Shown in pieces: positions 1 to 64,000 of a stretch of 64,000 nt of DNA (position 1 is the first letter of the stretch; each line of letters begins with the position of its first letter). The position numbers and the translations under genes were made by a program. The stretch comes from Fidelibacterota bacterium (GTDB taxonomy: Bacteria > Fidelibacterota > Marinisomatia > Marinisomatales > TCS55): contig JBHHUS010000002.1 of NCBI GenBank assembly GCA_046861615.1, positions 473-64,472 on the forward strand, in the 5' to 3' direction. A model generated the notes under the pieces. It was not told the DNA's origin, did not search any database, and saw nothing but the letters and a program-made list of their open reading frames with translations.

Positions 1-108
1 AGCTTTTTAATGGTCCTGCGCTCTGATTTCATTCCTGATATTCGCTTAAACTAATACTTTATATTAGTTAAGAAACTATGTTCAAACAAGGTTTTTGCGA
101 ACTACGAT

Positions 109-1227
109 CTATTCAGCAATCGCCTGTTCCGGGGCCGTGTATTCCAGATCAAAAGCCGCTGCTACCCCAGCATGGGTTATCTGCTGCCGGTAGATATTCA
201 AACCCTTTAATAAGCCGGAATCATTCCGCAGGGCCGGCAGAATACCGGAATTAGCCAGTTTCTGCACGTAGGGATTAGTGGAATTGGTCAGGGCCGTGGT
301 GGAAGTAAAGGGAACGGCGCCGGGCATATTAGCCACACAATAGTGAATGACACCCTCCACTTCGTAAATGGGATCTTCGTGCGTGGTTGGTTTACAGGTT
401 TCGATGCAACCGCCCTGGTCCACGGCCACATCCACGATTACAGAACCGGGTTTCATCAGTTTCAGCATTTCCCGGGTAACCAGTTTCGGCGCTTTGGACC
501 CCACAATCAGCACGGCTCCCACTAACAAATCGGTCTGTTTCAACAATTCATTAATATTGTAGCGGTTACTGAAGATAGTGCGCACATTTTTAGGCATAAT
601 TTCGTCCAGATAACGCAGGCGGTTAATATTCACATCCAGCAGAAAGACATTGGCGCCCAGTCCCGCGGCGATCAGGGCGGCATTGGTACCCACCACGCCG
701 GCGCCGAGAATCGTGACTGTTCCCGGAGCTACACCCGGAACGCCACCTAACAGAATGCCGTGGCCTCCCTGGGCTTTTTCCAGATATTTGGCTCCTTCCT
801 GAACGGCCATGCGCCCGGCCACTTCGCTCATGGGAATCAATAACGGTAAGGAACCGTCCTCGAGCATGATCGTTTCATAAGCGATGGCGGTGGAACCGGT
901 ATCGCGGAATGACAAGGTCAGTGCCCGGTCGGCCGCAAAGTGAAAATAGGTGAACAGGGTCAGGTCCGGGTGGCACATTTCAATTTCCTGGGGTTGTGGT
1001 TCCTTCACCTTTACAACCAACTCCGACTGTCGGAAGATCTCCGCCGGTTTATCCACGATTTTACAGTTCACAGCGGAATAGTCTGCATCCGGGAAACCAC
1101 TGGGCACACCGGCACCCTTTTCTACCAGCACCTGATGACCGGCCCGGGTCAGATCCAGTGCCAGGTGCGGCGTCAGGGCCACCCGGTTTTCATTTTTCTT
1201 GATCTCTTTAGGAACCCCGATAATCAT
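109..1227 (-). CDS. ald: Alanine dehydrogenase
   Basis: 372-aa ORF. N-terminus [20 protein letters not shown] and the GAGVVG dinucleotide-binding motif are typical of the AlaDH/PNT family. Confidence 0.9.
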
Positions 1228-1242
1228 TTCGTCCCCTCTCGA

Positions 1243-3420
1243 TTAGTATCGTTTTTTCCTGAAATTTCCCCGGTCGTGACGTGGTCCACGGGATTGGCGA
1301 TCGTGCTGTTGGCGCTGATCGTCACCACGGTTCGATTCATGTCCCTCGGGCTTTGGTAATAGTACTTTCCGGCTGAAATCGTACCGTCCCTGGTCATCGA
1401 CCCTGATCAAGCGCACCTTGACCTTATCCCCCGTTCTGACCACGTCCTCCACCTTCCCGACTCGGTGCCATTCTAACTCGGAAATGTGGATCAATCCCTC
1501 CCGGCCCGGCGCAAATTCCACAAAGGCACCAAAGGTCATAATCCGGGTGATGGTGCCGTCAAATTCCATTCCAACTTCCGGCTCCAGGGTAATGGCCCGG
1601 ATTAACTCCAGGGCATCGTTGCATTTATCCAGGTCAGGGCTGGAAATAGTCACTACACCCGAATCATCCACGTCAATCTGACATTCTGTGTCGGCGATGA
1701 TCTTTTTAATCGTCTTTCCGCCCGGTCCGATCAATCCGCCAATTTTTTCAGGATTGATCTGCAGGCTGAGGATCTTCGGTGCGTAAGGTGAAATTTTCAT
1801 CGGCTGAGGAATCGCTTCGTACATCAGGTCCAGAATATGATTCCGGCCGGCTTTAGCCTGTTCCAGGGCTTCCGTCAACAGTTCAAAGGACAAGCCTTCG
1901 ATTTTCAAATCCAGTTGAATGGCGGTAATGCCTTCCCGGGTACCGGCAACCTTGAAATCCATATCCCCCATATGGTCTTCCGCTCCCAGAATATCACTCA
2001 GGATGGCATGGCGGTCACCGTCGGTAACCAGACCCATGGCAATTCCCGCCACATGCCCTTTGGTGGGCGCCCCGGCATTCATCAGGGCCAGGGATCCGCC
2101 ACAGACTGTAGCCATGGAGGAAGAACCGTTGGATTCCAGGATTTCAGACACGATTCTGATGGTGTAGGGAAAATCATCATATGAGGGTAACACCCGTTTA
2201 AGGGAGCGTTCGGCTAAATTCCCATGGCCGATTTCCCGGCGGCTGGTGAACCCGATCCGGCCGGTTTCACCGACGCAGTAAGGTGGGAAATTATAATGCA
2301 GCATGAACCGTTTTTTGTAATCCTCGTCCATCCGGTCAATGATCTGTTCGTCACTCCGGGTTCCCAGCGTCAGAACTGCCAAAGCCTGGGTTTCACCCCG
2401 GGTGAACAGGGCGGAACCGTGGGTGCGGGGCAGAAAGTTCACATCAATCGTGATCGGGCGGATTTCATCGGTCTTGCGGCCGTCGCTCCGTACACCCCTG
2501 TCAAGGATCTGCTCCCGGAAAGCGGCTTTAAACTGGTCGCTTACCAGCGATTTGATTAATTTTTCCGCTTCAGGGAATTGTTCCGCCAGTTTCTGCTGAA
2601 CAGTCTCGTGTAGCTCAGCGGTGGCATCTTCCCGTTCCTTTTTATCGGCAATCTGAATAACTCGCTCAATATCTTTCAGGGCCAGTTCAGTCACTGCCTT
2701 TTCCAGGTCGGGATCACTTCCATCCGCCGGAATCTCCCGTTTTACAATCTCACATTCGGCAATAATCTTTTTCTGCAGGTCAATAATCTGTCGAATGTAC
2801 TGATGGGCGAATTTCAGTCCTTCCACCAGCGTTTCTTCAGCAATGTTATCGGCTTCCCCTTCTACCATTACAACCGTCTGCTCATTGCCCGAAACCACTA
2901 ATTCCATTGCGGAAGATTCAATCTGCGTCCGGGTGGGATTAATGACATACTTCCCGTTCAGTTGACCAACCCGTACTGTGGCAATGGGACCGTTCCAGGG
3001 GATGTTGGAAATCATCAGGGCACAGGAGGCCCCGATCCCGGCTAATACATCAGCCAGATTTTCCCCGTCACTTGAAAGGGTGGTTACAATAACCTGGGTT
3101 TCATATTTAAAGCTTTTGGGGAACAGCGGCCGAATTGGACGGTCGGTTAAACGACTGGTCAATATTTCTGATTCTGCCGGACGTCCTTCCCGTTTAAAAA
3201 ATCCGCCCGGTATTTTACCACCGGCGTAATGCCGTTCCCGGTATTCTACTTGTAACGGGAAAAAATCAATGTCTTCCCTGATTTCATTGGCAGAATTAAC
3301 CGCTGCCAGAATTGAGGTTTCTCCATAGGTCACCATGACTGAGCCGGCCGATTGCTTGGCCACCTTCCCAGTCATAATCGACAAGGTGCGACCCCCAATT
3401 TCAATTTCGTGTTTTACCAT
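1243..3420 (-). CDS. pnp: Polynucleotide phosphorylase
   Basis: 725-aa ORF with two RNase PH-like halves, a KH motif (GPGGKTIKKI), an S1 domain (GTITRIMTFGAFVEF) and an Arg-rich tail. It lies directly after rpsO, the usual arrangement. Confidence 0.97.
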   Translation of the reverse strand: MVKHEIEIGGRTLSIMTGKVAKQSAGSVMVTYGETSILAAVNSANEIREDIDFFPLQVEYRERHYAGGKIPGGFFKREGRPAESEILTSRLTDRPIRPLFPKSFKYETQVIVTTLSSDGENLADVLAGIGASCALMISNIPWNGPIATVRVGQLNGKYVINPTRTQIESSAMELVVSGNEQTVVMVEGEADNIAEETLVEGLKFAHQYIRQIIDLQKKIIAECEIVKREIPADGSDPDLEKAVTELALKDIERVIQIADKKEREDATAELHETVQQKLAEQFPEAEKLIKSLVSDQFKAAFREQILDRGVRSDGRKTDEIRPITIDVNFLPRTHGSALFTRGETQALAVLTLGTRSDEQIIDRMDEDYKKRFMLHYNFPPYCVGETGRIGFTSRREIGHGNLAERSLKRVLPSYDDFPYTIRIVSEILESNGSSSMATVCGGSLALMNAGAPTKGHVAGIAMGLVTDGDRHAILSDILGAEDHMGDMDFKVAGTREGITAIQLDLKIEGLSFELLTEALEQAKAGRNHILDLMYEAIPQPMKISPYAPKILSLQINPEKIGGLIGPGGKTIKKIIADTECQIDVDDSGVVTISSPDLDKCNDALELIRAITLEPEVGMEFDGTITRIMTFGAFVEFAPGREGLIHISELEWHRVGKVEDVVRTGDKVKVRLIRVDDQGRYDFSRKVLLPKPEGHESNRGDDQRQQHDRQSRGPRHDRGNFRKKRY

Positions 3421-3445
3421 TTTTTCCTTCTATCGTATTTCGTAT

Positions 3446-3718
3446 TTATGATCGGCGAATTGCCAATTTGTCGGTTATCGCCAAATATCCATTCGGATTT
3501 GTCTTGCGCAGATATTTCAACAATTTTTTCCGTTGAGCTACCAACATTACCAGGCCGCGACGTGAGTGACGGTCTTTTTTATTTCGTTTCACGTGCTCGG
3601 TCAATTCGCGAACCCGATGGGTTAATAAGGCCACCTGGACCTCGGTCGATCCTGAATCCTGACCAGTTTTTCCAAATTCCTTAATGATTTCCTGAGTTTT
3701 TTCCTTGCTCAGTGACAT
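3446..3718 (-). CDS. rpsO: 30S ribosomal protein S15
   Basis: 90-aa ORF with GSTEVQVALLT...HLK.NKKD.HSRRGL, typical of S15. AGGAGG lies upstream of the ATG. Confidence 0.95.
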   Translation of the reverse strand: MSLSKEKTQEIIKEFGKTGQDSGSTEVQVALLTHRVRELTEHVKRNKKDRHSRRGLVMLVAQRKKLLKYLRKTNPNGYLAITDKLAIRRS

Positions 3719-3726
3719 AAAGCCTC

Positions 3727-4662
3727 CTAATTGTATTTCTTTAATAATTGCATGCAGATTTCACGATCCTGCTTCAACTGTTTGATTAATTGTTCCTTTG
3801 AGGGAAATTTTATTTCATCACGAATTCTTTCCAGAAACTCCACTGTAATCACCTGTCCCTGCAAATCCTTTAGATTGGCATCAAAAAAATGAACTTCCAT
3901 AACAAAATCCTTTTCACCAAAGGTTGGGCGAACACCCAAATTACACATTCCATATAGATTATTCCCATTAATCCTTCCCCTGGTCAAATAGACGCCATTG
4001 GAGGGGCACAATTGATTTTCATCCTCGGGAACAAAGTTCGCCGTGGGAAAGGACAGGGACATCCCCCGACCGGCTCCCGTCACCACCTTAGCCTTAAAGC
4101 CGTAAACCCAGCCCAATTCAAATGAAGCCCGGCGAATATAGCCGGCCTTGATCAATTCCCGGATATGAGTGCTGGAAATGGCGATATTTGCATCGCGAAA
4201 TGGTTTCACCACTTCCAGAGTGAAATTATGCGTTCGGGCAAGCCGGGTTAAAAATTCAGGGGAGCCCTCCCGGTTATGGCCGAAATGATGGTCATAGCCC
4301 ACAATCAGATGGCGTGGATGTAATTTTTCGACGATAATGTCGCTAATAAAAGCTTCTGCCGGCAGGCGGGAAAATTCTTCTGTAAAAGGAATGACAATCA
4401 CCATATCCAGACTGAGGGATTCCAGGAATTCCAACTTCTTTTCAATTGTCATTAACATCGGGAGTTTGGACCCCTGGTCCAGAACATGACGGGGATGGGG
4501 ATCGAAAGTAATTAATACCGCTTTGGTTTTCAGGGAATGGGCCACTGTAATTACTTTTTTCACGATTTCCTGGTGCCCCCGGTGAAGTCCGTCGAAGGTA
4601 CCAATGGTAACCACACTGTCCGGAACTGTTGGAATATCGGCTATACGGCGGTAGATATCCAT
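3727..4662 (-). CDS. ribF: Bifunctional riboflavin kinase / FMN adenylyltransferase
   Basis: 311-aa ORF. GTFDGLHRGHQ nucleotidyltransferase motif at the N-terminus and a riboflavin-kinase-like C-terminal half (PTANF...). Confidence 0.92.
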   Translation of the reverse strand: MDIYRRIADIPTVPDSVVTIGTFDGLHRGHQEIVKKVITVAHSLKTKAVLITFDPHPRHVLDQGSKLPMLMTIEKKLEFLESLSLDMVIVIPFTEEFSRLPAEAFISDIIVEKLHPRHLIVGYDHHFGHNREGSPEFLTRLARTHNFTLEVVKPFRDANIAISSTHIRELIKAGYIRRASFELGWVYGFKAKVVTGAGRGMSLSFPTANFVPEDENQLCPSNGVYLTRGRINGNNLYGMCNLGVRPTFGEKDFVMEVHFFDANLKDLQGQVITVEFLERIRDEIKFPSKEQLIKQLKQDREICMQLLKKYN

Positions 4663-5294
4663 GAATCCTGAAATGCCTCAATAGTAAATGAATCTTCAAT
4701 CCGGTATTCACCGACAGAAAGTCGTCTCAGGGCGACCAGGTGCCCGACGGTACCCAGTTTCCGGGCGATATCATTCCCCAGGACCCGGATATAGGTTCCC
4801 TTGGAACAGGATACTGAAAAATGGATCCGGGGTAATTCCACCCCTAATAATTCGATGTCGTAGATATTGATTTTACAGGGGTCCCGTTTTACGGTCAGGT
4901 TTTTCCGGGCCAGTTTATACAGGGGTACACCCTTCACTTTTTTAGCGGAATACATGGGCGGTATCTGGGATTGTTCTCCCCGGAACGACTCTAAAACGGC
5001 TTTTATCTTTTCCTGATCCAGCAGTGGAACAACCGCTTTTTCAGTAATTGTCCCTTCCAAATCCATTGTATCGGTGGCAATACCCAAATACATAGTTGCC
5101 TGGTACTGTTTTCGGGAACTGCTGATTTCACCAAGGCGCTTCGTATCGGTGCCCGTACCAACGATAAGTACGCCTTCTGCGAAAGGGTCCAGCGTACCAC
5201 CGTGGCCGACTTTTTTCTCCCGGGTGATTATTCGGACCTTTTTAACCACATCAAAGGAAGTCCAACCGCCTGGTTTATACATATTTAAAATCAT
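4641..5294 (-). CDS. truB: tRNA pseudouridine-55 synthase (short form, no obvious PUA domain)
   Basis: 217-aa ORF with the catalytic motif GHGGTLDPFAEGVL. It sits in the conserved position between rbfA and ribF. Confidence 0.9.
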   Translation of the reverse strand: MILNMYKPGGWTSFDVVKKVRIITREKKVGHGGTLDPFAEGVLIVGTGTDTKRLGEISSSRKQYQATMYLGIATDTMDLEGTITEKAVVPLLDQEKIKAVLESFRGEQSQIPPMYSAKKVKGVPLYKLARKNLTVKRDPCKINIYDIELLGVELPRIHFSVSCSKGTYIRVLGNDIARKLGTVGHLVALRRLSVGEYRIEDSFTIEAFQDSWISTAV

Positions 5295-5328
5295 GATCGC
5301 CGGTTGAGGTTCGGTTTAAAAATGTCCA

Positions 5329-5703
5329 CTAATCCTCTGTTTCACTGGAGGAATGGGAAATTTCCCGAAACAGGACAACCAGTTTTTGAGTGTATTCATA
5401 AGTATCGTCAAAAATAAATTTCAGTTCAGGCGTAAATTTGGTTCGTAATTCCTGACCTAAATATTTCCTGAATTTTTTCCCCAAGCGGTTCATTTCATGT
5501 ACGATCGATTTCTGATTCTGTTTTGGTTTAACAACACTGAAATAAACCTTAGCGTTCCGAATATCGGTGGAAACTTCTACCTGCGTAAAAGTGATAAATC
5601 CAAGGTGGGATAAATCAATAGATTCAGTCTGGATAGACCCAAGGATGTGCAGAATTTCGTTGGCAACCCGGTCTGTCCGTTTATAGGGTCGAAATGATTT
5701 CAA
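5329..5703 (-). CDS. rbfA: Ribosome-binding factor A
   Basis: 124-aa ORF. R..RV...I...L..I and the FITFT.VEVS.D...A.VYFS pattern are present. It overlaps the infB stop by 4 nt. Confidence 0.85.
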   Translation of the reverse strand: MKSFRPYKRTDRVANEILHILGSIQTESIDLSHLGFITFTQVEVSTDIRNAKVYFSVVKPKQNQKSIVHEMNRLGKKFRKYLGQELRTKFTPELKFIFDDTYEYTQKLVVLFREISHSSSETED

Positions 5704-8171
5704 TTTGATTCAAGTGTTCGCTTTACTGATTGAATTTCAAAACAAACAATTGTGTCGCCCTCTTTAAAATCCTTCACACCCTCAATCCCGATGCCGCATT
5801 CCAGACCTTCCTTGACCTCCCTGGCATCATCCTTGAAGCGTTTTAAGGAAATGATTTCACCATGCCCGATCTCTTCTTCATCCCGAATGACCCGAGCCTG
5901 GGAGCTGCGAATAATGGACCCTTCCGTAACCCTGGATCCAGCAATCAACCCTAATTTGGGGATTTTAAAGGAAGCTTGAACCACGGCGCGGCCTAACTGT
6001 TTTTCTAGCAGTTCCGGTTCCAGGAGACCTTCCATGGCCAGTTTAACATCTTCCATGGCATTGTAAATCACGGAATAGGAACGGATTTCCACTCCTTCCT
6101 GCTTTGCCTGCAGCCGGGCATTAGATGAAACCTGTACATTAAACCCGATAATAACCGCATTGGAGGCGGCTGCCAGCAACACATCGGATTCGGAAATCAT
6201 TCCCACTGCTTTGTGGATCACCTGAACACCTACCTCAGAGGTGCTTAATTTTTCCAGCGCTTCCGATAAGGCATCAATTGAACCATCCACGTCCCCCTTA
6301 ATAATGATGGTCAATTTTTTTATGGCCCCTTCTTTGATCATGGCAGACATGGTATCGAGGGACTGGGTCTTTATTTTCTTTCGTTCAATTTCCCGTTTGA
6401 TCCGCTGTCGTTCATTAGCAATCCGCTTTAATTCATGCTCGTCTTTAACTACGGCAAAAATGTCAGCTGATTGGGGTACCCGGTCAAATCCCAATACCTG
6501 AATGGCATCAGAAGGACCGGCCTCTTTGATTCGCTGTCCCCGTTCATTCAACAAGGCCCTGACCTTACCGGCAATATTATTGCAAATGAAGGGATCGCCA
6601 ACATTCAAAACGCCCTTCTGGATTAGAACCGTGGCAATCGGTCCGTGTCCCTTGTCCAGACGGGAATCGATAATAGTTCCCCTGGCGGTAGTATCCCGGT
6701 TAGCTTTCAACTCCAGCATTTCCGCCTCAATTAGCATGGAGGCTAACAGATCGTCAACGCCGGCACCGGTTTTTGCTGAAATTGGTATCGCCTGAACTTT
6801 TCCACCCCAGTCTTCCACCAACACCCCGTGTTCTGATAATTCTCGTTTAATTCGATCCAGGTCAATATCGGGAAGGTCAATTTTATTGATGGCCACAATT
6901 ATTGGTACGTTGGCAGCTTTGGCGTGATTAATAGCCTCAATCGTTTGTGGCATTACACCGTCATTAGCAGCCACAACCAGAATAACAATATCGGTAACTT
7001 TGGCACCCCGGGCGCGCATGGCCGTAAAAGCCTCGTGTCCGGGCGTATCCAGAAAGGTGATATATTGCCCCGCAGGTAACTGAACCTTATAAGCGCCAAT
7101 ATGTTGAGTGATTCCGCCGGATTCACCCCCCACAACATTGGTTTTCCGGATGTAATCCAGTAATGATGTTTTTCCATGATCAACATGCCCCATGACCGTG
7201 ACAACCGGCGCCCGGGACTCACTTTTAGCAATATCCTCTTCTGTGTCTTCAAAGGAGAACAATTCTTCACCAATATCTTCCAGTTTTTCAGCCGTATAAT
7301 TGTATTCTCCCGCCAGGAGTTCAATGATATCCCAATCCAGGCGTTGGTTAATCGTGGCTAACACCCCCAGACCAATGCATTTCTGAATGATTTCATTTGG
7401 TTTTACGTCGAACAACTTGGCTATTTCATCCACGCTGGAGAATTCCGCAATTTTAATGGTTTGAGCTGCGTTTTCAACTGCTTCTTTTTGTTCTGCTTTA
7501 TCCTTTTTATAGACTTTCTTTTTACCTTTGACGTCCAACCTGGCAGTAATCTGCCGAACGGTTTCTTTGGCCGATTTTTGAGCTGCCGCATCCACCTTGT
7601 GGGGCCGCTCCCGTCGTCGCCGGGTTCCCTGCCCTACCTGTGCTTCAATTGAGGTCAGATCGATCCGTCTTAATTTTTTCTTGGTCTTTTTATCCCCGGT
7701 TTTATCAGCCTTCTTCTGCTCCTCTTCCGGTTGTTTTTCTTTCTTGACCGGTGGCTTGGAGTCAGTCTCTTTAACCAATTGTTGCGCTTTTTCCTCCTGC
7801 TCCCGTTGCTCCTGCTCGGCCTTCAACCGGGCCTCTTCGGCTTTCCGTTCCTCTTCCGCTTTCTGTTGTTCCAACTGTTCAAGCCGACGCTGCTCTTCCA
7901 ACGTCAATAATTTTAATTTCTTTCTTCCGATCTGCTGCTGCTTTAAACGAGTATCATGAATTTCACGACGAACTTGCTCTTTGCGGTAACGGTCAACAGA
8001 TTCCTTATCCTTGGCAAATTCGGTCAAAATCAGATGATAAGCATCCTCATTTACCGGTGACATATGACTGGCAACGGCAATTCCTTTACTTTTCAGGAAG
8101 GACACAATTTCCGTATGGGAAATATTTAATTCCTTGGCGATTTGAAATATTCTCATTGCTCGTTTTGCCAT
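5700..8171 (-). CDS. infB: Translation initiation factor IF-2
   Basis: 823-aa ORF. GTPase motifs [16 protein letters not shown] and NKID are present, with a Lys/Glu-rich N-terminal region. Confidence 0.97.
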
Positions 8172-8189
8172 GAATTAGTCACAATCTTT

Positions 8190-9500
8190 CTATACAATTT
8201 CTTCAACCGTTGTCCCTTCTTCCGGAACAGTTGCCGCCTGATTCGCTTTTTCGTTAGTCTCCACAAATGCCTGAACAGAATCATAAATCTTTTCGAGTGT
8301 CAATTCAGAGACCCCCTTGATTTTCAGTAATTTATCTTCATCTGATTTGAGTAAATCCGAAACATTCAGGACCCCGTTTTCAGATAATGGTTTCACGGCC
8401 CGGGCGGGAAAATTCGGAATATCAGCCAGGAGTGTATTTTGTTCGGTTTGTTTTCGTTCATATTCAATTTTTCCAAAGGCATCAATTCGATAACCAATGA
8501 CCCGGGAAGCCAGATTAATGTTAACTCCGCCCCTGCCGATTGCAGAGTCCAGTTCTTCATCATTAAAAATGGCAACACAGTATTTTTGATCGTCATCAAT
8601 ATAAAGATTCAACGGTTTGGCTGGTGACAACGCCCGGGAGATCAGAATTTCAGATTTCTCACTGAAATTGATGATATCAATTTTTTCGTTATTCAATTCC
8701 CTTACAATTGCCTGAATTCGACTTCCACGCATTCCCACACAAGCCCCTACGGGATCGATTCGGCGATCATGAGACTTAACAATGATCTTAGCCCGTTCAC
8801 CGGGGTGGCGGGCAATGGCGATGATTTCAATGACCCCATCCTCAATTTCAGGGACTTCCATTTCGAATAATTTGTAAAGAAAGTGGTTATCGCTGCGGGA
8901 TATAATAATATCCGGTCCGCGGGAGGAAACTTCAACAGATTTAATAATGGCCCGAATCGAATCACCCCGCCGGTAACGTTCCGAAAAAATCTGTTCCTTC
9001 CGGGGCATCCGCAATTCAGCGTGTTCAATATTTACAAAGACATTATCCCGCTGCACCTGATGAACGGTGCCGATGACGATTTCACCAACCCGCTGGGAAT
9101 AATCCTCGTAAATGTATTTTTTCTCGATATCCTGAATCCGCTGGGCAAAAAACTGTTTGGCCGTGTGGATGAGCCGCCGGCCAAAAATCGTCGGATCCAC
9201 TATCTCCACATAGGTATCACCAATCACTAGGTCGGTCAGTTCCGGATCCTTGGCCAATACATCGTCCAGGGTTATTTCACAGATCGGATCCTCGACCTCC
9301 TCAACAATTGTCCGTTCGGCGTAGATCTCAATTTCACCCTTATCAAGATTGACGATAACACTACAATTACTGGCATCACCGCGTTCCCTCTCAATCAGGT
9401 GTAAAAAAAGCTGTTCCAGGATGGATCCCAGCTCGGACCGCTCCACGTTTTTATCACGGGCGATCTCTGAAAATACTTCAATTAATTCCCGGTTAATCAA
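8190..9500 (-). CDS. nusA: Transcription termination/antitermination factor NusA
   Basis: 436-aa ORF with S1 and tandem KH regions (GACVGMRGSRIQ, IGRGGVNINLAS). Synteny is rimP-nusA-infB. Confidence 0.96.
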   Translation of the reverse strand: MINRELIEVFSEIARDKNVERSELGSILEQLFLHLIERERGDASNCSVIVNLDKGEIEIYAERTIVEEVEDPICEITLDDVLAKDPELTDLVIGDTYVEIVDPTIFGRRLIHTAKQFFAQRIQDIEKKYIYEDYSQRVGEIVIGTVHQVQRDNVFVNIEHAELRMPRKEQIFSERYRRGDSIRAIIKSVEVSSRGPDIIISRSDNHFLYKLFEMEVPEIEDGVIEIIAIARHPGERAKIIVKSHDRRIDPVGACVGMRGSRIQAIVRELNNEKIDIINFSEKSEILISRALSPAKPLNLYIDDDQKYCVAIFNDEELDSAIGRGGVNINLASRVIGYRIDAFGKIEYERKQTEQNTLLADIPNFPARAVKPLSENGVLNVSDLLKSDEDKLLKIKGVSELTLEKIYDSVQAFVETNEKANQAATVPEEGTTVEEIV

Positions 9501-9517
9501 AATGCCTCCACACAGAA

Positions 9518-9949
9518 TTATTTGAATTCAATAACAATTTTTGCCGTTTCAATCTGGTCGAATTTAATGTATTCTTTCCCGCCGGTTTTATCTTCACCGG
9601 TTAATCCGGTTTCATCAACATCAATTATTTTCACAGTATGACCCTGTAATTGATTAAGAAGTTTTAGTTCAATTTTCCGACCAATATTCTTTTCAAACTG
9701 GAACCGCTGCTTCAAGGGTGCCTCCAGCCCCGGTGAGGTCACCTCTAACTGATAACCATCTGGAAACACCTGATCCAGATAACCGGAATCCCGGACTGTC
9801 CGGGCTACGTCTGAAGTAGTATTGATTGTCATCGGTCGGATACTGTCAACTATCAGTTTTACACCAGGCCGATGTTGATTTTTAATGACATCCATCAGCA
9901 CCAAGTTCGGTGGCAATAGCGCTTCAAGCTTTTTTTTCATTTCATTCAT
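9518..9949 (-). CDS. rimP: Ribosome maturation factor RimP
   Basis: 143-aa ORF immediately upstream of nusA. The LEVSSPG-like motif (LEVTSPGLEAPL) is present. Confidence 0.8.
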   Translation of the reverse strand: MNEMKKKLEALLPPNLVLMDVIKNQHRPGVKLIVDSIRPMTINTTSDVARTVRDSGYLDQVFPDGYQLEVTSPGLEAPLKQRFQFEKNIGRKIELKLLNQLQGHTVKIIDVDETGLTGEDKTGGKEYIKFDQIETAKIVIEFK

Positions 9950-9963
9950 TTAGTCATGCCTTG

Positions 9964-9995
9964 ACAAAAGAAAAGTGGGTTGGGCAACCCACTTT
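9964..9995 (-). terminator. Rho-independent terminator after the TPR gene
   Basis: Perfect 10-bp inverted repeat AAAGTGGGTT/AACCCACTTT with a 4-nt loop, followed on the minus strand by TCTTTTGT. Confidence 0.7.
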
Positions 9996-10035
9996 CCAGT
10001 CCAGAAATTACTGCTTATTAAAGATCAATCAAAGG

Positions 10036-10728
10036 CTAATTGAGCGTATTTCCCTCCGACACTAAAAGGCCCTCCACAAATTCTGCATATTGTTTTAAAT
10101 CGAAATTTTCATCCCACTCCGCTAATACATCAGCAATAAGTTTTTTCGCTTCATTCTGGTTGCCGTTAAGAATATCCAGTTTTGCCAATGACAAAGAAGC
10201 CCAGGCCGCTTCCTCCCTGGAATTAGTGTATTTTAATGCTTTCCGCTGATATTTAATGGCGGTCTTCAGATCGCCGCTGTCCTGGTAAATATTTGATAAG
10301 ACCTGATAAGCCGATCCTTTCAGCAACTGGTTACCAGACCGGTCGATGAATTCCTCCAGCAGTGGTTTAGCCAATTCATAATCACCCCAGTCAAAATAGA
10401 CTTTTGCGAGGTAATAGCGGGCGTTATTTCCTGCCAGTGTAGCGGGATATTCGTCAATGACATCCTGTAGATATAGGATTGAATTATCATCATCCCCCAG
10501 ATCAATGTAGATCATGGCCTTACCCAAAGCGACATTCGCTTCCTCCCGGTTAGCCCGGGTGTTCTGCAGGAAAAGGGTTCCGATAATAAATACAAACAGC
10601 GCACCTAATAAAATCCGGGTATAAAACTTGCGATTTTCCGTCAGGTTATGACGAACTGAAAATATCGTCTCAAGGAACGGATCACGTTTAATTTCTTTCC
10701 GGGTTAATTTCTTTTTCGGTTTCAGCAT
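10036..10728 (-). CDS. Membrane-anchored tetratricopeptide-repeat protein (YfgM-like architecture)
   Basis: 230-aa ORF with one N-terminal TM helix (ILLGALFVFIIGTLFL) followed by TPR-like A/Y/L repeats. Confidence 0.65.
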   Translation of the reverse strand: MLKPKKKLTRKEIKRDPFLETIFSVRHNLTENRKFYTRILLGALFVFIIGTLFLQNTRANREEANVALGKAMIYIDLGDDDNSILYLQDVIDEYPATLAGNNARYYLAKVYFDWGDYELAKPLLEEFIDRSGNQLLKGSAYQVLSNIYQDSGDLKTAIKYQRKALKYTNSREEAAWASLSLAKLDILNGNQNEAKKLIADVLAEWDENFDLKQYAEFVEGLLVSEGNTLN

Positions 10729-10760
10729 TTTATTTTTTTCTTTCTAATTAGCGTTTTCTG

Positions 10761-10832
10761 TACCCTTGGCAGGAATCGAACCTACATCTAATCCTTAGGA
10801 GGGATTTGTTCTATCCGTTGAACTACAAGGGC
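10761..10832 (-). tRNA. tRNA-Arg (anticodon CCT)
   Basis: A 72-nt cloverleaf folded by hand: acceptor GCCCTTG/CAAGGGT (G1-U72 wobble), anticodon stem AATCC/GGATT with loop CTCCTAA, and T-loop TTCGATT. No encoded CCA. Confidence 0.85.
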
Positions 10833-10884
10833 AATCGGTAAAATTACTGCTTTTTATTATTGCGGAAAAAGCGAGAAAATACGG

Positions 10885-11892
10885 TTAAATATTATGTTCC
10901 CGGGTCAAATTTCGAGTCATCAGTTCCGTAACCGCCAACTTGGGATCTTTATCCTCAAATAAAATATTGTAAATGGCTTGTGAAATGGGCATTTCCACTG
11001 AATATTTCGCTTTCAGATCGTGAACTGATTGAGCCGTTTTTACACCCTCCGCTACCATTTCCATTTGTTCCAGAATATCCCCGAGTTTTCTACCGCGGCC
11101 AATTTCCTCGCCCACATAACGGTTTCGGCTGTGTTTACTGAGACAAGTGGCAATTAAATCTCCTATACCGCTAAGACCGGAAAAAGTTTCCTTCCTGGCA
11201 CCCATGGCAACACCCAGACGGGTCATTTCTGTGATTCCACGGGTTAACAGGGCTGCCTTAGTATTGTCACCAAAACCGATGCCGTCGCAAATCCCAGCAG
11301 CAATGGCAATGACATTTTTTATCGAACCCCCCAATTCTACGCCGAGAATATCGGTATTAGTGTAAACCCGTAAAAATGGACTGGAAAACAGGAATTGCAC
11401 TTGCTCGGCGGTTGAAATATTTTCAGCCGCAGCCACTAAAGTAGTCGGTAATCGCTGAATCACTTCCTCAGCGTGGCTAGGACCATACAGACTAACAATC
11501 AGATCTTTTTTGAAGCCGCAAGCCTCCTGAACAACCTGACTCATGGTTTTAAGCGTCTGGTTTTCGACCCCCTTGGCAACATTAACCAGAATTGAATCCC
11601 GATTCAACTTGCCTTTTAATCGGAACGCTAATTTGCGAACGGCATGAGATGGAACAGCAATAATGACATAACGACTTTGATCCAGTGCTTCGGTCAAGTC
11701 GGGAAAGAAAGTGATATTTTTGGCAAATTGAAAACCGGGAAGATTGGGATGGCGCCTGGTTGATTTAAATTGTTTGACCTTGTCAGCATTGTGGTGCCAG
11801 GCGTTTACTCTATGCCCCTGCAAAGCCAGACACTGGGCTAAGGCACTGCCCCAGGAACCACATCCCAGGACAGTCACAGTTTCAATGGACAA
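10885..11892 (-). CDS. gpsA: NAD(P)H-dependent glycerol-3-phosphate dehydrogenase
   Basis: 335-aa ORF. N-terminal GCGSWGSALA Rossmann motif and overall GpsA-like sequence. Confidence 0.92.
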   Translation of the reverse strand: MSIETVTVLGCGSWGSALAQCLALQGHRVNAWHHNADKVKQFKSTRRHPNLPGFQFAKNITFFPDLTEALDQSRYVIIAVPSHAVRKLAFRLKGKLNRDSILVNVAKGVENQTLKTMSQVVQEACGFKKDLIVSLYGPSHAEEVIQRLPTTLVAAAENISTAEQVQFLFSSPFLRVYTNTDILGVELGGSIKNVIAIAAGICDGIGFGDNTKAALLTRGITEMTRLGVAMGARKETFSGLSGIGDLIATCLSKHSRNRYVGEEIGRGRKLGDILEQMEMVAEGVKTAQSVHDLKAKYSVEMPISQAIYNILFEDKDPKLAVTELMTRNLTREHNI

Positions 11893-11915
11893 GGGCTGAA
11901 ATCCTTCCGGTGAAT

Positions 11916-13718
11916 TTATTCAGCGTAAATACTGTCAATTAAAGCGGCAAAATGCTGTTCGACCGGCTTACGTTTAATCGATAACTTTGGTGTGGTTTCC
12001 CCTTCAGCAATGGTCCATTCCCGCGGCACAAGGGCAAACTTCTTAATTCGTTCGTACCTTGAAAAACTCTCCATTGCTTCCTGAACAACACTTTCGTACA
12101 GGACAATAACCTCACTGTTTTGAACCAGGGCCTCCCTGTCATCAGTGGGAATGCCGTGTTCTTTAGCCCATTCGGTCAACATTTCAAAGGAGGGGACGAT
12201 CAAGGCCGATACAAATTTCCGGCGATCCCCAATCGCCAGGCACTGTTCCACAAATTTATTGGAAGACAGAGCAATCTCCAGTGGAGCCGGGGCCACGTTT
12301 TTTCCTCCTGAAGTCACCAGTAAACTCTTTTTACGGTCGGTGATCTTCAAGTAGTCATCTTCATCAAATTCTCCAATATCACCGGTATGAAACCAGCCGT
12401 CAGCATCAATCGATTCTTTCGTGTCAGCTTCATTTTTGTAATAACCAACCATAACATTATCGCCCCGACAGAGAATTTCTCCGTCGTCGGCAATTTTAAC
12501 TTCTACCCCGTTAACCGGAGCCCCCACTGTTCCGAATTTGATCAGTTCTATTCTGTTCACGGAGATCACCGGGCTGGTCTCTGTCAAACCATATCCTTCC
12601 AAGATTGGCAGGCCGGCCGACATAAAAAATTCACCAATTTCTTTTGAAAGTGGCGCTCCACCGGAAATAAAATAACGGAGTCTTCCTCCTACCCGTTCTT
12701 TCAACTTGGAGAATACCAGTTTATTGGCCAACTTATATTTCAGCGCTAATAAACCGGAAGGTTGTTGATTACGTTTCAGGAATGCTGCAGCCTGGGTACC
12801 AATCTTGATTGCCCACCAGAATATCTTTTGCCTGATGGCCGGATCCTTACTGACCTTATCCAGTACTTTACCATATATTTTTTCATACAGCCGCGGTACT
12901 GCCACCATGATTGTTGGACGGACTTCCAGCATATTATCCGCTACCGTTTCAACACCCTCAGCATAATAGGTAGTGCATCCCCGGTTGAAACCGGTATAAT
13001 GGCCGGCCATTCTTTCGAATGAATGGCTGAGCGGCAAAAAGGATAGAAATATTTCACCGGTATTAATATCCAGGGCATCTAAACCACTGTAAATATTGGA
13101 AACCAGATTACGATGGATAAGCATGACTCCCTTTGGATTCCCCGTGGTACCGCTGGTATAGATCAGGGTCAATAAATCTTCCGGTTCAACCTGTTTAGAT
13201 ATTTCTGCATAGGAAAATCCATCCTCTGTAATTTTTTTATTTCCCATTTCAAGAACTTCCTGAAAAGCGATAATCTGATTCCCAGGATCCCGGGTATCGT
13301 CCATGGTAATAATGCCCTTAAGTCCGAGGCTGTCTTTAATGAAAGATAATATTTTATCCGTCTGTTCCTTATTTTCAGTAATCACGTATTCAGCATCTGA
13401 ATCGTCAATAATATATTTTATTTGCGGGGCAATCAACGTGGGATACACGGTAACGGAAGCGGCGCCAAGTCCGGCAATAGCATAATCACTGATAGCCCAG
13501 CGAGGATTATTAGTTGACAATATGGCTACTTTACTTCCTTTCTTCACCCCTAATTGGGATAGACCACCGGTAAATTGATCTACCAATTCCCCCACTTCAC
13601 CAAACGAATAGCCTTTCCATCGTCCATCGACTTTTTCAAAATAAGCCTTATCAGCACGAAAGTTAGTTACTGACTGTAAAAACATTTCTGCAATAGTATT
13701 GAAAGTCATAATTATCAC
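11916..13718 (-). CDS. Long-chain fatty acid-CoA ligase (AMP-forming)
   Basis: 600-aa ORF. AMP-binding signature YTSGTTGNPKG, plus GYGLTE and the C-terminal GW.HTGD motif. Confidence 0.9.
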   Translation of the reverse strand: MIIMTFNTIAEMFLQSVTNFRADKAYFEKVDGRWKGYSFGEVGELVDQFTGGLSQLGVKKGSKVAILSTNNPRWAISDYAIAGLGAASVTVYPTLIAPQIKYIIDDSDAEYVITENKEQTDKILSFIKDSLGLKGIITMDDTRDPGNQIIAFQEVLEMGNKKITEDGFSYAEISKQVEPEDLLTLIYTSGTTGNPKGVMLIHRNLVSNIYSGLDALDINTGEIFLSFLPLSHSFERMAGHYTGFNRGCTTYYAEGVETVADNMLEVRPTIMVAVPRLYEKIYGKVLDKVSKDPAIRQKIFWWAIKIGTQAAAFLKRNQQPSGLLALKYKLANKLVFSKLKERVGGRLRYFISGGAPLSKEIGEFFMSAGLPILEGYGLTETSPVISVNRIELIKFGTVGAPVNGVEVKIADDGEILCRGDNVMVGYYKNEADTKESIDADGWFHTGDIGEFDEDDYLKITDRKKSLLVTSGGKNVAPAPLEIALSSNKFVEQCLAIGDRRKFVSALIVPSFEMLTEWAKEHGIPTDDREALVQNSEVIVLYESVVQEAMESFSRYERIKKFALVPREWTIAEGETTPKLSIKRKPVEQHFAALIDSIYAE

Positions 13719-13803
13719 CCTTTTTTCTCAGTACCCAAATATATTGATATTTTCTTTCTTAGGCTTCTAATTTCTTCCACTGATTTTGGCTTAAGAATTT
13801 AAA

Positions 13804-13887
13804 GCCGGGGTGGCGGAACTGGTAGACGCGCCTGACTCAAAATCTGGTGGTGGCAACACCGTGCGAGTTCGAGTCTCGCCCTCGGCA
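13804..13887 (+). tRNA. tRNA-Leu (anticodon CAA)
   Basis: 84-nt class II tRNA closely resembling E. coli tRNA-Leu(CAA). Acceptor GCCGGGG/CCTCGGC, loop CTCAAAA, long variable arm, T-arm GCGAG-TTCGAGT-CTCGC. There is one U-U mismatch in the anticodon stem. Confidence 0.88.
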
Positions 13888-13986
13888 CTGCTCTTTTCTC
13901 TGGTTCAAAAAAACACTTGCAAAAATTTTATTAAACTATTACTTTAAGCTATCAAGGTGCTGGCTTGGTACCTTTGGTATGTGGAA

Positions 13987-14043
13987 GGGGTAGACCTTCA
14001 CTTTGTTCCGAGGTCATCGTGAAGTCTACCCCACTTTATTTAT
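13987..14043 (+). terminator. Strong hairpin with T-rich tail downstream of tRNA-Leu (terminator or 3' end of a small RNA)
   Basis: GGGGTAGACCTTCAC / GTGAAGTCTACCCC forms a 14-bp stem with one bulged C and a 17-nt loop, followed by ACTTTATTTAT. Confidence 0.4.
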
Positions 14044-14252
14044 AAAACGTACCTGATATTATACTTTAAGTAATAAAAGGTATTTATCTGATATTGCATT
14101 AATAAGCGTACTTTATTTATCACTTTAAGAGAGCGAATATTTCCCGAGCGTTCCACCTCATTTAAATATTAAATATAATTAAAGAAAAGTAATATTGCGT
14201 CTGTTTTTCCAGGCTCCCACTAATTTGTTCCGATGAAATTTACCGATCGAAA

Positions 14253-14282
14253 GAAAAAAAGAGGTCATTAAAAATGACCTCT
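14253..14282 (-). terminator. Rho-independent terminator of the 14311..16387 gene string
   Basis: AGAGGTCATT/AATGACCTCT inverted repeat, followed on the minus strand by a run of 7 T. Confidence 0.8.
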
Positions 14283-14310
14283 TTTAACAATAATGCTAAA
14301 AATTACTCCC

Positions 14311-14817
14311 TTATTTCTTCTTCTTTTTCCCGTTTTCAGCTTCTTTGGGCTTGGCCAGTTCCTTAACCTGATTTTGTAAAGCAGTAACCGTTTGCTCCAG
14401 ATCAGAAAATTTACGTCGGGTTAATCTCCTTTGACTGTCGAAAGATTCCTGCAAATCGGTTAGATCCTGATTGGTTAAATCAATCTTTTTATTGGTTACA
14501 CGGGAAAATTCGTCAAGATTCCATTGTACGTCATCGATCCGATCATACAACGAATCGGCGGTAGTATTAATTAAATTAGTATTAGCAATTATATCCTGCT
14601 GAGCACGCCGTATATGTTTACCACGACCTTCAAAACGAAGATTATATTTTCTTAAGTCTTCTCTGAATTCCTTATCGATGATGTCCAGATGATCTTTATC
14701 CTGTTTATTAAGAACTTCCATTCGTGCTTTTAGATCATCGGACAACCACTGGAAATAACCACCGGTGATAAGTAAAACAGCTAATAGCCCAAATATAATT
14801 TTATCCTTAATGCTCAT
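14311..14817 (-). CDS. Hypothetical membrane-anchored coiled-coil protein
   Basis: 168-aa ORF with an N-terminal TM helix (IIFGLLAVLLITGGYF), a long helical charged region and a Lys-rich C-terminus. No family recognised. Confidence 0.65.
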   Translation of the reverse strand: MSIKDKIIFGLLAVLLITGGYFQWLSDDLKARMEVLNKQDKDHLDIIDKEFREDLRKYNLRFEGRGKHIRRAQQDIIANTNLINTTADSLYDRIDDVQWNLDEFSRVTNKKIDLTNQDLTDLQESFDSQRRLTRRKFSDLEQTVTALQNQVKELAKPKEAENGKKKKK

Positions 14818-14835
14818 CTTTTCCTCAATTAATTG

Positions 14836-15165
14836 TTATTTTAAACCTTCTAATCGTTTTTCCCATTCGCTCAATTCCTTTGGATCAGATTCTTCTTCCT
14901 GATCAGTTTCACTGGTTTCCGTCCCTACTACTTCACCGGCTTTAATTTTCTTAAGTAATTCTTCCTGTCTGGTGGAATTTTCCTTGAGACTGGCCATCAG
15001 GTATTGCACCTCCTCATTGAAATCCTGAATGGCCGCCTCCAGTCGTTCCATCAATTCATCCACTAATGCCTGGCCGTAAGAGGCATTAATTCCTTCTAGG
15101 AGATCGTCCAGTTTGGCCTGAAGATATCCCACCCTACCTTCTTTATTATTTAGATCAATAGCCAT
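14836..15165 (-). CDS. Hypothetical small acidic coiled-coil protein (paralog of 33820..34248)
   Basis: 109-aa ORF. The core YG..L.DEL..RLE..I.DF..EVQ.L...LK.NS and the tail S.(W/F)E(K/R)RLE are shared with the second copy. Confidence 0.7.
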   Translation of the reverse strand: MAIDLNNKEGRVGYLQAKLDDLLEGINASYGQALVDELMERLEAAIQDFNEEVQYLMASLKENSTRQEELLKKIKAGEVVGTETSETDQEEESDPKELSEWEKRLEGLK

Positions 15166-15251
15166 AAAGTGGACGGCAAATTACAGCCGGAAAGAATAAT
15201 ATCGAAAACGATTTTAGAAATTGAATTGACACAGGTTTTAGACTCACAATT

Positions 15252-15716
15252 TCACGGAGTAAGTAATTTGAAATTACTCTTTTCGAAGGATTGAATTATC
15301 GGTTGAAATATTTTTTTCCGGAGCTTTACCGGTAAAACATCTTCGGATTGGGTTTGGTACAGACTTTTTCCACTAGTAGATACTTCGGACCCGCGTTTAA
15401 AAACCCATTTTTCCACCCCCAGAAAAACTTCGATTTTATCAGTTACTATCACGACAACTAAATAATCAAACCGTCGAAAGGAACGTTTTAACTTTTTCTT
15501 TTTAGTAACTAATAAACCTGTCTCTGGAGCATAGATATCAATTTCATACCCCAATCTTAATAGATCCTGTTTACATTTATCCAAAACCTGATCCTTGGGA
15601 ATTTGATAGTTGAATTCCTTGGTCAGTCGTTTTGGTGCAGAACAAGTTGATATTTTCAACGGCAATGCTAAAAATATGAACAGCAGGGGCCGAAAATAAG
15701 CGGCCATAGAAATCAA
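15252..15716 (-). CDS. Hypothetical exported protein, possible lipoprotein
   Basis: 154-aa ORF with a hydrophobic signal sequence ending in KISTC. It overlaps the upstream ORF by 4 nt. Confidence 0.6.
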   Translation of the reverse strand: MISMAAYFRPLLFIFLALPLKISTCSAPKRLTKEFNYQIPKDQVLDKCKQDLLRLGYEIDIYAPETGLLVTKKKKLKRSFRRFDYLVVVIVTDKIEVFLGVEKWVFKRGSEVSTSGKSLYQTQSEDVLPVKLRKKIFQPIIQSFEKSNFKLLTP

Positions 15717-16387
15717 TAAATATCAAATATGGAAGGTAGTGGTTCCGGCTTCGGTACCGAGCTGGACATATACATGAAATCGGGGTTATAATAAACCAGT
15801 TTTAACACACTCAAATTACCGCTGTAAATGGGAAGTTCCGAAACCGGCAAAAGAACCAGGCCATTTAACAATAATTCAATTTGAATTGGTGTGCTGCTCC
15901 ATGTCGAACGATAAAAAGCCCGTGAAAATTTGGGGTTTAAATAATCCGAATACGACGATCCCGGACCAGATTGAACCTGGGTTAAACTGCGAGTGGGACC
16001 ATAAACCTCAGAAATGTTCTTTTCCAAACGTTTAAATAATTTTACCTGCCCATCGATATCATCTCCCGGTGGAATAAAATCAATCTCCACCTTCCAGAAT
16101 CCACTGTCGGAGAAAAAATAAACGACCTGGACAGAATCAATACCAAGTTTTCCGCTATAACGCAGGTTCACGGTATCGCCGGGCATTTTTACCGAAGTTA
16201 ACCCGGTTTTCGGCAGTGTCCCAACCGGACTACCCCAGGCAAACCCCTTATAACCAAAAGCTAAATCCATAGGTAAAGAGGTATTCGAACTTTCAACAAC
16301 TGCTGGTGTTGAATCAACCACAGTTGAATCCTGTGCCACCAACCCGGTAACCATTAAACATGAAAGTAATATTAGTTTTCTGATCAT
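15713..16387 (-). CDS. Hypothetical secreted protein
   Basis: 224-aa ORF with signal peptide MIRKLILLSCLMVTGLVAQ. No family recognised. Confidence 0.6.
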   Translation of the reverse strand: MIRKLILLSCLMVTGLVAQDSTVVDSTPAVVESSNTSLPMDLAFGYKGFAWGSPVGTLPKTGLTSVKMPGDTVNLRYSGKLGIDSVQVVYFFSDSGFWKVEIDFIPPGDDIDGQVKLFKRLEKNISEVYGPTRSLTQVQSGPGSSYSDYLNPKFSRAFYRSTWSSTPIQIELLLNGLVLLPVSELPIYSGNLSVLKLVYYNPDFMYMSSSVPKPEPLPSIFDIY

Positions 16388-16449
16388 CCTTAAATCTATT
16401 CGTCTATTGACCGGTCAAAATACGCTGTCAGGAAAAGACAAGGCAAGTG

Positions 16450-17412
16450 CTAATGGATGATAGTACCAATCCGGTTTAAACGGGGTAAGAATGTATCCAG
16501 GTCCAACGAAAAGTAGGTCAGCAAAGCTTTCCCCAGAATATGATCTTCCGGAACAAAACCCCAATAACGGGAGTCCAGACTGTCATCACGATTATCCCCC
16601 ATGGCCCAATAATAATTTTGTTCCACTACGTAATAATCCAGGTCACGAATTGGTTCACCATCGATAAATAGATTTCCGGCCGGCAAATGATCTGACCATG
16701 GATTCACTAAATTCCCTTTTGGATAAAAAGCATTGTAAACGTAACCTTTTCCTTTCCTTCGGTATAATTCATCGGGACTGATAATGGTGAAATAGTAATC
16801 CTTGGTCCCTGCTTTTAAGGTCAATTCATGACCATCCAGAACCATTAAATGCAATAATAATTTGGCATTGGCTGGTGTAATTGCTATACTGTCTCCAGCT
16901 GCGGGAATCCTCAGAGGATGGAAAAAATCACGGTTTCCCTGGGTCCCTAAAAAAATATCCTGTTGTTTAAAATCCGGTGAAAGCGCCGGCATCAGGTATT
17001 TACCATGTTCAGGGAGGGAATATTCCTTACGGTTAACAAAAACTTTTTTATTCCTTACCTGCAGTGTATCACCCGGTCCAGCTACACAGCGTTTGACATA
17101 TTTCTGATGGGGATCCCGGGGAAAATTGAAAATGATGACATCGCTCCGCTTCGGTTCCTGAAATTTGGGAAATCTTAAATATGGGATGTAGAAACCAAAA
17201 TCAGTATAGGGGATTCCGATCCAATCCGGTGTTCGCATTCCGTACACAAACCGGTTTCCAATTAAAAAATCACCGGTCATAATTGTATTTTCCATGCTGC
17301 CGGTTGGAACAATGTACAATTCAAACAAAGTTACTTTTAACAGAAGGACAATTATTACCAGAATTACGATTGAGCGTAATTCAGCAAGAACTTTAGGTTT
17401 ATTGAATTTCAT
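16450..17412 (-). CDS. lepB: Signal peptidase I
   Basis: 320-aa ORF. TM anchor, catalytic Ser box GSMENT, and the GDNRDDSLDSRYWGFV box. Confidence 0.92.
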   Translation of the reverse strand: MKFNKPKVLAELRSIVILVIIVLLLKVTLFELYIVPTGSMENTIMTGDFLIGNRFVYGMRTPDWIGIPYTDFGFYIPYLRFPKFQEPKRSDVIIFNFPRDPHQKYVKRCVAGPGDTLQVRNKKVFVNRKEYSLPEHGKYLMPALSPDFKQQDIFLGTQGNRDFFHPLRIPAAGDSIAITPANAKLLLHLMVLDGHELTLKAGTKDYYFTIISPDELYRRKGKGYVYNAFYPKGNLVNPWSDHLPAGNLFIDGEPIRDLDYYVVEQNYYWAMGDNRDDSLDSRYWGFVPEDHILGKALLTYFSLDLDTFLPRLNRIGTIIH

Positions 17413-17456
17413 TGGCGGCGAATTTAAGTCAGGGACTTGATTACAGCGTAAGTATT

Positions 17457-18389
17457 TTAGTTTAAAAACACTCCTTTAAGTCGTTTAAACAATGGTTTCC
17501 CTCTTCCCAGGTAAACTGACATGACATCCAGTCTGACATTCTGTTCCGGTTGGTTTTTTTCCAAATAATATTGAACTGCCTTTTCCAGCCGGGATAATTT
17601 CCCCTGATCGACTTTTTGTGCCGGTGTACCGAGCTGCTGTTTTGAAAATGTTTTCACCTCTACGAAAACCAGAGAATCCCCATTCCTGGTGATAATGTCA
17701 ATTTCTCCATAATGACTGCAAACATCATTCATCGCTACTATTTCATAACCCATATTATAATAGTGTAAAGCTGCTAACTGTTCGCCTAATTCTCCAATCC
17801 GGCGTTTGGACCGAATCCAGTCCAGTGTAGGAAAATTCTGTTTAACCGGAGTAAAGGATTTCCGGTGAATCGGTGACGCTTTAAACTCCTGTAATGCTTT
17901 CATATGCTGCGGAGTTCCATATCCTTTATGCTTTTCAAAACCGTATCTAGGAAAGATTATGTTCATATCTTCCATAATTTTGTCCCGGGTGACCTTGGCA
18001 ATAATTGAGGCAGCTTTTATTTCGTCAATTTTATCATCACCACCGATAATACCCTTATTGGGGATGATTTTACCCGGGAGTCCAAACCCGTCAATCAGTG
18101 CCCTGGTGGGAGCTGGTTTCAGTTGTCCTAAGGCTTTCCGCATAGCCAACTGTGTTGCTTTAAGAATATTTAATCTATCAATCTGTTGAACATCTACGAT
18201 TCCGATACCGATAGAAGAAGCACATTCCTGAATTTTCTGAAATAGAACCTCCCTTTTTTTCGGGGTTAATTTTTTAGAATCCCGAAGACCTTCTATACCA
18301 TGCACCGGCGGTAAAACAATTGCTGCTGCTACTACCGGACCTGCCAGGGGACCCCTACCAGCTTCATCGACGCCTGCAATTATTTCCAA
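17457..18389 (-). CDS. rnhB: Ribonuclease HII fused to a YraN/UPF0102-family endonuclease domain
   Basis: 310-aa ORF. Residues 1 to about 185 look like RNase HII (GVDEAGRGPLAGPVV, DSKKL). Residues from about 190 to 310 look like YraN (GE..A..YY...GYEIVA.N......GEIDII...GDSLVFVEVKT). Confidence 0.85.
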   Translation of the reverse strand: MEIIAGVDEAGRGPLAGPVVAAAIVLPPVHGIEGLRDSKKLTPKKREVLFQKIQECASSIGIGIVDVQQIDRLNILKATQLAMRKALGQLKPAPTRALIDGFGLPGKIIPNKGIIGGDDKIDEIKAASIIAKVTRDKIMEDMNIIFPRYGFEKHKGYGTPQHMKALQEFKASPIHRKSFTPVKQNFPTLDWIRSKRRIGELGEQLAALHYYNMGYEIVAMNDVCSHYGEIDIITRNGDSLVFVEVKTFSKQQLGTPAQKVDQGKLSRLEKAVQYYLEKNQPEQNVRLDVMSVYLGRGKPLFKRLKGVFLN

Positions 18390-20740
18390 TTGATCACTCC
18401 AAAAGTTTTCCCATCAGTTCGAACCCAAAGTGCCCCTTGCTGATCCGTCCGGTGAATTTTCGCTCCTGAATTCATGATCCGCTTTAAAATAACCGGAGCC
18501 GGGTGATGGAATTTATTTCTATATCCAACAGAAACAACTGCCAATTCCGGGTTGATCAATTTTAAAAATGGTCTCGTTGTACTGGTCAATGAACCATGAT
18601 GAGCGACTTTCAATAGATCCGCACGTAACAGGTCACCGTAAGGAAGAATTATTGCTTCTCCCTCCAGTTCCAGATCTCCCGGAAAAAAGATACTCGTTTT
18701 TCCAAACGAAATTTTGAATACCAGACTTTGATTATTAATATTTCCAACATTCTTTTTAAATCCTTTAACAGGACTAAAAAACTGAACCAAACATTGATTA
18801 CTAAGATATTTTAAATCCCCGCTGTGTGGATATTGGACCACAACACCCTTATTAAGAAATAATTCATTCAAACGATTATTAGTTGCAGAATTAAAATTTG
18901 CGTTTAGTTCCCAAACAGTATCCACCGGTAGCGATTCGGTTACAGTAATTAAACCACCAATATGGTCGTTATGGGGGTGCGTGGCCACCAGCCAGTTCAA
19001 ACGATGAATGCCCAGATATTGTAAAACAGGAATAATGGTCTTTTCACCATAATCCTTTTGTTGGGTCCTTAACCCACCATCGATCAGCATGGCTTTACCA
19101 TTTCGCATTTTAATGACGGCTGCATCTCCTTCTCCCACATCGATAAACAACACCTCACACCCTGGATTAGAAATTGCATTCTTCCAAACTACCAAATTGC
19201 CAGCCAGTAAAAATAGAATAACAGCTTTACGTCGGAAACCAGGTTGCAGAATAAGAAAAATTCCGGCTAATAATGAAAAGTAAATAATAACAGAATACGG
19301 TTGTATCGATCCTGTCTGAATAGAAGCAAAACTTACTTTGGAAAAAGTATTCGTCAATGATTGAATTAATTGTGTAATGAACCAGGCTGATTGACCAACT
19401 AAGGCGCCTATTACCGGAATTCCACCCAGGATCAATATCAGAAAACCATTGGCTAATAAAACACCAACAAGCGGAACAATCATCACATTGGCAATTAATG
19501 CAATCACAGGAATCCGATGGAAATAAAGTGCTGTCAATGGTAATGTACCTAACTGAGCAGAAAGGGATACCAGAAACAACCCCCAACTGTATTTTAAAGT
19601 CTGATTGTTTATCGTATTCACCCGGCACCATAATGGCAGAATTTTCTGAAACTGGTTGTAAAGAACTATGATTGAAATGACGGCGCTGAAGCTAAATAAA
19701 AAACCCAGATCCTGAAGGGCAAAAGGATTCACAATTAGAATACTCAGGGCAGCCAACGCAATGATATTCCAGATATTTGCAGGACGATTAACTACCGGTG
19801 CAATTAAATACAATCCCGCCATGATACTGGCGCGAATAACACTGGGTTTTCCGCCGGTCAGTCCAACATAGAAGCAGAGCCCTAATATCAGCAAAAGACG
19901 GTCCCAACCCCAGGGAATGCGAAACAGCCGTACTATACTAATCAGGATAACCAAGATAAAACCCACATGCAATCCTGATACCGCCAACACGTGGACAACT
20001 CCCGTTCGGACAAAAGTTTGTTTAAGTTCGGGGTCAATTTGAGATTTATCTCCCAGAATCAAGGCAGAGAGTAAACCAGACTCCGGTCCGATCGATTGTG
20101 TCAGGTTTTTTTTAATATATGTTTGAATGTCAGAGAAAATCCTCAACGGTGAAAAACTTTCCCCCGGTTTCCTTGCTATTACATTTTCAGTTTCAGTATA
20201 AATCCGACAGAAAATCCCGTTCCTGAAATAAAACTTCCTGAAATCAAAGTCACCCGGGTTTCTTTTCCCCCCTATTTTCCTTAATTCTCCCTTACCTGAA
20301 ACCGAGTCTCCAACCGCTACTTCAAATCGGTCACGGACATACAATTGGAATCCAATCTTGATTACCGAAACTTCATCAGGACTCTTTAAATGCCCCCACT
20401 TGACTGTTAATCTCGTACGATTCTGGTAATATCGTACTTCAGTAATTTGGCCTTCGAAATCAACAGTGGTCTCGTTTAATGCTTCTATTCTATTAACTAA
20501 TTGGTTCAGGGTATCGGTTGTGATTGCAGTGTAATACCAGCCTCCAGCGAATACGACAAGTAGAAAAATTGATAAAAACAATTGATCCCTTCGAATAAAT
20601 AGAAGCAAACCAAAACAGATAATCAACAATGCCAAAGACAGGCCCGGATTCAGAAATTGCTGACCAAACAATAGGCCGAGAGAATAGACAATAACAACAA
20701 ACAACAGTGGTTTGGACTGAAAGGATGATTTCAAATCCAT
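18380..20740 (-). CDS. comEC: DNA internalization competence protein ComEC/Rec2
   Basis: 786-aa polytopic membrane ORF with a C-terminal metallo-beta-lactamase domain (HPHNDHIGG ... VAHHGS). Confidence 0.9.
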   Translation of the reverse strand: MDLKSSFQSKPLLFVVIVYSLGLLFGQQFLNPGLSLALLIICFGLLLFIRRDQLFLSIFLLVVFAGGWYYTAITTDTLNQLVNRIEALNETTVDFEGQITEVRYYQNRTRLTVKWGHLKSPDEVSVIKIGFQLYVRDRFEVAVGDSVSGKGELRKIGGKRNPGDFDFRKFYFRNGIFCRIYTETENVIARKPGESFSPLRIFSDIQTYIKKNLTQSIGPESGLLSALILGDKSQIDPELKQTFVRTGVVHVLAVSGLHVGFILVILISIVRLFRIPWGWDRLLLILGLCFYVGLTGGKPSVIRASIMAGLYLIAPVVNRPANIWNIIALAALSILIVNPFALQDLGFLFSFSAVISIIVLYNQFQKILPLWCRVNTINNQTLKYSWGLFLVSLSAQLGTLPLTALYFHRIPVIALIANVMIVPLVGVLLANGFLILILGGIPVIGALVGQSAWFITQLIQSLTNTFSKVSFASIQTGSIQPYSVIIYFSLLAGIFLILQPGFRRKAVILFLLAGNLVVWKNAISNPGCEVLFIDVGEGDAAVIKMRNGKAMLIDGGLRTQQKDYGEKTIIPVLQYLGIHRLNWLVATHPHNDHIGGLITVTESLPVDTVWELNANFNSATNNRLNELFLNKGVVVQYPHSGDLKYLSNQCLVQFFSPVKGFKKNVGNINNQSLVFKISFGKTSIFFPGDLELEGEAIILPYGDLLRADLLKVAHHGSLTSTTRPFLKLINPELAVVSVGYRNKFHHPAPVILKRIMNSGAKIHRTDQQGALWVRTDGKTFGVINWK

Positions 20741-20954
20741 GGTAACAGACTTTTAACTATTAGTGATTCCTAAATGAGTAAATTTATTTACCTCCTAAAA
20801 TTGGAATATAAATAATAATTTTTGTTTTTAGTATGATCAAGAATAGTAAACAAAGCGTTTGATTTAGTTTAAAGTAAATATTAGACATTGATTGGAATTG
20901 CCACGGCCCTCATCTTACCGTAAACTTTCACTTAACAATTCAGGATAAAGAAAT

Positions 20955-22520
20955 ATGAAACGAACAACAGCCGGAATTATTGCATTTTCGATTATTGCAA
21001 TTCTTCTCTATGCTTTTGGAGTTGATTTTTTTGAAGCTATCTGGACTTTCCCATCAAAACGGGCGATTCCTTTCATGGTGATTGCTTTGGTTGGTACTGG
21101 GATATTCGTAACTATTAAACTGAGATGGCCCCAAATCAGTTATTTCTGGCACGGTGTTAAGGTTACGGCGGGGATTTATGACAATCCGGACGATGTGGGC
21201 GATTTAAATCATTTCCGGGCCCTGACTACAGCTCTCTCTGCAACGGTGGGGATTGGAAATATTGCCGGTGTAGCTACTGCCATTTATTACGGAGGCCCCG
21301 GAGCGCTTTTCTGGATGTGGGTCACTGCCTTTTTTGGAACAACGTTAAAATTTTCAGAATGCTCCCTTTCTTTGAAATACCGGGAAATCGACGAAGAAGG
21401 GTTTACCGCCGGTGGCCCCATGTACACAATTGAAAATGGTTTGGGAAAGCAATGGCGCTGGTTGTCGGTTTCTTTTGCTGCCTTTGCCATTATTTGTTCC
21501 TTTGCCACGGGGAATGCCATTCAGTCTTTTACTGTTTCCGATCAGATTTACTCTGAAATCTCCCAAATCATCGGTCCGGCTCATTTTCTGACCAAAAAAC
21601 ATCTTCTATTCGGCGGGTTTGAATTATCTGTGCAACAGGTAATAAATGGCCTCATATTAGCCGGAATCGTCGGAATGGTTATTATTGGTGGCATTAAACG
21701 AATTGGTCATGTAACCGGCTTTTTAGCGCCAATTATGGCGGTATTTTATGTTATTTCAGCAATGCTGATTCTATTAGCAACACTCGATAGTATTCCGGAA
21801 GCCCTGAATAAAGTTTTCAGTATGGCTTTTCATCCTCCGGCTGAAATCGCCGGAGTCGGGGGAGGCGGTTTCCTGGTTGTAATGAATACGATGCTCTGGG
21901 GTATTAAACGGGGGCTGTATTCCAACGAAGCCGGCCAAGGAAGTGCTGCCATTGCCCATTCCACGGCAAAAACCAAGTACCCGATTCGGGAAGGCTCCGT
22001 GGCCATGCTGGGGCCCTTTATTGACACGATTGTAATTTGTTCATTGACTGGGTTGGTTATTATTACCACCGGTGCCTGGCATCATACTGAATATTTTGTT
22101 ACACGCATTGATCCTTCTTTTAGCGGTGTGCTTCTCAACAGCAGCCTGCTGACTTCGGCAGCATTTAAAACCGGATTAGCCTGGATTTTCCCCTACGGGG
22201 ATAAAATCGTAACACTGTCAGTTCTGTTATTTGCGATTTCAACGGCCATCAGTTGGTCTTTTTACGGTGACCGGGCAACGGAGTACCTCTTTGGCAATAA
22301 GGCAATCAAACCTTACCGCTGGGTGTTCGTTTTCTTCGTTTTCATCGGCGCCATTGCCAGTCTGGAAGCAATTTGGGCTTTTGGAGATGCAGCCCTGGGT
22401 TTCATGACCCTTCCGAATTTGATTTCCATCATTCTATTGTCTACTGCCCTGCGCAAAATGACAAAAAATTATTTTTCGAAGGAACATATTCCCTACAAAC
22501 AGAAAATGATTCAGTCTTAG
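20955..22520 (+). CDS. Alanine/glycine:cation (sodium) symporter family transporter
   Basis: 521-aa polytopic ORF. The AGCS-type motifs F.AL.TALSATVGIGNIAGVATAI and GL.SNEAG.GSA are present. Confidence 0.88.
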   Translation: MKRTTAGIIAFSIIAILLYAFGVDFFEAIWTFPSKRAIPFMVIALVGTGIFVTIKLRWPQISYFWHGVKVTAGIYDNPDDVGDLNHFRALTTALSATVGIGNIAGVATAIYYGGPGALFWMWVTAFFGTTLKFSECSLSLKYREIDEEGFTAGGPMYTIENGLGKQWRWLSVSFAAFAIICSFATGNAIQSFTVSDQIYSEISQIIGPAHFLTKKHLLFGGFELSVQQVINGLILAGIVGMVIIGGIKRIGHVTGFLAPIMAVFYVISAMLILLATLDSIPEALNKVFSMAFHPPAEIAGVGGGGFLVVMNTMLWGIKRGLYSNEAGQGSAAIAHSTAKTKYPIREGSVAMLGPFIDTIVICSLTGLVIITTGAWHHTEYFVTRIDPSFSGVLLNSSLLTSAAFKTGLAWIFPYGDKIVTLSVLLFAISTAISWSFYGDRATEYLFGNKAIKPYRWVFVFFVFIGAIASLEAIWAFGDAALGFMTLPNLISIILLSTALRKMTKNYFSKEHIPYKQKMIQS

Positions 22521-22526
22521 TCAACC

Positions 22527-23336
22527 GTGTTTTCAACGTTACTTGAAGTCGCCTGCCGGGCAGCCCGGGAAGCAAGTGCTGCGATTCTAGCGGCTATGGA
22601 TAAACCACACCGGATTGATTTCAAAAGCTGGTCAAATCTGGTTACGGATACGGATCGCAAATCAGAAGCGATTATTATAAATACCCTTCAAAGCGAATTC
22701 CCCGACCACGGAATTCTGGCTGAAGAAAGCGAGCGGAAAAAGACTGATTCAGAATATCTTTGGGTGATTGATCCTCTGGACGGCACAACTAATTTTGTTC
22801 ATGGTTACCCTCCCTTTTCAGTATCAATCGGTTGTTTTAAAAACCAGCAACCTGTTCTTGGAGTTATTGTGGAATTACCTGCTAATCAACTGTATTCGGC
22901 AGTTGATCAAAAAGGCAGCTATTGGGAGAGCCAACGTATTCAAGTATCCTCTGTTTCAACCCTGGACCGCAGTCTGTTATTAACCGGGTTCGGTTATGAA
23001 CATGGATCGCTTTGGGAAGCAAATATGGATTTGTTCAAAACTTTAACAAATAAAACGCAGGGAGTACGTCGATTGGGTTCAGCCGCTGTTGACCTCTGCC
23101 ACGTCGCGCGGGGAATCATTGACGGATTTTGGGAATTCGATTTACACCCCTGGGATTCAGCAGCAGGAATCGTAATTCTTCAGGAGGCCGGTGGTACAGT
23201 AACCAGGATGGATGGAGAACCATTCAATATATTTGATCGCCAAATCTTAGCGACCAATGGCATCATTCATAAGGAATTATTGACATTTACTAAAACAAAA
23301 GTCCTTGAATTACATTCCTCCGGAATAACTGTCTGA
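22527..23336 (+). CDS. Inositol monophosphatase family protein (SuhB-like)
   Basis: 269-aa ORF with a GTG start. WVIDPLDGTTNF and WD.AAG motifs are present. Confidence 0.88.
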   Translation: MFSTLLEVACRAAREASAAILAAMDKPHRIDFKSWSNLVTDTDRKSEAIIINTLQSEFPDHGILAEESERKKTDSEYLWVIDPLDGTTNFVHGYPPFSVSIGCFKNQQPVLGVIVELPANQLYSAVDQKGSYWESQRIQVSSVSTLDRSLLLTGFGYEHGSLWEANMDLFKTLTNKTQGVRRLGSAAVDLCHVARGIIDGFWEFDLHPWDSAAGIVILQEAGGTVTRMDGEPFNIFDRQILATNGIIHKELLTFTKTKVLELHSSGITV

Positions 23337-23347
23337 TATAAACACTG

Positions 23348-23995
23348 TTATTGAACTTTATAAACTGCCAGCGTTTTTTCTCCGATTCCAATCTTACACC
23401 GATCACCTTTAGCGAGATTACCTACCCCCTCCGGTGTGCCGGTAAAGATCAGATCACCTTTTAAAACTGGAATATGTTGTAATAAATATCTTAGCAGTTC
23501 AGGAATCGAATACAGCATTTGATTACGATTACCCCGTTGTACGATTTGACCATTGATTTTAAACCAGAAATCCTGATTCCAGAGAGAGGAATGGGGATCA
23601 ATGAATTTCGTCACTACTGCCGCACCACTGAAAGATTTTGAAAACAACCACGGCAGTCGTTTTTCTTTTAAAGTCGTCTGAAAATTACGGTCGGTCAAAT
23701 CCAGCCCCAGAGCTAAGCCGGAGACTAAATTCAGTTCCTCCCCCGGGTTCACCGATTCGGTCATCGTTCCCACAAGCACTACAATTTCCAATTCATACTG
23801 AATAATTCGGTTCTTAGGTAATTTTATAATCGATCCGGTATTCAGCGCCGGAGTTGATTTTTGGAAAAAAAAAGGTTCATCCGGTACAAGATTATTCAAT
23901 TCCTTGGCATGGGCACGGTAATTACGACCGACACAATAAATATTGCGAACAGGAATAGAATTATCCTGCGGATCTTTGATTGAGTAATCCATCAT
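23348..23995 (-). CDS. Fumarylacetoacetate hydrolase family protein
   Basis: 215-aa ORF with an FAH-fold pattern (NY..HA.E......P..F.K..., E.E..VV.G, GDLIFTGTP.GVG). Confidence 0.82.
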   Translation of the reverse strand: MMDYSIKDPQDNSIPVRNIYCVGRNYRAHAKELNNLVPDEPFFFQKSTPALNTGSIIKLPKNRIIQYELEIVVLVGTMTESVNPGEELNLVSGLALGLDLTDRNFQTTLKEKRLPWLFSKSFSGAAVVTKFIDPHSSLWNQDFWFKINGQIVQRGNRNQMLYSIPELLRYLLQHIPVLKGDLIFTGTPEGVGNLAKGDRCKIGIGEKTLAVYKVQ

Positions 23996-25698
23996 TTGGA
24001 ATGTAAATCCTTTACTGCCAGTTTCACAATGTCGTTAAACGTATAGAGACCATCTGCGGTGACCCGCCCGATGGTTGTACTGGGCACACCAATGTTCATG
24101 CAAATTCGTTCAAATTCCATCAGATCGTCTTCAGTGATGGAAATCAAGGTCAAACCCTGGGTTTCACCAAATAACAATTCTTCTGGAGATAATTTCCGGG
24201 AATAATGAATTCTAGCCCCTATAGCTGAATTTTGATTCAACAATGCTTTGGCAATCGTAACAGCCAAACCACCACCTGAAACAGATCGTGCTGATTGAAT
24301 CAAGCCAGCTTGTATTCCCGTTAAAACGGCTTCTTGAATTCGGGATTCCATATTCAAATCCAGAGTTGGATGAACACCATGGTTGGAAGTGGACAGATGT
24401 TTTAAAAATAAACTGGTGCCTAATTCGCCCCGGTGACTGCCAAGAATTGAAATGAAATCACCAGAGCGTTGAAAATGTTGAGGGAAACGCTTTTGCTTAA
24501 TAAACAAACCGGCGGCTGCAACCCGGCATTGAATGCCGTCTTGCTTTTTAGTCGCCACTACCGAATTTGACATTTGAATGTTTAAATGATCGGCAGCTTT
24601 TTTCAGACCTTGAATTAATTCCGTTAATTTATTCGAACGTTTATTGGAAAGAATCAGGGCAGTTGCTGATTCCGGTTTTATCCCGCGACAAACCAATCGC
24701 CGGACAGCGCTGGAAAGAAAAGCCATGCCCCGTATTCCAGGATCGGAGATTTCAAGATGATCGTTATCATTCAAGGCAATACCAAATCCTTTTCCGCTTC
24801 TCAAGTTCCCAAAAACAACCTGTGATTCGATAAGCAGTTTAGCAGGAGCAACAACTGGATTCTCCCGGGATTGGGTCAAATGGACCAAGTTCTGAATGGC
24901 TGCTGAATAGTCCTTGATTTTAACTTTGGAATGCGTCTGGGAAACAGGAGCTGTTTTTATTTCCCTGTATGCGGTGTCTGCGTTTTGATTCCCTAATAGA
25001 GTTGTTATAATTGATTTTTGAATCCTGACTTTTTTTATCCCATCCTGCTCAAATGAGACCATTCCATCTTCCGTCAGGTGTCCCAACGAAAAAACCGAGC
25101 AACCTGTTGCTTCCCCCTGTTGACTCAATTCCTGATCAAATCCACCTTGCACCACAGTTAGAATACCCGCCTTTCGATGATTAAAAAACTCATCCTGCCC
25201 TTGAAATCCATTTAAACAGATACCGGTTGTACTTTGATCATGAGAAACTAATTTCAAGATCGAAAGCGGTAGTCCATTTTTAAACACTGGTTCAAGACTC
25301 ATTACTTCAGAACGGGAATATATTGATTTGACAAATTGCAGTAAGGATCTGCTTTTCTGAACAAAGAGCAATGTTCCATCCGTGACATTGATATCTGTTT
25401 TCGGTTGGAAAAGACGTTCCCCACCGATGATGGTTCCCAGATTTATCTTTAGCGTCAATCGTTTATCATATCCGCCGGCAATACACGATAATAATCCATC
25501 TGTCTTCAGAGGATCACTGGGATTCTGGCCGGCAAGTAAAATCATTGCACTATATTTATTTCTCCCGGATTCAATTATTGCCAATTCATTGCGCCATTTT
25601 AATAACGGTTTGCATACCAGAAATAAATTATTCAGAAAGGTAACTTCCTCCGGATTAGGGGTGCGTCCCAGGCTTTGTTTAATCCTTCTAAGATCCAT
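23992..25698 (-). CDS. PurL/AIR-synthase-related protein, apparently degenerate (active-site motifs not conserved)
   Basis: 568-aa ORF. The C-terminal half resembles the second half of FGAM synthase II (GDFISILG...ELGTSLFLK, SARSVSGGGLAVTIAK, LLFGETQG, IGRVT). The canonical SEHCSYK and HD.SDGG motifs are replaced. Confidence 0.6.
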   Translation of the reverse strand: MDLRRIKQSLGRTPNPEEVTFLNNLFLVCKPLLKWRNELAIIESGRNKYSAMILLAGQNPSDPLKTDGLLSCIAGGYDKRLTLKINLGTIIGGERLFQPKTDINVTDGTLLFVQKSRSLLQFVKSIYSRSEVMSLEPVFKNGLPLSILKLVSHDQSTTGICLNGFQGQDEFFNHRKAGILTVVQGGFDQELSQQGEATGCSVFSLGHLTEDGMVSFEQDGIKKVRIQKSIITTLLGNQNADTAYREIKTAPVSQTHSKVKIKDYSAAIQNLVHLTQSRENPVVAPAKLLIESQVVFGNLRSGKGFGIALNDNDHLEISDPGIRGMAFLSSAVRRLVCRGIKPESATALILSNKRSNKLTELIQGLKKAADHLNIQMSNSVVATKKQDGIQCRVAAAGLFIKQKRFPQHFQRSGDFISILGSHRGELGTSLFLKHLSTSNHGVHPTLDLNMESRIQEAVLTGIQAGLIQSARSVSGGGLAVTIAKALLNQNSAIGARIHYSRKLSPEELLFGETQGLTLISITEDDLMEFERICMNIGVPSTTIGRVTADGLYTFNDIVKLAVKDLHSK

Positions 25699-25737
25699 AT
25701 TCCGATTCTTTCAACGACTCACTCAATTACTAAATAA

Positions 25738-26430
25738 TTACAGGTTCCCGGAATTAAGAATTCCCTGGTCAAGAAGCGCATTTTTAATGGAATCCCAGGG
25801 AAACCCCTTACGCCGTAAATACTGAACTAAACGGTTTCTTTCTTTCGGAGTTAATTTCTTCCCGGCTTGAAACCTCTTTTTTTGTAAGTGGTATTTGATT
25901 AAATCATTTATCGGAAATTCTCGGTAAATCGTTTCAATAGATTGATTCAGTAAATCCTGAGGAAAATTATGGGGAAACATGGCAACTTTCAGCGCCACTG
26001 GACCGATTTTATTATTTTTAACCTTGTCCAATACAAACGCCCGGGCAAATTCTTTGTCATCTAAATACCCATCCTTAATTAAACCCTGAATTACCAATTT
26101 TACCGCTTCTGCTTTAAAACCTTTTTTTAACAGTCTTGATTTAAGTTCTGTGACACTTCTCATCCGGTAACTTAACAAATTGAAAGCAGCCTCCCGAATC
26201 GCCTGCAGGTTTATTTTTTCAGTTATCTCTTCCAGAGTTGCAGAGGACAAAGTATCTCCGGAATGTAAAGGATGCTTAATAAAAACGTCTTCAGTAACTC
26301 TGAAGACGTCTCCATTGTCCAATGTTACGATCCGTCGTTTTGGATTCCGTTTAGAAACAACGACGGAAATAATTTTATGCTTCTTCACTCTTTTTTGATT
26401 GTTTATCCAATCCAATGAATTTTTTAACAT
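25738..26430 (-). CDS. recX: Recombination regulator RecX
   Basis: 230-aa ORF downstream of recA with three-helix-repeat RecX-like sequence (A..LLSYR.RS..EL..RL.KKGF). The start is uncertain because the ORF overlaps the recA 3' end. Confidence 0.8.
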
Positions 26431-27400
26431 GACTTACGATTTTGTTACGAACATCGGGGTTTTCTTTCAAGAAATTTTTCGCATTTTCCCGGCCCTGTCC
26501 GATTTTCATATCATCAAATGAAAACCAGGATCCCATTTTCTGTACGATGTCTCCTTTAATGGCTAGGTCCAGAATATCGCCTTCAGTGGAAATTCCCTGG
26601 TCATACATCAGATCAAATTCAGTTTGTTTAAAAGGAGGCGCAACTTTGTTCTTAACCACTTTCACCCGAACGCGACTACCGATTGAATTGGTACCTTCCT
26701 TGATAGTAGTAATACGACGGATATCCAAGCGAATGGAAGTATAAAATTTCAGAGCCCGGCCACCAGGCGTGGTTTCCGGATTTCCGAACATTACACCGAT
26801 TTTTTCCCTGATCTGATTAATGAATACCACCGCCGTATTTGATCGATTAACCGTTCCGGTTAATTTTCGCAGGGCTTGTGACATGAGCCGGGCTTGAAGC
26901 CCAACGTGTGTATCTCCCATTTCCCCCTCCAGCTCTGCTCGTGGAACCAGTGCGGCAACTGAATCAATCACGATAATATCCAGGGCGCCGCTGCGCACCA
27001 GTGTTTCCGTAATCTCTAACGCCTGTTCACCGGTATCCGGTTGCGAAACCAGTAATTCATCCGTGTTAACACCCAATTTTTTAGCGTATTCCGGATCCAT
27101 AGCATGTTCAGCATCAATAAAAGCTGCATAACCAGATTTTTGAGCTTCAGCAACAAAGTGTAACGCCAGGGTTGTTTTACCGGAAGATTCCGGACCAAAG
27201 ATTTCAATAATTCGACCCCGGGGAATTCCACCGACTCCCAGGGCAACATCTAATGACAGACATCCGCTGGAAATGACATTATCCATAATTAACGGACGAT
27301 CGGAGCCCAATCGCATAATGGACCCTTTTCCAAACTGCCGATCTACCTGGGCAATGGCTAATTCCAGAGCTTTGGTTTTTTTATCATTATTTGCAGGCAT
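26375..27400 (-). CDS. recA: Recombinase RecA
   Basis: 341-aa ORF. Walker [10 protein letters not shown] and RecA-typical sequence throughout ([15 protein letters not shown]). Confidence 0.98.
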
Positions 27401-27411
27401 TGTTGATACTC

Positions 27412-27993
27412 CTAAATTGAATTATTACCAAAAAAATGAGTACTTAAAATAGAATAAACTGGCCCATTTGAAAAGAGTTCGCTGGAAATAAACTGAATCT
27501 TATTCACCGCTACAGGAATTGGATCAAAAGATATGTTTAAAAAGGAAGTAATATCAGGAGTTTTCTTTTGCGGGTAACGAATTCGGGCAATAGTGAGATG
27601 AGGAACAAATGATTTTTCCTCCACTAAAAATCCCAGCGGTTCCAACCCACTATTTATCTGATTAACCAGGTTTTTTAAATGATCCAGATCCCCTTCTATC
27701 CCCATCCACAACACCCGGGGCCGTTCCGGTTTTGGGAAACAACCCGTGTTACAAATCGATAGATTGAAGGCTGATTGCGGTTTAACTAACTTTGCGAAAA
27801 CTGAACGAACATCCTCGACTGATGATTCCGGTGTATAGCCTAAAAACTTTAAGGTAAGATGCATCAGATCAGAACGTACCCATTTGATCTTTAAACCAGA
27901 TCCTGGAACTGTTGCTTTTAATTTCGCATAAACCGGACGTATCGTTTCCGGAATTGGAATAGCTACAAAGGTCCGCAGCAGAATATCACGCAT
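27412..27993 (-). CDS. thpR: RNA 2',3'-cyclic phosphodiesterase (2'-5' RNA ligase family, ThpR/LigT)
   Basis: 193-aa ORF with two HxTx motifs (HLTLKF and HLTIAR) at typical 2H-phosphoesterase spacing. Confidence 0.85.
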
Positions 27994-29206
27994 CCAGTAA
28001 ATATCTCCGTATAATATTCAAGGCGGCCTGACTAGTCATGAGTTTGTTGGTTTTTCTATCTGTGGTAAACCTGAATTCCCAGGTTTTGACACCACTACTG
28101 TAGGCCAAACCCACATAGACCAAACCCACTGGTTTCAGTTCTGTACCTCCTGTTGGTCCGGCAATACCGGTTGTTGATAAACCCAGATCGGTCTGAACAA
28201 GATCCCGCATGCCAAGGGCCATTTCAGCAGCCGTCTCCGGACTCACTGCTCCCACTGAATCAAGAGTTGATTTTTTCACTCCCAGGAGCGACATTTTTAC
28301 TTCATTACTATAGGCAACTACGCCACCGCGCATATAATCAGAACTTCCGGATGTATTAGTGATCCGGTCACCAATCAACCCTCCGGTACAGGATTCAGCC
28401 GTGGCAATAGTAAATTGTTTCTCACGAAGTAACGCTCCGACCGCATCCTCTAATTCGGTAGAATCGTTCCCATAATAGTATTTAGATATTTTGGGTCTGA
28501 TTTGATCAATAAACCCATTTAATTGCTTCTGATCGTCAGCTCTGATTCGTAGGTCCACACCGGTCATTTTTGGCAGGAAGGCAAATTCAATCGACGGGGA
28601 AGTCTTTAAATCATGATCCAGTTTCTGATACAAGGCTGATTCCATAATACCAGTTGTCCGTAATAAAATAGTCGCAATCCGATCATGGGAGTGATCACTA
28701 ATCCACGGTAATACTGTATTTTTCATCATAGCTTGCATTTCCGCAGGGACACCGGGCATGGCAAATAACTGGAAATCAGGATGGGTGAAATGCAGACCTC
28801 GTGCTGTGCCTACCGGATTAGGAATGACATTCCCCTTATCGGGGCGAAAGGCCTGATTTCGGTTCGATTCTGGAATCGTTTTACCTCGGCGTACAAATTT
28901 TTCAGTTAACTCTTCCCAGTATTCCGAATCAAAGACCGGTTCGGACTCAAAATATTCATACAGGGCCAAAGGCGTAATATCATCATGAGTAGGTCCTAGG
29001 CCACCGGTAGTCAGAATAACATCAACGGTTGAAAGATTATTGTTGAGGGCTCTTAAAATTGATTCTTTCTGATCATCAACGGTCAAATGCCAGATTACCT
29101 GCGCCCCGACACCGATAACAGCATTTCCAATCCAGGCCGCATTGGTATCAACCCGCGTTCCATTTAGTAATTCTGTTCCAATAGTGATTAGGCCAATTCT
29201 TATCAT
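27986..29206 (-). CDS. cinA: Competence/damage-inducible protein CinA (MoCF-binding + PncC nicotinamide-nucleotide amidase domains)
   Basis: The ORF extends to 29236, but the start was chosen at MIRIGLITIGTELL, which gives an ATGA overlap with the pgpA stop. CinA N- and C-domain motifs are present (TTGGLGPT.DD ; ESCTGG). Confidence 0.9.
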   Translation of the reverse strand: MIRIGLITIGTELLNGTRVDTNAAWIGNAVIGVGAQVIWHLTVDDQKESILRALNNNLSTVDVILTTGGLGPTHDDITPLALYEYFESEPVFDSEYWEELTEKFVRRGKTIPESNRNQAFRPDKGNVIPNPVGTARGLHFTHPDFQLFAMPGVPAEMQAMMKNTVLPWISDHSHDRIATILLRTTGIMESALYQKLDHDLKTSPSIEFAFLPKMTGVDLRIRADDQKQLNGFIDQIRPKISKYYYGNDSTELEDAVGALLREKQFTIATAESCTGGLIGDRITNTSGSSDYMRGGVVAYSNEVKMSLLGVKKSTLDSVGAVSPETAAEMALGMRDLVQTDLGLSTTGIAGPTGGTELKPVGLVYVGLAYSSGVKTWEFRFTTDRKTNKLMTSQAALNIIRRYLLDA

Positions 29207-29658
29207 GTGAAAATAAACCGGTAACCTTGTAAACAAATCACTGTCAACACGCCGGCAGCGGCATCATCGGCCATGATTCCCCAACCACCGGATAAAGATT
29301 CTAAATTTCTTACAGGTGGAGGTTTCAAAATATCGAAAATTCGGAACAGGATAAAACCACTTACGGCGAACTTCCAGTCAATGGGAATTCCAATAAAACA
29401 AATCCATTGGCCGGCCCATTCATCGATCACAATTCGGGGTGGGTCTTGCTCCTTGGAATCATGCACCAAAACATCCGATGCATAGACACCGATAAAAAAT
29501 ATAACCAGAACCGCTATCGGAAGCAGAAAGACTAATTCAGACCTGAAGAAAAAAAACCACGTTCCGGTAGCAATTAAACTGCACCAGGTTCCCGGCGCCA
29601 GGGGAAGTTTACCGATAAAAAATACAGTGGAAATCCATTCAGCCGTACCCCGATTCAT
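29203..29658 (-). CDS. pgpA: Phosphatidylglycerophosphatase A
   Basis: 151-aa membrane ORF with PgpA-like motifs (GTWCS, DEWAGQ, FRIFDI.KPPP). Confidence 0.85.
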   Translation of the reverse strand: MNRGTAEWISTVFFIGKLPLAPGTWCSLIATGTWFFFFRSELVFLLPIAVLVIFFIGVYASDVLVHDSKEQDPPRIVIDEWAGQWICFIGIPIDWKFAVSGFILFRIFDILKPPPVRNLESLSGGWGIMADDAAAGVLTVICLQGYRFIFT

Positions 29659-29664
29659 AAGTAA

Positions 29665-30249
29665 TCAGATAAATATTTTTTTCAAAGTCGCTCGATTGTC
29701 GTACAGGTAAACCAGTCCCGTATAGACAGTAAAAAAAGTAACCAGTAATGTTAAATAATAAATAATCCTGAATTCCTTCATAAAACTAATAATCATTCTC
29801 AGCGGTTCGAGATGTAATCCTTTCATTCCTAATAACACTAAGGTAAGAATGATGAGCGTCACCTGAAAGGTGGTTTTCATTTTAGCGATTCTGCTCGTGA
29901 GCATTGTGAATCCTTTAGCGGATATTATCATACGTAACCCAGTTACAAATAAGTCACGGAAAATGATTAATCCGACCATCCAAAAATCGATCAGCCCCAT
30001 CACAGCAAAGGAGATAAAAGCAGAAGATACCAGGATTTTATCAGCTAAGGGGTCCAGGAAGCGGCCGGAGTCAGTTATTGCATTGTATTTCCGGGCATAA
30101 TAACCATCATAGGCATCGGTAGTGGAGGCAATAACGAAAATGACCAGAGCCCAGATTTTTGCAAAGGGAAAATCAGCAAATAGACAAACAATAAAAAAGG
30201 GCGTTAAAAGGATACGGAGAATGGTTAATATATTAGGAACGGTCATCAT
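29665..30249 (-). CDS. pgsA: CDP-diacylglycerol--glycerol-3-phosphate 3-phosphatidyltransferase
   Basis: 194-aa membrane ORF with the CDP-alcohol phosphatidyltransferase motif D.YDGYYARK...G..LDPLADK. Confidence 0.9.
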   Translation of the reverse strand: MMTVPNILTILRILLTPFFIVCLFADFPFAKIWALVIFVIASTTDAYDGYYARKYNAITDSGRFLDPLADKILVSSAFISFAVMGLIDFWMVGLIIFRDLFVTGLRMIISAKGFTMLTSRIAKMKTTFQVTLIILTLVLLGMKGLHLEPLRMIISFMKEFRIIYYLTLLVTFFTVYTGLVYLYDNRATLKKIFI

Positions 30250-30839
30250 AGTTCGGTTCTTCCCTCCATGGCTCGGTGGATAGTGGCATCATCGATGTAT
30301 TCGAGTTCACCTCCAACTGGAATTCCCCTGGCCAGGCGGGTTACTTTCACATCTTTATCATTTAATAACTTAGCGATATACAACGCTGTAGTTTCGCCTT
30401 CAATGCTTGGATTGGTGGCGATAACGACTTCCGATCCCTTTTTAATACGTTTTAACAGTGAATTAATGTTCAAATCGTCCGGCCCGACCCCGTCCAGTGG
30501 AGACAAAACCCCACCCAACACGTGATAAAGACCGCGAAAAATGTTGGCCTTTTCAAAAACATAAATATCGGCGGCATCTTCCACAATGCAGATGATAGAA
30601 TCATCCCGCTTTACGTCAGAACATATGAAGCAGGGGTCTTCCTCCGTAATGCCTCCGCAGAGAGAACAGAATTGAATTTTAGTTTTCATATCCATGATTG
30701 CCTGAGCCAGATCAATCGCCTGTTCATTACTTGAATTTAACAGATGAAATGCCATCCGCTGGGCAGTCTTTCGCCCGACTCCCGGGAAACGAGTAAATGC
30801 TTCGATCAGTTTATTGATACTTTCCGGAATAGAACCCAT
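30246..30839 (-). CDS. recR: Recombination protein RecR
   Basis: 197-aa ORF. HhH N-terminus (PGVG.KTAQR), Cys4 zinc finger (CSLCGG...CFIC) and Toprim region. Confidence 0.95.
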   Translation of the reverse strand: MGSIPESINKLIEAFTRFPGVGRKTAQRMAFHLLNSSNEQAIDLAQAIMDMKTKIQFCSLCGGITEEDPCFICSDVKRDDSIICIVEDAADIYVFEKANIFRGLYHVLGGVLSPLDGVGPDDLNINSLLKRIKKGSEVVIATNPSIEGETTALYIAKLLNDKDVKVTRLARGIPVGGELEYIDDATIHRAMEGRTEL

Positions 30840-31165
30840 TACATACCCGGCATTTTTAAGCCACTCAACATTCCACCTGTAACACTATTCATTCGATTCT
30901 GGCTTTCCGCCTGAGCCTTTGTAATCGCTTTATTGACTGCAGATATAATTAAATCTTCGATTAAATCTTTCTCTTCATTGAGTACTTCCTCGCTGAGGTC
31001 CAGTTTAAGCAATTCTAATTTACCGTTAATCGTAACTTTCACCATTCCACCACCAGTTTCTGTCTCCAGGTGTAGATCTTCCAGTTCATTTTGAACAGTC
31101 TCAATCCTCTTTTGGACTTCCTGAGCCTGTTTTAAAATTTTTGACATGTTTCCTTTATTTAACAT
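30839..31165 (-). CDS. ybaB: Nucleoid-associated protein YbaB/EbfC
   Basis: 108-aa ORF between dnaX and recR with the typical YbaB pattern (Q...Q......L......E...GGG.V.V..NG). Confidence 0.9.
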   Translation of the reverse strand: MLNKGNMSKILKQAQEVQKRIETVQNELEDLHLETETGGGMVKVTINGKLELLKLDLSEEVLNEEKDLIEDLIISAVNKAITKAQAESQNRMNSVTGGMLSGLKMPGM

Positions 31166-31173
31166 AATTACTC

Positions 31174-32871
31174 CTATCGTAAAATTTCACCATCGAATAG
31201 TTCAATTACTTTACTGATTACCGAATCACCCTTCTCTGAAACGGTTGTTCCCCTATTGGTGTCTTCGTCAATTGGTTGTTCAGTCACGGGGACTCCCGCT
31301 TTCCAATCCACCCGGATCCTGAGCTCAGTTGCAAAATGATCCTTAATCATAGATTCAATTGTATTATGGTTTTTTTCCAGCGTTCTAACACTGAATCGGG
31401 GCAGGCCGGAGATAGCAATTGTGAGTTTATTCTTGGATAATGATTCGGGAGTAGAGTGTTCCAACACTGTACCAATGGAAGGACGGAGATTGGAAACGGT
31501 ATTGACAAATGAAACCCAATATTTTTGGATTATTTCCAAAGTCAATGGACCATTGATTTTAGGTGGTTGAATAATGTTTTGATCCGGTGCTTTTTCATCA
31601 TGGGGGCTATTTTCTTTATCGGTAACTTTTCCAACTGTTGTACTTCCAGATAGTTTAGTAGCAGATATCGTTTTGTGTGGTGGTTCATATAGATTTAATA
31701 CTTTTTGTGGCTCTCCCCTTTGAACTTGAGGCTGTTTTACAGAACCTCCATGAGTGGAGGATAACAGCTCCTCAATGGATACGGCCGAGTCCATTTCCAA
31801 TAGCTTAATCGCGGTCATTTCAAAAAGAATTGCAGGTTGGCTGATCCGCTTCAGAGAATTTTCAAGGTTATTGAGGATTTGAGTAATTCTTAATAAATCC
31901 CGACGTTCCCATAGTTGGGCATTTTCCTGATAACGTTCCTGATTTTCCTTATTCATGTCCAGCAATTCACTGCTGCCGTCAACCGTTGACAGCAATAAAT
32001 TACGAAAATGCCGGTTCAGACCCAGCGCCACATCTTCCAGCGGTAAACCCATGGACTGGATTTTTTTAAGTAATATTAATAATCCAGAGGCTTTTTTCTG
32101 CTGAATAACATCTGAAAATTCGAAGTAAATGTCATTTGGAATCAGACCAATAACGGTCGCCACATTTTCAAATGTAATTTCATCTCCGGCATAAGCGATA
32201 ACCTGGTCCACCAGGCTTAAAGCATCCCGCATACTCCCTTCGGCTTTTCTGCTGATGGCGGCCAAGGACTCGGGATCAATGCTGATCTTTTCATTTTTCA
32301 AGATGTATTCCAGGCGATCCATTATAGCTTTTGAAGTAATTGTATTAAAATCGAATCGCTGACAGCGGGAAATAATTGTGGATGGTACCTTATGAATATC
32401 GGTTGTACACAAAATAAATTTTCCATGAACCGGAGGTTCTTCCAGGGTTCGCAGCAAGGCGTTAAAGGCCTGGTTCGTTAACATGTGTACTTCATCAATA
32501 ATAAAGATTTTATAGGGTGCTTCCATGGGTGGATATTTAATAGCCTCGCGTAAATTGCGAATTTCCTCGATTCCCCGGTTGGAGGCACCATCGATTTCCA
32601 GAACATCCAGATTCCGCCCGTCGGTAATTTCCTGACATGTTGTACACGAATTGCAGGGAACACCATCTTTCGATTGAGAACAATTCAGCGCTTTGGCGAT
32701 GATCCTGGCCGTAGTGGTCTTGCCGACTCCCCGGGGACCGGTCAATATATAGCCCTGGGCTACCCGGTCTTTTTTCAGCGCATTGGTAAGTGTTCGGGTA
32801 ACGTGATCCTGCCCAACAACATCCATAAAGGATTGTGGTCGCCATTTTAATGAAAGAACTTGATAAGTCAT
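31174..32871 (-). CDS. dnaX: DNA polymerase III subunit gamma/tau
   Basis: 565-aa ORF. Walker A GPRGVGKTT, Cys-rich zinc module (C.S.....C.SC..C) and the DEVHML box. Confidence 0.95.
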   Translation of the reverse strand: MTYQVLSLKWRPQSFMDVVGQDHVTRTLTNALKKDRVAQGYILTGPRGVGKTTTARIIAKALNCSQSKDGVPCNSCTTCQEITDGRNLDVLEIDGASNRGIEEIRNLREAIKYPPMEAPYKIFIIDEVHMLTNQAFNALLRTLEEPPVHGKFILCTTDIHKVPSTIISRCQRFDFNTITSKAIMDRLEYILKNEKISIDPESLAAISRKAEGSMRDALSLVDQVIAYAGDEITFENVATVIGLIPNDIYFEFSDVIQQKKASGLLILLKKIQSMGLPLEDVALGLNRHFRNLLLSTVDGSSELLDMNKENQERYQENAQLWERRDLLRITQILNNLENSLKRISQPAILFEMTAIKLLEMDSAVSIEELLSSTHGGSVKQPQVQRGEPQKVLNLYEPPHKTISATKLSGSTTVGKVTDKENSPHDEKAPDQNIIQPPKINGPLTLEIIQKYWVSFVNTVSNLRPSIGTVLEHSTPESLSKNKLTIAISGLPRFSVRTLEKNHNTIESMIKDHFATELRIRVDWKAGVPVTEQPIDEDTNRGTTVSEKGDSVISKVIELFDGEILR

Positions 32872-32885
32872 TTTATTTTTTTAAA

Positions 32886-33157
32886 GGTCGTGCACCCGTG
32901 TTTGGCAAACCTGGATTGATCAAAAGCCAGACCAGTTTACTCCACTTCAGCGGTCTTACGGCACACAATTCTAATCACTTACCGCTGCTCCCTTCCGGTC
33001 CTGACGGGATTGGGTGTAGAATCATTGCGAAAGATTGAAGTTTCAACGTCACTTTGTCATGAATTCAATCATCAGCATTTACCGGGCACAGGAATTCGAT
33101 CCTGCTATAGCGGGTTGCAGGTTACAGGGCACCGCTACCTCCCCATCTAGCACGACC
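32886..33157 (-). ncRNA. ffs: Signal recognition particle RNA, long (Alu-domain-containing, Bacillus-type) form
   Basis: The minus-strand 5' end GGTCGTGCTAGATGGGGAGGTAGCGGTGCCCTGTAACCTGCAACCCGCTATAGCAGG closely resembles my recollection of the B. subtilis scRNA Alu-domain 5' end. The S-domain motif GTCAGGACCGGAAGGGAGCAGC is present. The termini are complementary (GGTCGTGC/GCACGACC). It lies directly upstream of dnaX, as in Bacillus. Confidence 0.88.
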
Positions 33158-33213
33158 TAATTTTCAATAATCGTTCCTTTAACAGCTAATGGAAAAATGC
33201 TTTTCAGAAATAG

Positions 33214-33286
<73 letters not shown>

Positions 33287-33430
33287 ATTACTTTGACAGT
33301 AAACACCCAACAAAACGGTTCGAGCAGGATTTAATAATAATCATCGTGGAGGAATATTCACCTTTTAAAGTCGTAAAATTTACCCGCTTTCGATCACCGG
33401 AAGCAAGCATAGGAATCGAAACAAAAATAC

Positions 33431-33823
33431 TCAGTAAATGATCACTACTTTAATTTCGTTCACTTCATACCAATCCCAGAAATTAGATCGGTCCAGTTTA
33501 ATGAGACCGTCTTTGAAACTATACCGCACCCGCTTGCGGTAAAGCGACTCGGTAAACCATTCTGATTTATCCCGCTTATAATAGATAGCTACAAAGGGTG
33601 GGCTGTCCTCCTTCAAATCCGGAATTACCAGCGTACAAATGGCATCATTGAATTCACCCTCCGGTGTGATGAATTCCACTTTAGTAAAATGATAAACGCG
33701 TTTTATTAGCGATCTAAATTCAGTGTATTTCTCGGCTGCTTGACTGACCCCAAATGAATTAATCAACACTAATAAACAAATGACTGGGACAGAAACACGG
33801 ATTCCCCGCTTTAAATAATTCAC
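33431..33823 (-). CDS. Hypothetical secreted protein
   Basis: 130-aa ORF with a signal peptide ending in NSFGVSQA. It has an ATGA overlap with the upstream ORF. Confidence 0.6.
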   Translation of the reverse strand: MNYLKRGIRVSVPVICLLVLINSFGVSQAAEKYTEFRSLIKRVYHFTKVEFITPEGEFNDAICTLVIPDLKEDSPPFVAIYYKRDKSEWFTESLYRKRVRYSFKDGLIKLDRSNFWDWYEVNEIKVVIIY

Positions 33824-34248
33824 TTTTTCTTCTTACGAACAAATAAATGTCTCTTTTTTGTTTCTTCCTTTTTTCCTGATTCGGAGAGCTCTTTTGCTGC
33901 ATCAGGATCATCATTCTTTTTTTCTTTTTTGGACTCCAGACGGCGTTCAAAATCACTCACCTCCGGCGGGACTTCCGACTCAGTAGCTGTTTCAACCCTG
34001 ACCTCTGCCACATTAGCTTTTAAAAGCTGTCTCATTTTTTCCCGACGTTCTTTTGAATTGGATTTCAATTGGGTCAATAAATCCTGAACCTCCTGGTGAA
34101 AATCAGCAATCGTTCGCTCCAATCGCTGGATCAATTCATCCAGAAGCGGTTCCCCGTAACCTTCACCGATTGATTCCAACAAACCATTCATTTTTTCGTT
34201 GATGTATTGTCTGGTTTTTTCTATATCTTGTTCGCTGTTTTCTGCCAT
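33820..34248 (-). CDS. Hypothetical small acidic coiled-coil protein with Lys-rich tail (paralog of 14836..15165)
   Basis: 142-aa ORF that shares its conserved core and S.FERRLE tail with the 109-aa ORF at 14836..15165. Confidence 0.7.
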   Translation of the reverse strand: MAENSEQDIEKTRQYINEKMNGLLESIGEGYGEPLLDELIQRLERTIADFHQEVQDLLTQLKSNSKERREKMRQLLKANVAEVRVETATESEVPPEVSDFERRLESKKEKKNDDPDAAKELSESGKKEETKKRHLFVRKKKK

Positions 34249-34260
34249 TGTAACTCCAAA

Positions 34261-35055
34261 CTATCTTTTCAATTTTTCCATTTCTGCCTGGGTTAAGCCA
34301 TATTGACTTCGTGGAGAAGTAAGAATCATGATGGTATCATACACTTCCCCTCCGACTAAAGTACCATAGATTGCCCCCATGAATCGGTTGTTCCAAACCA
34401 TTTCAGCCCGGGGACTCGTTTGCCGATTCCAGACCTCCATCATTAAAAGACCCAATACTCCTGCCACACCGTACATACCCAATTTCCAGGTGGGGCGCTG
34501 AATAATTTTTTCCCGATAGGTAATCCGCTCCATTTCCCAGATTTTGATTTGTTCAACTGAAACAGGAGTTTGGATAGTCAAACTTCTATCGCCATAGGAC
34601 AATAAAGTTCCTTTAATTCTTTTTCCTGACCGATGCTTTATATTTACATACTGACCCACTGGAATGGAAGCCAGAATTTCATTGGTCCGTAAATAGGTCA
34701 GGTTTTTCCCGATTCTACTCCGTTCTTCATCACTTAGAGCGGGAATTCCCATCACGCGTAATTGCAGATCAGACCATTGCCGAAGTGAATAGGCTCGACG
34801 ACTAGCCTTTCTACGGGAAAATTCAACGAATACAATCCGGGCTTCGATCCGGTTAGGATTGATTTCAAAAAACTGGGCGCTTTCAAATCCGGGGATGTCA
34901 GTAAAGACCTCATAGTGAAGATTCTCAGCTGCATCAAGCGTATATCCGATAGCAGGGGTCAATGGAATGATTTCTCCCCGCTGTCCATATAGACATAGGC
35001 AGAAAAGAAATATTCCTGCCCTAACTGGTTGCTTCCAGTAGCTTAATAATTTCAT
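34261..35055 (-). CDS. Hypothetical membrane/exported protein
   Basis: 264-aa ORF with an N-terminal hydrophobic segment (AGIFLFCLCLYG) and two Gly-rich hydrophobic helices near the C-terminus. Its start overlaps the selenoprotein gene by 35 nt. Confidence 0.6.
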   Translation of the reverse strand: MKLLSYWKQPVRAGIFLFCLCLYGQRGEIIPLTPAIGYTLDAAENLHYEVFTDIPGFESAQFFEINPNRIEARIVFVEFSRRKASRRAYSLRQWSDLQLRVMGIPALSDEERSRIGKNLTYLRTNEILASIPVGQYVNIKHRSGKRIKGTLLSYGDRSLTIQTPVSVEQIKIWEMERITYREKIIQRPTWKLGMYGVAGVLGLLMMEVWNRQTSPRAEMVWNNRFMGAIYGTLVGGEVYDTIMILTSPRSQYGLTQAEMEKLKR

Positions 35056-35254
35056 TCAATTCCGGAAAACGACCAGAGGATTTTTTAGAAAAAATCAATT
35101 GTCCGTTTCTAACTACTTCGAACACCCCGCCTCCGGAAGGGATAAGCGTCAATCCCTGAATCCCATTTCCGTATTTCTGCAGTAATTCGGTAGCCATACT
35201 GGCCGCCCTGGGCAGGTAATTTCAAACGTTACAGTATTCGATTGAGATTTTCAT
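35021..35254 (-). CDS. SelW-like / Rdx-family selenoprotein (in-frame UGA = Sec at codon 11, CxxU motif)
   Basis: Read manually on the minus strand: ATG(35254) MKISIEYCNV-TGA(35224..35222)-NYLPRAASMATELLQKYGNGIQGLTLIPSGGGVFEVVRNGQLIFSKKSSGRFPELNEIIKLLEATS-TAG(35023..35021). The frame is continuous across the TGA. It matches the Rdx/SelW hallmarks IEYC..U/C...RA and GG.FEV...G.LI.SKK..GRFP. It is absent from the ORF track because of the TGA. Confidence 0.8.
35189..35207 (-). promoter_or_regulatory. Candidate bacterial SECIS hairpin
   Basis: mRNA 5'-GGCGGCC-AGUAU-GGCUACC-3' (one C-A mismatch, one G-U pair) starts 14 nt 3' of the UGA. A possible lower stem CUGC/GCAG flanks it. This was folded by hand only. 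Confidence 0.35.
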
Positions 35255-35367
35255 ATACTCAGCTTATGAACTAACGGTTGTCTTTACATTTGCATTTATC
35301 AAACCTGATCGCAAATCAAAGTAACCCCCATCTTTTCCTACCAGACGTAGGTTGTTTTGTAAAGGTA

Positions 35368-37632
35368 TCAGAAATTAAAGGCCGTTTCAATCGTTGTCTG
35401 TTTAACCGGTTCCAACCCGGTACCTACGTCACGATAAAACTGACGGAAATCCCAAATCAGACTTACACCAGCGCTCACCTCATAGCCCAAGCGGTACCCC
35501 AGAATAGTATTCACCGAAGGATTACCGAAATCAAAGGGATTCTTATCATTATTCCGCAGATAATAAGCCTCCGCTATACTGAGTTTTGGTATTTTTTCAG
35601 CATTAATGCTGACATTGGCACTAAAGCTGTTGAATTCAATTCCGTTATCAGCTTTCATATTAGTGTAGGAAGCAGCAAAACTGGCCAGATTAAAGAGATT
35701 TGCAGATGCTGATCCAAACATACCCTTAGTATCAATGTTAGAGTTAGGATCCTGGAATATCATTTGATCTTTAGTCCTTACCTGGGCAACACCACCGACA
35801 TAATCAGCCACCACTCTATTCAGATCATAACTCTGATCAAAGAATTGCGGCACGAAATAGCCCTGTTTAATCCGGTATTCAAAACTCACATTCAGGAATT
35901 TGAATAAACTTGCCCGGATACCCGGTATCGTAATTCCCGTACCGTCCATTTTTTCCCTAGAATAAATATCATTACCGCTGACAGCCGGGAAAATCAGTTT
36001 ATTATACTCGGTGTATACATCCAATGACAGGGACTTTTTACGGAGAATGGGATATCCCAGATCTAAAGTGAATCCCTGGACAGTAGCTTTATTATCCTTC
36101 AAACTGAAGGGAATACCTTTCAAATTCTCAACATCACTACCACCGGCGTCCGAAGATAGTTCATTATCTCCATCTCCATCGATATCCCACCCTGTAGCCG
36201 GTTCTTTATCTCCGCCATTATAATCGGGGATACCATCACCATCCGTATCATTCCAAAGATGTTTATTATCAGGAAAATCATCAAAAACATCCGGGTAATT
36301 ATCATTATCAGTATCTTTCAAACCGGAGAATTGGTTTATGTCCATTATAAAGTTTGTACCAATGGTTAAAGGTAGGCGTTTCGAAACTTTATAAGTACCT
36401 CGTAATCCCATCAAGGTGCCACCACGTTTAAAATCTTTCACATTAGCCAGGAATAATTCGGTCCCATATTTCCCGAAATTCAAACCAGCATTGACTCCAA
36501 CCCGTCGGATGGAAGGGAACTCCATCATATTGGAATAACCGGCTAATAATCCCCCGTAACCTAAAGTCACGCTGGGAAGCGAGCCCCACTGGAACCAGAA
36601 AGGATCAGATTTCTCACCCCATCGAATGTAAAGGAATTTATCAACAAAATCAGAAGCTTCATCCCATTCGTTTTTGCGAATATTTCCTTCGTTATCGATG
36701 TAAAGGACCAGATCAAGGCCAATTCCCAGTTTGCCGAATTTTAGCTCTGGTCGCAAAGCCAGTTGATTATAAATCTGTCCATCAATAGTGGCGGAACCGA
36801 TTCCCAACCCCATATTAAAGGGTTTCTTACCTTTAGGTTCCGGTTTTTCCTGTGGTTGTTCTGCTTCCGGGGCTTCAGGCGCTTCCGGAGCTTCTTCCAT
36901 TATTTCCTTTGGTTGTGGTTCCGGCTCAGGTTCCGGTTGAACTTCTTCTTCTACTTTTTCAGGTTCTACTTCTTCCGGTTGCTCTTCAGCCGGTTCCTCT
37001 TCGGCCGCTTCTTCTTCCGTTGGTTGTTCTCCTGCCTCTACTTCAGGATCCTGGGGATAATCTCCCGGTTCCGCCGGTGCCTGCATCAAATTTCCCAGGG
37101 CGTTGGAAATTGCCTTTTGACCGGGTCCTACCGAAACAGTCTGTCCGCTAATAGTGTTAAAAACATCAAATGTGCCCGTTTTCCCAATAAATTTATCCAT
37201 TCCGGAGGGGTCCACAATGGCTGCAAATTCGGTTCCTTTTACAGATGCAACGGAGACCGGCGTTTCCACGCGAAAGGTTTTGGTTCGTCCCTCTTTCTTC
37301 ACATCATTCAGGATGGTACCCCGCTCCATATTCAGACTGCGGGTATTATCAGTCTCAACAAATTGAAAATCAGTTTTCTCGCGAATTTTTACTACCGAGC
37401 GATCATCCAGGAAAATAACAACCGCGAAACCATTGTCACCTACCCGGATGGCATCCCCGTTTGAAATCGCCTGACCTGGTTTTACCTGTAAATCGTAAGT
37501 CGTCTTTCCCAATTGTTTTAAAAGTACTTCACCGTTAGCTTTCATAACCCGGGCAATTGATTCACCCATTAAGGTGCTTAATAAAACAGTCAATCCTAGA
37601 AAAATAATTTTAAATATTTTTATTAGTTTCAT
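35368..37632 (-). CDS. Outer-membrane beta-barrel protein with N-terminal FecR-like domain, Glu/Pro-rich linker and thrombospondin type-3-like Ca-binding repeats
   Basis: 754-aa ORF with four parts: a signal peptide, a FecR-like segment (G....GD.I..G.NGFAVV.F.D.S...I...T.F), an acidic EP-rich low-complexity stretch, and D-rich repeats (DTDNDNYPD...DTDGDGIPD...DIDGDGDN). The C-terminal region has alternating hydrophobicity and ends in ...AFNF. Confidence 0.7.
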   Translation of the reverse strand: MKLIKIFKIIFLGLTVLLSTLMGESIARVMKANGEVLLKQLGKTTYDLQVKPGQAISNGDAIRVGDNGFAVVIFLDDRSVVKIREKTDFQFVETDNTRSLNMERGTILNDVKKEGRTKTFRVETPVSVASVKGTEFAAIVDPSGMDKFIGKTGTFDVFNTISGQTVSVGPGQKAISNALGNLMQAPAEPGDYPQDPEVEAGEQPTEEEAAEEEPAEEQPEEVEPEKVEEEVQPEPEPEPQPKEIMEEAPEAPEAPEAEQPQEKPEPKGKKPFNMGLGIGSATIDGQIYNQLALRPELKFGKLGIGLDLVLYIDNEGNIRKNEWDEASDFVDKFLYIRWGEKSDPFWFQWGSLPSVTLGYGGLLAGYSNMMEFPSIRRVGVNAGLNFGKYGTELFLANVKDFKRGGTLMGLRGTYKVSKRLPLTIGTNFIMDINQFSGLKDTDNDNYPDVFDDFPDNKHLWNDTDGDGIPDYNGGDKEPATGWDIDGDGDNELSSDAGGSDVENLKGIPFSLKDNKATVQGFTLDLGYPILRKKSLSLDVYTEYNKLIFPAVSGNDIYSREKMDGTGITIPGIRASLFKFLNVSFEYRIKQGYFVPQFFDQSYDLNRVVADYVGGVAQVRTKDQMIFQDPNSNIDTKGMFGSASANLFNLASFAASYTNMKADNGIEFNSFSANVSINAEKIPKLSIAEAYYLRNNDKNPFDFGNPSVNTILGYRLGYEVSAGVSLIWDFRQFYRDVGTGLEPVKQTTIETAFNF

Positions 37633-37714
37633 GGCACATCCTGAAGTTTAGTGTAATAAAATTTTTCCGGTCTGTGAATTTACAGAAAATTGGCTATAGT
37701 TCAAGTGCGATAGT

Positions 37715-40513
37715 TCACAGAATATTTTGCCTTAAATAATCCCGAACCAGAACTGCAATTGATGTATATCTGAGACCTGTGGCTTTCTCCATTCCTATTT
37801 CACAGGTCCGGCTAGTGGAGTAACCAAAGGAATTATTCACAACTGATTTCACTTCGTCTGCCTCCCGCTGGGTAGCACTGCGGGTTAGCTCCGGGAATAA
37901 CAGTCCCCGATCCCCGGCAAAAGCACAACAGTTCCAATTCTCTGGTAAAATGACTTTTTCAGCACACTGGTAGCCAATCTCTACAAGAAGTCTTTTCATC
38001 CCCATTTTTACGGTTGAACAGGTGGGATGCAAAATAATTTCCCGGTTCAATTTTTCTCGGACTGCTTCCTGCTTAAGGCAATTATTCAGGAAGGGAACGA
38101 TATCAACAATCGTCAGAGACTCCCATTTTTTTAACGCTTCACCTTCCAGTTCTTTTCCTACCTGTAACAATTTATAAGAACAGGGAGACGTATCTACTAA
38201 GACCGGAATGGTGCCCTCTTGGCTGGATTCATATAAAATATTGATTGTCCGGAGGACCATCTTTTTATCAGCCTTTTCATAACCTTTTGAGTTATAAGGC
38301 GTACCACAACAGGTGGTTTCCAATCCTGCTGGGAAAATGAGTTGAAAACCACAAATTTGGCCAATTTCTAATAGCATATCGGCCAGTGACTCTTTTCCGG
38401 AAGTGCCACTAAATATACGATTGATACAGGCAGTATAATAAATCCACTGGTTTGAATGTTCCGTCGGTTGGAAATGAACCGGTGGAGCAGTTTTCGGAAG
38501 AACACGGTCCCAGCAAGGAATTTTCCCTGATAATGACTTGTTAATCAAGCGAGTGAAACGTTCCAGGAAAGAAAAACCGGTAATTCTGCTGATCCCATGA
38601 GAAATATCCAGTATTTTCCGGAGAATTAATTGGGTTAAAGCAAAATTATTAACCGTCCAGAGGCTGACCTGCTCAGCAAATCCAGAGTGCTGTTCAGTCC
38701 GCATCGCTTTTACAAAAGAACCGGTATTAATATTCACCGGACAGGCTGTTTCGCAAAGCGCGTCCACAGCACAGGTGTCAAAACTGGAAAACCGATTATC
38801 GTTGGCCACTTTAAATTGAAAAGCGTGATTTAATTTTAACTCCCGGGCGATGATGATTCTCTGGCGGGGAGTCAGGGTCAACTCCCGGGACGGACAAACC
38901 CGTTCACAAAAACCGCATTCCACACATAGATCTATTTTCTCATTTACCTGTGGAATCTGTTTCAGGTTTTTCAAGTGGGTTTTATCATCCCGGTTTAATA
39001 ATACCCCTGGATTGAGAATATCTTCAGGATCAGCCAATGTTTTAATATGCCACATGATTTCATATAGCTCTCCGCCCCATTCCGATTCCACAAAAGGCGC
39101 CATATTCCGTCCGGTACCATGCTCAGCTTTCAACGAACCATTAAAACGATCCACTGTCATCGAAACCAAATCCTTCATCAAACCGTCAAATGCTTTAACA
39201 CCTTCAGATTGGTTTAAGTCAATTGAAGTAACGAAATGCAGATTTCCATCCTTGGCATGTCCGAAAATAACACTATCATTGTAGGACCATTTCTTAAAGA
39301 TCGACTTTAATTCAGTCACGACCTCCGGCAGGTCGGTGAACTGGTAGCAAATATCTTCCGTAATGATGCTGGTACCGCTTTTCCGCAAGGATCCGACCGT
39401 CGGATACAAACCCTTCCTTATATTCCACAATACAGTACGGAGTGGATCTTCCCGGGTCATTCCCGCAACAAATTCCCCCTCCATCGATTGCAGGGTTCGA
39501 ATTATTTCCTGTTCCTGACGGGATAAATCCTGGATGTCGTCATTCTGAAGTTCAATCAGCAAAGCGGTGGTATCATCCTGAACTAAGTCCAGCCCATAAG
39601 GGGCATTTTGAACATATTTAGCCGTCATAAGGGAGGCTGAATCCATCAATTCCACCGCTGCCGCCTGATGCTCAATCAAGACAGGAATCGATTCAGTTGC
39701 AATTTTAGGATTCCGGAAAAATACCAGTCCCGTTGATTTATTCACAGGATCCGGTAATGTATTTAATGCCAACGAAGATAGAAAAGCCAGCGTCCCTTCT
39801 CCACCAACCAGTAAATGAGAGAAAATATCCAGGGGATGTTCAAAATCCAGAAAAGCATTAAGTGAATAGCCTAATGTATTCTTTATCTTATACTTACGAC
39901 GTATTTTATTCTTTAACTCAGCCTTAGATTCAATTTGTTTTTGGGCTTTAATTAATCCTTCACAGAGGACTCTTTCGCCGGAAACAAAACGGGAATAATC
40001 AGTGCTGATTGAAGTATCGTAAATGTGGCCGTTAGGCAGAATGAAGCGAATATGTTTTAAAGTATGGTAGGCATTATTCTGAACCCCACAAACCATTCCG
40101 GAAGCATTGTTTGAAATTATGCCACCAATCATGGCTGAATTAATTGAGGCTGGATCGGGACCGATTTTTCGACGATAAGACCGTAAACTTTGGTTAGCCC
40201 TGGCACCGATGACACCCGGCTGAAGTTTAATAGCCTTACCCTGGTCCAGTATTTCAATTCTATCCCAGTTCCGGACGACTTCTGCTATGATTCCCTCCGT
40301 CACTGACTGACCTGAAAGCGAAGTACCACCGGTCCGGAAGGTTACTGGAATATGGTTTTTATGAGCATAGCGTAATAATTCCTGGACTTCCTGCTCGTTG
40401 GCAGGTCGGACGACCGCCCGGGGAACAAGACGGTACAGACTGGCATCTCGTGAGTAGGCCAGCCGGTCAATGAGTCTTTCTGACCAGCTGGTCAGGTTTG
40501 GTTTTTTCTCCAT
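37715..40513 (-). CDS. FAD-linked oxidase fused to Fe-S and CCG cysteine-rich domains (YdiJ / D-2-hydroxyacid dehydrogenase-like)
   Basis: 932-aa ORF with an N-terminal FAD-binding PCMH-type domain, a ferredoxin-type motif CVECGFCERVCP plus a second Cys cluster (C...CETACP), and C-terminal Cys-rich repeats. Confidence 0.82.
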   Translation of the reverse strand: MEKKPNLTSWSERLIDRLAYSRDASLYRLVPRAVVRPANEQEVQELLRYAHKNHIPVTFRTGGTSLSGQSVTEGIIAEVVRNWDRIEILDQGKAIKLQPGVIGARANQSLRSYRRKIGPDPASINSAMIGGIISNNASGMVCGVQNNAYHTLKHIRFILPNGHIYDTSISTDYSRFVSGERVLCEGLIKAQKQIESKAELKNKIRRKYKIKNTLGYSLNAFLDFEHPLDIFSHLLVGGEGTLAFLSSLALNTLPDPVNKSTGLVFFRNPKIATESIPVLIEHQAAAVELMDSASLMTAKYVQNAPYGLDLVQDDTTALLIELQNDDIQDLSRQEQEIIRTLQSMEGEFVAGMTREDPLRTVLWNIRKGLYPTVGSLRKSGTSIITEDICYQFTDLPEVVTELKSIFKKWSYNDSVIFGHAKDGNLHFVTSIDLNQSEGVKAFDGLMKDLVSMTVDRFNGSLKAEHGTGRNMAPFVESEWGGELYEIMWHIKTLADPEDILNPGVLLNRDDKTHLKNLKQIPQVNEKIDLCVECGFCERVCPSRELTLTPRQRIIIARELKLNHAFQFKVANDNRFSSFDTCAVDALCETACPVNINTGSFVKAMRTEQHSGFAEQVSLWTVNNFALTQLILRKILDISHGISRITGFSFLERFTRLINKSLSGKIPCWDRVLPKTAPPVHFQPTEHSNQWIYYTACINRIFSGTSGKESLADMLLEIGQICGFQLIFPAGLETTCCGTPYNSKGYEKADKKMVLRTINILYESSQEGTIPVLVDTSPCSYKLLQVGKELEGEALKKWESLTIVDIVPFLNNCLKQEAVREKLNREIILHPTCSTVKMGMKRLLVEIGYQCAEKVILPENWNCCAFAGDRGLLFPELTRSATQREADEVKSVVNNSFGYSTSRTCEIGMEKATGLRYTSIAVLVRDYLRQNIL

Positions 40514-40516
40514 GAG

Positions 40517-40957
40517 TTAGAGCGGGTGATATCCTGCTTTTATCTCAGGTGGAACCAGGACACTCTGATTCATTTGGTAGTTAAAACCCACTAATGTAAA
40601 CAGCGCTTTGATCGTCAAATCATCACTTCCGGATTCATACAGGCCCGTCAGAATATCGAAACTTTTTGTCCCGATCCGGGTAATTCGCTGGCCAATATCA
40701 AAGGTTGCGGGAAAAACAGCCGGTTTCAGGTATTCAATATCCGCCTGGACAAGAATAGTACTGCTCTGCAAATCCCAACGGTTTGCCTCAAATCCAAGGT
40801 GTCGGTAGAACTCCACCCGGGCCGTTTCCATATAGGTTAAATAAGCGGCATGATTAATATGACGAAGGCTGTCCATGTCCCGCCAGTGAGCCTGAACGGA
40901 GAAAAAGAAATCAAAATCTGTTCTGGAAAATGTTTTGACTTCCATGATCACTTTCAT
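40517..40957 (-). CDS. Acyl-CoA thioesterase, hot-dog fold (YbgC/4HBT-like)
   Basis: 146-aa ORF with a typical 4HBT N-terminal pattern (V.....D.D...H.NH..YL.YME.AR.EF). Confidence 0.7.
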   Translation of the reverse strand: MKVIMEVKTFSRTDFDFFFSVQAHWRDMDSLRHINHAAYLTYMETARVEFYRHLGFEANRWDLQSSTILVQADIEYLKPAVFPATFDIGQRITRIGTKSFDILTGLYESGSDDLTIKALFTLVGFNYQMNQSVLVPPEIKAGYHPL

Positions 40958-42840
40958 TATTGTCGTGGTTGTAATTGAGCCCAGTCTTCATCTGAAAAAT
41001 TTGTGATTTCTTTCGTGATTACGTCCATTTCTACCCATTGTCCTGAGTTATAAAACATAATTTTCTGACCATTGTCCGACCAACTGGCTTTTGAACCAGC
41101 GTGAATGGAATTTACCTGACCGCCAAAGGGAACATCGAAGGTATAAATTGTACTGTCGTCACTCCAAAATAAAACTTGATCGCTATTGGGTGACCAGCGA
41201 AGATTTTTAAAATAGTAACTTGATTCGGGGAATTTGGAACTGGATACTAAAGTTTCGTTGTCACCATTTTTATCACTGAGATAAAGTCCGGAACCGGTTA
41301 AAACATAAACGAGCTCTTTTCCATCAGGAGAAAGTCTTGGATTGATATATTTTTGAAAATCCGTTGCCCGTTTTATAGTCGTTTCAATAGTTCCATTAAG
41401 ACCAAGAATATATATATTCCGGACACCGCGGTTATTATTGGCCTGATTGGAATCCTTCCAACAAATGTAGCGCCCATCAGGTAAAATGCCAGCTTCACCG
41501 TAAAACTGGTTATTTTCTACAATTGTCAGTTGGTTATACAGGAAATGAGTGGAATCAATTTCTTCCAGGGTGCAGAGAACACCCTCATCCGTGCTGAGAA
41601 TAGCTTTTTTCCCGTCAGTACTGAAATTGACAAACTGGGGTTGACCTGTTCCGGGAATTCCAGAAATTATATTCAGATTGCTTCCATCCGCATTCGCTAT
41701 TAAACCGGCGGCACCCGCTACAAAGGCAAAAATCTTCTTCCCTCCTTGAATCCAGACCGGCTTGATCGCCTGCACACCGATAATTGTAGCAATGGTTTTA
41801 TCATGGTTTATAATCCGAATATCGCTGCCGTTGACGGTATCCAACACAGTTTGAACGACAATGGATTGAAAGGAACTCCCCCACTGGAACTGACTTGCCG
41901 CAGATTGATCCCAATGATCCTGAACCACAATCCGGTAATAATGAATCTTATCCTCAGCGGTAGATATGGCTGCGGTAGTATTGGTTGGAACTGTAATCGT
42001 ACTTTTCTCATCGATAACGCTGCCGGTAGAATCTACTTCCTGAATTACATAGTGTTTAAAATCAGATTCTGTTGACTGACTCCAGCGAAGGGAGAAAAGA
42101 CCTTGCTGATAAGTGATTGAATCCAATGTGACTGCCTGTGGTGGTGGATCAATCAGACTGCTTTTCCCCTTCCCCCTGGTTTCCCTGTCGGTCGTGTCCA
42201 CTACCCCAATTAAGAACGTATTTTTGACAGTGGGATCAAACTTTGTTAAAAAATATCTGTCAGCTTTAATATCGTTAAAACTATCAATTTGTAATGTATC
42301 CCCATTGCCGATCTGTTGATAAAGATTATACTGTTTGAAATCGACTTCCGTCGTCGGAGTCCACTTCACCGCCATCGTATCTCCCTGGGCTCCAATGAAA
42401 TAATAAACTGAATCCACATTCACCGCTGCCGGTATTGCGGGAATCAAGGGGTTTATTTTTGTCTGGACAGAATTTGAATAATAATCCCCGGCATAGGCAG
42501 TTAACCGGTAGGTAATTGGCGAAGGATCCTGAACGATTACTTTTAAATCCAGGGCTGTATCGATCCAGGATAAGGTTGAATCACCTAGGGTGACAATACT
42601 ATCCTGCCAGTCCTTGTCCCCAACCCGTTTATCGATCTTAAAACCGTCAAAATCAAGACCTTTCCGTTCCCAGGTGAGTTGAATCCGGTTAGTATCCAGT
42701 TGGGCGGCTTTAAAATTAACCGGCGTCCATAGGGCCCGGTCACTGTGTGGATCGTAGGGATTCTCCCAGACCCGGTCTTCAATTGAACAGGCTAGCAACA
42801 ATACCAGCAGAAGGAAAATCGCAACTGGATTGATTCTCAT
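40957..42840 (-). CDS. Lipoprotein with FN3-like repeats and TolB/PD40-like beta-propeller
   Basis: 627-aa ORF. Lipobox LLLAC, an EDR..NPYDP motif after the Cys, FN3-like W..(S/T) repeats, and C-terminal PD40-like repeats (SPDGKELVY, WSPNSDQVLF). Confidence 0.7.
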   Translation of the reverse strand: MRINPVAIFLLLVLLLACSIEDRVWENPYDPHSDRALWTPVNFKAAQLDTNRIQLTWERKGLDFDGFKIDKRVGDKDWQDSIVTLGDSTLSWIDTALDLKVIVQDPSPITYRLTAYAGDYYSNSVQTKINPLIPAIPAAVNVDSVYYFIGAQGDTMAVKWTPTTEVDFKQYNLYQQIGNGDTLQIDSFNDIKADRYFLTKFDPTVKNTFLIGVVDTTDRETRGKGKSSLIDPPPQAVTLDSITYQQGLFSLRWSQSTESDFKHYVIQEVDSTGSVIDEKSTITVPTNTTAAISTAEDKIHYYRIVVQDHWDQSAASQFQWGSSFQSIVVQTVLDTVNGSDIRIINHDKTIATIIGVQAIKPVWIQGGKKIFAFVAGAAGLIANADGSNLNIISGIPGTGQPQFVNFSTDGKKAILSTDEGVLCTLEEIDSTHFLYNQLTIVENNQFYGEAGILPDGRYICWKDSNQANNNRGVRNIYILGLNGTIETTIKRATDFQKYINPRLSPDGKELVYVLTGSGLYLSDKNGDNETLVSSSKFPESSYYFKNLRWSPNSDQVLFWSDDSTIYTFDVPFGGQVNSIHAGSKASWSDNGQKIMFYNSGQWVEMDVITKEITNFSDEDWAQLQPRQ

Positions 42841-44036
42841 GGCCGGGATAGCAACTTATCGATTTTAAAGATCTGTACCTGATAATAGACCGCAGGCAGG
42901 AATAGGCTTCCACTGAGAACTACTATATAGGGTTTCAATCGATCCTGATCCTCCACCAGGGTTCGTAATTTCTCTGGGTGACTGCTGTCTTTACGATAGG
43001 CCTGGTAATTTTTATCAGCTGTGTATTGTAAATATCCCCGGTAAATGGTTGAACCCACGGCGCCCGTAATTAATAAATTTCTTTTCAGTTTAAGCCCCCG
43101 CCTCTTGGCCTTCAACATTTCCCGTTTGATCAGCTCAACTTTAAGACGCGTGGTTCGCTGGGGATAAATTTTAAAACTACCCCCTTTAATTACATAAATA
43201 TCCGATTCCAGATGGTACGATCCCGTTTTCAGATCTCTTAAAATTTTGGTTTTCGGTGCAATTGTCAGGCGCGTGGCGCTGCCCTTAGGAACTAAAAATA
43301 TTCCTGCCGGAAGGCGATCCTTGAACAACACATTACCGATTTTGGGTACAGGATGTAGGGGACTTAAATTCAGGAAAATAACCCGGCTGGCATCTTTAGG
43401 AGGTAATTTATTTAGGGTGAATTTTTTGAAATTGTCCTTAGTGACCGTTATTGGATTGCTCTCCACCGTGACTCTTTTCAGTGCCACCGGTGTTAGTTCT
43501 GACAATGTATCTCTACCAACAATTACCCAGGCTCCCGCCGGCCGGGTATGGATATAAACCATTTCTTCAGCCTGGTGGACCGTTAGTGGTATTCTCTGGG
43601 TTAACAGCATCAGCGCCACATTCTTCATACCCCTGGAGAGTAAACCTTCCAATGAATTTTCCCGATCATAGGTCACGGTGTTTATCGCCCGACCGGTGGG
43701 CGGATCGTAGAGTTGTGACTGAACGACAAAGACCTCCCCCACCTTCAATATTTGGGTATTCACCAGCAGGTTCACCTTCAAAATCAATCCGGCCACTACG
43801 GCACAGTCATAGGAAGGACAGTCAGAAATGTTATAACCGGATAAGACCTGATTCATTTCATCGCGATCCAGCACCTTCAGGGTATCAAAACGCAAGAGTT
43901 CCATTCTCAGTGACTCAGATAATGAATCCAGGGCATTTTGAGTTAACCCCTCTCCTGTAAAGTCCAAAACGGCAATGGACTGGTCTGCCATCACTGATGA
44001 CAGGAATAGGATACTGCTGATAAGGAATTGCTTCAT
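42837..44036 (-). CDS. Exported protein: LpoB/CsgG-fold-like N-domain + PEGA-like domain + C-terminal membrane segments
   Basis: 399-aa ORF with four parts: a signal peptide, an IAVLDF.GEG...........L...L pattern, a PEGA-like stretch (IHTRPAGAWVIVGRDTLSELTPVAL), and hydrophobic helices near the C-terminus. It overlaps the next ORF by 4 nt. Confidence 0.6.
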   Translation of the reverse strand: MKQFLISSILFLSSVMADQSIAVLDFTGEGLTQNALDSLSESLRMELLRFDTLKVLDRDEMNQVLSGYNISDCPSYDCAVVAGLILKVNLLVNTQILKVGEVFVVQSQLYDPPTGRAINTVTYDRENSLEGLLSRGMKNVALMLLTQRIPLTVHQAEEMVYIHTRPAGAWVIVGRDTLSELTPVALKRVTVESNPITVTKDNFKKFTLNKLPPKDASRVIFLNLSPLHPVPKIGNVLFKDRLPAGIFLVPKGSATRLTIAPKTKILRDLKTGSYHLESDIYVIKGGSFKIYPQRTTRLKVELIKREMLKAKRRGLKLKRNLLITGAVGSTIYRGYLQYTADKNYQAYRKDSSHPEKLRTLVEDQDRLKPYIVVLSGSLFLPAVYYQVQIFKIDKLLSRP

Positions 44037-44130
44037 GTAAACGTCGATTGAAGAAGCAGTAAATTAATCCGTGTTCTTCTTTATTACCAATGTCGGAATT
44101 CGATCAGAAAAACAAGTGTCGATTAAATCG

Positions 44131-45387
44131 TTAATCCCGATCCAGGGCAAAATCCAGGTGTGAACTGTAGCCGCTGGTTTCCCCCAGTTTTTCGCCCGCC
44201 CGGCTGTACCGGATCAATTTATGGTTATCGGCTTCCTGTACCAGGATCCCAGGTATACCGGTCCCGGGAACAACCTGAAGGTTGTAAATCTGCGGTACTG
44301 ACTGATCTAAAATGACCGTCGAAACTTCTGGATGATCGTGCTGTAGATATCCGGTTTCCCAATTGGAAAAACGCTCAAGACTGCCAGTATAGTAACAATC
44401 ACCAGAGAAGGGGTCCAGAGACAAATCGTGAATAAACAATTCTGTTTTGTAAAAAGAAAAGTTTCCAGCGGAGTCGACCCGGGCGATGCCTGAGGCGGTT
44501 GAGACCCAGACACCGCTACCCAGGGGATCGGCTTCCAGCGGTCCGGGATTATCCAAATTAGTGAAGACAACACGCTCTTTGATAAGCGGGCGGGTTTTTA
44601 TCATTAATAATTCATTGGTGGCACTCATGGACACCCACAAATTTTCCGTTAATGCATTGTATGCCAATTCTGTTGCCAGCGTTAACTCCCGGTCCATATC
44701 TATCTGCCAGAGGATCGTACCAGAATAATCGAAGGCATATAGAGTATTATCCTCTAAAACAGTGTAAAGTACTTGATTCAGGGAATCCAGCGTCAAAGCA
44801 ATCGGTTCCGCCGGAAGAGGTATCATAATCTTTGGTTTAAGCTTTGTTGTAAGCCCCAGAAAGGTTTTTTGAAAATAATCGGCCACCCATATAATCTTCT
44901 CCCCGGGGTCGTATTCTACGGACCGAGGCGAATCATACTCCCGCTCTGTGGTGATCGTTTTACCATCGTAGGAAATATTTCGAAGCTTAAATCCATACAT
45001 ATCGGCTACCCATACGTTTTGCGGTCCCGGGGTGAATCCTACCGGGTCGGAAATGGCACTCTGGGAAAATTCAGTGAGAGCGCGAACGGCATAATAATAA
45101 GGTTGATCATAGGTTAATCCCTGGTCAATGAAAAACGTATTTTCCGCCATAATGGATCCTTGAATGATCAGTTCATCAGGTTCCACGCCGCGGTAAATTT
45201 CATACGCCTGAAGATGGTTCACTTCAAAAGAGTTCCAGACTAAACGGGCTGTGTCCCGCCGGGAAACAACTCTCAAACCTGTGGGTGCACCATGACTTAA
45301 ATGATTTTCCGGGTCCAGAGGATTCAATCGCTCCCGATCCTCACAGGCAGTGAATAAGGATAATAATAAGAGTACAATCGCGCGCAT
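44131..45387 (-). CDS. Lipoprotein with FN3-like domain and beta-propeller (paralogous N-terminus to 40957..42840)
   Basis: 418-aa ORF. Lipobox LFTAC followed by EDRERLNPLDP, then an FN3-like segment (APTGLRVV......L.W......L.AYEIYRG) and a repeat-rich C-terminal region. Confidence 0.68.
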   Translation of the reverse strand: MRAIVLLLLSLFTACEDRERLNPLDPENHLSHGAPTGLRVVSRRDTARLVWNSFEVNHLQAYEIYRGVEPDELIIQGSIMAENTFFIDQGLTYDQPYYYAVRALTEFSQSAISDPVGFTPGPQNVWVADMYGFKLRNISYDGKTITTEREYDSPRSVEYDPGEKIIWVADYFQKTFLGLTTKLKPKIMIPLPAEPIALTLDSLNQVLYTVLEDNTLYAFDYSGTILWQIDMDRELTLATELAYNALTENLWVSMSATNELLMIKTRPLIKERVVFTNLDNPGPLEADPLGSGVWVSTASGIARVDSAGNFSFYKTELFIHDLSLDPFSGDCYYTGSLERFSNWETGYLQHDHPEVSTVILDQSVPQIYNLQVVPGTGIPGILVQEADNHKLIRYSRAGEKLGETSGYSSHLDFALDRD

Positions 45388-45776
45388 TACGGGTAGAATG
45401 ATTTCATTATTAATAAAAAACCTGTCTGCACACCCAGATAAGTCGCACTGGTATAGCGATCGTATCTACGGGCGCGGTTGTAACGGGAGTCGATCAAATC
45501 AAGATTTCCCTCTTTTAAATAGCGGTGGTAAGCTTTTTCGGCAGTAGAATGGAACTTCACTGCCGCCAAACCGGATAAGAGTACAATTCCGACTCCGCTG
45601 AAAAATTCAGCTTGGGAAAAGTGCAGTCCCATCTGGTTAGGCGTTGTCAGGAGCGTGTCGGCGTGATAATCAGGTATTTGAAATGAACCAGTGGAATTAC
45701 CGGTAACCTGCCCCGGAACAAAGCTTTGGATCAAAATTAAGCAGAAGCAATATTTCTGAAACCAGTGGTTGAGCAT
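45387..45776 (-). CDS. Hypothetical exported protein
   Basis: The ORF extends to 45851, but that part overlaps the upstream gene. The start was chosen at MLNHWFQKYCFCLILIQSF (a signal-like sequence), 1 nt after the upstream stop. 129 aa. Confidence 0.5.
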   Translation of the reverse strand: MLNHWFQKYCFCLILIQSFVPGQVTGNSTGSFQIPDYHADTLLTTPNQMGLHFSQAEFFSGVGIVLLSGLAAVKFHSTAEKAYHRYLKEGNLDLIDSRYNRARRYDRYTSATYLGVQTGFLLIMKSFYP

Positions 45777-45777
45777 T

Positions 45778-48549
45778 TTAAAAATCCCAGCCGAAGAAAA
45801 ACTGGGTAAACCAGCCTTCTTGCAGTTTACTGAAGTCGGTCCGTTTCCCAATGTCCCACCTCAGAACCGCGCCGCCAAACCGAACCCGTAAACCAAAACC
45901 CAGACTGCCGATGAATCCCTGAAAGGACTGTTCCCAGGCATTTCCGACATCCACGAACAAGGCTCCTTCCCAGGGTCCTGTATCAACGTTGACTGACTCT
46001 GAATCCAGGGTTAGAGATCGGACTAAAGGAAAACGTAATTCCGTATTCAAAAGCACGTACTTCCGGCCGTAAATGCCATTGAACGGATAACCGCGCAATC
46101 CCCAGCTCCCGCCTATGTAAAACCGACGAACATCTTTACCATCATTAGCCAGAATCATCATTCGGTGAGCCAAGGTCAATTTACTGTTAGGATGATAATA
46201 ATATCGGAAGTCTAATAAACCGGTATAATTGTAAATTCGGGCTCTGGATAGATCAAAGGTGGGACTAACCGTTATGCGCCCGCGCCAACCGTCGATTGGT
46301 CCGATGAGTGACCACAGTGAATTATCGTGAACTAATGAAATTGTATTGGCGATTAGAGTTGCTGATCTTTGGTCGCCGGGGGCATATTTTTTCCGGGATT
46401 GCCACAGGGAAATACTCATTTCAAAACGATCGAACACATTAATCGGTACGTTAATTCCACCCCGTACTCCCACTGTTTGTTCGTAGTAAAATGCCTGGTA
46501 GGGGTCGAAATAATCGTTCGAAAAATAAAACGCTCCCAGAGCCACATTTGAGCGCTGAGACAGATCGACAAAGGTAACCGCTACATTAAAACGGGAAAGA
46601 AATTCTGATGGAGTCTGAGCCGAATTAGAGAGCATGAAATTGAAATAGCGATTTCCCAGTATGTCTGATACGGAAATCTGCCCCCCTCCAAGGAACCCAA
46701 ACTGCGGATCGAAAGCCACTGCTGTCTGGGCAATATCAAAAGTATATTTAAGTTTATAGGGCAGCGGTTTCTCGGTTACCTGGAGTGAATCTACCTCCAT
46801 CGGGGATGAAATATTAGTGGTGCGTTGTTCAATCTTCCCGGGTCTATCCAGCGTTTCCAGTTCCAAATAATGAATTCTGAAACCATAATCCTGGAACATC
46901 ACCAGAGCCATGCTGTCACCGGTGACCGGGATGAAATCAGTTACACCAGTATGATAATTGGTTTCTTGATATATTTCCCCTAGCTCCTCATATTCCGACT
47001 GTTGACCGATATTTAACTCCCAGATATTGTTAATGCCACTGCGATTAGAAAGAAAATGGATAATGTTTTTGTTACCCGGACCACAGCGCGGTTTAATGTT
47101 TTCATATTCATCATCGGTCACAGCTGTAATAACACCGGTTTCATAATCCAAAAGGAACAGGTTCATGGCCGGGGCCGGAGTTACATTTCCACGGTCAGAA
47201 GAAAACAGAATTTTTTCCCCGTAGGGGCTGAAAACCGGATCCCAGTCGGCAAACTGGTCATTCGTCAAACGAATCAGAATGTCCGGTTTCACTTTCCAGA
47301 GGTAAAGGTCATTGAATCCAGAGAAACGGCTTCCACTGAAAACGACCGTTTTCCCGTCTTGCGACCAGTTTGGCGAACGGATAGACACCAGCTCTTTTTG
47401 AAACAGTTCGGCCTTCTCCACGCCAGTGTACAGATCTAAAATGACCAGTACATCTCGTCCCTGGCGTAGCGTTGGAAAAACCAGCTCACCGAATTGGTTA
47501 ACAGCCATTTCTGATTGCAACAAATGGAGTGATTCATAGTCCGGTGTTCGCTCCCCTTTTAATATCAGGGTTGGCTCCCGGGACTTCAATGATTGCTGAT
47601 AAATATTGGTAAATCCATCACGATTGGACTGGTAAATAATCTGTTTTGTACTATCGCGCTTCCAATACAAAGCGGGGGCACTGTTTATTCTACCAGTTGT
47701 CAAAAGCGAATTTCCTACAGGAGGCAAAGTTTCGTTTTCAAGGGCGGCCGCGAATTTTTTCTTCAGTGACAGCGACCACTCCTGCAGTAAATCCTCGTAT
47801 TTTATCCCGGTAACCTGTTCCAGAGCAGCTTCAAATGAGTCAAACTGCCAGTAGGTCTCCAGCAGTGTTAATATGGCCTCTTGACCGAACCGATTCTGGA
47901 AAAAACGAAAAAAGGACTGACCTTCCTTATACAATAAAAATCCGCCTGTTTTATGCAACGGTTTCAGCTTATCCTGGAGAACTGCATCCCGTAGAACTGT
48001 TTCCGCCTGGTTGTCCCAGCCAATGGACCACCATTCGGCCAATCCCTCAGTAAACCAGAGCGGCAATGACGTTGTATTCCAACGTTTTTCCTTGCGCAGA
48101 TGATAGGCTACCTTTTTATTCGTAAATACGTGGACCAGTTCATGCCGAATAACATGGTAAAAATCCCAGATTCGGCCATTGTAAGGCAATACTACCCGCC
48201 CCTTAATAAATTCAAAGAAGCCGCCAATTCCTTCCGGAATCTGGTTGGGCAATACATTAGTCTGCCGGAACTGGACCGGGCTGGCGTACAGGATCAGGGG
48301 TATTTTTTCGTCCGGCTGATACTCAAAAAGATTCACATATTCCCGGAAAGTCTCTTCAGCAATTCCAGCTGCAGTGAAAGCGATATCCTGTTCCTCCCGG
48401 TAAAAGTAAATATTAAAATGTTCCGTCTTTAATGTTTGCCACTGAAATTGGTCGTATTGAATTTTATTACGCCCAAAATAAAATTGGCTATTGCCTGTTG
48501 CAGACAACAACAGACCCAGTAAAATGATGCCGGAAAAAGAATGTCTCAT
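45778..48549 (-). CDS. Fusion protein: peptidase-MA-like zinc protease + PD40/TolB-like propeller + Omp85 (bacterial surface antigen) beta-barrel
   Basis: 923-aa ORF with a signal peptide, HELVH plus WFTEGLAEWW (HExxH...E), and PD40-like repeats (SPNWSQDGKTVVFSG, FSPYGEKILFSSDR). C-terminal Omp85-type motifs are GGSWGLRGYP, LNTELRFPL and GALFVDVGNAW, and the protein ends in GWDF. Confidence 0.75.
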   Translation of the reverse strand: MRHSFSGIILLGLLLSATGNSQFYFGRNKIQYDQFQWQTLKTEHFNIYFYREEQDIAFTAAGIAEETFREYVNLFEYQPDEKIPLILYASPVQFRQTNVLPNQIPEGIGGFFEFIKGRVVLPYNGRIWDFYHVIRHELVHVFTNKKVAYHLRKEKRWNTTSLPLWFTEGLAEWWSIGWDNQAETVLRDAVLQDKLKPLHKTGGFLLYKEGQSFFRFFQNRFGQEAILTLLETYWQFDSFEAALEQVTGIKYEDLLQEWSLSLKKKFAAALENETLPPVGNSLLTTGRINSAPALYWKRDSTKQIIYQSNRDGFTNIYQQSLKSREPTLILKGERTPDYESLHLLQSEMAVNQFGELVFPTLRQGRDVLVILDLYTGVEKAELFQKELVSIRSPNWSQDGKTVVFSGSRFSGFNDLYLWKVKPDILIRLTNDQFADWDPVFSPYGEKILFSSDRGNVTPAPAMNLFLLDYETGVITAVTDDEYENIKPRCGPGNKNIIHFLSNRSGINNIWELNIGQQSEYEELGEIYQETNYHTGVTDFIPVTGDSMALVMFQDYGFRIHYLELETLDRPGKIEQRTTNISSPMEVDSLQVTEKPLPYKLKYTFDIAQTAVAFDPQFGFLGGGQISVSDILGNRYFNFMLSNSAQTPSEFLSRFNVAVTFVDLSQRSNVALGAFYFSNDYFDPYQAFYYEQTVGVRGGINVPINVFDRFEMSISLWQSRKKYAPGDQRSATLIANTISLVHDNSLWSLIGPIDGWRGRITVSPTFDLSRARIYNYTGLLDFRYYYHPNSKLTLAHRMMILANDGKDVRRFYIGGSWGLRGYPFNGIYGRKYVLLNTELRFPLVRSLTLDSESVNVDTGPWEGALFVDVGNAWEQSFQGFIGSLGFGLRVRFGGAVLRWDIGKRTDFSKLQEGWFTQFFFGWDF

Positions 48550-48617
48550 GACGTCGGACGAAACTTATTCAATCCAGCATTTAAGGGAAAGAATAATAGT
48601 TTAAATCAAAATCCGGG

Positions 48618-48645
48618 GGAAATGCAAATATTTGTAAGCATTTCC
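48618..48645 (-). terminator. Hairpin downstream of the response-regulator gene
   Basis: GGAAATGC/GCATTTCC 8-bp stem, followed on the minus strand by CCCGGATTTTGATTT. It separates the two-component genes from the envelope operon. Confidence 0.45.
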
Positions 48646-48659
48646 TTAAGCACTAAAAC

Positions 48660-49103
48660 CTAGTTTGAGTGGAAGTATTTATCCAGCGTCTTCTGCAAAT
48701 CTTTGATTAAATAGGGCTTAGGAATGTAATCGTTAAACGAATGGGAATCAATTTTGCCGACTACCCGTTTTTCAAAGGCTGTTACAGCAATAATCGGAGT
48801 TTTTTTAAACCGATCAGAATTCCTGAATTTTTCCATCAGGGTTATTCCTGAAATTCCAGGCCCCAGGGCAATATCCAGTAACATCCCGTCCACCGAATTA
48901 TTTTCCATTAATTCCAGTGCCTTTTCACCCGTTTCGGCTTCTACTGCTTCATAACCTAGCCGTTTTAAGGCAAACATAATATATTGACGAGCAGAGTCAG
49001 TGTCCTCTACTACTAAAAATAAAATTCTATTTTCCTTAGATTCCGAATGTTTACCGTTTTCTTCTGCGTTTGTCATTATTTTTTTACTTTCATGATTAAT
49101 CAA
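48660..49103 (-). CDS. Stand-alone response regulator receiver protein (CheY-like)
   Basis: 147-aa ORF with acidic pocket VVEDTD, phospho-acceptor context MLLDIAL, and conserved T/K positions (IIAVTAF ... KP). Confidence 0.85.
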   Translation of the reverse strand: MINHESKKIMTNAEENGKHSESKENRILFLVVEDTDSARQYIMFALKRLGYEAVEAETGEKALELMENNSVDGMLLDIALGPGISGITLMEKFRNSDRFKKTPIIAVTAFEKRVVGKIDSHSFNDYIPKPYLIKDLQKTLDKYFHSN

Positions 49104-49128
49104 TTTTCATAGGTGTTTAAATCAACGA

Positions 49129-51636
49129 TTATTCCGACAATGGTAATGAAAAACAAAAACTGTTGCCCGTTGGTTTATTTGGTTCCACCCAGGCATCACC
49201 TCCATGGGCTTCAGCGATTCGTTTTACAATCGCTAAACCCAACCCCCGACCCCGCTTGACACCATTTTCCAACTGTACATTCCGTCCAAAAACCTGTTCC
49301 CGCAGTTCGGGATCGATTGTTTTACCGAAATCTTTCAGTTTACCCACCGCACGATCCTTTTCCCGGGTTAATTCGATAATCAGTTTTTTCCCTTCACTGG
49401 CGTATTTAACCGCATTAGTCATATAATTTCGGAGAATTTCCTGGATAATCGGGTTTGCCAGCACTTCCAGTTTTTCCGGAATTCTTAGTTCCAGGTCCAA
49501 ATTATGATCGTTTAAAATCTGTTTAAACTCATTTGCCAGATCAGAAACCATTTTACTGAGGTCTAAGTTTTTCTTGGTAATTTCTTCCCCCAGAGCCAGT
49601 TGTGAGAGCGTTTTGGCATTATCTAAAACCTGCACAAGACTAATGCTGCTGTCGCGAATCAGGCGAATGGCCTCATCATCCGGATTATCCAACATCATCA
49701 TATCTGCCAGGCCCTGGATTACACCGGCAGGATTTTTTAAATCGTGACTGATCACATCCAGCAACATTTCCTTGAGAGTGTTGGAATCAGATAATTCCTT
49801 CGCCGCCTGTCGGTATTTCTTTTCCGAAAATTTTACTTTTTCGCCGGCACGTTCCCGGTTAATCGTGACTGCAATTTGTTCAGAGGTAAAAGCCAGGATT
49901 TTCAAGTCATCAACCGTATATAGTGTTGGATTTGTATAGCTCTGGAGACCAATCACACCGATTACTTCTCCTTCCGTGATAAGCGGTGCGCCCATCCATT
50001 GCTCAGAAGGAGTACCGATCAACTCAATTTTCCCTTCCTCCGCCAGTTTATAGATGTCTTTTTTATTCAGTAATAACGGAGTTTTGATTTCAATAATGTA
50101 TTCCGTTAGACCCTTTCCCGGTTTTATATCTTCCGGCTTAGGATCTTTTTCATCAATAAAGAAGGGAAAGGAAAGTCGATTCTCTTCACGATCATAAAAG
50201 GCAATATAAAAATTGCTGGTATCTAAAATAGTACTTAGGGCCTTGTGAATGGCTGAATATAGGTCCTCCAGATTATCGGTAGTGCTGGCGGCCCGGGAAA
50301 TCTGGTAAATAACATTCTTCAACCGTTCATCATGTTTCCGCTCAGTGACATTGTGAACCACAACCTGGGCTGCCGGGCGTCCCTCATGGGCAACGGGCAG
50401 GGCCGAAACTTCCACGTTGATTTCCTGACCGTCATTACGGATATATTTATGTTCCACCTGACCTACATCGACACCCTTTTCAATGACTGTCCGATTACGA
50501 TCCAAAACGGAATTATGATATTCTGGTTTAACGATATCCAGAAACGGTTTATTTATCATAGAATCATCATCCGGTGCTCCCAGCATATTTTTCATCGCTT
50601 TGTTCAGGAAAACAATTTTTCCATCCTGATGAATGCAAATACCATCCGGTGAATATTCAATTAATTGGCGGTATTGCTCTTCTGATTTCTGGATCTTCTG
50701 TAATCCCTTGTGTAAACTGTTCTGTCGCCGTAATTGGTGGTAAGTCAATCCGGACACTATGAAAGCAATAATCAATCCAATAATTAACAGCCATCCCAGA
50801 TAGGGATTCATGTATTGAGTCAGGAATTCAGGTTTAGGTATTAAAAAAAGTGAAAATTCGCGATTTAATACAGGATAGTAACTCTTTCCGATTATTTCAG
50901 GCAATTCTGATCCTGAAGGCATATTGGAATAGATCTGGTTTTCTCCGGAGAAAATCTGGAGATAGTATTTTTCATCGCGAACGCGGAGCCAGGTTTGATT
51001 GAAAAATTCGTCAATTCTGAAGACACCATTCAGATATCCTTCAACTTTACCATCCTTAATAAGCGGGAAATAAGTCGCGAAGCCTTTTCCGCCCTGCAAA
51101 AGTGTGAGGGGCGGAGTAGCTACATCTTTCCCGGTTTGTTCCGCCTGAATAAAACTCTCTGCCGCTTCAGGATGTTCGTGCAAATCCTTATTCAGAGCCT
51201 GTAAATTAGGGGATTCGGGCACCACCCAGCGTATAACACCCTGAGGGTCAATATAATTGATGGCTTGGAAACCTGGTTTTACGTCCATAAAGGATAACGC
51301 TTCTCGCGTAAAATCCTTCTGATTCTTGACTTTATTTAAAAACCACTCCTGACGTAAATGGCGTAAAACATTGAAATAACTCTCCGTATTCTCCTGTAAA
51401 CGACTGGCGATAAACCGTGCAGTGAGATTTGTCGTAAGCTCTATTTCACCCCAATCCTCTTGCTGGATGACATTCCGAAAACCAACCGTTGCTAACAAGA
51501 TAGCAAAAAAAGTTATAATTGGTACTATTAAAAAGTGATTAGAAAAAAAAGGTGGCAAAGTATCAATTATCTGACGGTACAACTCCATCTGACCATTTTC
51601 AGTTTGAATGTTATTACTTTGCTTATTCTGCTGCAT
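49129..51636 (-). CDS. Sensor histidine kinase (extracytoplasmic sensor domain, PAS, GAF, HisKA, HATPase_c)
   Basis: 835-aa ORF. Two TM helices flank a roughly 230-aa external domain, followed by PAS-like and GAF-like regions. H-box ISHDLKNP and G-boxes (GRGLGLAI) are present. Confidence 0.88.
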   Translation of the reverse strand: MQQNKQSNNIQTENGQMELYRQIIDTLPPFFSNHFLIVPIITFFAILLATVGFRNVIQQEDWGEIELTTNLTARFIASRLQENTESYFNVLRHLRQEWFLNKVKNQKDFTREALSFMDVKPGFQAINYIDPQGVIRWVVPESPNLQALNKDLHEHPEAAESFIQAEQTGKDVATPPLTLLQGGKGFATYFPLIKDGKVEGYLNGVFRIDEFFNQTWLRVRDEKYYLQIFSGENQIYSNMPSGSELPEIIGKSYYPVLNREFSLFLIPKPEFLTQYMNPYLGWLLIIGLIIAFIVSGLTYHQLRRQNSLHKGLQKIQKSEEQYRQLIEYSPDGICIHQDGKIVFLNKAMKNMLGAPDDDSMINKPFLDIVKPEYHNSVLDRNRTVIEKGVDVGQVEHKYIRNDGQEINVEVSALPVAHEGRPAAQVVVHNVTERKHDERLKNVIYQISRAASTTDNLEDLYSAIHKALSTILDTSNFYIAFYDREENRLSFPFFIDEKDPKPEDIKPGKGLTEYIIEIKTPLLLNKKDIYKLAEEGKIELIGTPSEQWMGAPLITEGEVIGVIGLQSYTNPTLYTVDDLKILAFTSEQIAVTINRERAGEKVKFSEKKYRQAAKELSDSNTLKEMLLDVISHDLKNPAGVIQGLADMMMLDNPDDEAIRLIRDSSISLVQVLDNAKTLSQLALGEEITKKNLDLSKMVSDLANEFKQILNDHNLDLELRIPEKLEVLANPIIQEILRNYMTNAVKYASEGKKLIIELTREKDRAVGKLKDFGKTIDPELREQVFGRNVQLENGVKRGRGLGLAIVKRIAEAHGGDAWVEPNKPTGNSFCFSLPLSE

Positions 51637-51812
51637 TTAAAAAGATTCTTTATTCCGTCTTCGATTACCCTGTTAACTAGATCTGGATATTATTTTACCT
51701 GATTCTAAGTGCTTAAGAGTTTAAAGCACTGAAATTATCAGTTCAAAATAGATTCTATTGCGATTTGTTCGGATCGGAATGTTCTTCAAAGTCAAATAAA
51801 AGTAACCTCCGA

Positions 51813-52043
51813 TTAACCGTCTAAGCTTAATAACATATTCTTTTTATTACACTTGTCAGCTTCCGACTTAGTAGAATAATCCTCAGTATAAATAACTTTG
51901 TAGGGCCGGCGGGCTTTAGTGGACCTAACTTTACCCTGGTTGTGAATCTTCAGTCGTTTCGGTACATCACGCGAATGACCAATATAATGGAAAGGATGAT
52001 CGAGCGATTTCAATACGTAGACCGTGTACATCTTGCAATCCAT
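51813..52043 (-). pseudogene. Truncated second copy of the GIY-YIG nuclease gene
   Basis: The first 62 codons are nucleotide-identical to 52195..52380. The reading frame diverges after ...STKSEA and ends after 76 aa, lacking the conserved C-terminal helix region (QKREYYLKK...). Confidence 0.6.
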
Positions 52044-52075
52044 ACTTTAATTCAGTTGCGGAGAGAGAGGGATTC
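51858..52075. repeat. Direct repeat, copy B (218 bp, identical to 52195..52412)
   Basis: Base-by-base comparison of the two blocks shows no mismatch. The period is 337 bp. Confidence 0.95.
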
Positions 52076-52109
52076 CCTCGAAGAGGTTTCTTCGAAAGAA
52101 CCCTCGATA
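52059..52109 (-). pseudogene. tRNA-Ser 3' fragment interrupted in the T-loop by a 22-nt palindromic insert
   Basis: In minus sense: TATCGAGGGTTC + 22-nt insert (+ strand 52076..52097) + GAATCCCTCTCTCTCCG. The flanks equal the last 29 nt of the intact tRNA-Ser. Confidence 0.7.
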
Positions 52110-52113
52110 TGGG

Positions 52114-52380
52114 TTACCAGACTCCCCGGGATTTCAAGGTTTCACGCAGCCATTGATTCCCAGCACCCTTTTTTAAATAGTATTCTCGTTTTTGAGCTTC
52201 CGACTTAGTAGAATAATCCTCAGTATAAATAACTTTGTAGGGCCGGCGGGCTTTAGTGGACCTAACTTTACCCTGGTTGTGAATCTTCAGTCGTTTCGGT
52301 ACATCACGCGAATGACCAATATAATGGAAAGGATGATCGAGCGATTTCAATACGTAGACCGTGTACATCTTGCAATCCAT
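52114..52380 (-). CDS. Small GIY-YIG nuclease family protein (UPF0213/COG2827-like)
   Basis: 88-aa ORF with YTVYVLKS...HYIGHS......R...H....V..T......K.IY.E.Y.TKSEA.KRE..LK. It starts 15 nt after the 3' end of tRNA-Ser. The true start may be the internal MYTVYV. Confidence 0.82.
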   Translation of the reverse strand: MDCKMYTVYVLKSLDHPFHYIGHSRDVPKRLKIHNQGKVRSTKARRPYKVIYTEDYSTKSEAQKREYYLKKGAGNQWLRETLKSRGVW

Positions 52381-52412
52381 ACTTTAATTCAGTTGCGGAG
52401 AGAGAGGGATTC
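52195..52412. repeat. Direct repeat, copy A (218 bp, identical to 51858..52075)
   Basis: It covers the last 17 nt of the intact tRNA-Ser, a 15-nt spacer and the first 62 codons of the GIY-YIG ORF. Confidence 0.95.
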
Positions 52413-52488
52413 GAACCCTCGATAGACGGGAGCACCGCCTATACCCGCTTAGCAGGCGGGCGCCTTCAGCCAGCTCGGCCATCTCTCC
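52396..52488 (-). tRNA. tRNA-Ser (anticodon GCT)
   Basis: 93-nt class II tRNA. Acceptor GGAGAGA/TCTCTCC, anticodon stem CCCGC/GCGGG with loop CTGCTAA, long variable arm, and T-arm GAGGG-TTCGAAT-CCCTC. Confidence 0.92.
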
Positions 52489-52706
52489 AAACGCTATTTT
52501 CCTTTTAAAAAAGCGGGCTGAAATTACCCCTTACTTTTTTCACTGACAAATTAAACCATTACCAGCTTCTGAAATCAATCCGAAGGAAGCTTCTCTACTT
52601 TAACAGATCAATTTTGTAAATGTGATTTGATTTGCTAAATTTATTTAACGTAAACAAATGAGAAGTATCGAATTCAGATTAATCAATCAGATATCAGGAG
52701 GTAAAA

Positions 52707-52883
52707 TTGAACTGCGTGAAAAATTTCGTGATAATGTTTGCGCTGGTATTTGCCGTATCAGCCGTCGTGTCCTTTTTATATAGTTGGTTATTTCACGGAA
52801 CGGGAATTATCGACTGGGGTTCCTCGGTCCGCTTGGGGATTATTCTTGGAATCGTCCTGTCTTGGGTAGAATCAAGAAAATAA
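52707..52883 (+). CDS. Small two-helix membrane protein (hypothetical)
   Basis: 58-codon ORF below the size cutoff of the track. AGGAGG lies 5 nt upstream of a TTG, with in-frame GTG and ATG alternatives. Two hydrophobic helices are FVIMFALVFAVSAVVSFLYSWLF and VRLGIILGIVLSWV. Confidence 0.4.
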   Translation: MNCVKNFVIMFALVFAVSAVVSFLYSWLFHGTGIIDWGSSVRLGIILGIVLSWVESRK

Positions 52884-52964
52884 ATGCTATCGACTTAAAA
52901 AATGTCAAGGCTATTTTTTGCTACACGTTAGGCAGGAAATATATTGAGCAACTAATTGGAGTGG

Positions 52965-53129
52965 TTACTTTGTAAGTTTATCGACGATCGAAGAAAATAA
53001 AGTTTTGTATTCATTCACTACAAACTTTACCAGGGGGCTATCGGGGAAAAAGTAGGAAATAGCAACCAGGATCACAATCAGGAGAATAATTCTCCGTAAC
53101 AATTTCTTAATCAATCCACTGCCAATCAT
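52965..53129 (-). CDS. Small single-pass membrane protein (hypothetical)
   Basis: 54-codon ATG ORF downstream of dprA (MIGSGLIKKLLRRIILLIVILVAISYFF...). No clear Shine-Dalgarno sequence. Confidence 0.3.
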   Translation of the reverse strand: MIGSGLIKKLLRRIILLIVILVAISYFFPDSPLVKFVVNEYKTLFSSIVDKLTK

Positions 53130-53217
53130 GACTATTGAAAATACAAATTATTTCCGGGTACAAATACTAAAATTCATCTTTTAGGAAACAGGATAATTTT
53201 TTCGGTTTTTCCTTACT

Positions 53218-54312
53218 TTAAACCCTGACAAAGTGCTTACCGGTTAGTTGCATAACCACTCCTTTCAATTCCAACGTCAGCAATAGCGCCAGAGCCTTGG
53301 TAACTTCCATATCCGCCGATTTAACGATCTCGTCAATGTGCAATGGCTGTTCCCCCAATAGTTCCACCAATAAACGTTCTTTATCGGTCAAATTCAGGGT
53401 TATGGCCTGTTGTTTTGGTTCTATCGGGTTGAAGAATCTATTTTGAATTGATTGCAGAATATCATCACCCGATTGAATCGGTATTGCTCCGTTCCGGATC
53501 AATCGATTGCAGCCCACACTCAATTTATCGGTAATTCTCCCCGGTACAGCAAAAACTTCCCGATTCTGGTCAATTGCATTTAAAGCAGTGAGAATCGCTC
53601 CACTATGCGTCCCCGCTTCCACCACCAGCGTTCCGTGGGACAGGCCACTGATAATCCGGTTCCGCTGGGGAAAATTGACCGCATCCGGTTTCGTTCCTAG
53701 GGGAAATTCTGTAATTACCGTACCGTCAGCACAAATTTCTTCCGCCAATCTTTCATTTTCACGGGGATAGGTGGTATCAATCCCGTTTCCCAGCACAGCG
53801 ATCGTTCTTCCCTCTTGTTTTAAAGTGCTTCTATGGGCGATACTGTCTACGCCCCGAGCCAGCCCGCTGACAATCACAATTCCAGAAGTCACCAGTTCAG
53901 TAACAATCCTGGATGTAGCTTTTTTACCGTAAATAGTGACGGACCGCGTCCCCACTACTGCCAGACAATCCTCTTTTGATTTTAAGGGCTGACCTTTAAC
54001 GTACAGCAACACTGGTGGATCATACATTTTTTTCATAAGGGTTGGAAAATCAGTGTCCCAAAAAGTTAAGATTTGAACACCAAGGGCCTCTGCCCTTTCC
54101 AGCTCCTGTTCACCAAAATCAAATTGATGGTAATTACGAATAGAAGCAGCCAGTTTCAAATCAATACCTTCCACGGAGCATAATTCCGCCGTGGAGAGCT
54201 TAAATACCGATTGTGGTTCTTTAAAATGTGAAACCAGTATCCGTACCCGCTGAGGACCCAAACGAGGCGTATTTAATAAATTGAACAGTGCAACTTTGTC
54301 TTCAGCTTTCAT
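53218..54312 (-). CDS. dprA: DNA processing protein DprA (Smf)
   Basis: 364-aa ORF with a Rossmann-like core containing GLARGVDSIAHR and a C-terminal winged-helix-like tail. Confidence 0.92.
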   Translation of the reverse strand: MKAEDKVALFNLLNTPRLGPQRVRILVSHFKEPQSVFKLSTAELCSVEGIDLKLAASIRNYHQFDFGEQELERAEALGVQILTFWDTDFPTLMKKMYDPPVLLYVKGQPLKSKEDCLAVVGTRSVTIYGKKATSRIVTELVTSGIVIVSGLARGVDSIAHRSTLKQEGRTIAVLGNGIDTTYPRENERLAEEICADGTVITEFPLGTKPDAVNFPQRNRIISGLSHGTLVVEAGTHSGAILTALNAIDQNREVFAVPGRITDKLSVGCNRLIRNGAIPIQSGDDILQSIQNRFFNPIEPKQQAITLNLTDKERLLVELLGEQPLHIDEIVKSADMEVTKALALLLTLELKGVVMQLTGKHFVRV

Positions 54313-55282
54313 TTAACCTTCCGGTGATTATCTGTATCAGTTCCAGTAATCCGGCTCCAGAGACAGCGGAAATATCGATCACATATTCTGGTATTCTTTC
54401 CCACTTTTGCTGATCTTGATTATTTTCAGCCAACAGATCGGATTTTGAACGGACGAGAAGAATCGGTTTTAATAGTAAATCCCGATTGAATTGGTACAAT
54501 TCTTCTTTCAGGGATTGGAATACAGTTTTAGGGTTTGATTCACTGCTTTCGATCAGGAACAACAGTAATTTATTCCGTTCAATATGCCGAAGAAATCGAT
54601 GACCCAAACCCTTTCCTTTGGCAGCACCTTCAATCAAACCGGGAATGTCCGCCATGACAAATGATTTGTATTCCCCATATTTTACGATCCCTAAATGCGG
54701 TTCCAGAGTGGTAAAGGGATAATCAGCAATTTTAGGCCGGGCGGCAGATAATACCGAAAGCAACGTCGACTTCCCCGCATTTGGAAGTCCCACCAGACCT
54801 ACGTCCGCGATGACTTTCAGTTCAAATTCGAATAGACCTTTTTCTCCTGGCGTGCCCGGTTGAGCATAACGGGGGGATTGTTTGGTTGCTGTCTTGAACT
54901 GGGTATTCCCTCTTCCTCCCTTTCCACCCTTGCATATAATGACTTCTTTACCTGGTATAGTTACATCGGCCAGAATAGTATTCGTTTTTAAATCCCGGAC
55001 AATCGTTCCCTGCGGGACAGGGATAAGCACATCTTTTCCGTCCCGTCCACTTTTCTGGTTGGAAGACCCCGGTTGACCATTTTCAGCCCGGTAAGCTCGG
55101 GCATAACGAATGTCCCGTAAGGTACGCAAATTTGCATCCACCTTAATAATGATATTTCCACCACGGCCACCGTCGCCACCATCAGGTCCTCCCTTGGGAA
55201 CAAATTTTTCACGACGGAATGACACGGAGCCTGGACCACCATTTCCGGCCTGTAATTCCACCTTGGTATAATCAATGAACAC
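54302..55282 (-). CDS. obg: GTPase Obg/CgtA (short form, no C-terminal extension)
   Basis: 326-aa ORF with a Gly-rich Obg fold (GGDGG.GG), G1 GLPNAGKST and G3 DIPGLIEGA. Confidence 0.95.
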   Translation of the reverse strand: MFIDYTKVELQAGNGGPGSVSFRREKFVPKGGPDGGDGGRGGNIIIKVDANLRTLRDIRYARAYRAENGQPGSSNQKSGRDGKDVLIPVPQGTIVRDLKTNTILADVTIPGKEVIICKGGKGGRGNTQFKTATKQSPRYAQPGTPGEKGLFEFELKVIADVGLVGLPNAGKSTLLSVLSAARPKIADYPFTTLEPHLGIVKYGEYKSFVMADIPGLIEGAAKGKGLGHRFLRHIERNKLLLFLIESSESNPKTVFQSLKEELYQFNRDLLLKPILLVRSKSDLLAENNQDQQKWERIPEYVIDISAVSGAGLLELIQIITGRLNES

Positions 55283-55348
55283 TGGATTCAGCCTGTATTT
55301 TTTTCATCAGGTGTTTCTCTGAAAATTCTTTCCAAAAGATAATGAATT

Positions 55349-55370
55349 GGAATGAATTCTAATTCATTCC
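55349..55370 (-). terminator. Hairpin downstream of icd
   Basis: GGAATGAAT/ATTCATTCC 9-bp stem with a 4-nt loop. The tail on the minus strand is only moderately T-rich. Confidence 0.35.
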
Positions 55371-55436
55371 GCAAACTAATATTAGAACAGCTTTTTAAAA
55401 CAGAAAAGGGGGATGATTTCGCTTTTTACGCCGGAT

Positions 55437-56672
55437 TCAGGACGGCATATGGGCAATAATTGCATCCCCAAAGCCAGAACACGATACCTTAGTGGCCCCC
55501 TCCATCAGCCGGTGAAAATCATAAGTAACAGTCTTGGCATTGATGGCGCCTTTAATCCCGGCATTGATTAATTCAGCAGCTTCCTGCCAGCCTAAATATT
55601 CCAACATCATGACACCGGATAGAATCAGGGATGATGGATTCACCTTATCCTGCCCGGCATATTTGGGGGCTGTTCCATGAGTAGCCTCGAAAATAGCACA
55701 ACCAGTGTTGTAATTGATATTGGCTCCCGGGGCAATCCCAATCCCGCCGACAATGGCGGCCAAGGCGTCTGAAATATAGTCTCCGTTGAGATTAAGGGTA
55801 GCAATGATATCGTATTCTGCCGGTCGCGTAAGAATCTGCTGTAAAAAGGCGTCTGCAATCATATCTTTAATAATCAGCGGGTGTCCGTCCTTTTCAAGCA
55901 CCTGCCAGGGGCCCCCTTCGTAATCAACCGCGCCAAATTCCCGTTTTGTTAATTCGTAACCCCAATCCCGGAATTTGCCTTCGGTAAATTTCATAATATT
56001 ACCTTTATGAACCAGGGTAAGGGATTCACGCTTGTGTTCCAGAGCATAATGAACGGCAGATCTCACTAAGCGCTCAGTGCCCTCTAAACTGACCGGTTTT
56101 ACTCCGATAGAAGCTGTTTTGGGAAATCGGATTTTATTTACTCCCATTTCATCGGTCAGAAAATCAATCACCTGCTCACATTCCGGGGTGCCGTTCAGCC
56201 ATTCAATCCCCGCATAAATATCCTCAGCGTTTTCCCGAAAGATAACCATATCGACCAGTTCCGGCCGCTTCACCGGTGAGGGAACTCCTTTAAACCAGCG
56301 CACTGGACGCACGCAGGCAAATAAATCCAGTCGTTGACGGAGAGCTACATTCAATGAACGAATGCCACCACCGATCGGTGTTGTTAAAGGTCCTTTAATG
56401 GCTACCAGGTATTTTCGGATGATTTCCAGGGTATTCTCCGGTAACCAGGATCCGGTTTTGTTGAACGCTTTTTCACCAGCATAAATTTCCAACCATTGAA
56501 TTTCGCGTTGACCGGAATATGCTTTTTCAACAGCTGCATTTAAAACCCGCGCAGTGGCACCCCAGATATCCGGGCCGGTACCATCCCCTTCAATAAATGG
56601 AATTACCGGATGATCGGGTACCTGCAAACTCCCATTATTAAACTGAATAATTTCCCGCTTTTTAACAGTCAT
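55437..56672 (-). CDS. icd: Isocitrate dehydrogenase (NADP-dependent, homodimeric prokaryotic type)
   Basis: 411-aa ORF with the isocitrate/isopropylmalate dehydrogenase signature [13 protein letters not shown] and typical Icd N- and C-termini. Confidence 0.94.
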
Positions 56673-56926
56673 TTGGTTTCATCTTTTGTTTCTTTAGCTT
56701 TAGCATTTTTTGATTCCTGTTTGGTTTCCGTCTTGGAACCGTTTTTCCGGGCATAATCGGTAATATAAAAACCGGAACCCTTAAAAATTAATCCGGTACC
56801 ACCACTGACTAACCGCCGTACTTCACCTCCACAATGGGGGCACACTTTTAGCGGTTCATCAGACATGGCCTGAAACAGTTCAAACGTTTGTTTACAATGA
56901 TTGCATTTGTAATCGTATGTCGGCAT
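56669..56926 (-). CDS. FmdB-family zinc-ribbon protein
   Basis: The start was chosen at [11 protein letters not shown]. Two CxxC pairs are present (C.HC ... CPHCGG). It overlaps icd by 4 nt. Confidence 0.75.
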
Positions 56927-57023
56927 GTAAAACCTGAATTTCAAAAGAAAAATAAGGGCTTGAATTTAGAATTAAATTGGAATAGATATAAAGGAATGAA
57001 GTAAACGAAAAATAATAATCAGA

Positions 57024-57506
57024 TCAGGGAAGACCGAATTTTAGTTTTAGCTGTTCCAAGACCCCTGAAGGTACATAGTTGTGTATATCACCTTCCAACT
57101 TAGCTACATCCTTTACCACCGTTGAGTTCAGATGAATGAATTTTTCAGACGGCAACATCAATAGAGTTGTAATATCCGGATTGAGATGATAATTCATCAT
57201 AGCCATCTGAAATTCCAGTTCAAAATCAGAAACGTGGCGTAAACCTCTGATCAGAACACAGGCTTTTTGCTCCCGAGCGAAATCCGCCACCAGACCGGTT
57301 GTGGACATGGCAGAAACATTTTGGATGTCGCTGGTGGCATTCAGGATCATTTCCACCCGTTCTTCCGCCGTGAAAAGTGGCTCCTTCCCTAAATTGACAG
57401 CCACAGCAAAAATAAGCCGGTCAAACAAACGGGATGCTCGTCCGGCAATATCAATATGACCATTATGAACCGGATCAAAAGTTCCGGGATAAATCGCTAT
57501 TCTCAT
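57024..57506 (-). CDS. coaD: Phosphopantetheine adenylyltransferase
   Basis: 160-aa ORF with GTFDPVHNGHIDI and overall CoaD-like sequence. Confidence 0.95.
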   Translation of the reverse strand: MRIAIYPGTFDPVHNGHIDIAGRASRLFDRLIFAVAVNLGKEPLFTAEERVEMILNATSDIQNVSAMSTTGLVADFAREQKACVLIRGLRHVSDFELEFQMAMMNYHLNPDITTLLMLPSEKFIHLNSTVVKDVAKLEGDIHNYVPSGVLEQLKLKFGLP

Positions 57507-58015
57507 GTTTCTCGTTTCCAGATACTGATTTGGGTTCCACCATAGGTCTTAACCCTGGTCGGGGAAATTGGGAATACTTTAACGGAACTTTCAAGTATAA
57601 AACGTCCATCTTGATTTAATTTTTTCAAACTTGCCTCAATCAGGTCATCCAGAAATTGATAACCATAGGGTGGATCGGCAAAAATGAGATCATAGCAATC
57701 ACAGGATTTTATAAATCTAATTACGTCCATCCGGACAATCTGCGCCTTCAAATTCTTGAACTGAAGTGTATTCGCTCTTAACAATTTAATAACCAGTGAA
57801 TGATAGTCAACGAAAGTAATTCCTGAGGCACCACGGCTGGCAGCTTCAAACCCCAGGATTCCCGAACCGGCAAATAAATCCAGGACTTGATACCCAGAGA
57901 TATCTCCCAGCAGGTCAAACAGACTTTTCCGAACCCTGGAAGCAGTAGGCCGATATGGGGCTTTCTTCAGGGTTTTAATGGGAAGACCGCCGTATCGCCC
58001 ACCCAAAATCTGCAT
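57503..58015 (-). CDS. rsmD: 16S rRNA (guanine966-N2)-methyltransferase RsmD
   Basis: The start was chosen at MQILGGRYGG because the ORF upstream of it overlaps the preceding gene. SAM motif DLFAGSG and the DPPY box (FADPPYGY) are present. Confidence 0.88.
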   Translation of the reverse strand: MQILGGRYGGLPIKTLKKAPYRPTASRVRKSLFDLLGDISGYQVLDLFAGSGILGFEAASRGASGITFVDYHSLVIKLLRANTLQFKNLKAQIVRMDVIRFIKSCDCYDLIFADPPYGYQFLDDLIEASLKKLNQDGRFILESSVKVFPISPTRVKTYGGTQISIWKRET

Positions 58016-58025
58016 TTTATAATTC

Positions 58026-59756
58026 TCAATCTCCCTCACTGAACGGGGGATTCTCAAAAATAGAAATAAAAAACACCGCCACCTGATTTGGTTCTAACGG
58101 ATCAGAAGAATAAATAAATTTTTCCACAACAATATTTCGACCGGATAAGAACAATTTTTGGATCACCCCCAAAATCATTGGTTTGGTACTAACCTGTAAA
58201 ATAACCGGTACCTGAGAGTAACCGGCAAAATTCTTGGGAGTCAGCGTTTTGTAATTAACCAGCGCTGAATCAATCCTAATGGTGTTAAAGAATTCACTGC
58301 TATTGATTGGCCGATAGTTTGCGAGTGGTTGGATTTGTTTTGGTTTCAACACAATTTTATGCTCATATCCACCGCAACAATCAATCTTCACGGTCTGGGA
58401 TGATTTAATTTCACCGATAGAATCCAGTGGTAGGAATACATCTTTAGTACCACCGAAAATCAACAGCATAGTATCTGCTTCAGAGATAATAGTAAATAAA
58501 TCATTTTCATTGAATAATTTTAAAGTATTCGAAACCGATTTCAGAATGTTCACCGAATAACGGCGATATGTTTTTATCACCGAAGATGTCAAAAAATCAC
58601 TTTCCGATCCAACCATTAGTTTAGCGGGCTGAGTTTTATTCGAGCCTGATTTGTCACTGGGTTCCGGGGGAGCCACTTTATTCATGTAAATGATACCCAC
58701 TAAAAAGGCCAGTAAAATAATTGTTATCCCGATGGAGTACACTTTTTGTATCCGCTTTGATTTTACTTTTTTAACAACTCGTTTTGGTTTGACGCTCTTC
58801 TTTATGGAAGTGGGTACTGGTGTTTTCGGCTCCGGAGGAGGTTTAACCGGAATGGACTGAATTCCTTGATCTCCGAAAAAATTCAACTGGTTCTGCTTAG
58901 GTTTCACTCCGGCATAGAGTGCGCGGGTAATGGTTAAAAGATGCTTCGGAATAGTTTTATCAACTGGAATTCCCTCTAAATCCAGCCCTTCCAAACCTGA
59001 CAGGATGGTAGAATTTAACGATTTGAAATTGTCCAACCATTTATCAGAAAATCCGGCACCAATATAAATAGAATAATCCGGTAGATCTTCTTCACTAAGA
59101 GACCCGGTAGTCGGCGTCACTTTCCATTGTCCCCGGAGTAATTTTAATGAACCGGAAGCTGAACCGTTTTCAGATTGTGAATGGAAACGAACCGCGTTTC
59201 CTTTGGGGAATAACACCATGCAACCTTTTTCCGGTTCCAGACCAAAAAATACACTCGATTCAGTCCCCATCCACTCCGGAGCTGCTCCCTGCTCAGCAAT
59301 GATTAATTTAATCGGTTCGATTAATTTAGATTGAATTGCCAGAAGTATTAACTGAGGCCGGTCATATCGATAAATACGACCGAATAATGCCAATTTTGAA
59401 TCGGGAACGGAACCCCATCTTTGTTTAAAGGTCCATTCCGCCAAGGCCCAACCATCGGAGTCACCCATTGTTTTGTCCATTTGGATGGATACGGTCCTAA
59501 CAAAATCGTTGGGAAGTGTGACGTAAATTTGTTCCCGTTCCAAGGAGACCTCATCCCGAATCTGTTGGAGAGCCGAACTGAATACAGAAACCAATTCCGC
59601 TTCAGAATTCCATACACCTTTCAATGGATGAGGAAACGGTTTATAAGAAATACCGGTCAGTAAGGAACCCAGTTCAGTATGGGTCCACTGTGCGCATAGT
59701 AAATGATGATCAGTTATTGCAAGATGGATCACGTACCAGGACCTTACTGGTCCCAA
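58026..59756 (-). CDS. Hypothetical bitopic membrane protein (cytoplasmic N-domain, Pro/Lys linker, TM, external C-domain)
   Basis: 576-aa ORF with a single TM helix VYSIGITIILLAFLVGIIYM. The architecture is reminiscent of PilM-PilN/O-type assembly-platform fusions, but no motif can be verified by eye. Confidence 0.6.
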   Translation of the reverse strand: MGPVRSWYVIHLAITDHHLLCAQWTHTELGSLLTGISYKPFPHPLKGVWNSEAELVSVFSSALQQIRDEVSLEREQIYVTLPNDFVRTVSIQMDKTMGDSDGWALAEWTFKQRWGSVPDSKLALFGRIYRYDRPQLILLAIQSKLIEPIKLIIAEQGAAPEWMGTESSVFFGLEPEKGCMVLFPKGNAVRFHSQSENGSASGSLKLLRGQWKVTPTTGSLSEEDLPDYSIYIGAGFSDKWLDNFKSLNSTILSGLEGLDLEGIPVDKTIPKHLLTITRALYAGVKPKQNQLNFFGDQGIQSIPVKPPPEPKTPVPTSIKKSVKPKRVVKKVKSKRIQKVYSIGITIILLAFLVGIIYMNKVAPPEPSDKSGSNKTQPAKLMVGSESDFLTSSVIKTYRRYSVNILKSVSNTLKLFNENDLFTIISEADTMLLIFGGTKDVFLPLDSIGEIKSSQTVKIDCCGGYEHKIVLKPKQIQPLANYRPINSSEFFNTIRIDSALVNYKTLTPKNFAGYSQVPVILQVSTKPMILGVIQKLFLSGRNIVVEKFIYSSDPLEPNQVAVFFISIFENPPFSEGD

Positions 59757-60505
59757 CTTTTAGTGCCATCATCGATATATCCATGATTTTCAGCTTCAAA
59801 GGCAAAAACCAGATAACGCTTATCAACCACCGGTTTTTTGATGGGACTTTCCACCCTGACAGCACTACTTCCTTCCTTGATTTTGATTATATAGGGTTCG
59901 CGTGTAACGGGACAATAATTCATACTGGAGTCGGGCATATAAGAATCGTAATAATTTACGAACTCAACCCGCTGGGAAGGTACTTCTTCCAACAGGGCGA
60001 TAAAATTGGAATCACTCATTAATTTAGTCAGCCTTCTTTTCTGAACATACATAGTATCATTACGTGACAAATCTTCTGAATAAACCACAATGGTGGCGAT
60101 GGTATCAACAATAGTATCCCGGCGAGTCATGGGAAAGCCGAAGGTAGTATCGTAATCAACATCGAATCCCATCGGAACCGCAACGGAAAAATTCTTATTA
60201 TCCAGAGATATACGTTGTTCGCCCACATAGGTTGAATCACCCGTGAGGGAATCGCGCACCGAGTTTACTACTTTCATAGCCCATAAACCGTTGGTGGTAT
60301 AACCATTCATCAATTGATAATAAAATGACTCTAAATTATAAATATTCTCCAGATTGAAATGGCTTTTATTCTCATAAAATTCCTCTTCATCCCAGATCGC
60401 CCGGGGAACATAAATACTGATTACAAGGAAAATAAATCCGAACAAAATCGCGAATTCCAGTAAATCATTGTACAATTTTTTCTTTTTCTTTAAGTCATCC
60501 GTCAT
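59744..60505 (-). CDS. Hypothetical protein with pilin-like N-terminal hydrophobic helix
   Basis: 253-aa ORF. A Lys-rich N-terminus is followed by LLEFAILFGFIFLVISIYV (a Glu-containing helix). No canonical prepilin G/F cleavage motif. Confidence 0.6.
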   Translation of the reverse strand: MTDDLKKKKKLYNDLLEFAILFGFIFLVISIYVPRAIWDEEEFYENKSHFNLENIYNLESFYYQLMNGYTTNGLWAMKVVNSVRDSLTGDSTYVGEQRISLDNKNFSVAVPMGFDVDYDTTFGFPMTRRDTIVDTIATIVVYSEDLSRNDTMYVQKRRLTKLMSDSNFIALLEEVPSQRVEFVNYYDSYMPDSSMNYCPVTREPYIIKIKEGSSAVRVESPIKKPVVDKRYLVFAFEAENHGYIDDGTKSWDQ

Positions 60506-60510
60506 GAATA

Positions 60511-60921
60511 TCAGTCCTTAGTTGTTAAATAATTTTTTATTTTTTCAAATGTTTTCTCACCAATTCCCTTAACTTGTTTTAGGTCTTCGATGGATGAGAA
60601 AGAACCGAAATCTTTACGAAACTGAATAATCCGCTCGGCCATAACCGGCCCAATCCCGGGAACGGTCATCAATTCAGCTTTTTTAGAATTATTGATATTA
60701 ACGATTTTTAATAACTGATTCTGCTCATTTTCTGCCTGAGTATCTGATATGGCTTGATTTTGAATCAGTTCTGTCTTCTCCTGAAAAGCTCTTAAGTCAA
60801 CGACCGGCTCCGGTGTTTGCTCCCCCCAGAAATGACGGTAAAAGGTAACGACTGTTCCCAGTAAAAGAATTCCAGTTAAAAACCTGATAATCATTTTTTC
60901 CTGGTTCGTAAACAAATTCAA
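60511..60921 (-). CDS. comEA: Competence protein ComEA (helix-hairpin-helix DNA receptor)
   Basis: 136-aa ORF with an N-terminal TM helix and two HhH motifs ([12 protein letters not shown] ; [12 protein letters not shown]). Confidence 0.88.
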
Positions 60922-62030
60922 TCCAACTCCATCCGTTTAAATACCGTTTTCGTCTGTCCGTTCAATGCATCCAACTCTTCAAATAATTTCTTTTGTTGTC
61001 GGTTGAGAGACCGGGGTGTATCCACTTGAATTCGAACCAACTGGTCACCGCGTGAATTGCCTCTCAATTTTGGGAACCCCTTCCCCCGCATCCTTAAGAC
61101 CTGTCCTGATTGAATACCCGGCGGTATCTTCAACTTAGCTTTCCCGTTCAGAGTTGGCACCTCTAATGTCATTCCCAACACCGCCTGGGTCACATTCAAA
61201 TGGGCTTCAGTAAAAATGTCATCATTATGCCGGGTAAAAATTGGATGTTCCCGCTCTTCGAAATAGACAATCAAATCCCCCGGAGTATGTCCCCTCGGCC
61301 CCTTATTGCCCTGTCCTTTTAAAGTCATATAATTCCCGGAAGCCACACCAGGAGGTACTTTCACTTTGATTTCAACGGTTTTTCGAACAACACCATTGCC
61401 GCCGCATTGGTGGCATGGACGCTCAATCATTTCTCCGCTGCCATTGCAGATGGGACATTCGCGGACAACCACCGATTGACCAAAGAATGACTGAGATACC
61501 TGTCGTACCTGTCCAGAGCCACCGCACTGACGGCAAGTGGAAGGTTTTGTTCCGGGATAGGCACCAGTTCCGTGACATTCATCACAGGTCTCTAATCTTT
61601 TTACTTTTAATTTTTGGGTTGTACCATTGAATATATCTTCATAATTCAACTTGAGTTTTACTCTCAAATCAGCACCATGGCGTACCTGTGTTCTTTGTCT
61701 TCCTCCTCCGAAAAAACTCTCAAAGGGATCAAACCCACCAAAAATGTCCCCGAAACTGCGGAATATTTCATCCATCGACATATGCATTCCCGCACCACCC
61801 GTATCTCCCAGACCAACTCCTGCATGACCGAATTGATCGTATTGCGCCCGTTTCTGCCCATCACTTAAAATGGAATACGCTTCTGCCGCTTCCTTAAATT
61901 TTCGTTCCGCCTCCTTGTCACCCGGATTCTTGTCCGGATGATATTTCATAGCGATTTTGCGATACGCTTTTTTTATCTCATCCCTAGAAGCATTTTTTGA
62001 GAGGCCCAGTATTTCATATAAGTCCCTCAT
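60918..62030 (-). CDS. dnaJ: Molecular chaperone DnaJ
   Basis: 370-aa ORF with the J-domain HPD (KYHPDKNP), a G/F region and four CxxCxGxG zinc motifs. Confidence 0.97.
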
Positions 62031-62554
62031 GACGGTGTCTGGTTTACAACAACCTTGGCGTGGCGAATAACACGGTTTTTATATCGGTATCCCTTTTCAA
62101 AAACTTCAAGAATCTCATTCTCCTGCTTTCCCTTTTCCGCTTTCATCATTAAAGCGTCATGAAGATTCGGATCCAAGACTTCACCAGGTTCTGCGAATGG
62201 CTTAACCTTCAACTCGTTAAAACGTTTTTGGATTTTATTCAAAATTAATTGAACGCCTTCTTTCAGTTTTTTTGAATTAGAATCACTATTCTGCTCAACC
62301 GCTGCTGACAATCGTTCCAAATCATCAATTACTGGAAGAAATAATTTAATTACTTCAGCTCCGTCATAGGTCAGTAAATCGATTATTTCCTTTTCCTTTC
62401 TTCGGCGGAAATTTTCAAATTCAGCTTTCAAGCGTAAATGGCGGTCTTGTAATTCCTTAAACTCTTTTTTCAGGGAATCCAGTTCTTTAATAAGCTTTTT
62501 GCCAGGGGTCGCAGATTTTTTACGAATCGTTTTTCGTTTCTCTGAACCGGTCAT
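62027..62554 (-). CDS. grpE: Nucleotide exchange factor GrpE
   Basis: The start was chosen at MTGSEKRK to avoid overlap with hrcA. Coiled-coil N-terminus and GrpE C-terminal pattern (LDP..H.A.......E...I.EV..KGY.....VIR.A.V.V). Confidence 0.92.
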
Positions 62555-62567
62555 TTTTCTCGTCTGT

Positions 62568-63599
62568 TTAGAGGACAAAGGGTAAAACCTCCGCAAATTG
62601 ATTTAATAGTGTTTGGATACTTTGATAGGGTAAACGCGTGGGGCCAACAATTCCCAACTGACCGTTAATACCACTGCTACTGAAAGATGTTGTTAGAATG
62701 GAACATTCAGTTAAATGTTGATCATGGATTTCATAACCGATGTAAGCACAGGGTGGTTTTTCAATTAATGCCCGTTTAAAAATTTCAGAAAGATACTGTT
62801 TTTCCAATGCCGGTAATAAACGCTGATAGGAAACCAGATTCTGAAATTCAGGTTGTTTAAGTATTTCATTAGGTGAAGATGTATAAAATAATTTATTCGG
62901 TTCAATACTGAAGTTTTCGTGTGGATCATCCAACAGGATTTGCACTATTTCATGATGATAAATCTCGGTATCCCGCAGCCGATCCTTAATGGATAATTGA
63001 ATTTTTTTCAGCGGTATCCCCACCAATCGATCTTTAAGGATCTGAGTAATCAAATCCAGATAGCGCGCATCTACATTTACGTCCAGATTCAGCACAATCG
63101 ACCGGACTAAACCAGATTCAGTTGCTAAAATTAACATGACACGCTTTGATTGCAGCAGGACCAGTTCGATATCGGAAAGGATACTTTGCTCATACTTTGC
63201 TACCCAGACAATCCCAAACAGGTGGCTGATTTTTGCCAGCATCATGGCAGTGGCATTCAATAATTCATCCACATTGGAAGCAATAGTAACTAGATTTTCC
63301 GCAATCTTTTCAGGCAGGACCGAAATAGACGGATTCCGAGATTGAACTGAATCCACATAATAACGATAGCCAAAATCGGTTGGGACGCGTCCACTGGAGG
63401 TGTGGATATGTTTTAAAAACCCCTTCTTTTCCAGATTGGCCAGTGTTGTCCGAATTGTGGCTGGTGAAATGGTAAAACCATACCTTTTCTTCAAATAATT
63501 GGATGAAACGGGAACGGTAGTTTGAATGAATGATTCCACCGTGGCAAACAGGATTTGGGCTTCCCGATCACTCAAATTCGGTATATTTATTATCGTCAT
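62568..63599 (-). CDS. hrcA: Heat-inducible transcription repressor HrcA
   Basis: 343-aa ORF with a winged-helix N-terminus (SS..L........SPATIR...A.LE..G.L...HTSSGR.PT). It heads hrcA-grpE-dnaJ. Confidence 0.9.
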   Translation of the reverse strand: MTIINIPNLSDREAQILFATVESFIQTTVPVSSNYLKKRYGFTISPATIRTTLANLEKKGFLKHIHTSSGRVPTDFGYRYYVDSVQSRNPSISVLPEKIAENLVTIASNVDELLNATAMMLAKISHLFGIVWVAKYEQSILSDIELVLLQSKRVMLILATESGLVRSIVLNLDVNVDARYLDLITQILKDRLVGIPLKKIQLSIKDRLRDTEIYHHEIVQILLDDPHENFSIEPNKLFYTSSPNEILKQPEFQNLVSYQRLLPALEKQYLSEIFKRALIEKPPCAYIGYEIHDQHLTECSILTTSFSSSGINGQLGIVGPTRLPYQSIQTLLNQFAEVLPFVL

Positions 63600-63668
63600 A
63601 GCGGCGGAAATTAGACGATCGTCAAATCTGCAGTCAAGGTTGATTTAATAATCATAGTAAAGAACCAA

Positions 63669-64000
63669 TTATTTAAGAAATCGTGATGTGGCCCGGCTGC
63701 TGCCAAAATAACTGATGACTATTCCCAGGCCGATCAACCATCCCAGTAAAAGCAATGGATTATATGAAAATTCTACGGAGATAAAAGATTTTGAAACCCG
63801 GTTAACAAAGGTAGTCCCACCAATTAACAGACCTGCAGCCAATAAACTGCCCAGAAAACCCTGTAATATTCCTTCAATAACAAACGGTGCTTTCACAAAA
63901 GAACGGGTTGCCCCGATTAATTGAAGTGCTTTTATAAGCTCCTTTTTTGCGTAAATCGTTAGTCGCAAAGTATTAGAGATGATGATCACTGCAATCCCCA
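63669..64000 (-). CDS. ftsX: Cell-division ABC transporter permease FtsX (3' part; gene continues beyond the window)
   Basis: C-terminal FtsX pattern (I...L.L.GAT..F...PF..EG...G..G). The reading frame stays open to the window edge. Confidence 0.8.
   Translation of the reverse strand, partial: GIAVIIISNTLRLTIYAKKELIKALQLIGATRSFVKAPFVIEGILQGFLGSLLAAGLLIGGTTFVNRVSKSFISVEFSYNPLLLLGWLIGLGIVISYFGSSRATSRFLK

Follow-up and report, generated by a model that had tools for sequence, protein, structure and literature searches.

A SelW-like gene with a predicted selenocysteine codon and a candidate SECIS hairpin in an annotation gap of a Marinimicrobia genome

Does a TGA codon that appears near the beginning of a short bacterial reading frame end the gene, or is it read as an amino acid? 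The question is raised by a gap in the open reading frame (ORF) track of a 64-kb window, the whole stretch of 64,000 nt of Fidelibacterota DNA that was analyzed here. One long ORF ends at position 35055 and the next begins at 35368, and the sole ORF that is mechanically listed in between encodes 58 aa from an ATG at 35197. These boundaries agree with the original prediction, which had described 35056..35367 as a gap without a convincing ORF and had placed an unlisted selenoprotein gene there. That gene is genuine, and it represents a gap in annotation rather than a discovery.

On the minus strand, the codons from 35254 are ATG AAA ATC TCA ATC GAA TAC TGT AAC GTT TGA. Translation of the frame yields MKISIEYCNV*NYLPRAASMATELLQKYGNGIQGLTLIPSGGGVFEVVRNGQLIFSKKSSGRFPELNEIIKLLEATS*, in which 66 sense codons separate the TGA from a TAG. 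Retranslation thus reproduced exactly the frame first proposed, from the ATG at 35254 through MKISIEYCNV and the TGA at 35224..35222 to the TAG 66 codons later. Read through the TGA, the SelW-like (Rdx family) gene occupies 35021..35254 (minus strand) and is complete, with 77 residues (MKISIEYCNV-U-NYLPRAAS...EATS) followed by the TAG stop codon at 35021..35023; both its translation and its profile matches define these limits. The start codon at 35252..35254 is represented by ATG in 66 of 81 distinct relatives, by GTG in four, and by TTG in two.

Two codons of this frame correspond to the redox motif of the family. The TGT at 35231..35233 encodes Cys8, the first residue of the CxxU motif, which is invariant in two alignments of relatives and matches the first cysteine of the CxxC motif in the solved structures 2fa8 and 2ojl. 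The in-frame TGA at 35222..35224 is the predicted selenocysteine codon of residue 11; it is conserved among relatives, and its place is taken by the second cysteine of CxxC in homologs that were solved in their cysteine form.

Membership in the Rdx (SelW/SelT/SelH) family, as originally proposed, is borne out by three profile models. With cysteine placed at the TGA, the protein scores 86.2 bits (E = 1.7e-24) against Pfam Rdx (PF10262, cutoff 22.6 bits) and covers model positions 1-73 of 74, and the score is still 79.1 bits (E = 2.9e-22) when the TGA is replaced by X. The NCBIfam equivalog NF041051 (SelTWH_Campy; "SelT/SelW/SelH family (seleno)protein") gives 101.3 bits, above its cutoff of 88, and TIGR02174 (CXXU_selWTH) gives 69.8 bits, above its cutoff of 34.2. 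JGI names for close relatives read "selenoprotein W-related protein."

Sequence matches also extend to six solved bacterial SelW-related proteins (2fa8, 2ojl, 2p0g, 3dex, 2oka, and 2obk). The CxxC motif of these PDB homologs, which is CTQC in 2fa8 and 2ojl, aligns with C8-N-V-U11, and the TGA codon falls on its second cysteine, which is the redox position that had been claimed for it. For a structural view, we used the AlphaFold model of a homolog (P0004) that is 73-74% identical to the window protein and carries tryptophan at the Sec position (pLDDT 95.2). Its elements follow the order beta1 (residues 2-8), the CxxU loop, alpha1 (14-28), beta2, beta3, beta4, and alpha2. This model superimposes on 2fa8, 2obk, 2ojl, 2oka, 2p0g, and 3dex with TM scores of 0.92-0.95 and an rmsd of 0.8 A, a fold match that agrees with the profile assignments; MIEN1, thioredoxin, and mouse SelW appear lower in the list of its structural matches. 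By this modeled structure, the CxxU motif is located in the beta-1/alpha-1 loop of a thioredoxin-like beta1-alpha1-beta2-beta3-beta4-alpha2 fold.

If the TGA lies inside a gene, the codons that precede it should evolve as protein-coding sequence in the same frame as those that follow. The eight codons before the TGA were compared among 81 distinct sequences. Diversity between pairs of sequences is 0.31, 0.25, and 0.60 at the first, second, and third codon positions, and the ratio of synonymous to nonsynonymous codon differences is 8677:9512 in the frame of the gene, against 1307:14674 and 2520:13611 in the other two frames. An in-frame synonymous excess, together with elevated third-position diversity, is found on both sides of the TGA. 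Judged from these comparisons, the nucleotides upstream of the TGA behave as protein-coding only when read in the frame that continues into the downstream part. The conserved gene is not the short ORF of 58 aa. The earlier claim that coding conservation continues past the TGA likewise withstood this scrutiny, because the downstream frame is open and conserved in relatives and carries the synonymous excess.

How general the TGA is was assessed by a scan of one genome per species, which returned at least 580 relatives. The best 80 of these at least 580, together with loci recovered by exact look-ups, gave a set of 88 loci from more than 10 phyla, which include Marinimicrobia/Fidelibacterota, Chloroflexota, Actinomycetota, Desulfobulbia, Planctomycetota, KSB1, SAR324, Bacillota, and others. 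Among the best 80 of the at least 580 relatives, those from Marinimicrobia/Fidelibacterota are the closest (59-77% identity by tblastn). The original prediction had called for a count of cysteine against selenocysteine at the redox position, and the outcome is one-sided: the codon equivalent to codon 11 is TGA in 87 of the 88 loci and a cysteine codon in none; the one exception is TCA, whose contig has a coverage of about 2.3x. An identical protein with the TGA is encoded in four independent assemblies, and four more carry it at 84-88% identity; its presence in these eight independent assemblies argues against a base-calling error. The Fidelibacterota chromosome CP070787.1 also carries a TGA form of the gene.

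Protein databases present a different picture of the same genes. The 80 relatives that a protein search recovered fall into two artefactual classes, being either 54-58 aa long and begin at the equivalent of Met20 or 73-79 aa long with tryptophan at the position of interest. The tryptophan of these apparently full-length entries, which derive from short contigs, is a TGA translated under a code-4 gene model, and the DNA reads TGA. For one such entry (P0001), translation of the gene with table 11 differs from the stored protein.

The use of TGA was surveyed across the window. It contains 46 ORFs with a length of 150 aa or more, of which 19 end in TGA, 17 in TAA, and 10 in TAG. TGA is thus the commonest ordinary stop in the window, and therefore the code is standard. 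Among the ORFs terminated by TGA are those for IF-2, isocitrate dehydrogenase, and DnaJ, and their profile matches extend to the end of the profile or almost so. The two stops first cited as ordinary TGA terminators, at 29203..29205 and 58026..58028, were both confirmed, and a scan of the window for further TGA codons that might be read through close to a cysteine gave no credible case besides the SelW-like gene. Recoding is local to this gene.

Three ways of dismissing the full-length frame can be weighed against these observations. One is that the real gene is the truncated 58-aa ORF (35021..35197, minus strand), which starts at the internal Met20, with MKISIEYCNV-TGA as an untranslated leader. 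Mechanical listing and public gene calls both yield this ORF; the databases contain an identical protein (P0005) and relatives 54-58 aa long, and the short form by itself still scores 53 bits against Pfam Rdx. It would, however, lack strand beta-1 and the entire redox motif, the profile match begins at model position 1 only if the upstream part is added, and the codons upstream of it show the in-frame substitution pattern of a coding region. Moreover, the presumed start is poorly kept, with ATG in 19 of 81 sequences, TTG in 30, CTG in 20, GTG in six, ACG in four, and CTA and CTT in one each, so that 26 of the 81 carry a non-start codon (CTG, ACG, CTA, or CTT). We consider it highly improbable that the short ORF is the gene. 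About equally improbable is that the TGA arose through faulty sequencing or assembly, or that a recent inactivating mutation of TGT or TGC has produced a pseudogene. TGA is indeed one substitution away from either cysteine codon, and the single relative with TCA at this codon lies on a contig of low coverage, but the TGA recurs in the four assemblies with an identical protein, in the four at 84-88% identity, and in 87 of 88 loci with an open and conserved downstream frame. The third, that the organism reads TGA as sense throughout (table 4 or 25), has a vanishingly small chance of being correct. The catalogued full-length proteins with tryptophan speak for it, yet that tryptophan traces to the code-4 gene model, and a stored protein fails translation with table 11. 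In the window itself, housekeeping genes are intact under table 11, TGA terminates 19 of the 46 long ORFs, and there is no second credible gene with an in-frame TGA, as the original prediction had held in setting aside a reassigned code.

A candidate bacterial SECIS hairpin is present inside the ORF at 35189..35207 (minus strand), precisely where it had been placed by hand. Its sequence is GG-C-GGCCA-[GUA]-UGGCU-A-CC. The hairpin starts 14 nt after the UGA and contains a conserved 5-bp core helix (35204..35200 paired with 35196..35192) that is capped by the apical loop GUA (35199..35197), which lies at a spacing of 22 nt. The internal ATG of the short ORF sits in this loop and the 3' side of the stem.

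The published bSECIS model (PMC13188914) describes a loop of 3-9 nt with G in its first two positions, an upper stem of at least 4 bp, a distance of 16-37 nt from UGA to loop, and a minimum free energy (MFE) of at most -7.5 kcal/mol. In geometry the window hairpin conforms throughout, with its GUA loop, its stem of 5 bp, a 1x1 mismatch, and 2 bp, and its 22-nt spacing. In stability it is a borderline case, since its MFE depends on the segment that is folded, being -7.1 kcal/mol for nt 18-36 alone, -8.7 kcal/mol with flanks, and -12.1 kcal/mol with the lower stem, and none of these values beats shuffled sequences; the threshold of -7.5 kcal/mol is passed by 65% of relatives. When compared with dinucleotide shuffles, the single sequence shows no excess stability (z = 0.27 and 0.41). 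The fold of a single sequence is therefore not evidence for the element, and only comparison with relatives makes it so.

In 80 distinct sequences, the region of 54 nt that surrounds the UGA forms a gap-free alignment. For the 8-bp helix that joins columns 24-31 with columns 35-42, 79.5% of cells are paired, as opposed to 67.8% in shuffled alignments and 17-46% when the register is slid. Among these 80 relatives, the covariation score of the helix is 0.379, against 0.172 for shuffled alignments (none of 500 reaches the observed value) and at most 0.132 for slid registers. RNAalifold independently recovers the 5-bp core, in which columns 27-31 pair with columns 35-39. One pair of this core occurs across relatives as CG (23), GC (18), AU (15), UA (6), GU (6), and UG (2). 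Among the 80 apical loops, 57 are GUN and 17 are GGN, such that 74 of 80 begin with one of these two dinucleotides. The same pairing leaves its mark on the protein: because helix pairs join codon 18 to codon 21, the two encoded residues covary, as Ala/Ala (36), Val/Thr (9), Ser/Glu (6), Ser/Gly (4), and Thr/Val (2).

Homologs that encode cysteine at the redox position (TGT or TGC) provide a negative control. A full core helix, with five of five pairs in register, is found in 55 of 80 TGA forms (mean 4.58 pairs) and in none of nine cysteine forms (mean 2.56 pairs), a difference with p = 8e-5 by Fisher's exact test, and two of the nine reach four pairs. These cysteine forms come from plasmids and chromids, mostly of GC-rich Proteobacteria; the control is small and phylogenetically narrow, and therefore it is supporting rather than decisive. 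The hairpin is also present in further TGA forms from Thermomicrobium roseum and Cytobacillus spongiae, with the loops GUG and GUU. Searches against Rfam returned no SECIS family, either at gathering thresholds over the whole window or at permissive E-values over 35100..35300, where the only match was a chance one to a CRISPR repeat (E = 8.9). Thus, the SECIS role first suggested for the hairpin finds its support in covariation, register, and specificity for Sec forms, and gains nothing from single-sequence energy, which is no better than that of shuffles. From the comparative evidence, we infer that this conserved, covarying hairpin acts as a bacterial SECIS.

Machinery for selenocysteine incorporation was sought in the available DNA. 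ARAGORN found no tRNA-Sec in the 64-kb window or in 90 loci; the tRNAs of the window are those for Arg, Leu, Ala, and Ser. Scanning 20 ORFs of the window against NCBIfam assigned housekeeping functions; SelA, SelB, and SelD were not among the matches, and IF-2 was the sole SelB-like one. Motif searches, and tblastn queries with the E. coli proteins SelA, SelB, and SelD, covered the window and 1.27 Mb of related loci and returned only IF-2 and other translational GTPases. Our literature search for selenocysteine use in Marinimicrobia/SAR406 found only a table in which three SAR406 single-cell genomes are listed with an "orphan" SelD, that is, without detected SelA/SelB or other selenium-utilization genes (PMC5029168).

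These results bear on two alternatives that accept the gene and its recoding signal but depart from canonical selenocysteine insertion. The UGA might be recoded or read through as something else, either as cysteine via a SECIS/SelB-type route or as near-cognate tryptophan. Such decoding would suit a lineage with SelD but without the canonical SelA/SelB pathway, which is how the SAR406 single-cell genomes are listed (PMC5029168), and it is in keeping with the failure to find Sec machinery in the 64-kb window or the 1.27 Mb of related loci. Nevertheless, the hairpin shows the features expected of a bSECIS that binds SelB, namely G-U in a small apical loop, suitable spacing, and covariation, and both gene and hairpin also occur in recorded Sec users such as marine Deltaproteobacteria (PMC8318568). 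A cysteine product, in turn, would need only TGT or TGC and no recoding signal, and such a codon is found in none of the 88 loci. The genomes behind the "orphan SelD" entry may also be incomplete, and this is the likely explanation for that listing. We regard decoding as an amino acid other than selenocysteine as quite unlikely, and we give a similarly low chance to the idea that Marinimicrobia (SAR406) keep this UGA/SECIS gene truly without canonical SelA/SelB and decode the UGA by an undescribed route.

The reading that we prefer, and hold with high confidence, is that 35254..35021 (minus strand) encodes a 77-residue SelW-like Rdx protein of Marinimicrobia (SAR406, Fidelibacterota) in which the UGA at codon 11 is predicted to specify selenocysteine. 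By the established bacterial pathway, the hairpin downstream of the UGA would bind, at its apical G-U loop, SelB that carries GTP and Sec-tRNA(Sec), and selenocysteine would be delivered at the UGA in competition with release factor 2. The ribosome would then unwind the hairpin and translate its nucleotides as residues 16-22 of helix alpha-1. As a member of its family, the product is expected to be a small thiol/selenol oxidoreductase whose Cys8/Sec11 pair would cycle between the reduced form (Cys-SH/Sec-SeH) and a selenenylsulfide in a thiol-dependent manner.

Proteins of this kind are familiar. Descriptions of bacterial SelW-like CxxU proteins with a SECIS inside the ORF go back to 2005 and come from metagenomes of the Sargasso Sea and GOS; these proteins are the most abundant marine bacterial selenoproteins and occur at published Sec:Cys ratios of 48:7 and 427:56 (PMC1088965, PMC2398784). 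The window gene shares with them its length class, the CxxU motif, an in-ORF bSECIS with G in a small apical loop, the marine setting, and the excess of Sec, which is 87:0 among the nearest 88 loci. There is no difference of substance, although we did not find Marinimicrobia/SAR406 named as a host in the literature.

Other relatives are more distinct. The cysteine-form proteins 2fa8 (Agrobacterium Atu0228), 2obk, 2ojl, 2oka, 2p0g, and 3dex have the same redox motif position and 32-39% identity to the window protein, but they carry CxxC in place of CxxU, have a C-terminal extension (about 105 aa vs 77) and a Trp-rich helix alpha-1 (CNWLLRAGWMAQE), and have mRNAs without a complete in-register hairpin. 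Mammalian SelW (2npb), which is also a selenoprotein, and MIEN1 (2ljk) belong to the same family, with CxxU or CxxC at the beta1-alpha1 junction, and are distant (TM 0.66-0.78, 19-30% identity). Eukaryotic SelW relies on a 3'-UTR SECIS with a kink-turn quartet and on SBP2, rather than on an in-ORF hairpin read by SelB (PMC1088965, PMC13188914).

With the SECIS of E. coli fdhF and the general bSECIS model (PMC13188914), the window hairpin has in common a stem-loop inside the ORF right after the UGA, a small apical loop in which G is followed by U, and a spacing (22 nt) within the range of 16-37 nt. Unlike them, it is very short, with a conserved core of only 5 bp and a 3-nt loop, and has no Rfam match. 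The E. coli fdhF SECIS has a bulged U, which has no obvious counterpart in the window hairpin.

Genomic context can provide clues to function, and the neighbors of the SelW-like gene all lie on the minus strand. The gene order is a 932-aa FAD/Fe-S fusion protein, a 754-aa FecR-domain protein, the SelW-like gene, ORFs of 264, 142, and 130 aa for which no family match was found, tRNA-Ala, the large SRP RNA, and dnaX. This order is kept in about 22-27 Marinimicrobia species-level genomes, and the FecR-domain gene precedes the SelW-like gene in about 25 Marinimicrobia loci. Neighborhood clustering of 79 loci revealed no neighbor that recurs across phyla, with synteny within Marinimicrobia only, and the context therefore points to no functional partner. 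The spacer between the FecR-domain gene and the start codon of the SelW-like gene spans 113 nt (35255..35367, minus strand) in the ORF track. A scan of 34700..35700 that included this spacer found no sigma-70-like promoter, and therefore co-transcription with the upstream FecR-domain gene is possible.

The gene changes nothing in existing knowledge of selenoproteins, since the biology of SelW-like CxxU selenoproteins is already known and curated Pfam and NCBIfam models exist. Its immediate value is for annotation, in that the proper entry for the locus is a 77-residue selenoprotein instead of a gap or a fragment of 58 residues. A further use is as a worked example of a minimal bacterial SECIS in which base pairing visibly restricts the choice of amino acids in the encoded helix. 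On the strength of these sequence comparisons, this and about 30 other Marinimicrobia species-level genomes almost certainly decode selenocysteine, and the organisms would therefore need selenium. Selenocysteine use in Marinimicrobia, an abundant deep-ocean phylum, would place the "orphan SelD" listing of SAR406 in context.

The hairpin that serves as the candidate bacterial SECIS element of the selW-like gene lies within the open reading frame, and base pairing in its core couples two amino acids of the encoded protein. Codons 18 and 21 (window positions 35192..35204) face each other in the SECIS core, and both residues belong to helix alpha-1. Among 80 relatives, the residue 18/21 combinations include Ala/Ala (36 relatives), Val/Thr (nine), Ser/Glu (six), Ser/Gly (four), and Thr/Val (two). 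Residues 18 and 21 represent a clear case of a protein sequence that has been shaped by RNA structure.

Only one of the 88 related DNA loci (the best 80 of at least 580, plus exact look-ups) carries something other than TGA at the selenocysteine codon. This locus, L090, resides on contig ERZ24794642 NODE_917285 and reads TCA at positions 252-254, which yields a CxxS motif with serine. The coverage of this contig is about 2.3x. L090 nevertheless retains an intact SECIS hairpin, which does not differ from the one at L089, another related locus. The TCA codon may reflect either an error in sequencing or a mutation that arose very recently.

All genes surrounding the selW-like gene that are described here are on the minus strand. 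Directly upstream is a gene for a 754-amino-acid protein (35368..37632) that carries a FecR domain at its N terminus and also contains a long low-complexity stretch, acidic and rich in proline and glutamate (…EPEPEPQPKE…). A FecR-domain gene is the conserved upstream neighbor in approximately 25 Marinimicrobia genomes. Just past the stop codon of the FecR-domain gene in the window is a small, perfect 5-bp palindromic hairpin, CCTAC-CAGAC-GTAGG (35337..35351). Its terminator-like T-run is present only on the plus strand, so it probably does not terminate transcription of the minus-strand genes. Farther upstream is a gene for a 932-amino-acid protein (37715..40513) in which a GlcD-like FAD-binding oxidase is fused with a GlcF/GlpC-like Fe-S cluster domain. 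It resembles YdiJ-type D-2-hydroxyglutarate dehydrogenases. Every score is far under the equivalog cutoffs.

Downstream are ORFs of 264 (34261..35055), 142 (33820..34248), and 130 (33431..33823) amino acids that are syntenic with the selW-like gene in many Marinimicrobia. None of the three matches an NCBIfam family, and no Pfam match is on record for their equivalents in relatives. As listed, the 264-amino-acid ORF begins inside the selenoprotein gene and shares its final 35 nt. Equivalents of this ORF have shorter products of 245 and about 217 amino acids (one call in L006, a close relative, and several calls in relatives that are more distant), and thus its true start may be located further downstream.

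Between this gene cluster and dnaX are tRNA-Ala(CGC) (33213..33286) and, beside it, a bacterial SRP RNA of the large (Bacillus-type) class (32888..33155). The SRP RNA is full-length, scoring 138 bits and covering positions 1-256 of the 256-position model. A 568-amino-acid protein encoded on the minus strand (23992..25698) is not SelD. Its only match is to the C-terminal portion of PurL (110 bits versus a cutoff of 648), and an AIRS_C domain is recorded for its counterpart at the related locus L005.

Two further TGA forms come from cultured organisms. On a Thermomicrobium roseum plasmid (NC_011961.1, 408080-408463; L102), the RefSeq "Rdx family protein" CDS (148..330 of the locus) is a truncated form, directly preceded by an in-frame TGA, an upstream IEYCTS motif, and a hairpin with a GUG loop. 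The same TGA and hairpin arrangement is present in Cytobacillus spongiae (NZ_CP089998.1, 370560-370925), where no gene is listed at this locus. From their sequences, both look like unrecognized selenoprotein genes.

Public protein catalogs contain two systematic artefact forms of this family (P0001-P0060; loci L089 and L009-L088). Some entries are fragments of 54-58 amino acids that begin one residue after the SECIS loop. Others are ostensibly full-length proteins that carry tryptophan in place of selenocysteine, because a code-4 gene model was used to read TGA on short contigs. Therefore, where Rdx proteins in metagenome catalogs carry C-x-x-W, this motif is a marker for an unrecognized selenocysteine codon.

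Follow-up and report, generated by a model that had tools for sequence, protein, structure and literature searches.

A tRNA-Ser(GCT) gene in the window, the 64-kb stretch of DNA that was analysed as a whole, is probably host to a selfish, tRNA-gene-specific cassette of the homing type. The cassette would be built on a minimal Slx1-like nuclease expressed from the tRNA transcript, and the window has it twice in tandem, with one copy intact and the other truncated. At about 300 bp, such a cassette consists of a nuclease ORF of 80-90 aa that lies at a tRNA boundary and on the tRNA strand, together with another, partial copy of that tRNA. We infer mobility from the phylogeny and structure of related loci. 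The family is apparently undescribed: in the literature available as full text without subscription, we found no paper that describes small GIY-YIG genes of bacteria with hairpin-interrupted tRNA duplicates at their flanks.

The tRNA-Ser locus in the window

The intact tRNA-Ser(GCT) gene, the presumed resident target, is found at 52395/6..52488 on the reverse strand (ARAGORN; Rfam RF00005, 58.8 bits, E = 3.6e-11) and is the probable source of cassette transcription. A first-pass annotation of this DNA had described the segments 51858..52075 and 52195..52412 as identical, and they do agree base for base over 218 bp without a mismatch, with identity ending at both block edges. A perfect repeat of this length far exceeds chance. 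A repeat search of the window returns 223 nt at 99% with a period of 337, and no third copy of the 218-bp block is present in the 64 kb. The division of each block into a tRNA-Ser 3' end, a spacer and 62 GIY-YIG codons is likewise borne out by the sequence, with a tail of 17-18 nt and a spacer of 14-15 nt. Repeat copy 1 (52195..52412, reverse strand) carries the tail, the spacer and codons 1-62 of ORF A, and repeat copy 2 (51858..52075, reverse strand) is exactly identical to it and carries codons 1-62 of ORF B. The spacer from the tRNA 3' end to the ATG of ORF A, AACTGAATTAAAGT (52381..52394, reverse strand), as read from the sequence and the spacer census, is too short to provide ORF A with a promoter of its own. 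The spacer before this ORF measures 14 to 26 nt, and those of its closest relatives 1-3 nt.

ORF A is followed by CCCA, TATCGAGGGTTC, TTTCGAAGAAACCTCTTCGAGG and GAATCCCTCTCTCTCCGC, in this order. The element TATCGAGGGTTC (52098..52109, reverse strand) is a second copy of positions 65-76 of the 94 in the tRNA, detected by blastn-short (query 65-76) and by gapped alignment to the tRNA. It begins 4 nt past the stop codon of ORF A and spans the last part of the variable arm, the T stem's 5' half and TTC. Next to it is a palindromic insert of 22 nt, TTTCGAAGAAACCTCTTCGAGG (52076..52097, reverse strand), delimited by gapped alignment to the tRNA and by folding, which splits the T loop between C56 and G57, exactly on the T-loop dyad. 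The insert and the T-arm halves that flank it are predicted to fold as a single uninterrupted hairpin with about 17 bp (-24.9 kcal/mol; z = -4.2 vs shuffles), and an alternative parse gives twin mini-hairpins, TTTC-GAA-GAAA and CCTC-TTC-GAGG. The duplicated 3' tail, GAATCCCTCTCTCTCCGC (GAATCC...CCGC; 52058..52075, reverse strand), matches positions 77-94 of the intact tRNA at 18/18 nucleotides and covers the 3' part of the T loop, the 3' half of the T stem, the 3' strand of the acceptor and the discriminator. The second tRNA piece had been taken at first for a mere 3' tail. The tail is indeed duplicated exactly, but the longer remnant, TATCGAGGGTTC, and the 22-nt insert in the T loop had been overlooked, and these are the most distinctive features of the locus.

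The nuclease ORF alone lies between the repeats, and no integrase or transposase is found within about 10 kb of the cassette, which confirms what the first-pass annotation had said of both the sole cargo and the surroundings. The neighbouring genes encode a histidine kinase, an Omp85-like protein, DprA, Obg and IDH. Rfam searches of the window and its relatives return tRNA matches only, plus antisense tRNA-Ser look-alikes (RF04351), and the group I ribozyme model RF00028 has no match in 49000..55000 at E <= 1.

One MAG contig is the source of the tandem copy in the window. Three independent Logan contigs from the same population, retrieved by exact look-up of the DprA protein, all end short of the repeat, and the only one to reach the tRNA-Ser gene (L096) ends inside it, at 52452. 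Exact-protein look-ups of ORF A, the histidine kinase and P0001 gave no record, and an empty allele of the window locus was not recovered through any of these four proteins. Many independent assemblies, among them L012, L015, L014, L005, L070 and L078, show this order of tRNA, ORF, hairpin-interrupted remnant and second ORF.

The nuclease ORFs

The predicted product of ORF A (52114..52380, reverse strand) is a minimal GIY-YIG nuclease that is complete and belongs to the Slx1-like / UPF0213 branch. The ORF matches Pfam PF01541 at E = 5e-16 with 59.2 bits, against a cutoff of 22.6, and has 88 aa when read from the first ATG or 84 aa from the start that aligns with homologs (M5, 52368). The residues Y9, Y20, G22, R30, H34, N35 and E66, which are invariant in the family alignment (A1), are all present. 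A profile search of the PDB gave 1zg2 (E = 9e-12), 1ywl (E = 8e-11) and SLX1 chains (1e-5 to 7e-4). The protein ends 20-25 residues past the catalytic Glu, with no further Pfam or NCBIfam domain and no PHROG match. It is thus a stand-alone catalytic domain, and the C-terminal DNA-binding module of the Seg and I-TevI homing endonucleases is absent. By its sequence matches, ORF A is assigned to the GIY-YIG superfamily, in the minimal Slx1-like / UPF0213 branch and not in the homing endonuclease branch. PADLOC returned PDC-S14 alone, at E = 0.001-0.007 over about 30 residues, and no significant match to a defence system.

ORF B (51813..52043, reverse strand), in the second cassette copy, has 76 aa, of which 62 codons equal those of ORF A and are followed by DKCNKKNMLLSLDG and a stop codon. 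It still matches PF01541 (E = 3e-12, 47.0 bits, cutoff 22.6), and no tRNA remnant is found downstream of it. Since ORF B departs from ORF A after ...KSEA, it is without the family-invariant R65 and E66. ORF B is probably an inactive, truncated distal copy, in agreement with the first-pass annotation.

A cassette family at tRNA genes

Related loci were fetched from genomes and metagenomes and labelled L001 onward. A tblastn match to the ORF family (E <= 1e-5) is present in 92/93 of them, for a total of about 115 copies, 110 of which are ORFs of at least 60 aa, and the family is spread over several bacterial phyla. An intact tRNA lies within 60 nt of 63/110 ORFs, with 25 ORFs downstream of the tRNA, 24 upstream and 14 overlapping it. 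The density of tRNA and tmRNA genes is 0.56 per kb near the ORFs vs 0.039 per kb farther off, and every one of the 84 tRNA or tmRNA genes no more than 800 nt from a homolog is on the strand of the ORF (84/84). Among the 25 downstream ORFs at up to 60 nt, 8 start -1 to 4 nt past the tRNA 3' end; among the 24 upstream ORFs, 8 extend 10-15 nt into the tRNA, with further overlaps counted separately. The typical anatomy, seen again in about 90 loci, has the ORF 0-60 nt from an intact tRNA, on either side of it, with a partial or near-complete copy of that tRNA beyond the ORF. The shared strand and tiny spacers fit the earlier suggestion that the ORF is expressed as a tRNA-mRNA co-transcript.

Different protein clades are found at Ser, Arg, Leu, Cys, Lys, Gln, Glu, His, Val, Gly, Met and Pro tRNAs and at tmRNA. 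The first-pass annotation had made its reading depend on linkage to tRNA genes and on duplicated tRNA ends in relatives; the homologs are overwhelmingly linked to tRNA genes, and duplicated tRNA ends recur. Its proposal of a cassette that targets tDNA-Ser is too narrow for the family, given the many isotypes, the tmRNA and the occurrence on either side of the tRNA. No tRNA is nearby in L058, L083, L086, L037, L065, L072, L010 and L061, and in the last two the ORF sits between the arms of an inverted repeat. Relatives are common: in a metagenome scan, 513 of the 600 pattern matches listed were confirmed as such, for at least 513 in all. The family is nearly absent from plasmid and phage records, where two plasmid and six phage entries match at 37-48% identity, and no PHROG matches it. 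With PADLOC matches that are marginal at best, an origin in defence or phages was rejected. At L049 the cassette adjoins a tRNA that also holds a group I intron, and the two are therefore separate entities.

Hairpin-interrupted tRNA copies

The inserts in the duplicate tRNAs are GC-rich hairpins in the D, anticodon and T loops. In 100 local alignments of the resident tRNA with flanking segments (score >= 30, some of the alignments being noise), 154 inserts of at least 10 nt were counted. The D loop accounts for 55 of them, the T loop for 42 and the anticodon loop for 33; the other 24 lie elsewhere and are in part alignment noise. All well-aligned T-loop inserts fall at GGTTC|GAnTCC, and homologs of the window insert at the same position are found at other loci in at least 26 unique cases. 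In 22/26 of these unique cases the T arm and insert are predicted to form a single extended hairpin, with a helix of 15-25 bp, and the loops of inserts are often GNRA- or UUCG-like. Twin mini-hairpins can be parsed for 36/87 inserts. As the sole fold they were rejected, given that, for T-loop inserts, a single hairpin extended from the T stem is in most cases more stable. Homologous T-loop inserts differ by compensatory changes in their stems (TTCC/GGAA, TTTC/GAAA, TCTC/GAGA and TCCC/GGGA; CTCC/GGAG vs CCTC/GAGG), which were tabulated by script, as the MAFFT alignment (A2) misaligned loops of unequal length. Folding energies are symmetric between sense and antisense (42 vs 37), so that a test of RNA vs DNA on this basis is either uninformative or in favour of DNA palindromes. 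No Rfam family matches the hairpin-extended pseudo-tRNAs of the window and its relatives.

Outside the outermost hairpin, the duplicate equals the resident tRNA at 1037/1066 positions, and between the hairpin and the ORF at 1144/1321. By this comparison the hairpin marks a junction, resident-like outside and divergent or chimeric inside. In a chimera at L051, the 5' half of the T stem is of the Arg(TCG) type and the tail is of the resident Arg(ACG) type, and L005a has GAGGG in place of GTGGG in the resident tRNA. Tails downstream of ORFs are either perfect (17/17 in 21/38) or absent, and shuffled controls never came within 5 mismatches. A hairpin can also be gained or lost at this exact point, as L048 differs from L051 and L053, in strains that are 99.8% identical, by a 62-nt hairpin exactly at the T-loop junction. 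Occurrences of hairpin motifs lie within 300 nt of ORFs in 17/18, 13/13 and 16/16 cases, where 28% would be expected, and the motifs are essentially absent from the flanks of about 5 kb away from the ORFs. In L041, L028, L006, L029 and L090, the hairpins of one locus are near-copies even where they occupy different loops, and two pseudo-tRNAs of L051 hold a nearly identical hairpin next to ORFs that are only 60% identical.

Two other ideas about the hairpins were discarded. Service as a "homology-breaker", leaving tRNA repeats shorter than about 22 bp, is not general, given identical runs of 36-71 nt in L035, L080, L088, L074 and L001. Identity with the Pedo-repair motif (RF01715), which is linked to UvrC-like genes in Pedobacter, was rejected after no Rfam match was found in Pedobacter-type loci. 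The motif as published, a three-stem junction of about 200 nt from one species, is unrelated (PMC2864571).

ARAGORN misses or misreads the hairpin-interrupted copies, and called the one in L021 a tRNA-Ser.

Probable mobility, decay and a proposed mechanism

Protein clades follow the tRNA isotype across unrelated genomic flanks, and the window clade is present at four different tRNA-Ser isoacceptor genes. Unrelated clades can be stacked at a single tRNA, as in L005, or placed on both of its sides, as in L028 and L073. Tandem copies are common, with nucleotide identity from 60% to 100%. Decay is seen in ORF B of the window, in L007 (stop codons) and in L005b (frameshift). The cassette is shared at an orthologous locus by L006 and L007. 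L002 and L003 are likewise orthologous loci, but have distinct arrangements.

A homing-type cycle may be proposed by analogy with SegB of phage T4. The ORF would be read out from the tRNA transcript, and tRNA 3' processing would then release a nearly leaderless mRNA. The nuclease would break tDNA at or near the conserved loop motif GGTTC|GAATCC, and repair of the break by strand invasion and annealing would copy the ORF into an orthologous or paralogous tRNA gene, whatever its flanks. Because tRNA sequence is present on both sides of the cassette, repair could copy the ORF into other tRNA genes, with the tRNA copies as portable homology arms. The product would be an intact tRNA, the ORF, a tRNA piece brought by the element, the hairpin and the recipient's own tail. 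As the hairpin occupies the presumed cut or recognition site, the redundant copy would be immune. The intact tRNA would stay cleavable, and repeated rounds or unequal exchange would generate tandem arrays in which distal copies decay, as ORF A and ORF B may illustrate.

Several points count against this scheme as it stands. Some members of the family have no tRNA nearby, the window copy has a longer spacer than its closest relatives, and its tandem copy comes from a MAG. As judged from its sequence, the protein is a catalytic domain only, with no SegB- or I-TevI-like DNA-binding domain to account for isotype specificity. The intact tRNA beside the ORF keeps the presumed target, so self-cleavage would have to be tolerated or avoided. 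Finally, the likeness of hairpins across the loops of one locus suggests that homology-templated copying is insufficient, and points to an additional process of hairpin insertion. A bolder reading, to which we give a limited chance, is that a shape-specific Slx1-like nuclease cuts the stem-loop tips of tDNA (the D, anticodon and T arms as hairpins or cruciforms) and mobilises both its own gene and palindromic mini-inserts. Prokaryotic mobile elements would thereby gain a new class, one that recognises the shape of a nucleic acid and not its sequence and that builds portable homology arms from its target tRNA. In a more radical variant, the transcript of the hairpin-studded pseudo-tRNA may be a cofactor or guide for the domain-only nuclease.

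Alternative explanations

The near-copies of hairpins within the five loci named above could also mean that the hairpins are the primary mobile units, REP- or MITE-like, which insert at the tips of DNA stem-loops with the Slx1-like nuclease as a structure-specific mobiliser, and that the ORF and the tRNA duplication are secondary to repeated cutting at tDNA cruciform tips. This is unlikely, even if it accommodates the gain or loss of a hairpin between nearly identical strains, the almost identical hairpins at L051 despite the divergence of their ORFs, the position of inserts on the dyad of the T-arm palindrome, the structure specificity of SLX1 as the nearest characterised relative and the symmetric folding energies, as expected of DNA palindromes. 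GIY-YIG enzymes, however, hydrolyse DNA without a covalent intermediate, and we know of no GIY-YIG transposase in prokaryotes. Furthermore, there is no target-site duplication around the hairpins, and the motifs are confined to the vicinity of the ORFs, unlike REPs, which occur genome-wide. Taken alone, mobile hairpins would also leave the tRNA duplication and the isotype-specific protein clades unexplained. A somewhat less probable alternative places the function in RNA, with the hairpin-extended pseudo-tRNA as a stabiliser of mRNA 3' or 5' ends or a processing signal for RNase III, P or Z, as a decoy or antitoxin-like partner, or as a protein-binding or guide scaffold. The ORF and pseudo-tRNA are always on the tRNA strand, within the tRNA transcription unit, and the compensatory stem changes and the frequent GNRA- or UUCG-like loops would suit such a role. 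The helix of T arm and insert also resembles the rRNA intervening sequences that are removed by RNase III. Against a role in RNA, folding is without strand asymmetry, no Rfam family is matched and GIY-YIG enzymes are known as DNases, and neither the exact placement at the loop centre of a duplicated tRNA nor the chimeric junctions and the contrast in identity between outer and inner segments would be explained.

The ORF could instead be an ordinary housekeeping nuclease, such as a repair enzyme, that is vertically inherited within tRNA operons, with the tRNA fragments and tandem copy as incidental local duplications. A 2006 interpretation of the Slx1-like / UPF0213 branch saw in it chiefly repair enzymes passed on by vertical descent (PMC1564403), and both the cassette at the orthologous locus in L006 and L007 and the near absence of the family from plasmids and phages agree with that reading. 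It is nevertheless improbable, given that one tRNA can host different clades and one clade can occupy different tRNA genes in unrelated flanks, that pseudogenised and truncated copies are frequent, and that the orthologous loci L002 and L003 are arranged differently; a stereotyped hairpin-interrupted tRNA duplicate would not be expected either. Duplication of a tRNA 3' end is the classic attL/attR signature, and the exact 18-nt tail could thus be the scar of a larger, integrase-mobilised island that was lost. The repeat might also be an artefact of assembly, given that it comes from a contig of a metagenome bin and that the independent Logan contigs end before it, one inside the tRNA gene. Either origin is very improbable: integrases and transposases are absent within about 10 kb, the repeats are merely 337 bp apart and enclose the nuclease alone, the downstream tRNA piece has a precise insert in its T loop, and the same architecture is found in dozens of independent assemblies.

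Significance and comparison with known systems

If the preferred reading, that of a homing-type cassette, is correct, the element would be among the smallest autonomous selfish elements in bacteria, with one 250-bp gene and a piece of its own target. Homology to a universally conserved gene would free a homing element from flanking synteny. Members of the Slx1/UPF0213 branch are commonly annotated as putative repair enzymes, whereas those of this subfamily would be mobile nucleases. In L001-L003, tRNA genes that are full-length but have T-loop inserts could be miscounted as absent or as functional isoacceptors, and cassette repeats break assemblies at tRNA loci. If the specificity is real, isotype-specific clades of 85-aa nucleases could yield compact, programmable reagents for cutting tDNA.

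Islands and prophages with tyrosine integrases are similar in that copies of the tRNA 3' end stand in direct repeat around the insert and an intact tRNA is regenerated on one side, and the anticodon and T loops are the classic sublocations of integrase crossover. The cassette differs in having no integrase, a size of about 300 bp and palindromic inserts in the displaced tRNA piece, and its ORF also occurs 5' of the tRNA, with a 5' duplicate. Group I introns of bacterial tRNA genes that encode homing endonucleases likewise combine a selfish nuclease gene at a tRNA with an insertion point in a tRNA loop, but the window has no ribozyme match in Rfam, and tRNA function would be kept by duplication and not by splicing. 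The REP/RAYT systems and MITEs share short GC-rich palindromes and a dedicated nuclease gene. RAYTs are HUH enzymes and REPs are dispersed over the genome, whereas the cassette nuclease is GIY-YIG and its palindromes are confined to pseudo-tRNAs close to the ORF. In rRNA intervening sequences, extended stem-loops similarly stand in place of helix-capping loops.

Among proteins of solved structure, the eukaryotic structure-specific nuclease SLX1 and the bacterial UPF0213 proteins (BH0048, 1zg2; EF2693, 1ywl; YazA) match the cassette protein best in sequence, and they have the same size and minimal domain. The cassette family differs in that neither linkage to tRNA genes nor mobility has been described for this branch (PMC1564403). 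Plasmid genes of the yazA type are only 38-48% identical to the family.

The closest precedent is SegB of phage T4, a phage protein with a DNA-binding portion beside its catalytic domain. The 27-bp site of this GIY-YIG homing endonuclease includes GGTTCRANTCC, a motif of the T arm, and cleavage falls near the tRNA 3' end (PMC2330249). SegB also drives tandem amplification of segments with tRNA plus segB (PMC13096335). Both systems place a free-standing GIY-YIG gene among tRNA genes, in the case of T4 a tRNA cluster, and involve many tRNA isotypes (PMC2330249; PMC13096335). The tRNA 3' end near which SegB cuts is where the ORF of the window starts, and the SegB motif is what the window insert splits. 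In contrast to SegB, the cassette protein has 80-90 aa, is a catalytic domain only, belongs to the Slx1/UPF0213 branch and is chromosomal and nearly absent from phage records, and a hairpin-interrupted duplicate of the target tRNA is not described at SegB loci. The cassette would be a bacterial chromosomal counterpart of the phage enzyme.

The tandem GIY-YIG locus

In the window, the minus-strand gene for tRNA-Ser(GCT) (52395/6..52488 by ARAGORN and Rfam) is followed after 14 nt by ORF A (88 aa, 52380..52114, minus strand), and the same 14-nt spacer precedes a second minus-strand frame, ORF B (76 aa, 52043..51813). Both match the Pfam GIY-YIG family (E = 5e-16 for ORF A and 3e-12 for ORF B), and both begin within identical, minus-strand 218-bp blocks (51858..52075 and 52195..52412) with sharp ends on both sides. 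The first-pass annotation of repeated units with a tRNA tail and a nuclease ORF was an accurate description. The second copy was also suspected there to be inactive; ORF B departs from ORF A beyond codon 62 and therefore lacks the family-invariant residues R65 and E66, the latter catalytic. The stop codon of ORF A is followed by CCCA, TATCGAGGGTTC, the 22-nt insert TTTCGAAGAAACCTCTTCGAGG, GAATCCCTCTCTCTCCGC, the 14-nt spacer and ORF B. The intervening tRNA piece had been recognized as a 3' fragment, but its extent was underestimated: it comprises positions 65-94 of tRNA-Ser(GCT), split by a 22-nt palindrome precisely at the C56/G57 step of the T loop. The insert and both T-arm halves are predicted to fold as one continuous hairpin of ~17 bp (-24.9 kcal/mol).

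The neighbouring genes encode a PAS/GAF histidine kinase, an Omp85-like protein, DprA, Obg and isocitrate dehydrogenase. As first noted, no integrase or transposase is nearby, and the search extended this to ~10 kb. None of the three remaining tRNA genes in the window is accompanied by a tRNA remnant. A 20-nt inverted repeat (51737-51756 and 53433-53452, 19/20 complementary; blastn-short E = 0.004 against the window) encloses the tRNA-Ser/cassette region, with one arm in the intergenic stretch that separates ORF B from the histidine-kinase gene and the other inside the 3' part of dprA.

The nearest database protein corresponds to ORF B read from M5, the start codon aligned with homologs; it is 72 aa long, is annotated as "GIY-YIG nuclease family protein" and comes from a Fidelibacterota (Marinimicrobia) MAG. 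Exact-protein look-ups gave three Logan contigs of the window population, all of which end short of the repeat; only one (L096) reaches the tRNA-Ser gene, and it ends within that gene. Because many independent assemblies show this layout too, the tandem copy is unlikely to be an assembly artefact. The locus is a typical family member plus one extra truncated copy; the observation is real, and the core idea of the first-pass annotation holds up.

Linkage to tRNA genes

Relatives came from three scans: a genome scan with 11 loci, a viral scan with only 2, and a metagenome scan in which 513 of the first 600 pattern matches were confirmed as relatives. The best 80 of these relatives, at least 513 in number, were kept, for 93 loci in all, with a tblastn match to the ORF family in 92. 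Local tblastn and ARAGORN identified ~115 ORF copies, 110 of them with at least 60 aa. The expected recurrence beside tRNA genes was borne out, with an intact tRNA no more than 60 nt away for 63/110 ORFs (25 ORFs downstream, 24 upstream and 14 overlapping). A further 26 lie 61-700 nt from a tRNA, either as members of tandem arrays or separated from it by a pseudo-tRNA. Up to 800 nt from an ORF, all 84 genes for tRNA or tmRNA share its strand, and the density of tRNA genes is 0.56 per kb near ORFs vs 0.039 farther away. The isotypes are Ser (41), Arg (19), Leu (8) and Cys (5), along with Gln, Val, Glu, Lys, His, Pro, Gly and Met, and weakly Thr (565 nt away). Among the carriers named by genome records are Neomarinimicrobiota, Pedobacter, Sphingobacteriales, "Ca. 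Erginobacter", Patescibacteria and Leptospirales. Plasmid and phage records contain almost no members of the family.

One cassette, in a Patescibacteria MAG, follows a tmRNA gene. At this locus (L009:2485-3330), the tmRNA 3' end (T-arm-like part and acceptor strand) is duplicated past the ORF with a ~60-nt two-hairpin insert between GGTTC and AAATCCCGG, and therefore tmRNA genes are colonised as well.

No tRNA was called for 20 ORFs, about half of them at contig ends. Three such loci (L057, L084, L092) nevertheless hold interrupted tRNA copies, and at L049 a group I intron within the tRNA caused ARAGORN to miss it. There (L049:1860-2640), in the "up" order defined below, a copy of tRNA positions 1-21, CCTGCCTGCCGGCAGGCAGG and the ORF lie directly upstream of a tRNA with the intron in its anticodon loop (RF00028, 90.8 bits, 2310-2583), so that one tRNA gene is shared by two different selfish elements. 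No tRNA was seen at the residual loci L058, L083, L086, L037, L065, L072, L010 and L061. In the last two (L010:440-800, L061:500-840), the ORF lies between inverted-repeat arms (CCCGCACTTTTT...AAAAAGTGCGGG; CCCCGTAGGAAAT...ATTTCCTACGGGG) and seems to occupy a hairpin or terminator loop, an arrangement that may connect ORF-bearing elements with ORF-less palindromic inserts.

Hairpin-interrupted tRNA duplicates

At nearly every locus, the ORF has an intact tRNA on one side and a second copy of it on the other. In the "down" type, to which the window belongs, the intact tRNA and ORF are followed by a copy of positions x to the end (x = 4 to 65). In the "up" type, seen in Pedobacter and in the Leu, Lys and many Arg clades, a copy of positions 1 to y precedes the ORF and the intact tRNA; the ORF often runs into the tRNA, with the TAG of conserved U8-A9-G10 as its stop.

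The second copy is split by palindromic inserts (mean 62% GC), typically of 18-24 nt and in some cases up to 170 nt, in the D loop (55), T loop (42), anticodon loop (33) or elsewhere (24, partly alignment noise). Every well-aligned T-loop insert lies between GGTTC and GAnTCC. The T arm and insert are predicted to form a single extended hairpin in 22/26 unique cases, which places the palindrome on the dyad of the TTC/GAA core. The window insert belongs to the family YCCC-GAA-GGGA / YYCC-TTY-GGRR; others are CCTGCCTGCC/GGCAGGCAGG and CCCGCCCG...CGGGCGGG. Double changes preserve pairing among homologous T-loop inserts (TTCC/GGAA, TTTC/GAAA, TCTC/GAGA, TCCC/GGGA), and folding energies of the inserts show no bias for sense vs antisense (42 vs 37). 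Hairpin motifs are confined to the surroundings of ORFs, with 17/18, 13/13 and 16/16 occurrences no more than 300 nt away vs 28% expected.

In L001-L003, intact tRNA-Ser genes have full-length neighbours whose sole interruption is a T-loop insert (L001:2888-3000, 3450-3562; L002:2703-2808; L003:2491-2601, 3451-3580). These interrupted genes are 100% identical to the intact one over 70 nt, and ARAGORN calls none of them. At L021:3359-3453, ARAGORN reports a 95-nt "tRNA-Ser(GCT)" that is a tRNA-Arg(CCG) copy with its D-loop hairpin read as a long variable arm; interrupted cassette-linked tRNAs can thus give false isotype calls. An ORF-less array follows tRNA-Glu(TTC) at L030:2914-3600 (TRF period 256, 2.2 copies), with about five tail copies ~125 nt apart, in units of hairpins and terminator-like stems that each end in the tRNA-Glu acceptor 3' strand (CCTCCTACGGACTAC).

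Signs of mobility

Protein clades match tRNA isotype, and genomic flanks are mostly unrelated. The window clade occupies four tRNA-Ser isoacceptor genes (TGA, CGA, GGA, GCT), and the Leu clade is entirely "up", at CAA, CAG and GAG genes; there are also several Arg clades, plus Cys, Lys and Gln clades. Unrelated clades share one tRNA in tandem in L005 and on both sides in L028 and L073, which suggests independent colonisations. Tandem neighbours have 60% to 100% nucleotide identity, and decayed copies are common, as in ORF B, L007 (stop codons), L005b (frameshift) and terminal array members that lack the tail.

The duplicates match the resident tRNA at 1037/1066 positions beyond the outermost hairpin, on the flank side, vs 1144/1321 between hairpin and ORF. 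Tails after "down" ORFs are perfect or absent (17/17 in 21/38), and no shuffled control gets within 5 mismatches. The L051 locus is chimeric, with an Arg(TCG)-type T-stem 5' half (G49) and a resident Arg(ACG)-type tail (T65), and in L005a the 5' half GAGGG is unable to pair with the resident tail. Judged from sequence, the outermost hairpin is a junction. One 62-nt hairpin, situated immediately before G57, separates the 99.8% identical strains of L048 and L051/L053 (L048:1255-1375 vs L051:2020-2200 and L053:360-535). This hairpin (CCCGCCCGGCTGAC...GTCGGACGGG) lies next to an older one at the T-loop junction of a pseudo-tRNA-Arg.

Proposed expression and homing cycle

The ORF is probably expressed as a passenger of the tRNA transcript. 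Its ATG lies 1-3 nt past the tRNA 3' end in the closest relatives (CCGC-NA-ATG), such that tRNA 3' processing would yield a nearly leaderless mRNA; in the window, the first ATG comes after 14 nt and the homolog-aligned start after 26 nt. The nuclease would break the tDNA at or near a conserved loop motif, and the broken ends would pair with the two donor tRNA copies that flank the ORF. Synthesis-dependent annealing would then copy the hairpin and the element-borne tRNA piece along with the ORF, and the recipient's own tail would stay outside the hairpin. The hairpin would be positioned as it is because a disrupted target would make the redundant copy immune. Chimeric junctions would follow from such a cycle, as would the spread from one isoacceptor gene to another and the tandem arrays in which distal members such as ORF B have decayed; full-length interrupted copies would represent hairpin-only conversion of redundant genes.

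The cycle does not explain the specificity of an 85-aa domain, the tolerance of the adjacent intact tRNA, or the near-copy hairpins in different loops of one locus. Because of these near-copies, a model in which the hairpin itself is the mobile unit, served by a structure-specific nuclease, is retained as a less probable alternative. The anatomy, tRNA linkage, strand rule, junction asymmetry and clade-isotype correlation are direct observations. The full explanation by nuclease-driven homing, break-and-copy mechanism included, is considered somewhat probable; a selfish, tRNA-specific, tRNA-transcribed cassette is held more firmly, and the specific break-and-copy mechanism less so.

Comparison with known systems

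By sequence comparison, the ORF protein falls in the minimal "Slx1-like" branch, not the HEase branch. Its nearest solved relatives are UPF0213 BH0048 and EF2693, then SLX1, and domain searches found no DNA-binding domain. Dunin-Horkawicz et al. treated the Slx1-like branch as repair enzymes with mostly vertical inheritance, and tRNA linkage is not mentioned (PMC1564403). The cassette does not qualify as an integrase island, a group I intron, a REP/RAYT system or a known defence system. The Pedo-repair motif, checked as a candidate, is unrelated.

The best precedent for mobility is T4 SegB, a GIY-YIG homing endonuclease that cleaves tRNA genes close to their CCA end and has a 27-bp site containing GGTTCRANTCC (PMC2330249). 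It shows that recognition of the tRNA T-arm motif is within reach of a GIY-YIG enzyme. SegB further causes tRNA-plus-segB segments to amplify in tandem (PMC13096335). The cassette is not a Seg/I-TevI enzyme, given its different GIY-YIG branch and the lack of a DNA-binding module, but by analogy would function like a free-standing homing endonuclease gene. Searches of full-text literature gave no account of an ORF with a hairpin-interrupted tRNA duplicate. The window locus gives entry to a large, apparently undescribed family, which by this comparison is a putative chromosomal homing-type element with the hairpin-interrupted tRNA duplicate as its distinctive trait.
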